Of a DNA stretch of 32,000 nucleotides, positions 1 to 32,000 are shown piece by piece. Positions within the stretch are counted from its first letter, which is position 1; the number at the start of each line of letters is the position of its first letter. The notes beneath the pieces are model-generated. The model searched no databases. It was not told where the DNA came from and saw only the letters and a program-made list of their open reading frames with translations. Source of the DNA: Geotalea uraniireducens Rf4. GTDB lineage: Bacteria; Desulfobacterota; Desulfuromonadia; Geobacterales; Geobacteraceae. The stretch spans positions 2,310,001 through 2,342,000 of the forward strand of contig NC_009483.1 of NCBI RefSeq assembly GCF_000016745.1, read 5' to 3'. The translations under genes were made by a program, and so were the position numbers.

Positions 1-1
1 C

Positions 2-754
2 GACGTAAATCCGCCCAAGGTGGCATTGGCATGCCGTCTGGTCTCAACGGGAGAAAATCCGGTTATTCTCGGGATCGATTCTGTTGCCTTGTCCGGTGAC
101 GACTCACCCGGCTTGCTCGGGCTCGGCCTGATAGAAAAACCGGGCGAGCTTATGGATAATGCCCTTAATCGCATCTCGGCATCCCTTTATCGTCAATTTG
201 AAGGGGTAAACGACATGAACGTCAGCCAACCGTGGATGAAAAAATTCAAGCCCAGGATATCTTACCGTTCGCCGAGCCTGGATATGGAACAGAAGCATAC
301 CATTGCGGTCATTCCGTTCCTTAATAAGAGTGGCCGCAAGAATGCCGGAGAGATTTTGGCGCTCCAGTTTGTCGAACAACTGGCAAAGATGAAAAAATTC
401 AACGTAATCGAACCGGGTATCGTTCGCCAGGAATTCCTGAAATTCAGGATCATCATGGAAGGGGGGGTCTCCCTTGCCAATGCCGATGTCATTTTCACCG
501 ACCTGGATGCCGACCTGATCTTCACCGGGGAGGTAATGGATTATCAGGACTATCAAGGCGCCATGGGCACCCCCACGGTCGGTTTTTCAATTATCGTGCT
601 GGACAGAAAAAGCCGGGAAGTTGTCTGGGCCTCTGAAAGTTACAACGATGGTGATGACAGGGTCTACTTTTTCGATGTGGGAAAAGTAAAGACCGCCGAA
701 GCAATGGCCTCTCAAATGACCCATGCGGTGGTGGATATGATGACGATAAAATAA
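2..754 (+). CDS. 5'-truncated envelope protein with a TolB-N/LpoB/CsgG-type alpha/beta lipoprotein fold (possibly DUF799-like); likely the last member of an upstream channel or lipoprotein set
   Basis: The frame is open from the window edge: no stop lies between nt 2 and the GTG at 20, and no signal peptide is visible, so the true start is upstream. The motif HTIAVIPFLNKSGRKNAGE is followed by FNVIEPG, LIFTGEVMDY and VGFSIIVLD, which matches the IAV(L/I)PFxNxSG pattern of TolB-N/LpoB/CsgG-like domains. The stop is at 752-754, and the next gene follows in the same direction after 60 nt. Confidence 0.5.
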   Translation, partial: DVNPPKVALACRLVSTGENPVILGIDSVALSGDDSPGLLGLGLIEKPGELMDNALNRISASLYRQFEGVNDMNVSQPWMKKFKPRISYRSPSLDMEQKHTIAVIPFLNKSGRKNAGEILALQFVEQLAKMKKFNVIEPGIVRQEFLKFRIIMEGGVSLANADVIFTDLDADLIFTGEVMDYQDYQGAMGTPTVGFSIIVLDRKSREVVWASESYNDGDDRVYFFDVGKVKTAEAMASQMTHAVVDMMTIK

Positions 755-814
755 GATGTGGTTCAACGGGCAGGGCGTTATGCAGACAAACTGGAAATAA
801 TAAAAGGGAGCACT

Positions 815-2572
815 ATGAAACGGATTGCCAGGGTATCAGAAATTTGTTTGATCAGCTTGTTGCTTACCGGAACTGTCGGTTTCGCAGCCGACCAGAAGGA
901 GTTGCCTGCAATTGTCAAAGAGGACGTGAAAGAGGGTGCTGTCCCGGTTGCAGAGACACAAATTACCTTGAAGGTGCCTCTTTTTTCGCCGCTTTTTGCC
1001 TCTTTTCCCGTGGCAACGGTAGGTGACGAGCAGGTAACACTCGATGAGCTCAATAAATCCCTTGCAGCGCTCCATGAAAGGGCGGGTGAGGATAAAACTG
1101 CCGGCAGGAAAAAGTACGTCACGGTCCTCAATCGGCTCATCAACAGCAGACTGATCGTCCAGGAAGCAGAGAGCATGGGGCTTGAAGAGTTGCCGGAAGT
1201 GAAGCAGAAGCTGGACGATTTCCCCAGGATGGCCTTGAAGGAAGAGTTGAAAGACCTGCAGATAAAGAGTCTGCAACCCGATGCAACTGAAGTGGAGAAA
1301 TACTACAAGGAAGCGGTCAAGGAATGGAAGATAAAATCGGTAAAATTCGAGAAAGAGGATGATGCGAAAGAGCTGGCGCGGACAGTTCAAGCCGGCGGCA
1401 ATTTCGATGAACTGGTCAATACGCTTATTGACAGCGGTAAGGCTACGGGAACCAAGGAGGGGGAGTACGTAAAGGCCAGGGATCTTCTTCCCCAGGTGGC
1501 GAACGTCGTAGCAGGAATGCGGGCCGGTTCGGTGAGCCCGGTTATCCAGGTAGGGCCGTCTTATGCGATCTTCAAGCTTGAAGACGTGCGCTATCCTGCC
1601 GGCAATGCCGAGGCGCAGGACGCGGCACGGGAGCAGGCACTCGCCATGAAGCAGATCGAGGCTCTTGCTGCGTACAACAAGTCGCTGACCAAAAAATATG
1701 CAAAAATCAATCAGAAACTTCTGGATAAACTGGATTTCGAGGCTGCAAAACCGGGATTCGCTCAACTCTTAAAGGACAGAAGGGTTGTCGTGGAGATCAA
1801 GGGGGACAAGCCGATAACGGTTGCCGATATGGCGGAATCCCTCAGCCAGAAGTTCTTCCACGGTATTGATGAGGCGATCAAGGGGAAGAGAATTAACGAG
1901 CAGAAGATGTCTGCCCTTTATGACATATTTTATGCCAGGCTGTATCTCAAGGAAGCGAAAAAACTGGGAATTGACAAGACCGGGCATTACAAAGACAGGA
2001 TCAAGGATTTCAAGGATTCTCTGCTCTTCGGCATGTTCATCCAGAAAGTCGTAGCCCCTGAAATCAAGGTGAGCGATGACGAAACCAAGGCTTACTATAA
2101 CAAGCATATCGGCGACTATTCAACCCCGGAGCTGTTGAGAATCAAGGGGCTCGCCTTCACCCGGAAGGAGTATGCCGAAGCCGCCATCGACAAGTTGCGA
2201 AAAGGGACGGAGTATCAATGGTTGCAGGCCAATGCCGAGGGTCAGGCAGCTAAAGAGAGCGCGGGATTACTCGAATTTTCCCCAACGCCGGTTACCCGCA
2301 ACGGTCTTCCGGAAAAAATGCAGGAGGCGACGGCAGGGGGAAAGGCGGGAGAATACCGGCTGTATGAGAGCCCCGAAGGGTTTTTCTATGTCCTGTTGAT
2401 CCAGGACGTGGTTCCGGCAAAACCTCAGCCGCTGGAAAATGTCCAAAAAGTCATCGTCAAGAAACTGTTCAATGCCAAGCTTAATCAGGCGGTTGAAGAA
2501 TGGGGCGTTAAGCTGAGGGATGCCTATAAGGTGCAGGTCTATATAACCGACTTAGGAGCTGTAAACAAATAA
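815..2572 (+). CDS. Periplasmic SurA/PpiD-like chaperone with two parvulin (PpiC-type) peptidyl-prolyl isomerase-like domains
   Basis: ATG 815 is preceded by AAGGGAG (804-810); the ORF-track start at 758 lacks an RBS. The signal peptide is MKRIARVSEICLISLLLTGTVGFAADQ. A helical SurA-N-like region precedes two parvulin-like segments (GGNFDELV...GSVSPVIQVGPSYAIFKLEDV and GEYRLYESPEGFFYVLLIQDV). Confidence 0.65.
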   Translation: MKRIARVSEICLISLLLTGTVGFAADQKELPAIVKEDVKEGAVPVAETQITLKVPLFSPLFASFPVATVGDEQVTLDELNKSLAALHERAGEDKTAGRKKYVTVLNRLINSRLIVQEAESMGLEELPEVKQKLDDFPRMALKEELKDLQIKSLQPDATEVEKYYKEAVKEWKIKSVKFEKEDDAKELARTVQAGGNFDELVNTLIDSGKATGTKEGEYVKARDLLPQVANVVAGMRAGSVSPVIQVGPSYAIFKLEDVRYPAGNAEAQDAAREQALAMKQIEALAAYNKSLTKKYAKINQKLLDKLDFEAAKPGFAQLLKDRRVVVEIKGDKPITVADMAESLSQKFFHGIDEAIKGKRINEQKMSALYDIFYARLYLKEAKKLGIDKTGHYKDRIKDFKDSLLFGMFIQKVVAPEIKVSDDETKAYYNKHIGDYSTPELLRIKGLAFTRKEYAEAAIDKLRKGTEYQWLQANAEGQAAKESAGLLEFSPTPVTRNGLPEKMQEATAGGKAGEYRLYESPEGFFYVLLIQDVVPAKPQPLENVQKVIVKKLFNAKLNQAVEEWGVKLRDAYKVQVYITDLGAVNK

Positions 2573-2645
2573 CATGGGCATCTTGCACGCAATTTTGACC
2601 ATGATATTCATTTACAGCTCCTTAGGTAAATCGTGGAGAGAAATC

Positions 2646-4622
2646 ATGCCGGCATTACTAAATAAAAGAATATCCGTAAGTTCCTTGTTGCTGATAATCT
2701 TGTGCGGTTCCGCGGTGCTTTTAGCAAGCAAGCCTTCGCTGGCGGCGAGGACCTTTGCCCGCAAGGAATGCCTGGACTGCCACAAAAAATTTGCTGATAA
2801 ATACCTGTCCATGAAAGACGTTCATGGCGTGGTCAAGGAGAAGAAGTGCGAGGAGTGCCACCTCCGCCATGGGGTGGTCCCAAAGTTACTCCTGAAAGAG
2901 ACGGGCAACACTCTCTGCTTTAAATGCCACAGCAAAGAAAAAGCAGCGATGAACAAAGGCAACATCCACACGGCGCTCAAGACCGGCAAATGCACCCTCT
3001 GCCACAATCCCCATGCCTCCAACGGCAGCCATCTCCTGAAGGCGGAGGGGAACGACGTCTGTTTCCAGTGCCACAAGAAAGAAGGATACCAGAAGAAGTT
3101 CGTCCACGGGGTGATAACGAAGGAGGGGTGCCGGGCGTGTCATTTCTCCCACAGCTCGGACGAAAAGTATCTCCTGACAAAAGCGGAGCCCAAGCTCTGC
3201 CTTGCCTGCCATGACAGCGCCAGTGCGGCATTCAGGAAAGCCCATGGAAGCTACCCGGTGGAAACGAAACGCTGCACCATCTGCCACACCCCCCATTCGT
3301 CCGATCAGGCAAAGCTCCTGAAGACAAGCACCCACAATCCGGTCACCTCGGCCGGATGCGATGGTTGCCACGACGCCGCGACATCGCCTAAGCCGTTTGC
3401 GACCACAGCGAGCGGCAGCGCCCTCTGCTACCAGTGCCATGACGCAAATACCCTCAAAGCCGGCGGAACCATGGAACACGCCCCTTTCAAGGGTGGCAAC
3501 TGCCTCGCCTGTCACAATCCCCATACCTCCGACTATCCGAAGCTCCTGGCCGACGATGGCAACAAACTCTGCTTCGGCTGTCACAAGGAAAAGGCGGCCA
3601 CTCCGGCCGTTCCCCATGCAGCGGTCAAAAACGGAAAAGGGTGTCTCTCCTGTCACAAAGCCCATGCTGCACAAAACAAGGGGCTTCTTCTGGCAAAAGA
3701 TGCGGAGCTTTGCTTCCCCTGTCATGCCAAGACCAGGGAGGCACAAAAGAGTAAGAACGTCCATGTCCCCTTTGCCGGTGGTGAGTGCAGTGCCTGCCAC
3801 AACCCCCATGGCTCGAATATCCCGAATATGATGAAGGACAGGATGGACAATGTCTGTTACAGCTGCCATCCCGATGCCGAGACCAAGTTCAAGAAGACGT
3901 ACACCCATAAGCCGGTGGCCGATGCCAACTGTACCGCCTGCCATAAGGCACATGGGTCCGAAGACAAGAAACTCCTCAAGTCGACCGGGGCCAAGCTATG
4001 CAGCCAGTGCCATGGCGAACTGATGAAGGAGGCGGTGGGTGGCTCCAATCATCTGCCGTTTAAAGGCGGTGAGTGCCTCACCTGCCATGACACCCATGGC
4101 AGCAATGTGGCGGGAATGCTGGTCAAGAAACAGGATTCCTTGTGCTTCGACTGTCATGTTGAGACGGAGAAAGGGCTCAAGAGCGCCAAAAGCAAACATC
4201 AGCCGATGGTAACCGGGGAGTGCTGCAAATGTCACAGCCCCCACAAGTCGTCGCTCAACAAGCTTCTGCTGGCGCAGAGCCCGGACATGTGTCTGACCTG
4301 CCATAAGGCCCTCAAAGAGAAGATCACCAAGGAGAAAGTCCATTCGCCGGCGGCAAAGGATTGCCTGCAATGCCATAATCCCCATTATGCGGCCTCATCC
4401 TCCCTGACCGTCCAGCCGATGCTGGAGTTGTGCGGGCAATGCCATGACACGAAGGACGCGGTCTTTAACAAGGATCACCTCAACATCGCCGCCGCTGCCA
4501 TGAATTGCATGAGCTGCCATAATCCCCACGCCTCACAGGACCCGAAATTCTTCAAGGAGACGACCCATGCGCCCTTTGCGGCAAGGTCGTGCGACGATTG
4601 CCATATCGTCGGCAAGCAGTGA
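2646..4622 (+). CDS. Secreted multihaem c-type cytochrome with 26 CXXCH motifs, built from repeated dihaem modules
   Basis: ATG 2646 follows GGAGAG (2634-2639). The N-terminal signal or anchor is ISVSSLLLIILCGSAVLLASKPSLAA. I counted 26 CXXCH motifs in 658 aa, about 25 aa per haem. The recurring unit is H-x(6-9)-CxxCH-xPH-x(8-12)-LL-x(6-9)-CxxCH. Confidence 0.9.
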   Translation: MPALLNKRISVSSLLLIILCGSAVLLASKPSLAARTFARKECLDCHKKFADKYLSMKDVHGVVKEKKCEECHLRHGVVPKLLLKETGNTLCFKCHSKEKAAMNKGNIHTALKTGKCTLCHNPHASNGSHLLKAEGNDVCFQCHKKEGYQKKFVHGVITKEGCRACHFSHSSDEKYLLTKAEPKLCLACHDSASAAFRKAHGSYPVETKRCTICHTPHSSDQAKLLKTSTHNPVTSAGCDGCHDAATSPKPFATTASGSALCYQCHDANTLKAGGTMEHAPFKGGNCLACHNPHTSDYPKLLADDGNKLCFGCHKEKAATPAVPHAAVKNGKGCLSCHKAHAAQNKGLLLAKDAELCFPCHAKTREAQKSKNVHVPFAGGECSACHNPHGSNIPNMMKDRMDNVCYSCHPDAETKFKKTYTHKPVADANCTACHKAHGSEDKKLLKSTGAKLCSQCHGELMKEAVGGSNHLPFKGGECLTCHDTHGSNVAGMLVKKQDSLCFDCHVETEKGLKSAKSKHQPMVTGECCKCHSPHKSSLNKLLLAQSPDMCLTCHKALKEKITKEKVHSPAAKDCLQCHNPHYAASSSLTVQPMLELCGQCHDTKDAVFNKDHLNIAAAAMNCMSCHNPHASQDPKFFKETTHAPFAARSCDDCHIVGKQ

Positions 4623-4635
4623 AAAAGGAGTCACT

Positions 4636-5919
4636 ATGAAGTCATCATCAGGAATAGCAGTTGCTCTGTTTACGGTAATCATTTCCCTGATTGTTATTTC
4701 ACTCTCGTATTCCCAGGAGAGTGCGCTGAAGTTTAAACTGAAACCGGGCGCCAATGGCAAGCTCTGCTTGAACTGCCATGCCGGTTTCCAGGAGAAGCTC
4801 AAGAAACCTTTCGTGCATACGCCGGTAAAGGCGGGGGAGTGTACCGGTTGCCACAGTCCGCATACGTCATCACACGGCAAACTGCTCGCTGCCGATCCCA
4901 AAAAAATCTGCTACTCGTGCCATGCCCTGATCTCCCATGCGACCGACCGCAGCGTGCACAAGGTGGTTGCGGAAGGGAACTGCGTAAAATGCCACGATCC
5001 CCATGCTGCGAACAACAAGAATAACCTGCTGAAGGCCGGCAACGAGCTTTGCCTGGAATGCCACAAAGGGATGGGAGACACCCTTGCGAAGGTTAAATTC
5101 AAGCACACCCCCGTGGCAAAGGGATGTCTCAACTGCCACGACCCCCATGCATCCTCAAAATTCGGGTTTCTCCTGAAGAACGATGTGCCCGCTCTCTGTA
5201 TCGGCTGCCACAAGATTGACCGGCCTATCTTTGCCAAGCAGCACATGAACTATCCGGTGGCAAAGTCCCGTTGTACCTCCTGTCATAATCCGCACGGTTC
5301 CGATAATCCGGGCATACTGTTCAACACCGTGCACAAACCGGTTGCCAACAAGCAGTGCAACCAGTGTCACGATGAACCAACCTCGGCAGCTCCCCTCAAC
5401 ACTAAACGGATAGGCTATGAGTTGTGTAAAGGTTGTCACAACGACATGGTGAATCGGACCTTCGGCAAAAAACAGATGCACTGGCCTTTGCTCAGCAAGG
5501 AAGGTTGCCTGACCTGCCATAATCCCCATGCAGCGCCCAGGAAAGGGTTGTTGAAGGACAACATGATTTCACTGTGCGGCAAATGCCACAAGGACACCAT
5601 AAAACGACAGGAGCAGTCGCTCACCAAGCACCAGCCGATCCAGGAGGGAGATTGCGCAGCCTGTCACAACCCACATGCGTCGGATAATCCGTTTCTCACT
5701 ATCCAGCCGTCGACGATCGAGTTGTGCGGCGCCTGCCATGACTGGCAGAAGCATTCAACCCATCCGATCGGGGACAAGTTCAAGGACCCGCGAGACAAGA
5801 ACATTACGGTGCAATGCCTGAGCTGTCACCGGTCCCATGGTACGGAATACAAGCATTTCATACCGTTCTCCACCACCACGGAGCTCTGCACCCAGTGCCA
5901 TGAACAATTAAAGAGGTGA
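4636..5919 (+). CDS. Secreted multihaem c-type cytochrome with 16 CXXCH motifs, same dihaem-module family
   Basis: ATG 4636 follows AAGGAG (4625-4630) and lies 14 nt after the upstream stop. The signal peptide is SSSGIAVALFTVIISLIVISLSYSQ. There are 16 CXXCH motifs in 427 aa, with the same CxxCHxPH modules as the upstream gene. Confidence 0.9.
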   Translation: MKSSSGIAVALFTVIISLIVISLSYSQESALKFKLKPGANGKLCLNCHAGFQEKLKKPFVHTPVKAGECTGCHSPHTSSHGKLLAADPKKICYSCHALISHATDRSVHKVVAEGNCVKCHDPHAANNKNNLLKAGNELCLECHKGMGDTLAKVKFKHTPVAKGCLNCHDPHASSKFGFLLKNDVPALCIGCHKIDRPIFAKQHMNYPVAKSRCTSCHNPHGSDNPGILFNTVHKPVANKQCNQCHDEPTSAAPLNTKRIGYELCKGCHNDMVNRTFGKKQMHWPLLSKEGCLTCHNPHAAPRKGLLKDNMISLCGKCHKDTIKRQEQSLTKHQPIQEGDCAACHNPHASDNPFLTIQPSTIELCGACHDWQKHSTHPIGDKFKDPRDKNITVQCLSCHRSHGTEYKHFIPFSTTTELCTQCHEQLKR

Positions 5920-5923
5920 AACG

Positions 5924-6835
5924 ATGAGAACAGGTCCAATACGTCATATGTTCATTGCCGCTGCCCTGGTCTGCCTCCTGCCCGTGCTTTGTTGCGGCGC
6001 CGAGACGGTAAAACTGAGGCATATAACGACTCTCTACGCCGATGAAAAAGGTGGCGAGCTGAAAAATCCCGCAGGGGTGGCATGCAACGAGACTTCTCTG
6101 CTGGTTGCCGACTCGGGAAACGGCCGTCTACTCCGCTACGCATTGCAGGGAGACGTGCTGAAAGGTGGGGCCGAGATCAAAATTCCTCAGCTTGCCAATC
6201 CGGTCAGAGTCCAGTTCGGTCCGAAGGGGGAGTTATTTGTCTTCGATGCCAAACAGCGCCGAATAGCACGTTTGAGTAGCGACGGTGCCTTTATCGGCTA
6301 TCTTGACCCCCAAGGCGTGCCTGCTCCGGCATCCTATGTTCCCACTGGCTTCAAAATCGACACCGAAGGCCGCATCTATCTGCTCGATATCTTTTCAGAA
6401 CGGGTGCTGATTCTGGATCAGGCCGGGAAATACGTGGCGCAGATTCCGTTCCCTAAAGGATACGGGTTTATTGTCGATCTGGCTGTAGACGCAAAGGGGA
6501 GCATTCTGTTGATGGACAGCGCCGATGCGACGATCTTTACCGCCGCCAAAGACGCCGCCGTATTCACTCCCTTGGTAAAAAACCTGCAGGAATATATGAA
6601 TTTCCCCGGTTACATCACTACCGATTCCCGGGGGATCATCTACGTGGTGGACCAGAACGGCGGAGCAATCGTCATTTTGGGCCAGGACGGCTCTTTCCTG
6701 GGACGGCAGTTGAGCATGGGGAGAAAGAACGGTCTCCTCTACTACCCTGCGCAAATCTGCCTGACCGGTGCGGATAGTCTGTTTGTTGCAGACAAGGATA
6801 ACAGCAGGGTTCAGCTGTTTGAGATGGTCAGATAG
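5924..6835 (+). CDS. Secreted six-bladed NHL-repeat beta-propeller protein
   Basis: ATG 5924 lies 5 nt after the upstream stop, and the RBS AAGAGG (5911-5916) sits immediately upstream of that stop codon (5917-5919). It has a hydrophobic N-terminus. Six NHL-like blades can be read: NPAGVAC..LLVADSGNGRLLRY, NPVRVQFGPKGELFVFDAKQRRIARL, GFKIDTEGRIYLLDIFSERVLILD, IVDLAVDAKGSILLMDSAD, YITTDSRGIIYVVDQNGGAIVIL and YYPAQICLTGADSLFVADKDNSRVQLF. No CXXCH motif is present. Confidence 0.75.
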   Translation: MRTGPIRHMFIAAALVCLLPVLCCGAETVKLRHITTLYADEKGGELKNPAGVACNETSLLVADSGNGRLLRYALQGDVLKGGAEIKIPQLANPVRVQFGPKGELFVFDAKQRRIARLSSDGAFIGYLDPQGVPAPASYVPTGFKIDTEGRIYLLDIFSERVLILDQAGKYVAQIPFPKGYGFIVDLAVDAKGSILLMDSADATIFTAAKDAAVFTPLVKNLQEYMNFPGYITTDSRGIIYVVDQNGGAIVILGQDGSFLGRQLSMGRKNGLLYYPAQICLTGADSLFVADKDNSRVQLFEMVR

Positions 6836-6871
6836 TTTGCCGCATACACTAAATTGAACGGAGTAGGTGTA

Positions 6872-7390
6872 ATGAAACGATATACCGTTGTAACTTTACT
6901 TGGTCTGATTTTCTCTTTTGCAGCAGTTTTGTCTGCCCGGGCTGATTTCAACACCGGCCTCAGGGCTTATCAGCAGAAGGACTATGCAACGGCGCTGCGT
7001 GAATTCAAGGCCGATGGAGGCGCCCAGTCCAGCTACGCCCTCAGCATCATCTATTACAAGGGTGAGGGTGTGGAGCCGAACCGGAAGGAATCGGTAAAAT
7101 GGCTGCGCAAGTCCGCTGAGCAGGGGTTTGTCCGGGCGCAATACAATCTTGCCATGATGTACGACAAGGGGGACGGCGTTAACAAGGACCAGACCGAAGC
7201 CGCCAAGTGGTATCGGAAGGCGGCAGAAAAAGGGCATGCCCAGTCCCAGTTCAATATAGGCCTCATGTATACCAACGGTGAAGGGGTAGGCAAAGACAAA
7301 AAAGAGGCGGTAAAATGGTTACGCAAAGCCGCAAAGCAAGGGCATCCAAACGCGCAAAAACTTTTGAAGGTAATGGGTGAAAAGTATTGA
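6872..7390 (+). CDS. Secreted Sel1-repeat (TPR-like) protein, about 4 repeats
   Basis: ATG 6872 follows GGAGTAGG. The signal peptide is MKRYTVVTLLGLIFSFAAVLSARA. Sel1 units repeat: SVKWLRKSAEQGFVRAQYNLAMMYDKGDGV, AAKWYRKAAEKGHAQSQFNIGLMYTNGEGV and AVKWLRKAAKQGHPNAQ. Confidence 0.85.
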   Translation: MKRYTVVTLLGLIFSFAAVLSARADFNTGLRAYQQKDYATALREFKADGGAQSSYALSIIYYKGEGVEPNRKESVKWLRKSAEQGFVRAQYNLAMMYDKGDGVNKDQTEAAKWYRKAAEKGHAQSQFNIGLMYTNGEGVGKDKKEAVKWLRKAAKQGHPNAQKLLKVMGEKY

Positions 7391-7421
7391 TATATTGCAT
7401 GTTCAAAAGGGGAGATTCTTT

Positions 7422-7748
7422 ATGAAACCGCTGAAAATGATCTGCCTCGTCTTTCTTATGATGACGGTTCTCATCCTGGGGTGCAACAGGACCGAGTCAC
7501 GATTGGTGGGGAAATGGAAAAATGTAAGCATGCCCGAAATTGTTGAATTCAGGGATAACAAGACGGGGGTGTTCGTTGTGCAGGGAAACCCCGGTCTGCC
7601 ATTTACCTGGACGGTTGTGGAAGGCAAGAGGGTAAAAATCGATATTCCTTATATGGGCAGAATCCAAACCTTGTTCGGAAAGGTTGCCGACGATGCCTTT
7701 GTCCTGGAAGGCAAAGGTGAACAGGCGGTCTACAAGAAAACCGAATAG
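7422..7748 (+). CDS. Small predicted lipoprotein (108 aa), function unknown
   Basis: ATG 7422 follows AAGGGGAG (7407-7414). A signal peptide ends in the lipobox-like LILGC. This is the last gene before the terminator. Confidence 0.6.
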   Translation: MKPLKMICLVFLMMTVLILGCNRTESRLVGKWKNVSMPEIVEFRDNKTGVFVVQGNPGLPFTWTVVEGKRVKIDIPYMGRIQTLFGKVADDAFVLEGKGEQAVYKKTE

Positions 7749-7792
7749 GACCGCATCGCCGAATCAAACCGAGCCTGGCGGTTTTCAGGAAC

Positions 7793-7826
7793 AAAAGGGG
7801 CGCTCCTGAAAGGGCACCCCTTTTTT
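7793..7826 (+). terminator. Rho-independent terminator of the cytochrome operon
   Basis: AAAAGGGG (7793-7800) pairs with CCCCTTTT, and an inner GCTC/GGGC stem extends the hairpin. It is followed by a T6 run (7821-7826), 45 nt after the stop at 7748. Confidence 0.75.
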
Positions 7827-7867
7827 ATGGTTCATCCCAGCAGTGTCCGTTAAGTTTTTGCATCCGC

Positions 7868-7999
7868 ACTTTCCCCCTCACCCTAACCCTCTCCTTTAGG
7901 CCCGCAATTTGGGTCCACAAGGGGCGAGGGGGCTTTAAAGCTCCCCTCCCTCGATGGACCCAAAGGGCCTAAAGGAGGGGGTGGGGGAGGGTGAAATTC
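7868..7999. repeat. Long imperfect palindrome (REP/MITE-like intergenic element) between convergent genes
   Basis: The left arm TTCCCCCTCACCCTAACCCTCTCCTTTAGGCCC...TTTGGGTCCA (7871-7917) is the near reverse complement of TGGACCCAAAGGGCCTAAAGGAGGGGGTGGGGGAGGGTGAAA (7955-7996). The inner segment GAGGGGGCTTTAAAGCTCCCCTC is itself nearly palindromic. Confidence 0.7.
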
Positions 8000-8025
8000 C
8001 GGGTCCAGTGAACGGCTGTTGTTAG

Positions 8026-9120
8026 TCAGATGGTTCTCTCACCGCCCAACGTAAAATAGAAGGTCGCCCCCTTGCCCGGTTCCCCCTCGGCCCAGACCTT
8101 TCCTCCATGGCGCCGGATGATCCTCTCCACCGTGGCCAGACCGATGCCCTCCGTTGCGAGTTCCTCCGTGCCGGGCAGAGGTCGGAATGGCTTAAAAAGT
8201 CTGTCGGCATGCGCCATATCGAATCCTGTTCCGTTGTCCCGCACGAAACAAGCGGGCATCCCTTCCACTTCTGTCAACCCGATTTCGATGACCGCATCCT
8301 CGCGCTTGTCCGTATGCTTCCAGGCATTGTCGAGGAGATTATTCAGAGCCAGTTGCAGCAGGTTCCTGTCCGCATTAACCTTGATTCCATCGGCAATCCG
8401 AAATGTGACCCGGCGTTCGGGTTTCGTTATCCGGAGTTTCTCTGTTATTTTGCCGGCCATTTCGCTCAGGTCTATGGCTTCCAGATGGAGATCAATCCTC
8501 ATCGGTCTGAAGAAATCATGCATGATGCCGATGAGTTTGCCCAGATGCCTGGTTTTGTCGTAGATGCGTTTCGCATAATTTATGCACTGTTCGTCGACAT
8601 TTTTGCTGGAGAAGTCCTGGATTGCGCGCGCATTATCCCCGATTGACATCAGGGATTTGAGCAGGTCGTTGGAAACGGTGTAGCTGAATGACTCCAGGTC
8701 CCTGTTGGTCGCCTCCAGTTCGGCGGCGTGGGCAGCGAGCTCGTTCTGCAACTCGACTATCCGCCTTCCTGCGTTGAGGCGAACCTTCAGTTCGTCGGTC
8801 TTGAGCGGTTTGGTGATGTAGTCGTCCGCTCCCGCCTCCATGCCGACGACCAGGTCTTCGTCCTTCTGCTGTGAAGTCAGGAGTATGATGTAGATGTAGT
8901 GTCCCATCGCCTCTTTTCTGATCTTCCTGCATAATTCCGGACCGTTTATCCCCGGCATCAGCCAGTCGAGAATGGCCAGCCGCGGGGCGTCCTCGGCCCG
9001 CAGGGCCTGCCAGGCTTCGTTGCCGTCTTTGGTGACGACCACCTCGTACCCCCATCTGGCCAGCGTCTCTTCCAGGAGGAGGCGAAAAGCAGGTTCATCT
9101 TCCGCTATCAGGATCTTCAT
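8026..9120 (-). CDS. Response-regulator receiver fused to a HisKA/HATPase_c histidine-kinase core, with a degenerate H-box (His replaced by Asn)
   Basis: ATG at 9120 (minus strand) follows AAGGAGA. REC motifs are present: MKILIAEDE, LAILDWLMPG, LLTS and ITKP. A coiled-coil linker precedes the H-box region LESFSYTVSNDLLKSL. The N-box NLLDNAWKHT, G1 box DNGTGF, F box FKPFRPL and G2 box GIGLATVERI are intact. Confidence 0.85.
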   Translation of the reverse strand: MKILIAEDEPAFRLLLEETLARWGYEVVVTKDGNEAWQALRAEDAPRLAILDWLMPGINGPELCRKIRKEAMGHYIYIILLTSQQKDEDLVVGMEAGADDYITKPLKTDELKVRLNAGRRIVELQNELAAHAAELEATNRDLESFSYTVSNDLLKSLMSIGDNARAIQDFSSKNVDEQCINYAKRIYDKTRHLGKLIGIMHDFFRPMRIDLHLEAIDLSEMAGKITEKLRITKPERRVTFRIADGIKVNADRNLLQLALNNLLDNAWKHTDKREDAVIEIGLTEVEGMPACFVRDNGTGFDMAHADRLFKPFRPLPGTEELATEGIGLATVERIIRRHGGKVWAEGEPGKGATFYFTLGGERTI

Positions 9121-9561
9121 ATGTAATTCTCCTTTTACCCAGCGTTGTCCGGTCAATAATTTGCGTAGGCTGATGTTTTGTAAAAAAGGGTTTCTGTAGG
9201 GGCGCGGCCTTGGCCCGCCCTTGTCGTCAAATCCGACCCTGTTGCTCTATTAACACCAGTCAAAGGCGGACCCTTGCTCTCGCTGCCATTTGGAATCGAG
9301 TTGAGTGTTTGTTAATATTATACAGGAAGAGTAGGGGGGGACAAGTCGGGAGGTGAGTTCATATTTTGAGGGAAGAGGCGTAACATTGAAGCCGGAGAAC
9401 ATAAATCCGGTGATGCAGTATTATAGCTAATGTTTGATAGAATAGGATAATGGAGGAAGATGTTAGGCAAAAGAACCCGCGCCTCAATAGACATTTTCCC
9501 CGATGATGTGGCAACAGGCCGTTTCGGCCTGACACACGGGTTTTATTTAGAGGAGGTATCT

Positions 9562-10161
9562 ATGATAACGACGCTGCTGGAAGGGAACAAACGGTTCGTA
9601 GCGGAAACCTTTGAAAAGGAAAAGGAATTCTTCGCCGAGCTGGCCAAGGACCAGAAACCGACTGTCCTCTGGATCGGCTGCTCCGACTCGCGGGTGCCTG
9701 TGAACACCATCACCCAGACCAAGGCGGGAGAGGTCTTCACCCATCGCAACGTGGGGAACATCGTCGCCACCAACGACTGGAACCTGTCAGCAGTGCTGGA
9801 GTTCTCCATCAACCACCTGCGCATACCCGACGTGATTATCTGCGGCCACTACGGCTGCGGCGGCATCGCCGCCCTTGACGAGGAAAACATTGAGGACAAG
9901 TACATCCCCATCTGGCTCATCAACTCCTACAAGGCAAAAGAGCGGGTGGACGAGAAGCTTAAGGCGCTGCACATCGAAATCCCCCACGAGCAACGTATGA
10001 ACCTGATCGTAGAGGAAAACGTCCGCCTCCAGCTGGAACACCTTCAGGAATACCCGTTCGTACGGCGGGCAATGACAGATAAGAAGCTCAATCTCCACGG
10101 CTGGGTGTACGACATGTACAACGGTGAGATCAGGATCGTGAAAACCCACAAAAATCGCTGA
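9562..10161 (+). CDS. Beta-class carbonic anhydrase
   Basis: ATG 9562 follows AGGAGG (9551-9556). The zinc-ligand motifs WIGCSDSRVP and ICGHYGCGGI are present. The length of 199 aa is typical for the family. Confidence 0.9.
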   Translation: MITTLLEGNKRFVAETFEKEKEFFAELAKDQKPTVLWIGCSDSRVPVNTITQTKAGEVFTHRNVGNIVATNDWNLSAVLEFSINHLRIPDVIICGHYGCGGIAALDEENIEDKYIPIWLINSYKAKERVDEKLKALHIEIPHEQRMNLIVEENVRLQLEHLQEYPFVRRAMTDKKLNLHGWVYDMYNGEIRIVKTHKNR

Positions 10162-10220
10162 TTCCAGCCTCTAAAGGACTTGGAAGAAACCTTTACCCAA
10201 AAATAATAAGGCATCCGGTA

Positions 10221-10249
10221 TTGACGGGGGTATGGCTACAGGTTATACT
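10221..10249 (+). promoter_or_regulatory. Near-consensus sigma70-type promoter for the toxin-antitoxin operon
   Basis: TTGACG (10221-10226), a 17-nt spacer, then TATACT (10244-10249), about 22 nt upstream of the antitoxin ATG. Confidence 0.5.
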
Positions 10250-10271
10250 AAATTCAAAAAGAGGTATAACC

Positions 10272-10526
10272 ATGCAAGCGATCAAAACTGCCATCTCAAT
10301 CGAAAAGAATCTCTTTGATCAAGCTGAAAAAATAGCGCGCACAATGAAAGTTTCGCGCAGCAAGCTGTTCGTGATGGCGCTTCAGGACTTCATCGAGCAC
10401 CAGAAAAACAAGGAACTGCTCGCACAGATCAATGCGGCTTACGCCGACGAACCTGACGCAACGGAACAAACCCTTCGCAGAAAAGCACGTCGGCAACATC
10501 GGCGCATAGTGGAGGGTGAATGGTGA
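10272..10526 (+). CDS. Ribbon-helix-helix (CopG-like) type II antitoxin
   Basis: ATG 10272 follows an AAGAGG-like RBS. The N-terminal RHH pattern is IKTAISIEKNLFDQAEKIARTMKVSRSKLFVMALQDFI, and the C-terminal tail is charged. Its stop overlaps the toxin start (ATGGTGA). Confidence 0.75.
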   Translation: MQAIKTAISIEKNLFDQAEKIARTMKVSRSKLFVMALQDFIEHQKNKELLAQINAAYADEPDATEQTLRRKARRQHRRIVEGEW

Positions 10527-10876
10527 TCAATCAAGGAGATATTTACTGGATAGAACTTGACGAGCCCGAAGGTTCGGAACCAGGTTACAAGCACCCTCAC
10601 GTCATCGTACAGAACAACCTGTTTAACCGCAGTCAGATCAGAACAGTCCTCGTATGTCCTCTCACTACTAATCTCAAGCGCGCAAGCGCACCTGGCAATG
10701 TACTTCTCGATAAAAAAGAATCAAACCTGCCCAAGCAAAGTGTCGTCAATGTTACGCAAGTTTTTACCGTGGATAAGGCGCAACTGGACGAGTATGTCGG
10801 AACTCTTTCATCCAAGCGAATTACTGAAATTCTAAATGGTATCAAGCTTGTTCTGGATCCGCGTGAACCGGATTGA
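10520..10876 (+). CDS. mazF: PemK/MazF-family endoribonuclease toxin
   Basis: GDIYWIELDEPEGSEPGYKHPHVIVQNN...VLVCPLTTN...VNVTQVFTVDK matches the MazF/PemK signature. It is translationally coupled to the upstream antitoxin. Confidence 0.85.
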   Translation: MVINQGDIYWIELDEPEGSEPGYKHPHVIVQNNLFNRSQIRTVLVCPLTTNLKRASAPGNVLLDKKESNLPKQSVVNVTQVFTVDKAQLDEYVGTLSSKRITEILNGIKLVLDPREPD

Positions 10877-11078
10877 TGCTTGTCATGTTATTTGAACTCT
10901 AACAATGGGACAGTTCCTTGCCCGGTAAGAGAGGTGATTTGTTCAGGGTAACTAGCGTGTTATACTTGATGCATGCAAAGTAAATAGTGGTCAAGTTCTG
11001 ACCTGTTAAACCGAAATGTGTTCTAAGGGCACCGCAAGACTGCCATGTCGAGCGCGGCAAGACACAAGGAGTTAACAG

Positions 11079-12305
11079 ATGAACAGACTCAAGCTATCTA
11101 CGTTTCTCGTTGCCGCTGTTCTTGCAGCCGGAGTCCCCGCCGCTCAGGCGACGCCATTCCATGCCGGCGGCACCGGCAACTGCGATGGATGTCACGGTCC
11201 GAACTTTACCGCAGGAAGCTACTCAACATTGCGCGGCGTTGATCCTGGCTCGACCTGCCTTCGTTGCCATGGCGCAGCCAGGCCGACTGAGCATCAAATA
11301 GCCACTCATCCCGTTCCGCCCAAGGGAATTCCTCCCGTGTCCCTTACCCCCGGCGGCGATTTTGCTTATCTGCGGAAAAACTATTTCTGGGGCGATTCCA
11401 ACGGCAAGCGTGGCATAAGTCCCGGAGAAAGACACGGACACAACATCGTTGCAGCCGCTTACGGCTATTCCCGGGACACGGCCCTCCTCGGTTCCCCGGG
11501 CGGCTCATATCCGGCTGATGCCCTATCCTGCATCAGCTGCCATGATCCCCACGGGAACTACCGGGTGCTGGACAGATACGGCACTGTTTCGAGCGAGGGG
11601 AACCCCATCGGCGAGGCGGGTTCTTACGGGGCAGCAGCAACAAGCGCCAGTTCCGTCGGCACTTACCGCTTGCTGGCCGGCAAGGGATATCAAACAAAAT
11701 CTGCCGGGCACGTTTTTTCCTACGATCCGCCGATGGCCGTTTCCCCCACCAGCTACAACAGATCCGAGGCAAGTTCTGATACGAGGGTTGCCTACGGCAA
11801 AGGGGTGTCGAAATGGTGCGCAAACTGCCACGAAGGTTTCCTGTCTGGGACGAGCCATATCCACCCGGCTGACGTGGAGCTTGGTGTGGCAATAGCCGCG
11901 ACCTACAACAATTACGTGAAGTCCGGCGATCTTACCGGCATCCGGGCCACCGCCTATACCTCGCTGGTCCCGTTCCAGAGTGGCGAAGTGACCGACCCGC
12001 AGCAACTGTCTGCCGAGTTGACTTCTACCGCCGGTCCCAACCCGGACGACAGGATAACCTGCCTTACCTGCCATCGGGCCCATGCCTCCGGCTGGGACAG
12101 CATAGGCAGGTGGAACATGAAGGGGGACTTCCTGACCGTGGCCGGCGCGTATCCGGGAATCGACACCAATGGTACGGGGAATTACGGCGAGAACTCCACC
12201 GGCAAACTCAGAACCGAGTATCAGGCGGCCATGTACGGCCGGGACGCATCCGGATTCGCAACTTTTCAACGGCAGCTTTGCGATAAGTGCCATGCGAAGG
12301 ATTGA
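11079..12305 (+). CDS. omcS: OmcS-family hexahaem c-type cytochrome (nanowire-forming family)
   Basis: ATG 11079 follows AAGGAG (11066-11071), and the signal peptide ends in AAQA. There are six CXXCH motifs: CDGCH, CLRCH, CISCH, CANCH, CLTCH and CDKCH. Long collinear blocks match G. sulfurreducens OmcS as I remember it: FH.GG..C.GCH, LTPGGDF, GER.GHNIVA, PGG..PA..L.C.SCHDPHG.YR, GSY, G.YR.L.G.GYQ.KS, AV.PSTYNR.EA...TRVAYG.G.S.WCANCH, YN.Y.KSGDLTG..A.AY.SL.PF, C.CHRAHASG.DS and the terminal QR.LC.KCHAKD. Confidence 0.9.
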   Translation: MNRLKLSTFLVAAVLAAGVPAAQATPFHAGGTGNCDGCHGPNFTAGSYSTLRGVDPGSTCLRCHGAARPTEHQIATHPVPPKGIPPVSLTPGGDFAYLRKNYFWGDSNGKRGISPGERHGHNIVAAAYGYSRDTALLGSPGGSYPADALSCISCHDPHGNYRVLDRYGTVSSEGNPIGEAGSYGAAATSASSVGTYRLLAGKGYQTKSAGHVFSYDPPMAVSPTSYNRSEASSDTRVAYGKGVSKWCANCHEGFLSGTSHIHPADVELGVAIAATYNNYVKSGDLTGIRATAYTSLVPFQSGEVTDPQQLSAELTSTAGPNPDDRITCLTCHRAHASGWDSIGRWNMKGDFLTVAGAYPGIDTNGTGNYGENSTGKLRTEYQAAMYGRDASGFATFQRQLCDKCHAKD

Positions 12306-12342
12306 TATGAACTATTGATGCATGGAAATATCCGGTTATGGT

Positions 12343-12389
12343 CGCCGCAACACTTTTCGGGATAGTGTTGCGGCGATTTTATTTTATTT
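12343..12389 (+). terminator. Rho-independent terminator of the omcS-like gene
   Basis: A perfect 12-bp stem, CGCCGCAACACT (12343-12354) with AGTGTTGCGGCG (12364-12375), and a 9-nt loop, followed by ATTTTATTTTATTT. It lies 38 nt after the stop. Confidence 0.8.
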
Positions 12390-12490
12390 GAACAGAATTG
12401 ATTGTAAGCATTTGCGCTGTAAAACTGGTAAAATGTTACCCGGAAGACGGGGAACATCATTCTTGCTGATGGACAAGAGGGGCCGGTCAC

Positions 12491-14065
12491 ATGCATTCAA
12501 AGGCGCTGTTTAAACAGGCATGCTACAGCGGAGCAAGACTCTGCATACTCATATATTTGTCGATTCTCGCTGCAAATTATCTCAACAGCAGGAATTTTTC
12601 GGATTCTTTCAGCAAAACCATGATAAAGGTTCATGCCGAAGCCAAAATCGGCTTGGATTCCAACGAACTGTCAAAACTCATCATCGAAAAAAATTATACG
12701 AAACTGCAGGAATTGCTCGACAGGAATTACAGTATCTATGCGCTGGTAATCACTGACTGTATAACCGAGCAAGAATACTGTAGCGGACAAAATATACTGT
12801 TTGCCACCAATCCGAAACTGATCCGGGAAAAACAGATAAAGGTCGAGGATCTGATCAACTATCCCTATCTGTTTTTACGCCGCCCATCCTCCTCCATCCT
12901 TCAGCTTCTCGAACAAAAGGAAAAGAAAACGGCAAGATCGGGCGAGATCATAGGCCGGGTGTATTCCATCAGCACCATACCGAGCTTTGAAGAAGATTAC
13001 CGGTCATGGCTGAGAGATCCCTTCCGGGAAAACGATTTGTGGCGAAAATACCTGCTAACCATGACCAGTTGCCTGCTCGGCGGGGTTTTCGTCTGGTTGA
13101 TCGTCGAGCTGTTCCTGAAAATCCGGAGAATAGAGCAGCGCAACGCCAGGCAGAGAGAAAACGAGCTGATCAAGGATGCTGATACCTATCTCGGGCAGCT
13201 GGAGGAGAAGGGGAGCCAGATCGAAGAGCAGGAGCGGCGTTCCACCAGGCAGTTCGGAGCGTACATCGCCAGGATAAAGGAACTGGAGCAGAAGTTGCGC
13301 AACGTGGATGAATACCGGGACATTGCCGAAACCATCATCAAGGAGCTGGAGGATGAAAAAGAGCATCAATCGGAAATCTTCAGGGACCAACTGGAAAAAA
13401 CAAACCTGGAGAAACAGCGGCTTCAGGGAGAGGTCGAAAAGTACAAGAAGGCTTCCGGCAAAGACAAGCAGGAGGCTTCCAAGGCGTTGGTGAATGCCAT
13501 AACTCCCCAGACCGGCAATGTGCTGGAGCAGCGGGTAATGACCGGAATCCTCAGTAGCCCCAAATGCCGGCGAGGTGACTGGAAAGCGGTGAACCATTTC
13601 GATGTGGCTGTCGGAAAAGAGAGCAGCCAGTTCATCGACTGCATCGTTATTACCAAAGAATGCCTCATTGTCCTGGAGGTTAAGAACTATTTCGGCGTCA
13701 TCGAAGCGGAAGGGTATCCGGAAAATTCAAAATGGCTCTGCCGTGACGGCAATAAAGTAGTTACTGTGAAAAGCGACTGGGGTGAGAACCCGTACCACCA
13801 GGTACGCGAGTATTCCATGAGTCTGCTGAACCTGGTGAAACGCCGCCTGTCGCAACTCCCCGTCTACGGGGTCGTCGTCTTTCCTGAGCTCACGGACATT
13901 TCGAGGCTGGAAAGTAAGATCGGCAAATTCTACAGGATAACGACCATCGATCATCTGCTGGCGGTGCTCGAACAGATAGAAGCGGAAGCGAGGCGGGATA
14001 ACGCCTTCAGCAAACGTCCTACCCCCGAACAGATCGAAAACCTGATTCGCGGGAAAAAAGTGTGA
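12491..14065 (+). CDS. Membrane-anchored coiled-coil protein with a C-terminal NERD (PD-(D/E)xK-type nuclease-related) domain
   Basis: There are two hydrophobic helices (about aa 14-30 ARLCILIYLSILAANYL and about aa 187-209 YLLTMTSCLLGGVFVWLIVELFL) around a ~155-aa loop. A ~120-aa E/K/Q/R-rich heptad region follows. The NERD-like core is HFDVAVGKESSQFIDCIVITKECLIVLEVKNYFG...NPYHQVREY...VYGVVVFPE. The gene is visibly more AT-rich than its neighbours. The exact start codon is uncertain. Confidence 0.7.
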   Translation: MHSKALFKQACYSGARLCILIYLSILAANYLNSRNFSDSFSKTMIKVHAEAKIGLDSNELSKLIIEKNYTKLQELLDRNYSIYALVITDCITEQEYCSGQNILFATNPKLIREKQIKVEDLINYPYLFLRRPSSSILQLLEQKEKKTARSGEIIGRVYSISTIPSFEEDYRSWLRDPFRENDLWRKYLLTMTSCLLGGVFVWLIVELFLKIRRIEQRNARQRENELIKDADTYLGQLEEKGSQIEEQERRSTRQFGAYIARIKELEQKLRNVDEYRDIAETIIKELEDEKEHQSEIFRDQLEKTNLEKQRLQGEVEKYKKASGKDKQEASKALVNAITPQTGNVLEQRVMTGILSSPKCRRGDWKAVNHFDVAVGKESSQFIDCIVITKECLIVLEVKNYFGVIEAEGYPENSKWLCRDGNKVVTVKSDWGENPYHQVREYSMSLLNLVKRRLSQLPVYGVVVFPELTDISRLESKIGKFYRITTIDHLLAVLEQIEAEARRDNAFSKRPTPEQIENLIRGKKV

Positions 14066-14066
14066 G

Positions 14067-14771
14067 TCAATTCCAGGGGGAAGTGGTGATGACCGGGGCT
14101 GCGCCTTCTGTTGCAAGTGCCGCGCAGAAGCCTTCCGGCACGGGGATATCGGCGATTGTCCACCTGGATGGCGTATCGGCAGTTGCCTGGTAATCGACAA
14201 CTGACAGTGGTTGGTCGGGGAGGAGGGAAACTGCAAAGCTGTCGGCGGGGCGGGAAAAGCCCGTGCCCAGCCCTTTGAGATAGGCTTCTTTGCGGGTCCA
14301 GAAGCGGTAGAATGCGGACAGCTGCAAGTGCGGCGGAAGGCTGAACAGCTCTTCGGTTTCCCGCGGGGCAAAGAAGCGCTGCGCCATCTCCCGGAACGGC
14401 AGATTGTCCAGCATCTGTTCCAGGTCGATACCCACCTCGCAGCTGCCCGAAACGGCCAGCACGGCTCGCCCACCCTTATGGGAGAGATTGAACCGGCGCG
14501 AACAGCTCCCTCCAGTTTCCTCAGCAAGTGAAGGCTTGCCGTGTTCCCCTTCGTTAAAGCGGAGCATCTCCGGCTCCAATCCCAGGTAATCGGCCAATGT
14601 CTCGCGGAGAAAACCTCGCCCCGCCACAAAACGGTCACGATGCTGCTGGTTGATCAGACGGTCGGCCCTGGCCAGTTCATCCGTTGACAAGAACCGCCTG
14701 AGTCGCGCCAGTTCACCTGCTTCCAGATCGAGTGACGCGAAGCGGATCTGCACCTCGCCTGCGGCCGGCAT
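14067..14771 (-). CDS. pfaE: Sfp-type 4'-phosphopantetheinyl transferase (PfaE-like)
   Basis: Motifs FNLSHKGGRAVLAV, VGIDLE and FWTRKEAYLKGLGTG are present. I prefer the ATG at 14771 (AGGGGAA RBS, 11 nt after the oleD stop). The ORF-track start at 14807 would overlap oleD by 25 nt. It is the last gene of the minus-strand string. Confidence 0.8.
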   Translation of the reverse strand: MPAAGEVQIRFASLDLEAGELARLRRFLSTDELARADRLINQQHRDRFVAGRGFLRETLADYLGLEPEMLRFNEGEHGKPSLAEETGGSCSRRFNLSHKGGRAVLAVSGSCEVGIDLEQMLDNLPFREMAQRFFAPRETEELFSLPPHLQLSAFYRFWTRKEAYLKGLGTGFSRPADSFAVSLLPDQPLSVVDYQATADTPSRWTIADIPVPEGFCAALATEGAAPVITTSPWN

Positions 14772-14782
14772 CGTTCCCCTGC

Positions 14783-15778
14783 TCACAAACTCGCTCCGGC
14801 AAGCCATGCCTTCAACCGTTTCAACCCTTCATCGATGGATATTTGAGGCACATAGCCGAGGTCGCGGCGGGCTGCGGAGATGTTGAACCAGTGGGCGGTG
14901 GCCAGCTCCCGGGCGACAAAGCGAGTCATGGGGGGCTCGCCTGCCAGATGCAGGAGGCTCCAGAGCCCCTCGCAGACGACGCCCGCCGCATAAGCCACCT
15001 TTGGCGGCACGCAGCGCGTAAGCGGCGGCAGCCCCGCGGCGGCGAGGATGCGGTTCACCATCTCCCAGAGGGGAATGGGCTCGCCGTTGGAGATGAAATA
15101 CGACTTCCCTGACACTGCCCCGCCGAAAACGAGGCGGTCGGCGGCGAGCAGGTGGGCATGGGCGGCGTTGTCCACGTAGACCGTGTCCACCAGACATGGA
15201 CTGTTGCCGATCCGGCGCAGCTTTCCGGCCCGGGCCTTGGCGACGATGCGCGGGACGAGGTGGTTGTCTCCCGGTCCCCAGATGAGATGGGGGCGTAGCG
15301 AAACGGTGGCGAGCGAGGGGGAGTTGGCGGCGAGCACCAGTTGCTCGGCCAACGCCTTGGTCTTTGGATAATGCGCTTCAAAGTGGGTCGGATAGGGGAG
15401 TGATTCGTCGCCCCCTTCCACGTCCCGGCCGTCGAAGACCACGCTCGGCGAGCCGGTGTAGACGAGGCGGCCGATGCCGTGGTGGCGGCAGGCGGCGAGC
15501 ACGTTCTCCGTCCCGGTCACGTTCGCCCGGTGATACTCCGCGTGACTCCCCCAGATGCCCGCCTTGGCAGCCACATGAAAGACGATGTCGCATCCTGTTG
15601 CTGCTCGCAGCACAGCCTCCCGGTCGGCCAGGTCTCCTTGAATCTGCTCGACGCCGAGGCGCGCAAGTTCAGGGTATTCCCCCCGGGAGAAGCTCAGTAC
15701 CGTATCCCCCCGTTCGACGAGGAGGCGGGCAATCGCACCGCCGAGAAATCCGCCGCCGCCGGTGACAAGCGCCCTCAT
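14783..15778 (-). CDS. oleD: OleD, NAD(P)H-dependent 2-alkyl-3-ketoalkanoate reductase (3-beta-HSD/epimerase family)
   Basis: The Rossmann N-terminus is MRALVTGGGGFLGGAIARLL. It has short-chain dehydrogenase/epimerase-like length and features. Its start overlaps the oleC stop (ATGA at 15775-15778), and it sits in the canonical oleABCD order. Confidence 0.85.
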   Translation of the reverse strand: MRALVTGGGGFLGGAIARLLVERGDTVLSFSRGEYPELARLGVEQIQGDLADREAVLRAATGCDIVFHVAAKAGIWGSHAEYHRANVTGTENVLAACRHHGIGRLVYTGSPSVVFDGRDVEGGDESLPYPTHFEAHYPKTKALAEQLVLAANSPSLATVSLRPHLIWGPGDNHLVPRIVAKARAGKLRRIGNSPCLVDTVYVDNAAHAHLLAADRLVFGGAVSGKSYFISNGEPIPLWEMVNRILAAAGLPPLTRCVPPKVAYAAGVVCEGLWSLLHLAGEPPMTRFVARELATAHWFNISAARRDLGYVPQISIDEGLKRLKAWLAGASL

Positions 15779-17412
15779 GAAAGCCTCCCAGCCGCCCAGA
15801 CGGCGAGCTTTTCCCTGAAAATCTTCGCGTTGTGGCGGATATCGACCGGAAAGGCGGGGTGGAAGAGAATGGTGGTGATGCCGCGGGTATGGATGTGTGC
15901 ATCGGCGATGGCGAGGAGTTCCCGGCGCACCTTTTCCCGGTCGACCTTGGCGCCTTTTTCCAGTTCCACGCAGAGGACCGGCAGCTGCCGCCCCTTTTCC
16001 CCGATGCCGACGAGGGCGGTGCGGAAGACGGCCGGGTGGGTATTGAAGACCGCCTCGCAGGGAATGGTGAAGAGGGTCTCTTCCGGGGTCACCACCCGGT
16101 GCGATTTGCGGCCGCAGAACCAGATCCTGCCGTCTTCGTCTTTGCCGCCCAGGTCGCCCATGCGGTGGAAAAAGCCGCCGCCGGCCGGATCGTCGATCTT
16201 TGACAGCAGGTCGGCCTCGGGGCGGTTAAAATAGCCGTGCGTCACCTGTTCACCCTGGACGACGATCTCGCCGATTTTTCCTATCGGTGCGCGGAGCGAA
16301 TCGTCCCAGTAGGGGATCGGCTCGTCGCTGATCTCGATCACCTCCAGCCGCACACCTTCCACCGGCTTGCCGACGCAGACGCCGCCGCCGGCGTCGGTGA
16401 TGCGCCGCGTTTCGCCCAGGATTTCACTGCTGCCGATGGAGCAGACCGGCAGGGCCTCCGTCGCCCCGTAGGGGGTGAAGACCTCGACCCCAGCATTGAG
16501 CATGCGGGTGAATCGCTCCATGACCGCAGCCGGGACCGGTGCTCCAGCGGAGATGACCCGCTTCAGGGTGGGGAGCTTCACTCCCTCCCTTTCGCCGAAA
16601 CGGCCGACCCGGTTGATGAGGGCCGGGGAACCGAACATGGTGGTAACACCGTAGGTCTCGATGGCCGACAGGATTTTCTTCGGATTGACCGAACCCGGCC
16701 GGGTGAAGTCCATCTCAGGGATGACTGCGGTCATGCCGAGGGCCGGGGCAAATAGGGCGAAGAGGGGAAAGGTGGGAAGATCGATCTCTCCCGGCTCGAT
16801 ACCGTAGACGCGGCGAAGCGCATCCACCTGGGCGGCAAAATTGCCATGGCTGTAAACCGCACCCTTGGGCGGACCGGTGCTGCCGCTGGTGAAGAGGATG
16901 GCTGCCGTATCGTCCCGCTCCGTCGGCGCCAGGGGAAATGGGAGCTTCTCCTGCTGTTCGATGAGGCTGGTCAGGGTTGTTCCCTCCCAGAACAGCCGCC
17001 GTCCCACGGTGATGAAGGTGGAAAGCGTCTCCTTCCCCCAGCCGAAAAGGAGTCGTGCGACATGCGCCTTGGGAATGCCGATGAAGGCGCGGGGCCCGGC
17101 CTCTGCCAGGCACTTCTTCAGGTTCTTCACCCCCAGACCGGGATCGATGAGGACCGGCACAGCGCCGACCTTGAACAGGGCGAAGGTAAGGGCGAAGAAC
17201 TCCGGCCCCGGGGTGACCATGAGCACCGTCCGTACACCCCGGCCGATGCCGTGATGCACGAGCCCGTGGGCGATCCGGTCGCTCATTGCATCCAGTTCGC
17301 GGAAGCTCAAACGGCGGTTCTTTTTGGGGAAGATGATGGCCGGGGCATCCGGCCGGCGGCGGGCCATCTCCGGGAGATGGGCGGCGATATTGACGAAATT
17401 GTCGGTATTCAT
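15775..17412 (-). CDS. oleC: OleC, AMP-dependent synthetase family (beta-lactone synthetase)
   Basis: The adenylate-forming motif is ILFTSGSTGPPKGAVYSHGNF, with later GDLG..DEDGRIWFCGRK. I prefer the ATG at 17412; the ORF-track TTG at 17424 has no spaced RBS. Confidence 0.85.
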   Translation of the reverse strand: MNTDNFVNIAAHLPEMARRRPDAPAIIFPKKNRRLSFRELDAMSDRIAHGLVHHGIGRGVRTVLMVTPGPEFFALTFALFKVGAVPVLIDPGLGVKNLKKCLAEAGPRAFIGIPKAHVARLLFGWGKETLSTFITVGRRLFWEGTTLTSLIEQQEKLPFPLAPTERDDTAAILFTSGSTGPPKGAVYSHGNFAAQVDALRRVYGIEPGEIDLPTFPLFALFAPALGMTAVIPEMDFTRPGSVNPKKILSAIETYGVTTMFGSPALINRVGRFGEREGVKLPTLKRVISAGAPVPAAVMERFTRMLNAGVEVFTPYGATEALPVCSIGSSEILGETRRITDAGGGVCVGKPVEGVRLEVIEISDEPIPYWDDSLRAPIGKIGEIVVQGEQVTHGYFNRPEADLLSKIDDPAGGGFFHRMGDLGGKDEDGRIWFCGRKSHRVVTPEETLFTIPCEAVFNTHPAVFRTALVGIGEKGRQLPVLCVELEKGAKVDREKVRRELLAIADAHIHTRGITTILFHPAFPVDIRHNAKIFREKLAVWAAGRLS

Positions 17413-17433
17413 CTGTTTGTTCAACCTTGCATG

Positions 17434-18318
17434 TTAAGTTCGGTCGAGAAACTCGCCGATGAGCGGCACCACTTCCTCTTTCATATCCTCCAGGATGTAG
17501 TGGCCGGCGTCGCTATAGCGGTGCACCTCCGCCTCGGGAAAGCGCCGTTGCCACTCGGCGAGGAATGAGCAGTCGAAGACGAAGTCCTGTTCCCCCCAGA
17601 ATACGGCCATCGGCAGGTTGCGGAACCGGTCGATTCCCGCTGCCACTTCGCTCACCAGGTTATAGTTCCTGTCGCCCGGCGAGAGAGGGATATCCTGGAC
17701 GAAACGGATGGTGGCGATGCGGTTCTGCCACGTGTCGTAGGGGCGCCGGTAGGCCTGCCGCAGCTCGGCGGACATCGGGTTTTTCTTGCAGCCGACAAAG
17801 GAGGCGGCGAGGCTGAAGGCATTGAAGCCTCGCACGAGGAGGGCGCCGAGCCGGGTGTCGCGGCAGATTTTCAGGGCCAACGGGAACGGTTTCTCCTTGG
17901 GGAGGTGGAATGCGGCGGTGTTGAGGATGACCAGCCGCTTGATCCGCTTAGGATGGCGGACGGCATAGGCCATGCCGATCATCCCGCCCCAGTCGTGGAG
18001 AACCAGGGTGATATTTTTGCTGATCCCCAGGGAATCGAGAAGCCTTTCCAGGTCATCCACCCGCCGGCTGAGGGTATAGTCGTAACGGTCGTCCCCAGGC
18101 TTGTCGGAGAAGCCGCAGCCGATGTGGTCCGGGACGATGCACCGGTAGCGGTCGCGCAGGGCCAGGACCAGGTTGCGGTAGTAAAACGACCAGGAAGGGT
18201 TGCCGTGGACCATGACCACCGGCTCGCCGCTCCCCTCGTCCAGGTAGTGGTAGCGCAGTCCGTCCAGGTTCAGGTTATGGCCGGTGAAGGGGTAGTATTT
18301 TTTTATATCGATGCTCAT
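17434..18318 (-). CDS. oleB: OleB, alpha/beta-hydrolase (haloalkane-dehalogenase-like beta-lactone decarboxylase)
   Basis: VVMVHGNPSWSFYYRNLV and LVLHDWGGMIGMAYA (nucleophile elbow with Asp) are present, and a C-terminal GHY supplies the His. It lies between oleA and oleC. Confidence 0.85.
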   Translation of the reverse strand: MSIDIKKYYPFTGHNLNLDGLRYHYLDEGSGEPVVMVHGNPSWSFYYRNLVLALRDRYRCIVPDHIGCGFSDKPGDDRYDYTLSRRVDDLERLLDSLGISKNITLVLHDWGGMIGMAYAVRHPKRIKRLVILNTAAFHLPKEKPFPLALKICRDTRLGALLVRGFNAFSLAASFVGCKKNPMSAELRQAYRRPYDTWQNRIATIRFVQDIPLSPGDRNYNLVSEVAAGIDRFRNLPMAVFWGEQDFVFDCSFLAEWQRRFPEAEVHRYSDAGHYILEDMKEEVVPLIGEFLDRT

Positions 18319-18556
18319 GGAGTATTAGTTCAATCCTTTTTTATAACTGTGGGTGGAAGAGCCGACGGAATCTCGTCCGTTCCGGTCGAGGACGAGCTGC
18401 GGACATGCACCTGTTTCTGCGCTGATCCCCGGAGCAGTAAATCAGCAGGGTTGTGGTACTCGATACAGCGGGCGGGTGTCCGCTTGCCGCTCGGCCTCTT
18501 CCTTCACTCCCGAGATCCCGCCGGCTCTTGCTCTTGGGCAGTTTCGGGACCGGTTT

Positions 18557-19600
18557 TTACCACTCCACGCCCAGCATCAGGCAGTTCAGACCGCTGCCGA
18601 TGCCGAGGAGAGCGACCCGGTCGCCTGGGGAGAGCATCTCCCGCTCTTCCGCAAGGGCGGCGGTAAGGGGGAGCGAGACGGTTCCCATGTTGCCGAGGAA
18701 TTCATAGCTGGTGAAGTCCTTTTCCAGGGGGATGCCGAGGGTCTTGAGGATGGCGCTCTGGTGCGCGGAGCCCACCTGGTGGCAGATCACCCGGTCTATC
18801 TCTTCGTTTCGCCACCCCACCTCGGGGAGGAACGCCTCCCAGGTGCGCCGCCCCAGTTCCACGCCGTAATTCATGACGTTCACCCCGTCGGTGCTCATGG
18901 ACTGGGTGTAACCTCCTTTGCCGTCGCTGGTCATCCCCCAGAGGCAGAGGCCGTTGTGTTCCGGGGCCGCCTGGGTGATGCCGCCGAGGAGGCGGCGCCT
19001 CTTGGCCGGGGTAAATGAGCCGTCGGTGAGGAGCACCGCTACGGCGCCGGAGCCGCCGGTGAGGGTGGCGAGGGATACGGCGAAGTTGGCCATGTTCCGC
19101 TCTTCCAGCATGCGGCTGATCATGATGTCGTTGATCTCCCGGGCGCTCTCGCAGGAGACGACGAGGCCCGCCCTGATCTGCCCCAGCTCGATCCGGTTCG
19201 CCACGTCGAGGATGCCGTTCAAAACGCCCAGACAGGCGTTGGAGAGGTCGAAGACCGCTGTGTTCCCCCTGATGCCGAGGCCGGCGGCGACGCGACAGGC
19301 AGTGGCCGGCTCGAACTGTTCCCGGCAGACGCCGGTGTAGATGAGAGCCCCGATGTCGGCAGGGGAGATGCCGGAAGCGGCAAGGGCCTTTTTCCCGGCA
19401 GCGATAGCCCCCTGGGAGAGCGGGTAGCCCGGCTCCCACCAGCGCCGCTCACGAATGCCGGTCAAGGCCTGCAACTGGCCCGGCGCAAAATGAAGTGCAC
19501 GGTAGAGCTGCTCCAGACGAGCTTCCAGCTCGGAGGAGGTGACCACCACCGGCGCCAGTTCATAGCCGAGGGCTTCGATATATACTTTGGAATACTTCAT
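18557..19600 (-). CDS. oleA: OleA, thiolase-superfamily (FabH-like) head-to-head acyl condensing enzyme
   Basis: The active-site Cys context is FDLSNACLGVLNG. VICHQVG is present, and the C-terminus GDRVALLGIGSGLNCLMLGVEW closely matches Xanthomonas OleA (GDRIALLGIGSGLNCSMAEVVW, from memory). Confidence 0.9.
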   Translation of the reverse strand: MKYSKVYIEALGYELAPVVVTSSELEARLEQLYRALHFAPGQLQALTGIRERRWWEPGYPLSQGAIAAGKKALAASGISPADIGALIYTGVCREQFEPATACRVAAGLGIRGNTAVFDLSNACLGVLNGILDVANRIELGQIRAGLVVSCESAREINDIMISRMLEERNMANFAVSLATLTGGSGAVAVLLTDGSFTPAKRRRLLGGITQAAPEHNGLCLWGMTSDGKGGYTQSMSTDGVNVMNYGVELGRRTWEAFLPEVGWRNEEIDRVICHQVGSAHQSAILKTLGIPLEKDFTSYEFLGNMGTVSLPLTAALAEEREMLSPGDRVALLGIGSGLNCLMLGVEW

Positions 19601-19665
19601 GGTTTACCTTCGTATAAATTCAGTTCAATCGTATTTAAATTCAGCAGTGTCAGGTTTTTGCTTAC

Positions 19666-19817
19666 GTCCCGTAGGGACAGAATGCTGGTAGCCGGGGAAT
19701 TCATTCCCCGGTCATCCAGGCAAAATATCATCACGTCACGTACGTGACGTGGGGGAAAATTGGGATCTGTTCCGGGGGATGAATCCCCCGGCTACATGCG
19801 GACGCCCCTAACGGGGC
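19666..19817. repeat. Nested, mirror-symmetric inverted-repeat structure in the pfaC-oleA spacer
   Basis: The 24-nt inverted copies GTAGCCGGGGAATTCATTCCCCGG (19688-19711) and CCGGGGGATGAATCCCCCGGCTAC (19772-19795) are each a hairpin on their own. Outer hairpins are GTCCCGTAGGGAC (19666-19678) and GCCCCTAACGGGGC (19804-19817). All are equidistant (about 40 and about 69 nt) from the centre at 19741/19742. Confidence 0.7.
19732..19751. promoter_or_regulatory. Perfect 20-bp palindrome CACGTCACGTACGTGACGTG (candidate operator or RNA stem)
   Basis: All 10 base pairs were verified position by position. It sits at the exact centre of the larger symmetric structure, between the pfaC-like stop (19921) and the oleA start (19600). 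Confidence 0.45.
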
Positions 19818-19920
19818 TTGACAACCTTGATGCAAAGACCTAACCGATGACAGCGCTGAAGCGGGCGTCAGATTTGAGATGATAACAAGGCGGCGAGGAG
19901 AAAGCGACGAGCCAACGAAG

Positions 19921-22900
19921 TTAGGGCTCAAATGTGGCGTCATGCTTCACCGTAAAATCATTCATCTGGTAAATTGTCTTTCCGTCCACGGCGAGGAAAC
20001 CGTCGGCAGTGAGAATCCGCTCCTTCTCGTCCACTGCTGTGATCCATGCAGAAACCGTCACCAGGCTGTTGGTCGGAACGACCTGCCCCCGGTAGAGCCA
20101 TCTGTGTTTGTGCTCGAGGGCGACGGCGGCGAGGGTATTCCCTTCCCGCCATCCCCAGCGCTCAACGGCAGCGAACTTGACCAGCTGGAGGAACGATTCC
20201 AGCCCGAGGGAGCCGGGTGTGACCGGGTCCTGGTAGAAATGGGCCTTGAAGAACCACTCGTCCGGGTTCACTTCCTTGATTCCCCTCATGTAGCCGAGCC
20301 CTTTGGGCCCGCCGTCCGGGACGAAGAGTTCGATCCGGTCGATCATCCGGAGCTTCTTTTCCGGGAATGGGGCGGTTTCCGGGTAAGGCAGGCTTCTGCC
20401 CCGTGCGATCTCTTCTGCCGTCGGCTGGTACGGGGCGGCGTCCCGCACCCCCACCTGGTCGGCGAGGGCTTCCCGGGAGAAAAAGCCGAACATGGTATCC
20501 CCCTCGTAGAGGATTCCTTGCCGGTCTGCCACTGAGAAGTCGTACTCCTGGATAATCATGCCGCCGCTCGTCGCCACCTTCTTCATGGTGGCGGTTGCGG
20601 TAAGGGTGCCGCATTCCGGTGTGACCGGCCGATGCTGGACCGCGGTTCCTCCAAGATTGCGGAAGGATATGTCGGTCGGGCTGGTGAGGGCCGAGCCGAC
20701 GTAGGCTGCGAGCCAGCCGCACGGCTGGAGAGCCGCTTCGAGAAGGACGGCGAAGGGCATGCGCGGCTGGCGCTCTGCGCTGAAATACCATGCGTCGGCG
20801 GGGACGTCGTACTGCGCCTCGGCCATGGCGCCGGCGACCATCTGCCACGGCTCGCCACGGACGGCGGTGACCCGGTCCATGAACTGGAACGGCGGGCCGG
20901 GGAGGCGGGCAATCTTCCGCTCGCTGTCGAAGATCCGGTACGGCGCGCCGAACCCTTCCGATGGCTTGCCGTTGCTGTAGGCGAGGATCTGCTCCTTGGT
21001 GTAGAGCGCAGGTTTGCCGGCAGCGACACCCGTGTAGGGGCGCTGCTTGCCGCGCCCTTGGTCTTGTACGGTGATGCCGGTCATGGGCGCAGCAAGCGGC
21101 GCCCCTACGTTTCCGCGCCAAAGGCCGGCCAGTTTTTCCCGGTTGGTCCCGCTAAGGCGCACCGACATGTTGGTGATCTCGACGATCGGCCTGCCGTCGG
21201 CGTACATGAGGGCGTCCACGATGGCATACGGCTCCGGCCGGTAACCGAGTTCACGAATGCTCACCTCGTAGGCGGCGATTTTCGTCGTTTCCAGGACCTG
21301 CCCCCGGCAGCTGAGCTGGCTCGCCACGCCGGGAACCGGTTCCCAGGCTGCCCCGTCCGCTTCCGCCACCCACCCCATGCGGAGGAGGAAGATGCGCAGC
21401 GTGTGGAGGCAGCACTCGTACATGAGAGTGCCGGGCATGACCCGGTCGTCGACGAAGTGGCAGGTGAGGAACCAGTCGGAGGGCGAGATATCCGCTTCGG
21501 CGCGAATGGAGCCGAGGCCGTAGCGCCCGCCATTGGGAACGAGCTCCATGACCCGGTGAACGAGGCGCATCTGCCCGCCGGGGATGGTCAGCGGGGTCGT
21601 CAGGTTGATGCCGGCGAAGTGCGGACCGAAGCAGCCTGCCAGGTCCCCGGCACGGAGGCGGTCCAACCGGCCTGCATCGTACGATTCCTGCGCCATCGGC
21701 ACGAGCTCCTGCCAGTCAACGGGTCGGTTTCCAGTGCGGGGGCGAAGGTCGATGTTCGGGCGGACGATCCCCTTGCCGGCGTCCAGTTCGGCGGCGGTAA
21801 AGAATCCGGCGCATCCGTCGCGCATGGTCAAAAGCGGCGCGCCGTTCACCGTCGCGTCGAAACGGAAGCGGAAGAGATAGGTCTCCCCCTGGCGGAAGAA
21901 GCGCTCGATGCTGATGTCGTAATGTATGGTCTCGCCGGGTCCCGGGAGCTCCCGATGGAAAGTGACCACTGCGTCGAGGAGGCGGTAGACCGCCATCCCC
22001 TTTGTGATGAAGTCGATCCCCAGATAGCCGGAGAGGAACAGGTCGGCCTGGCCGGCTTCGACGGCGATACAGGTGGGTATCCGCCCGCCGTCCAGGTACC
22101 AGGAGCCGGGATGGATGTCGTGCTCGGTCACCACCCTGCCGCTGGTCATGGATCGCGCGTCCCCTTCCAGCGCGACGATCCGGTCGACGAGCATGAGCGG
22201 TTCGTCCGGGAGGCGAACCCGGGTCGGAAAGGAGTCCGCCTCGCTAAAGGCGGGTCCGAGCATCCTGGCAACCTTGCCGCGGGCGAATTCGAGGCACATC
22301 TCCCGGTCGAAGACAGCCTTTGGCTGTATCGGCGGTGGTATGATCGGCTGCGGCACGGCTGTCTGACCGTCTTCAATAATTATCCCTGCGGCGGCGAGCT
22401 GCTCCTGGAGGGACAACTGAAAAGCCACGGCATCCGCCATGGAGCGGCTGATGCTGTCGGCAACGCGCAGGTATGCGTCGTGGGCTTGGAGCCGCGCTTC
22501 CTGGGCAGCCGCAAAGTCGCGGATGACCGGCTCCAGGTAACTTCCCGCGGACCTGTTGGTATTCATAGTCTGTTCCAGCTGAATAGCCCTGACTGGTGCT
22601 GCATCCGGAGCTGGAGACGTTGGCGGTGTGACAATCGGCGGTACGGAATATACAGGTGCCGTTGTTTGTTGTCCTGATACCTGCTGCTGAGTTGCCGGTG
22701 CGGCAGGTTGCACCCGCCGGCGCGGCGGCTGTGGCGGTTGGAACGCTTTTCCGCCGGACACGACCCGGACCGGTTCCCGCCGTGGAGTTTTTTCGCTGGT
22801 TGTCAGAATCTGCACCGGTGCTGCGGCAAACAGCGGATCAAGGTCGACCGGCACACGCTCGGCGACAAGCTGGGCAAGGAAGCGCAGAAGCGCTGATGTC

Positions 22901-25900
22901 GGGTCTACGCCGGGGTAGCAGGCGGACCTCGCCAAGTGGGGGCGTCCGGCAAGGATGCGGCTGATCATCCTGCTGCACGAACCGCCCGGTCCCATTTCGA
23001 GAAAGTGGCGGACCCCGTCATCATATGCTGCCTTGATTACGGCCGGGAAGTCGATGCCGTCAACTGCCTGGGCAAGGATGGAGTCGGCGGCGCTTTTCCG
23101 GTTGACCGCGTAAGAGCTTCCCTTGGCGCCGCTGTAGAAGGTTATCCCGGGCGGCGGGGTGGTTTCGAAGAGGTGGAGGTCCCGGTACGGTTCAGCCACT
23201 TCCCGCGCCACTTCGCAGTGGACCGTGGTCACCCCGTGGAGGGGGAAGAACCGGCAATCGAGCATGGCAACGAGGCGTTTGACCCCTTTCGCGTCTCCGC
23301 CGATCACGCATTCGTCGGGGGTGTTGACGATCAGGAGATAGACCCTCGATGTGGAACGGAGCGCACGGCGCACGGTATGGGCGGGGGCTTCCACCACGCC
23401 GATGCTCCACTCCACCTCTTTTCCTTCGCCGAGTCCCCAGGCGCGGCGCGCTGCCCGGCACTCTCCGGCCAGATCATGGGTAAATAGGGTGGATTCGCGC
23501 ATCCGGGTCAGCATCTCGTCCCTGGCGCGCCAGGCGCCGAGGGCGAATAGACCCGCCGATTCGCCGAGGCTGTAGCCGATCACCGTCTGGGGGTGCACGC
23601 CGAAGGACCGGACGATGTCGCTGACAGCGCAGCCTGTGGCGACCTGGCCGAAGATGACGGCTTGATGGTCGTCGTTGATCTCCGCTGGCGGTGCGCCGTT
23701 CCAGAAAAGTTCCGGCTGGAACTGGCTGCGGAGGTAGAGATTGTCGGCATCCCGGCGGCGGAATACTTCCGGCCAGCGGGAGGATAATTCCATCCCCATG
23801 CCGGAAAAGTGGTTGCCAGATCCGGGAAAGACGAAGGCGATCTTTCCCTCGCGGCCGACAGGGTTGGAGGAGTAAAAGAGCCGATCGCGCAGTGCAGGGT
23901 GGACATGCGGATCGTTTCCATTGCCGTCGTTGGCGAGGAGGTGGGCTCCCTGGTCGATGAGTGCGGCGAGTTCTTCCCGGTTTCTGGCGACCATGGCGAT
24001 GGCGAGCGGCTTCTTGCTTTCCGTATCCTCACGGGTGTGCCATTCCAGGGCAAGTGACGCCAGGTCACGGTTCGGCGCCTCATCTGACTGCCGGCGCAGC
24101 AGGTCGAGCCCCCGGGCAAGCTCCGCCTGGTTTTCACCGGTGAGGGTGAAGAGGAACTCTGTGCCGGGGCCGACCGGGGCAATCCGTTCCGGTTCGGCGC
24201 GGCGCGGGACACTGTCCCACCCTTCGAGGACCACGTGGCTGCAGGTACCGTCCACGCCGAAGACGCTTACGCCTGCCCGCCGCGGACCGTCAGCGCGGTT
24301 GCGAAGCCAGTAGCGCGGTGTACGGGGAAGGTAAAACGGGCCATCGGCCGGCAGTTCCGTGATCGGGTTCTCCACGGCGCGACTGGCCGGGATGATCTCC
24401 TGGTAGAGGGCAAGGCAGCCGCGTACAAAGGACGCGAGACCTGAAGCGGCGCCACAGTGGCCGATGTCACCCTTGACACCGGCAACAGCGCAGTGCCGGT
24501 TTGCCGGGCCGAAGAAGCCGGCCAGGGCCTTCGCCTCCATCCGGTCCTCAGCGGGGTGACCGCTGCCGCCGGCTTCAATGTAGCCGACTGTTTCGGGCCC
24601 GACACCTGCATCGTCGTAGGCCCGTTGCAGGGCCTGGCGATAGGCGGCATCTCCGGGGAGAAGCATTTCGCCGCCGGCAGCGCCGATTCCCTTGATTACC
24701 GCATAAATCCTGTCTCCGTCACGCTTGGCGTCTTCGAGCCGTTTCAGGACCACGGCCGTCGCGCCTTCGCCGATAATGCTGCCGTCGGCTTGCTCATCGA
24801 AGGGAATTCCCCGGCCGGAGCCGGAAAGGGGGCGTCGCGCGTGGTGGCCGAGGACAGCGCGCAGGTCTCCGGCAAGATCGACGGCTCCAACCAGCGCCCG
24901 GTCGATCTCCCTTGCATGGAGGAGCCTGACAGCGGTTTCCAGGGCGCGGATGCCCGAGCCTTCCTCGTTGGAAAGGGTGAAGCTGGGACCCCCGACCCGG
25001 AATTCCCGGGCAATGCGGCTTGCTACAACGCTCCCGAGGGCGCCCATGGTCCTGTTGGCCGTCAGGGGGGGGCCGGCTGCGTCACGGAGCGCAGCGGTCC
25101 ATGATGCCAGATCTTCCGCTGAAAGTTCGAGGCCGAGCTCCTTTTGCCAGGCGTCGGCTTGTTCGGCAAGCGACCAGCGGAAGCTGAAATTCGTCGTGTT
25201 GAGGTCGAGGGCGATGCCGATGAAGACTCCTGCCCGCAGGTTCCCGTCCCGGTCCAGGCCTGCATCGGCCATGGCTGCGGCCGCAGTCTGGAGCATGAGG
25301 AGTTGCTGGGGGAGCATTTCCTCCATTTCCCGCGGCGGGATGCGGAACTGCTCGGCGGCAACCGCAAACTCGTCCAGGTAATAACCTTTGAACGGGGTCC
25401 GGTCGAGCCCTTCATTCCGGAACCAGGCGCTCTTCTCCGCCCCCCACCATTTACGGGGCAGTGTCGGCTCGGCGGACTGATCCCCGCCAAGAACCCGTTC
25501 CTGGTACGAGCGGAGCGACTGCCAGGGGCCGAAGCGGGCGTCCATGCCGACCACGGCTATGGGCGTCTGCTGCGGCGGCATTTTTGCCGTCTTGGCGCGA
25601 GAGGTGCGTATCGACGCCTTCGGCAACCATTCCTCGACCAGCAGGTGCCCGTTGATGCCGCCGAAGCCGAAGGCGCTGACAGCTGCCCGGCGGGGAATGT
25701 TTTCGCCACGTCGCTGCCAGGGTATCCCGGTTGTCAGGACCCGGAAGGGGGTGTTGTCCAGATCCATCCCGGCCGGAGGGGCGGTAAAGTTGGCGGTCGG
25801 CGGCAGCATCCCTTCGTTCATGGCAAGCAGGACCTTGGTCAGAGCCGCAGCGCCGGCTGCGGTGAGGAGGTGGCCGATGTTCGACTTGACCGAGCCGATG

Positions 25901-26967
25901 ACACAGTCAATCCCTTCCGGTCGGCTGTCGCCCCAGAGTTCCCGGAGGCTTGCGACCTCTGTTGCGTCCCCCACCGGGGTGCCGGTGGCGTGACACTCGA
26001 TCAGGTCCACATCCTGCGGATTCCAGCCTGATCGGGCGTAAGCGGCACGCATTGCGCGGAGCTGCCCTTCGGAAAGGGGCGCAAGAAGACTTCCACCCAC
26101 GTCGTTGGCGAGGCCGATTCCCTTGATGATCCCGTAGATCCGGTCGCCATGGGCCAGGGCGTCTTCGGTTCGCTTGAGGAGGAATATCCCCGCTCCTTCG
26201 CCGACAACGAGGCCGTCTCCGGCAGCGTCGAACGGCGAGCAGATTCCCCGGCGCGAAAGGGCGCGAAGCTGGGAAAAACCCATCTGGGTATAGAGGGGAT
26301 CGGGGCGGGAGAGACCGCCGGTGAGCATGGCATCGGCCCGACCGGCAAGGAGTTCGTCGGCGGCGAGTTTTATGGCGTAAATCGAGGAAGCGCAGGCTGC
26401 GTCGAGGGTGCAGCCGCCGCCCCCGAGCCCGAGCGCATGGGCAAGAAGTCCGGCGGGGAGGCCGGCGACGTAACGGTTCATCGGATCGGTCGTTCCACGG
26501 TCGAGGGAACGGCCGAGCACATTTTCTTCGAAGGTTCGCCCCAGCCAGCGGCGGGCGAGGAGGGCTGATTTTTCGCTCGGCAGGGCCAGGTTGCCGATGA
26601 TCACGCCGACCCTGGAGCGGTCTAGCGGCTCCGTGATGCTGTCGTCGAAGGCGCGTTTCCCGGCATGGAGCAGGAGATGGAACAATGGATCGAGACCGGC
26701 GACAAACTCCTGATCGATGGCAAGCCCGGTCAGGACGGAGATGGGCGGTATCTCATCGATGAAACAGCCTCGCCGGGAATAAACCCCGTCCGCCGCACCT
26801 GCTTCGGGGTAAAAGGCTGCGTCGGCGGGCAAGAGCCATCTTCCGGCCGGAACCTCCCGGGCAGCGCTACGGACGTTGCGGATGTTGTCCCAGAAACGGC
26901 CCAAGTCAGGGGCGTCGGGAAAGATGCCGCCGATCCCGACAATTGCTACCGATGGTTTGTGCTGCAT
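19921..26967 (-). CDS. pfaC: PfaC-like PUFA/secondary-lipid synthase subunit with an embedded PfaB-type acyltransferase: KS-CLF-AT-(pseudoDH+FabA DH)x2
   Basis: The protein is 2348 aa. KS has TLDAACASS (Cys192), ECHATGT and SNIGH. The second KS-like domain lacks the Cys (TLSNEEGSG), so it is CLF. AT has GYSLGES (Ser1133). A P/Q/T-rich linker follows. Two FabA-type hot-dog domains carry DWFLTCHFVDDRVMPGTL and DEWFFKAHFYQDPVTPGSL, each preceded by a pseudo-DH (HPGSWYLDG and ADAWYFSAE). The start is 2 nt after the pfaA-like stop. Confidence 0.9.
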   Translation of the reverse strand: MQHKPSVAIVGIGGIFPDAPDLGRFWDNIRNVRSAAREVPAGRWLLPADAAFYPEAGAADGVYSRRGCFIDEIPPISVLTGLAIDQEFVAGLDPLFHLLLHAGKRAFDDSITEPLDRSRVGVIIGNLALPSEKSALLARRWLGRTFEENVLGRSLDRGTTDPMNRYVAGLPAGLLAHALGLGGGGCTLDAACASSIYAIKLAADELLAGRADAMLTGGLSRPDPLYTQMGFSQLRALSRRGICSPFDAAGDGLVVGEGAGIFLLKRTEDALAHGDRIYGIIKGIGLANDVGGSLLAPLSEGQLRAMRAAYARSGWNPQDVDLIECHATGTPVGDATEVASLRELWGDSRPEGIDCVIGSVKSNIGHLLTAAGAAALTKVLLAMNEGMLPPTANFTAPPAGMDLDNTPFRVLTTGIPWQRRGENIPRRAAVSAFGFGGINGHLLVEEWLPKASIRTSRAKTAKMPPQQTPIAVVGMDARFGPWQSLRSYQERVLGGDQSAEPTLPRKWWGAEKSAWFRNEGLDRTPFKGYYLDEFAVAAEQFRIPPREMEEMLPQQLLMLQTAAAAMADAGLDRDGNLRAGVFIGIALDLNTTNFSFRWSLAEQADAWQKELGLELSAEDLASWTAALRDAAGPPLTANRTMGALGSVVASRIAREFRVGGPSFTLSNEEGSGIRALETAVRLLHAREIDRALVGAVDLAGDLRAVLGHHARRPLSGSGRGIPFDEQADGSIIGEGATAVVLKRLEDAKRDGDRIYAVIKGIGAAGGEMLLPGDAAYRQALQRAYDDAGVGPETVGYIEAGGSGHPAEDRMEAKALAGFFGPANRHCAVAGVKGDIGHCGAASGLASFVRGCLALYQEIIPASRAVENPITELPADGPFYLPRTPRYWLRNRADGPRRAGVSVFGVDGTCSHVVLEGWDSVPRRAEPERIAPVGPGTEFLFTLTGENQAELARGLDLLRRQSDEAPNRDLASLALEWHTREDTESKKPLAIAMVARNREELAALIDQGAHLLANDGNGNDPHVHPALRDRLFYSSNPVGREGKIAFVFPGSGNHFSGMGMELSSRWPEVFRRRDADNLYLRSQFQPELFWNGAPPAEINDDHQAVIFGQVATGCAVSDIVRSFGVHPQTVIGYSLGESAGLFALGAWRARDEMLTRMRESTLFTHDLAGECRAARRAWGLGEGKEVEWSIGVVEAPAHTVRRALRSTSRVYLLIVNTPDECVIGGDAKGVKRLVAMLDCRFFPLHGVTTVHCEVAREVAEPYRDLHLFETTPPPGITFYSGAKGSSYAVNRKSAADSILAQAVDGIDFPAVIKAAYDDGVRHFLEMGPGGSCSRMISRILAGRPHLARSACYPGVDPTSALLRFLAQLVAERVPVDLDPLFAAAPVQILTTSEKTPRREPVRVVSGGKAFQPPQPPRRRVQPAAPATQQQVSGQQTTAPVYSVPPIVTPPTSPAPDAAPVRAIQLEQTMNTNRSAGSYLEPVIRDFAAAQEARLQAHDAYLRVADSISRSMADAVAFQLSLQEQLAAAGIIIEDGQTAVPQPIIPPPIQPKAVFDREMCLEFARGKVARMLGPAFSEADSFPTRVRLPDEPLMLVDRIVALEGDARSMTSGRVVTEHDIHPGSWYLDGGRIPTCIAVEAGQADLFLSGYLGIDFITKGMAVYRLLDAVVTFHRELPGPGETIHYDISIERFFRQGETYLFRFRFDATVNGAPLLTMRDGCAGFFTAAELDAGKGIVRPNIDLRPRTGNRPVDWQELVPMAQESYDAGRLDRLRAGDLAGCFGPHFAGINLTTPLTIPGGQMRLVHRVMELVPNGGRYGLGSIRAEADISPSDWFLTCHFVDDRVMPGTLMYECCLHTLRIFLLRMGWVAEADGAAWEPVPGVASQLSCRGQVLETTKIAAYEVSIRELGYRPEPYAIVDALMYADGRPIVEITNMSVRLSGTNREKLAGLWRGNVGAPLAAPMTGITVQDQGRGKQRPYTGVAAGKPALYTKEQILAYSNGKPSEGFGAPYRIFDSERKIARLPGPPFQFMDRVTAVRGEPWQMVAGAMAEAQYDVPADAWYFSAERQPRMPFAVLLEAALQPCGWLAAYVGSALTSPTDISFRNLGGTAVQHRPVTPECGTLTATATMKKVATSGGMIIQEYDFSVADRQGILYEGDTMFGFFSREALADQVGVRDAAPYQPTAEEIARGRSLPYPETAPFPEKKLRMIDRIELFVPDGGPKGLGYMRGIKEVNPDEWFFKAHFYQDPVTPGSLGLESFLQLVKFAAVERWGWREGNTLAAVALEHKHRWLYRGQVVPTNSLVTVSAWITAVDEKERILTADGFLAVDGKTIYQMNDFTVKHDATFEP
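19924..22305 (-). other. Tandem dehydratase/isomerase region, two pseudoDH + FabA-like pairs (approximate boundaries)
   Basis: Covers aa 1555-2348. The FabA active-site His contexts are CHF (about aa 1837) and AHF (about aa 2243). Confidence 0.75.
22933..23844 (-). other. Acyltransferase (PfaB-like) domain inside the pfaC-like protein (approximate boundaries)
   Basis: Covers aa 1042-1345, with FVFPGSGNHFSGMG and GYSLGESAG motifs. Confidence 0.75.
24220..25566 (-). other. Chain-length-factor-like (Cys-less KS) domain (approximate boundaries)
   Basis: Covers aa 468-916. It has a KS fold, but SNEEGS replaces DTACSS, so Cys aligns to Glu by eye. Confidence 0.7.
25630..26955 (-). other. Ketosynthase domain of the pfaC-like protein (approximate boundaries)
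   Basis: Covers aa 5-446. The catalytic Cys192 codon is at 26392-26394, and the His motifs are ECHATGT and KSNIGH. Confidence 0.8.
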
Positions 26968-26969
26968 AC

Positions 26970-29900
26970 TCAGGCGACCCCCAACCGGACACGTCCCGGC
27001 TGCGGCAGCTGGTTGCGCTGAAAGGCCTGTTTAAGGGATGGGTCGATGACGCACTCATAGTCTTCGAGACGGGCAACCAGTTTTCCCGTATGCCGATCGA
27101 GGAATTCCATGTCTGCTGTGGCGCTGTGCTCACGCTCGGTGGTGACTCGAATCACCACCTGTACCCCTTCGCGGGGGAATGATTCCTGGAACTGGCGGTA
27201 GCGACCGGCAAAGCAGGGGAGGGAACCGGCGCCGAACCGTTCGAAGCTCCAGAGGATCATCAGCTGGAAAGCACTATCGATGACCAGCGGGTCGGTGAGC
27301 CATGCGCTCCGGAGCGGCTGCTTGATCCAGACGGCAGGAGCCGGCGCACCCTTGACCATGGCGGCGATTCCCTTTGCCGAGCAGCCGTCCACATGCTCGA
27401 TGCCGTGCAATTCCGGGCCGTGGAAGAGGCGTTCCCGGTCGTACAGTTCGCCGTTCCGCGGTTCATAGGGGGTGGATGGAATCTCGATGATCGAGCGGAT
27501 ACCTTCGGGGAGCCGTGTCGCCAGCACTATCCCGGCCCGTGCGTGGAGGACGGACCGCCCGTCCTTGCCAACGCTGGTAAGCTCCACCGGCACCAGGTAG
27601 GAGGAGTCCCGTTTCTCCGCGCGCCCGGCCAGGACGTGCAGGGTACAGGGGGTGTCCTGCTCGAAAACGACCCCTTTGCAGATGCGCAGGTCGTTGAAGC
27701 CGTGGAAGCGGAATCCCGGATTGCCGTGGAGAGCGCCATGGGCGAGCCATTCGGCGATCACCGCCATGGGGAGGACCGCCTTGCCGTCGAGAACGTGGGA
27801 ACGAAGGAACGGGTAGCCGTCAATGGTAAGGGTCAGGGCGAACGCCTCGGCAAGTGTCTGGGGCCGGGATGGCGAAGAGGCGGCTACCGTCGCACCTGTT
27901 GCACCGGCTATGGCTACTATCTCGATCGGCGCGCCTGCCGCGGCGATTTCATTGACGAGGAACTCGCCGCCTGCTGCGAGGCCGATCAGGCCGATCCCTT
28001 CGCCGGCGAATACCTTTTTCAGTGCCGGGGTGACCATGCCGCCGTCCCACGGCCCCCAGTTGATGCTGACCGCCCGGCATGCAGGGCGGCGCCGCGTTTC
28101 CGCCTGGGCAAGTTTGTTGAGAACCTCGTTAGCCACGGCATAATCAACCTGGCCGATGCGACCGAAGCGGCCGGTGGTGGAGGAGAAGAGGGCGAGGAAA
28201 CGAAGGTCGTCATCCCGGGTGGCGGCCAGCAGGGTGCGGAGTCCGGCCACCTTGGTGCTGTAAACCCGGGCAAACTGCTCCCGGGATTTGTCGGCGATCA
28301 GGCGGTCGGCAAGCACTCCGGCGCCATGGACGATGCCGCGGACAAGACCATGTTCGCGACGTATTTCCACGAGCAGGTTCCTTACTTCCCCCGCATCCCG
28401 GATATCGACGGAGCGGTAGACGGCTTTTCCTCCCGCCGCGGCAATCCGGTCAAGGGTGGCGCGGAGTTCACGTCCGGCGATTACCTGCCGGTAGCGCTCT
28501 TCGATATCTCTGGGGTGGAGTTTTCCTCCCGCCTGCTCGATGATGGCCCGCTTGATCTGGGCCTCCTCGCCGAGAGACTGGAGCCATGCCGGTTCGGCTG
28601 CGGGTTCCGGGCTTCTGCCGAGGAGGACCAGAAGCGGACGGTATGCTTCGCTTAAGGCAACGGCTGTTGCGGCTGTGACGCCCCGGCCGCCACCCGTTAT
28701 TATCACCACGTCCCCCTCGCGGATGGGGGCGGAAACAGGAGCGGTTGCTGCGGGAAGCTCGGCAAGCTCCAGGGTGATGCGTCCGGTCGGCGTGAGTCCC
28801 ACTTCAACCGGTCCGGTGCGGAAGAGCTCTTCTGCAACAGCGCGGGCCATTGCGGTGGGTGCGGGGAATTCTCCCAGGTCGATGGCCTTGCAGGTCACCT
28901 CCGGCCACTCCCTGGCCGCTGTCTTGGTCAGGCCGGCGAGTCCGCCGGAGAGCGGGTCGCTTAGCGTTGTGTCGCCACCGCAGCCGAAAGCGCCATCGAG
29001 GCGTGAAACGGTAACGCAAACGGCGCCTCCTGATTCACCGGCCTGGCGCAGGGCCGGGGCAACGGTTTTCAGGAGAAGGAAGGCATTTTCGAGGAAAAGG
29101 TCGGTAGTGCCGTTGACCGGTGCGGAGATGACGAGTCCCGATATTTTACCGGAAGGTACCATGTCCCGGGATTCAAAGCCGGTTATCCTGCGGACGGTGA
29201 GACCGCGGCCATGGAGGATGGTGCAGAGTTCGGTCGTGAAAGTGGAACCGTCGTCGGTTACCCAGAATTCACCGCCACTGGTGAGCGCAATTTGACCCGA
29301 ATCGGCGCTGTCGTTGAGCAGAACCGGCACGATCGTACTCCGGCCGATGGCAGATGGGGCGGAGGTTGATGCCGGTTGCGCTGTAACCGCCGGTGCGGCC
29401 TCCGCTTTGGGCTCAGCCGTGGCTGGAGCGCCGGCCAGGTAATGGGCAATCTCCCCCAGGGTCCTGAGCGTGCCCAGGTGCTCGGGGCCGATAACCGGGG
29501 CTCCGGGAAGCCTTTCCTGGATGGTGGAGAGGATCTCGACCCTTTTTATGGAGTCGATGCCCAGGTCGGAATCCATCCCCATCTCCATCTCCAGCATCTC
29601 GACGGGATAGCCGGTCTTCTCGCTCACCACGGCAAGGAGTGTTTCTGCAACATTGTCGTTTGAAGATGCGGCCACTGCCATAATGGCTGTTGCCGGTGGA
29701 GTGGCTGCCGACGTGCCCATCCCTGCGCCGAGATGGGCAGCGATCTCGCCGAGGGTACGAAGCGTTCCCAGATGCTCGGGGCCGATGACCGGTGCGCCGG
29801 GGAGCCGTTCCTGGATGGTGGAGAGGATCTCGACCCTTTTTATGGAGTCGATGCCCAGGTCGGAATCCATCCCCATCTCCATCTCCAGCATCTCGACGGG

Positions 29901-32000
29901 ATAGCCGGTCTTCTCGCTCACGACCGCCAGGAGTGTTTCCGCTACGTTCTTGCCGGCCGATATCACCGCTGCCGGAACAACTATCGCCGGGGCCACGGCT
30001 GTCGACGGGCTCATCCCTGCGCCGAGATGGGCTGCGATCTCGCCAAGGGTCCTGAGCGTCCCCAGATGTTCCGGTCCGATGACCGGTGCGCCGGAGAGCC
30101 GTTCCTGGATAGCGGAGAGGATCTCGACCCTCTTGATGGAGTCGATGCCCAGGTCGGAATCCATCCCCATCTCCATCTCCAGCATCTCGACGGGATATCC
30201 GGTTTTCTCGCTCACCACGGCAAGGAGGGTTTCCGCAACGATGTTGCCGGCAGGCGCTGCGAGAGCTTTTGTACTGGCAGCCACCGGGGCGACTGTTGCA
30301 GCCGTGTCCATGCCTGCTCCGAGGTGTGCTGCGATCTCGCCGAGAGTCCGCAGCGTCCCCAGATGCTCGGGACCGATGACGGGTGCGCCGGGGAGCCGTT
30401 CCTGGATTGCGGAGAGGATCTCGACCCGCTTGATGGAGTCTATGCCCAGGTCGGAATCCATCCCCATCTCCATCTCCAGCATCTCGACGGGATATCCGGT
30501 TTTCTCGCTCACCACGGCAAGGAGCGTCCGGGCGATCCGGTCGCCGGCGCCGCTTGTCGCTGCCGGTGCTGCCGGTGCTGCCGGTACTGCGGGTGCTGAT
30601 AACGCTGCGGAAACGGTCGTGACGATGGGGGCCGGGCCGGCCGGGACAATCGCAGGCTGAATCGGGGGTACCGCAGCAATCGTAGCAGCCGGTGCCGGAG
30701 CGACCGCGGAGAAGGGAATCGGTCCGTTTCCTCCCTGGATGAGACGCTGCTGCTGTTCCAGAAGGGTCTGGAACGTCCGCCCTGCCGTTTCCTGCCCTTC
30801 GAGGAAGCGGCGATGGAGCTGGGCGGTCTCTTCCTGCATCTTTTGCAGCACTGCCATGCTTTCTCTGGTTATCCGGAGCGACTCGGCGAGCGCCTCATGG
30901 GATACCGGCCGGGGTACGGCGGGATATCCGGTTGCCGCTTGATTCGGATTGCCGGGAGGAGCTGCGACGGGCGTCACAGGAGTGGCTGTGTGAGGCACGG
31001 CCGCGGCTGGCCGGACGGGGGCGACAGGGGGTCGCTTGGGCTTCGGCTTCACATAGTTGGCCCCGCAGATCGGCACGGTCATGGCCGGCTTCCTGCCGGT
31101 ATTCGCCGGAGCCTGATACCCTTCATCCCAAGCGGAAAGACGCACTCCGTAACCGAGTACCGTCAGCTGGGCAAGGGTTCGGGCCAGGTCGGCGATGCCG
31201 GAACGTTTACCTGCGGAGGCATCGACGGCAACTGCAACGTGCTCCCGGTCCCCGAGGATCGCCTTGACGAGGCCGGTAAGGCGTGCTCCCGGCCCGACTT
31301 CGATGAAGGTGCGAACCCCATCTGCATGCATCGCATCTATCTCTGCGACGAACTCCACCGGTTTGGCCAACTGGTTGGCGAGGAGCGCCTTTGCCAGGGC
31401 CGTGTCGACCGGATATGCGGCGGCAGTGGTGTTTGCGTAAACGGGGACCTGCGCCCCCTTCAACTCTATATTTGCAAGTGCCGAGAGGAATGGCGCAGCA
31501 GCGTCGGCAACGAGGGGGCTGTGAAAGGCTGCCGCTACCGGAAGCTTTTTGCAGGGGAGGTTGCGGGAGGTAAAGACAGCGGCAGCCCGCTCGATCTCAG
31601 CGCTGCTACCGGACAGAACCGCCTGGGCCGGGGCATTGCGGTTGGCAACAACCAGGTCGAGTTTCTCCTCGGCGATTACCTGTTCAACGGTTGCCAGCGA
31701 GGTGGAAACAGCCAGCATGCTCCCCTTGTCACCTTTCCCCTCGCCCATGAGGCGGCCGCGCAGGCGCGAGAGTTCATGGAGCGCCGCTTCATCGAACCTT
31801 CCGGAGGCGCAGAGGGCGGTCAGCTCGCCGTAACTGTGGCCGGCCACGGCTTCCGGGGCCACGCCGAACGATTTCAGTATCTTCATGGCGCCTAGGCTCG
31901 TCGCGCCTATGGCCGGTTGGGCTGCTTCGGTGGCGCGCAGGGCTGCTTCCTGCTTTTCCCTGGTCTGGACATCGAATGCGGAAACAGGGTAGATGCGGTC
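26970..32000 (-). CDS. pfaA: PfaA-like PUFA/secondary-lipid synthase subunit, N-terminally truncated by the window edge: (KS off-window)-AT-ACPx4-KR-DH
   Basis: The minus-strand frame stays open from 31886 to nt 32000, reading ...DRIYPVSAFDVQTREKQEAALRATEAAQPAIGATSLGA before the ORF-track Met. The gene therefore continues upstream. AT has GHSYGE. There are four ACPs with LGIDS. The KR Rossmann motif is VVIITGGGRGVTAA. The PKS-type DH has LRSHVLDGKAVLP. Confidence 0.9.
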   Translation of the reverse strand, partial: DRIYPVSAFDVQTREKQEAALRATEAAQPAIGATSLGAMKILKSFGVAPEAVAGHSYGELTALCASGRFDEAALHELSRLRGRLMGEGKGDKGSMLAVSTSLATVEQVIAEEKLDLVVANRNAPAQAVLSGSSAEIERAAAVFTSRNLPCKKLPVAAAFHSPLVADAAAPFLSALANIELKGAQVPVYANTTAAAYPVDTALAKALLANQLAKPVEFVAEIDAMHADGVRTFIEVGPGARLTGLVKAILGDREHVAVAVDASAGKRSGIADLARTLAQLTVLGYGVRLSAWDEGYQAPANTGRKPAMTVPICGANYVKPKPKRPPVAPVRPAAAVPHTATPVTPVAAPPGNPNQAATGYPAVPRPVSHEALAESLRITRESMAVLQKMQEETAQLHRRFLEGQETAGRTFQTLLEQQQRLIQGGNGPIPFSAVAPAPAATIAAVPPIQPAIVPAGPAPIVTTVSAALSAPAVPAAPAAPAATSGAGDRIARTLLAVVSEKTGYPVEMLEMEMGMDSDLGIDSIKRVEILSAIQERLPGAPVIGPEHLGTLRTLGEIAAHLGAGMDTAATVAPVAASTKALAAPAGNIVAETLLAVVSEKTGYPVEMLEMEMGMDSDLGIDSIKRVEILSAIQERLSGAPVIGPEHLGTLRTLGEIAAHLGAGMSPSTAVAPAIVVPAAVISAGKNVAETLLAVVSEKTGYPVEMLEMEMGMDSDLGIDSIKRVEILSTIQERLPGAPVIGPEHLGTLRTLGEIAAHLGAGMGTSAATPPATAIMAVAASSNDNVAETLLAVVSEKTGYPVEMLEMEMGMDSDLGIDSIKRVEILSTIQERLPGAPVIGPEHLGTLRTLGEIAHYLAGAPATAEPKAEAAPAVTAQPASTSAPSAIGRSTIVPVLLNDSADSGQIALTSGGEFWVTDDGSTFTTELCTILHGRGLTVRRITGFESRDMVPSGKISGLVISAPVNGTTDLFLENAFLLLKTVAPALRQAGESGGAVCVTVSRLDGAFGCGGDTTLSDPLSGGLAGLTKTAAREWPEVTCKAIDLGEFPAPTAMARAVAEELFRTGPVEVGLTPTGRITLELAELPAATAPVSAPIREGDVVIITGGGRGVTAATAVALSEAYRPLLVLLGRSPEPAAEPAWLQSLGEEAQIKRAIIEQAGGKLHPRDIEERYRQVIAGRELRATLDRIAAAGGKAVYRSVDIRDAGEVRNLLVEIRREHGLVRGIVHGAGVLADRLIADKSREQFARVYSTKVAGLRTLLAATRDDDLRFLALFSSTTGRFGRIGQVDYAVANEVLNKLAQAETRRRPACRAVSINWGPWDGGMVTPALKKVFAGEGIGLIGLAAGGEFLVNEIAAAGAPIEIVAIAGATGATVAASSPSRPQTLAEAFALTLTIDGYPFLRSHVLDGKAVLPMAVIAEWLAHGALHGNPGFRFHGFNDLRICKGVVFEQDTPCTLHVLAGRAEKRDSSYLVPVELTSVGKDGRSVLHARAGIVLATRLPEGIRSIIEIPSTPYEPRNGELYDRERLFHGPELHGIEHVDGCSAKGIAAMVKGAPAPAVWIKQPLRSAWLTDPLVIDSAFQLMILWSFERFGAGSLPCFAGRYRQFQESFPREGVQVVIRVTTEREHSATADMEFLDRHTGKLVARLEDYECVIDPSLKQAFQRNQLPQPGRVRLGVA
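27012..27854 (-). other. PKS-type dehydratase (double hot-dog) domain of the pfaA-like protein (approximate boundaries)
   Basis: Covers aa about 1345-1625. The HxxxGxxxxP motif is H-VLD-G-KAVL-P, with DSAFQ later. Confidence 0.65.
28017..28724 (-). other. Ketoreductase catalytic domain of the pfaA-like protein (approximate boundaries)
   Basis: Covers aa about 1055-1290. GGGRGVTAA is the NADPH-binding motif, with SSTTGRFGRIGQVDYAVAN downstream. Confidence 0.7.
29433..30545 (-). repeat. Four tandem, near-identical ACP-domain coding repeats (periods 297/294/294 bp)
   Basis: The unit AETLLAVVSEKTGYPVEMLEMEMGMDSDLGIDSIKRVEILS(A/T)IQERL(P/S)GAPVIGPEHLGTLRTLGEIA occurs 4 times. The phosphopantetheine Ser residues are at aa 484, 583, 681 and 779. 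The anchor CATCTCCATCTCCAGCATCTCGACGGG on the + strand starts at 29580, 29874, 30168 and 30465. Confidence 0.9.
31137..32000 (-). other. Acyltransferase domain of the pfaA-like protein (partial, approximate boundaries)
   Basis: AQPAIGATSLG, GHSYGELTAL and AAFHSPL motifs are present. Confidence 0.75.

Follow-up and report, generated by a model that had tools for sequence, protein, structure and literature searches.

A seven-gene operon that very probably belongs to the osc cluster

A 32,000-nt stretch of Geotalea uraniireducens DNA (the window) opens with a run of genes that very probably constitutes the 3' part of the omcS-companion (osc) cluster of this organism: oscG, which is cut by the window edge, oscH, oscI, oscJ and oscK, together with two accessory genes. 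The osc system was published in 2025 (Shen et al., Cell Chem Biol 32:239) and is thus not new. According to papers that cite this study, the G. sulfurreducens cluster comprises GSU2504-GSU2493 and serves OmcS, a cytochrome that builds conductive filaments: OscH is assigned to the folding of OmcS, OscE, OscF and OscG are assigned to its secretion, and OscD is described as affecting filament morphology. A 2025 preprint already lists G. uraniireducens among the genomes carrying the osc block and reports that just a GSU2501-type OmcS-like gene, and no omcS-omcT, lies upstream in this organism. The literature that we searched gave no role for OscI, OscJ, OscK or the two accessory products, a Sel1 protein and a small lipoprotein.

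Nucleotides 1-7748 contain seven ORFs, all on the + strand, whose starts were refined with gene calls on identical Logan contigs. They are the partial oscG orthologue (2-754), open at the edge, as an initial annotation of this DNA had recognized in placing its 5' end upstream of the window; oscH (815-2572; the ORF opens at 758, but translation probably begins with the ATG at 815, MKRIARV...); oscI (2646-4622, 658 aa); oscJ (4636-5919, 427 aa); oscK (5924-6835); the Sel1 gene (6872-7390); and the small lipoprotein gene (7422-7748, 108 aa). Successive genes are separated by 60, 73, 13, 4, 36 and 31 nt, and the operon is closed by a terminator-like hairpin (7808-7824, + strand), the sole such site on that strand within nt 1-8400. 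The annotation's seven co-directional genes with gaps of 4-75 nt and a single terminator were therefore recovered, with gaps of 4-73 nt and one hairpin. Its statement that only exported proteins are encoded also held, as N-terminal signal sequences are present in OscH, OscI, OscJ, OscK and the Sel1 protein, a lipobox (LILGC) is present in the small lipoprotein, and a lipobox (G-C-A) is present in most full-length homologues of the OscG fragment.

Over 247 aa, the OscG fragment shares 45% identity (E 6.5e-79) with the OscG-position protein of G. sulfurreducens subsp. ethanolicus (locus L032, 20055-21233), a locus that also encodes OmcS (94% identical to PDB 6EF8), OmcT and proteins at the OscB, OscC, OscD, OscE and OscF positions. 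It is 61% identical to its homologue in G. daltonii, whose D, E, F and G proteins are 43, 40, 60 and 43% identical, respectively, to those of G. sulfurreducens. These comparisons identify the gene fragment as the 3' two-thirds of an oscG orthologue, predicted to encode a tandem PelC/LpoB/GNA1162-like outer-membrane lipoprotein of which the window retains the end of domain 1, the linker and the whole of domain 2. The fragment alone yielded no Pfam match; among 27 OscG family members, LpoB was matched by 16, CsgG by 13 (sub-threshold matches, best E 7e-4) and the GNA1162-like family by eight. The OscG family profile matched PelC structures (9H80, 5T0Z, 5T10 and 5T11; E 9e-6) and GNA1162 (4HRV), and the OscF profile likewise matched PelC (E 3.5e-6) and GNA1162. 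H, I, J and K were assigned to GSU2496-GSU2493 as probable orthologues from gene position, haem count and transitivity. In the literature, GSU2495 is oscI and GSU2494 is oscJ, and GSU2495 is a ~70 kDa protein with 26 haems. By position, oscK corresponds to gene eight in the GSU2500-GSU2493 block.

Conservation of the cluster and a probable barrel encoded upstream

For comparison we used 27 genome loci, found by the OscH pattern alone, plus G. daltonii, whose cluster has its genes in the same order as the window and 61-79% identical to them. The loci came from Geobacterales, Nitrospirota, Acidobacteriota, Schekmanbacteria and Desulfosudis, and the order that recurred across them was NHL, OmcS-like (one to three copies), D, E, F, G, H, I (26 haems), J (16 haems) and K. 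The oscH gene was always directly downstream of the oscG homologue, I and J were both present in 22 of the 23 loci that extended 4 kb or more downstream of H, and the co-occurrence with OmcS-family genes that the initial annotation had proposed to check was found in every one of the 24 loci that extended 6 kb or more upstream of H. The central proposal of that annotation, an osc-orthologous system that specialises in folding and exporting a polymerising cytochrome, is thus supported by the OscG orthology, by this invariant OmcS linkage, and by the published roles and the listing of G. uraniireducens.

No beta-barrel gene was seen inside the window because the window cuts the cluster; the cluster itself is not barrel-less, and its earlier description as porin-less was a window-edge artefact. 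In relatives, the second gene upstream of oscG encodes OscE, a protein of ~730 aa that starts with a signal peptide and has a beta-signal at its C terminus. The C-terminal residue is Phe in 19 of 24 members, one member matched OMP_b-brl, and 11 of the 24 carry a galactose-binding-like (F5/8 type C) insert. OscE, for which no sequence match to MtrB or any solved structure was found, is probably an outer-membrane barrel. From the relatives and the preprint statement, we infer that G. uraniireducens also carries oscD, oscE, oscF and the upstream OmcS-like gene.

The chaperone, the cytochromes and the propeller

OscH contains Pfam Rotamase_2 (5.7e-29) and Rotamase domains and a weak SurA_N match. 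Its family profile matched SurA, PrsA, Cbf2 and HP0175, and SurA, PEB4 and PrsA were the top Foldseek matches of its AF2 model (pLDDT 81.6), indicating that OscH is a secreted SurA/PEB4/PrsA-class chaperone built of two modules, each a helical domain plus a parvulin PPIase.

The haem counts given in the initial annotation (26, 16 and, for the downstream cytochrome, six) were exact by CxxCH motif. OscI has 26 such motifs at a spacing of 23-28 aa, 53 His, and 13 Pfam Paired_CXXCH_1 units (eight in OscJ); it scored 304.7 bits against TIGR03508 (DmsE-family decahaem; cut-off 192.2) and matched PDB 6R2Q chain A, which we take to be MtrA, at E 5e-28. OscI is therefore a peptide-minimised cytochrome of 13 doubled-CxxCH units of the MtrA/DmsE type. 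OscJ, with 16 CxxCH motifs and 35 His, is 32% identical to OscI over its whole length (E 2.8e-63), which makes oscJ a shorter paralogue of oscI, and jointly the two hold 42 bis-His haems at ~25 aa per haem. Where the gene was complete and unfragmented, the OscI homologue had 26 motifs in 19 of 21 loci (25 in L011 and L025) and the OscJ homologue had 16 in every locus. OscK matched Pfam NHL (2.6e-13), and its family profile matched the six-bladed NHL propellers Pizza6, TRIM71 and PknD (E 5e-48 to 4e-31), identifying it as a secreted or lipid-anchored six-bladed NHL beta-propeller.

A model for subunit export and alternative readings

We propose that Sec-exported, haem-loaded OmcS-type subunits would be held by the double-parvulin OscH and handed to an outer-membrane assembly composed of the OscE barrel, the PelC-like OscF and the tandem-domain OscG, where they would emerge and polymerise. 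PelC is a dodecameric lipoprotein ring under the porin in PelB-PelC exopolysaccharide export, and OscF and OscG may, by analogy, form rings as well. At the same site, OscI (26 haems) and OscJ (16 haems), as MtrA-like haem wires, most likely bring periplasmic electrons to the filament base, and OscK probably organises the two cytochromes. OmcS filaments have been reported from Shewanella oneidensis (preprint 10.1101/2023.10.26.564108), an organism with no known osc genes, and polymerisation may therefore not depend strictly on the osc machine. Whether cells need OmcS filaments physiologically is itself a matter of dispute (PMC11077965).

A distinctly less probable alternative is that the cluster mainly conducts electrons, as a variant porin-cytochrome complex, instead of serving biogenesis. 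OscI and OscJ would then thread into or dock on OscE and pass electrons to extracellular OmcS-type cytochromes, and the chaperone and lipoproteins would only help to build the complex. The DmsE/MtrA-type score and 6R2Q match of OscI favour such a reading, as do the 42 haems of a cytochrome pair that is as conserved as the chaperone, the presence in the same cluster of a ~730-aa barrel with an OMP beta-signal, and the OmcE nanowire clusters, where a large barrel is always accompanied by a pair of multihaem cytochromes and a pair of propeller lipoproteins. A conduit role for OscI may thus exist, and the initial annotation went too far in setting the logic of the operon apart from that of redox pathways. 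However, the citing papers give OscH a role in folding and OscE, OscF and OscG roles in secretion, the cluster has no MtrC/OmcB-type surface lipoprotein cytochrome, known porin-cytochrome complexes include neither PelC-like lipoproteins nor a dedicated PPIase chaperone, and charging of OmcS has been attributed to the small periplasmic cytochromes PpcA-E (PMC10954620). The conduit reading complements the biogenesis reading more than it excludes it.

The osc cluster resembles MtrCAB/DmsE conduits in the DmsE/MtrA-type modules of OscI and in the MtrB-like size of the relatives' barrel, but it has 26 plus 16 haems rather than 10, it adds a chaperone and PelC-like lipoproteins, and it has no MtrC/OmcA-type surface decahaem, its extracellular partner being a polymerising hexahaem. 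The OmcE nanowire clusters of Desulfuromonas and Geobacter are, by description, similar in combining a subunit, two multihaem cytochromes, two beta-propellers and a large barrel, and the same source puts forward a porin-like mounting model and notes that most of the OmcS and OmcE regions encode large beta-barrels (bioRxiv 10.1101/2025.10.22.684050); their subunit, however, belongs to an unrelated family (the tetrahaem OmcE), and that description mentions neither a parvulin chaperone nor PelC-like lipoproteins. Like curli CsgEFG, osc serves an extracellular polymer by combining an outer-membrane lipoprotein of a channel-family fold with accessory factors in the periplasm, but it has no CsgE, CsgF, CsgA or CsgB homologues, and it has OscE as a separate large barrel, whereas CsgG itself forms the channel.

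We consider it improbable that the envelope genes encode a Pel/alginate-type exopolysaccharide exporter (PelC-like ring, AlgK-like TPR protein and barrel) that merely adjoins the cytochromes. OscF and both domains of OscG are indeed remote PelC/GNA1162 homologues, and the lipoproteins are encoded beside a barrel, as in PelB-PelC; the F5/8 type C insert of some OscE members also speaks for this reading, and the Sel1 protein weakly resembles the AlgK TPR lipoprotein (33.5 bits, cut-off 700). Yet glycosyltransferase, polymerase and further Pel or Alg genes were absent from all the loci. OmcS-family and multihaem cytochromes are the partners that never vary, Sel1 genes occur in the Geobacterales versions alone, and the presumed osc substrate is a protein. 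Least likely, and refuted by synteny, is that the first two genes are housekeeping LpoB (the peptidoglycan synthase activator) and SurA/PpiD with cytochromes as unrelated neighbours: superfamilies are shared (LpoB is the commonest Pfam match of OscG, and SurA heads both the PDB and the Foldseek matches of OscH), but NCBIfam PpiD/PPIase equivalog scores fall far under the cut-off (50 vs 493 bits), the tandem two-domain OscG is unlike LpoB, and the genes always lie between OscF and OscI, beside OmcS-family genes and in several phyla, with osc rather than housekeeping synteny.

Features of the Geotalea version of the cluster

The Geotalea genes share with the G. sulfurreducens osc cluster the order G-H-I-J-K, the 26-haem OscI, the parvulin OscH and the linkage to the OmcS family. 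They differ in the addition of the Sel1 and small lipoprotein genes after oscK. In the close relative G. daltonii, the 10 kb around oscH contain no OscB-like gene with a spermine-synthase domain. The secreted Sel1-repeat (TPR-like) protein matched Pfam Sel1 (1.2e-36), and among the loci compared its gene was found only in the window and in L003, L005, L006, L009 and L021, all Geobacterales versions. Homologues of the small lipoprotein gene, also seen only in Geobacterales versions, occupy the same position in L003, L006, L009, L021, L022, L024 and L026; the product, which had no Pfam or NCBIfam match, is predicted to be an all-beta lipoprotein (AF2 single-sequence model of low confidence, pLDDT 53.6).

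Downstream of the hairpin, an ORF on the + strand (11079-12305, six CxxCH motifs) encodes an OmcS-family hexahaem cytochrome of the 'downstream-position' type that matched OmcS (6EF8) over its full length (E 2.3e-88). The initial annotation was correct about the family, but its label 'filament-forming' is unproven: Asn replaces His16, which we take to be the inter-subunit haem ligand (donor histidine) of OmcS, and all 11 other axial histidines are kept. Because His16 is missing, the product may be no ordinary filament subunit; five further copies at the downstream position likewise have another residue at this site (Arg, Thr, Arg, Arg and Gln). In G. daltonii, 140 nt separate the small lipoprotein gene from the OmcS-like gene that comes next. 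Synteny thus suggests that the ORF at 11079-12305 is the last gene of the cluster, so that the Geotalea version, unlike that of G. sulfurreducens, would end with an OmcS-like gene without His16, and that the 3.3 kb splitting this gene from the operon in G. uraniireducens is a lineage-specific insertion.

The operon is orthologous to part of the osc cluster

Seven plus-strand genes follow one another at the start of the window: g1 (2-754, its 5′ end open at the window edge), g2 (815-2572, in an ORF that itself opens at 758), g3 (2646-4622), g4 (4636-5919), g5 (5924-6835), g6 (6872-7390) and g7 (7422-7748). Start positions were refined by gene calls on identical Logan contigs, and the gaps are, in order, 60, 73, 13, 4, 36 and 31 nt. 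A terminator-like hairpin at 7808-7824 is the sole such plus-strand site before nt 8400. Signal sequences are present at the N-termini of the g2 to g6 products, and g7 has a lipobox. Pfam identified Rotamase_2, Rotamase and a weak SurA_N match in g2, 13 doubled-CxxCH units in g3 (26 CxxCH motifs), eight in g4 (16 motifs), NHL in g5 and Sel1 in g6; g1 and g7, searched singly against Pfam, gave no match. The ORFs, gaps, haem counts and domains described in the initial annotation were all reproduced, and that description is accurate.

Mature OmcS, rebuilt from its PDB alignment, was used as the query for G. sulfurreducens proteins and led to a locus of G. sulfurreducens subsp. ethanolicus (L032) that encodes OmcS (94% identical to 6EF8) and OmcT. 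The products there are, in order, OmcS, OmcT, a 1017 aa spermine-synthase-domain protein, an OmcS-like protein, a propeller, a 725 aa protein, a GNA1162-like lipoprotein and a 392 aa protein, the last gene of a flank that extends 10 kb from omcT. By order, the genes after OmcT are OscB to OscG of the omcS-companion (osc) cluster. The g1 product is 45% identical over 247 aa (E 6.5e-79) to the protein at the position of OscG, a GSU2497-type lipoprotein (L032:20055-21233), and a metagenome scan with OscG returned only relatives of ~45% identity. Compared with G. sulfurreducens, the G. daltonii OscD, OscE, OscF and OscG proteins show identities of 43, 40, 60 and 43%, respectively.

The three genes that follow g1 fit the next positions of the cluster. 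The g2 product has two parvulin and SurA-like helical domains and is encoded directly after the OscG homologue, an arrangement found in all loci, and was assigned as OscH (GSU2496) on position and domains; a homologue search with a Geobacter-type OscH gave no G. sulfurreducens sequence. The g2 gene is followed by g3, with 26 CxxCH motifs in 658 aa, as expected for oscI, and then by g4, with 16, at the position of the multihaem oscJ. The gene after oscJ, g5, encodes a six-bladed NHL propeller and may correspond to oscK (GSU2493), the eighth gene of the GSU2500-GSU2493 block, whose product is probably also an NHL protein. A paper citing Shen et al. 2025 gives GSU2495 as oscI and GSU2494 as oscJ, and a second published source describes GSU2495 as a ~70 kDa protein with 26 haems. 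As relayed by a citing paper, Shen et al. 2025 place omcS, omcT and oscC in the osc operon and propose a folding role for OscH, a secretion role for OscE, OscF and OscG and a role in morphology for OscD; a requirement for osc genes in OmcS folding, secretion and filament formation is known from citing papers on G. sulfurreducens.

The initial annotation had interpreted the operon as a candidate folding and export system for cytochrome nanowires, possibly orthologous to osc. OscG orthology, osc synteny and linkage to OmcS-family genes support that interpretation, with corrections. The locus has already been published: a preprint groups G. daltonii, G. luticola and G. uraniireducens into a single neighbourhood type that carries the block. 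The system is a known one, this species included, and our analysis adds no new system. No other candidate for folding cytochrome nanowires, exporting them and mounting them on the cell has genetic support. Correct recognition of osc orthologues is important for annotation: these proteins, for none of which NCBIfam offers a model, carry the database names “peptidylprolyl isomerase” or “hypothetical protein”. The g2 product is 100% identical to a deposited Geotalea (formerly Geobacter) uraniireducens protein.

Gene order and co-occurrence with OmcS-family genes

The closest genome available, G. daltonii FRC-32 (L003; 61-79% product identity to the window), carries a complete cluster. It encodes, in order, an NHL protein, an OmcS-like hexahaem cytochrome, a lactonase/YncE-type propeller (OscD), a 739 aa protein without a Pfam match (OscE), a GNA1162-like lipoprotein (OscF), an LpoB-like lipoprotein (OscG), a PPIase (OscH), a 26-haem cytochrome (OscI), a 16-haem cytochrome (OscJ), an NHL protein (OscK), a Sel1 protein, a 109 aa protein and, after only 140 nt, a second OmcS-like protein, followed by a NERD-domain gene and a phosphopantetheinyl transferase gene. 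From oscG onward the window has the same order, save for a 3.3 kb block (7749-11078) between the small-lipoprotein gene, g7, and the OmcS-like gene at 11079-12305. Since these flanking genes are only 140 nt apart in G. daltonii, we regard the block as an insertion; alignment of the intergenic DNA around it with G. daltonii gave no clear junction and no repeats. The block contains a response-regulator/histidine-kinase hybrid gene (8026-9156, minus strand), a beta-carbonic anhydrase gene (9460-10161) and a PemK/MazF toxin gene (10520-10876) with a small ORF upstream (10221-10526) that probably encodes the antitoxin. The 3.3 kb originally noted between the operon and the OmcS-family gene is correct as a distance, and the G. 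daltonii order shows that it reflects a lineage-specific insertion splitting an otherwise contiguous cluster.

We scanned one genome per GTDB species with a single OscH peptide pattern containing no cytochrome information and mapped the surrounding genes by BLASTP. The 27 loci recovered come from Geobacterales, Nitrospirota/Thermodesulfovibrionia, Acidobacteriota/Vicinamibacteria, Schekmanbacteria and one Desulfosudis MAG. Among the 24 with at least 6 kb upstream of oscH, all 24 carry one to three OmcS-like genes together with oscE, oscF and oscG, and oscD, oscE and oscF are present in G. daltonii and the other informative loci (the Schekmanbacteria locus, L011, without a detectable oscD). In G. 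uraniireducens these three genes would be located 5′ of the window. An operon lacking OmcS-family genes, which the initial annotation had named as evidence against its interpretation, was not found among these loci. Where at least 4 kb downstream of oscH was available, oscI and oscJ are present in 22 of 23 loci and oscK in 21. The OscI homologue has 26 CxxCH motifs in 19 of the 21 loci in which the gene is complete and unfragmented (25 in L011 and L025), and the OscJ homologue has 16 wherever the gene is complete. The Sel1 and small-lipoprotein genes are limited to Geobacterales among the loci.

Assignment of g1 and g2 as housekeeping LpoB and SurA or PpiD genes, a second possibility raised at the outset, was rejected: the g2 product scores 50 bits against an NCBIfam PpiD equivalog cut-off of 493, and the synteny in every locus is that of the osc cluster and not of a housekeeping region.

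Two loci differ in content. An Acidobacteriota MAG (L023) has the order NHL-OmcS-like-D-E-F-G-H with no oscI, oscJ or oscK within 10 kb downstream, and in L011 oscD and oscK were undetected and an extra 11-haem cytochrome is encoded. These natural variants could reveal which parts are dispensable. A protein of ~1000 aa with a spermine/spermidine-synthase domain is encoded between oscF and oscG in Acidobacteriota (L018:5794-8769, L019, L020, L025 and L030) and between omcT and the OmcS-like oscC, at the OscB position, in G. sulfurreducens (L032:11430-14483). It is absent from Geotalea-type loci and behaves like an accessory component whose place in the cluster varies.

A putative dedicated chaperone and outer-membrane port

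An AF2 model of OscH (g2; pLDDT 81.6) consists of two helical-plus-parvulin modules, and its closest matches are SurA, PEB4 and PrsA. The OscK family profile matches six-bladed NHL propellers with E values of 5e-48 to 4e-31. For the small lipoprotein (g7), single-sequence AF2 gave a low-confidence all-beta model (pLDDT 53.6).

The OscG family alignment contains two homologous domains, and most of the sequences have a lipobox. The family profile matches structures of PelC (9H80, 5T0Z, 5T10 and 5T11; best E 9e-6) and GNA1162, and Pfam matches in the 27 members are to LpoB (16 members), CsgG (13, sub-threshold) and GNA1162-like (8) families. The OscF profile matches the same PelC and GNA1162 structures (PelC E 3.5e-6). 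PelC itself is a ring-forming lipoprotein located under a porin. The TolB-N/LpoB/CsgG fold proposed for g1 was right in substance; the closest solved relative, however, is PelC. The homology to the CsgG and PelC systems is remote only, and the partner genes of both systems are absent. We rejected an exopolysaccharide exporter, as sugar enzymes are absent and the cytochrome partners are invariant.

Proteins of the OscE family (L003:5867-8086 and 23 homologues, alignment A3) carry a signal peptide, and at their C-terminus is an alternating hydrophobic motif of the OMP beta-signal type; the last residue is Phe in 19 members, Leu in three, Tyr in one and Ile in one. A galactose-binding-like (F5/8 type C) domain is inserted mid-protein in 11 of the 24 members, and one family member matches OMP_b-brl. 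A search of PDB sequences with the OscE profile matched no solved structure, MtrB included. Since the cluster of relatives encodes an OscE with these barrel hallmarks, the “porin-less” character first attributed to the operon is an artefact of where the window starts; there is no barrel inside the window, but the description does not hold for the cluster.

Together, the PelC-like OscF and OscG and the barrel-like OscE point to a barrel that sits above PelC-like lipoproteins, which are perhaps arranged as rings. The best-supported role for the cluster, from G. sulfurreducens genetics as relayed by citing papers, would be that of a dedicated chaperone and outer-membrane port for OmcS-type subunits, and comparison of the families suggests that such a barrel and its underlying lipoproteins would form the port. 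Against an obligatory role in assembly, a preprint reports OmcS filaments in Shewanella (10.1101/2023.10.26.564108).

OscI and OscJ resemble the MtrA-type cytochromes of electron conduits

The 26 haem sites of OscI (g3) are spaced 23-28 residues apart, and the protein has 53 His residues, enough for bis-His ligation at all 26 haems. OscI scores 304.7 bits against the NCBIfam model for DmsE-family decahaem cytochromes (TIGR03508, cut-off 192.2) and is matched by 6R2Q chain A at E 5e-28; we take this chain, which bears another label in the PDB file, to be MtrA. OscJ (g4) is a shorter, 32% identical paralogue of OscI that scores 171.9 bits, below the TIGR03508 cut-off. The osc cluster shares a DmsE/MtrA-family periplasmic cytochrome with MtrAB and DmsEF conduits. 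It differs from them in that the barrel-like OscE of relatives has no sequence match to MtrB and that no gene for an MtrC/OmcA-type surface lipoprotein cytochrome was found in any locus.

The ten haems of MtrA span roughly 8 nm in the MtrCAB structure. If arranged linearly, the 26 haems of OscI and 16 of OscJ could reach about 20 and 13 nm, respectively, which is the scale of the periplasm. Conservation of OscI, OscJ and the NHL propeller equals that of the characterised chaperone and channel components, and our literature searches found no role for OscI, OscJ or OscK. Given 42 conserved haems in two MtrA-like wires and a propeller, a conduit at the site of the port is plausible and would complement the secretion role; because OscI is MtrA-like, secretion and electron supply may share one site. 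The initial annotation had contrasted the logic of the operon with that of a redox pathway, a distinction that a plausible conduit function contradicts. The remaining value of the locus lies in this uncharacterised OscI/OscJ/OscK module and in the His16-less OmcS-family copy that closes the cluster.

An OmcS-family paralogue without His16

The product of the hexahaem gene at the 3′ end of the cluster (11079-12305, six CxxCH motifs) aligns with OmcS (6EF8) end to end (E 2.3e-88 over residues 27-408). The axial histidines other than His16 (positions 2, 13, 51, 110, 144, 147, 243, 257, 332, 335 and 404) occur in every one of the 41 homologues aligned, the window protein included. His16 is retained in 34 of the 41 homologues from the loci and is Asn in the window protein. 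It is also replaced in other downstream copies, by Arg in G. daltonii (L003:17074-18297), L022:15669-17036 and L024:15688-17196, by Thr in L021:15941-17401 and by Gln in L026:16149-17384. In all six of these His16-less downstream copies the six CxxCH motifs are retained, as are the other eleven axial histidines, and all copies upstream of oscD keep His16. Among OmcS homologues at large, all 116 close homologues whose N-terminus is intact have His16; of the roughly 110 distant representatives that include an N-terminus, about 10 lack it.

Wang et al. 2019 reportedly identified His16 as the residue that OmcS donates to the neighbouring subunit; our literature search found no paper naming His16. 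Filman et al. describe 12 axial His ligands in OmcS, 11 from the same subunit and one from a neighbour, the latter to haem 5. If the assignment of the donor to His16 is correct, the sequence of the His16-less paralogue predicts that it cannot donate the canonical inter-subunit bond. It may, speculatively, be monomeric or a filament end subunit. An end subunit of this kind would accept its neighbour's histidine and donate none, and so would fix the polarity or the length of the filament. We consider it unlikely that the paralogue is a dedicated end subunit (tip, stopper or base) and the cluster a combined secretion port and electrical socket, in which the MtrA-like OscI and OscJ would dock at the OscE barrel. 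The end-subunit idea echoes a question asked of OmcE filaments, for which a stopper or tip protein was looked for explicitly in the subunit's own cluster and was not found (bioRxiv 10.1101/2025.10.22.684050). A recurrent His16-less OmcS paralogue at the end of the cluster is possibly a useful lead for those who work on osc.

Genes downstream of the cluster

The operon has a GC content of 0.50-0.58, presumably close to the average of the G. uraniireducens genome, and we rejected the possibility that it is a low-GC island; the outlier is instead the PKS-like region at 14-32 kb. From 14000 to 32000, GC content rises from about 0.50-0.58 to 0.62-0.67, and the minus strand encodes a phosphopantetheinyl transferase, an epimerase/3-beta-HSD, an AMP-binding enzyme, a hydrolase, a KAS III-like protein, a 2348 aa PUFA-synthase/PKS-like protein (KS-KS-AT-FabA) and a further ORF of 1638 aa. 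In G. daltonii, synteny is conserved for the first of these genes. Directly 3′ of the cluster, a gene for a NERD-domain protein of ~520 aa with a long coiled-coil-like middle region (12491-14065 in the window; L003:18438-20006; also in L006 and L009) is conserved in Geotalea, Geomobilimonas and one uncultured Geobacter.
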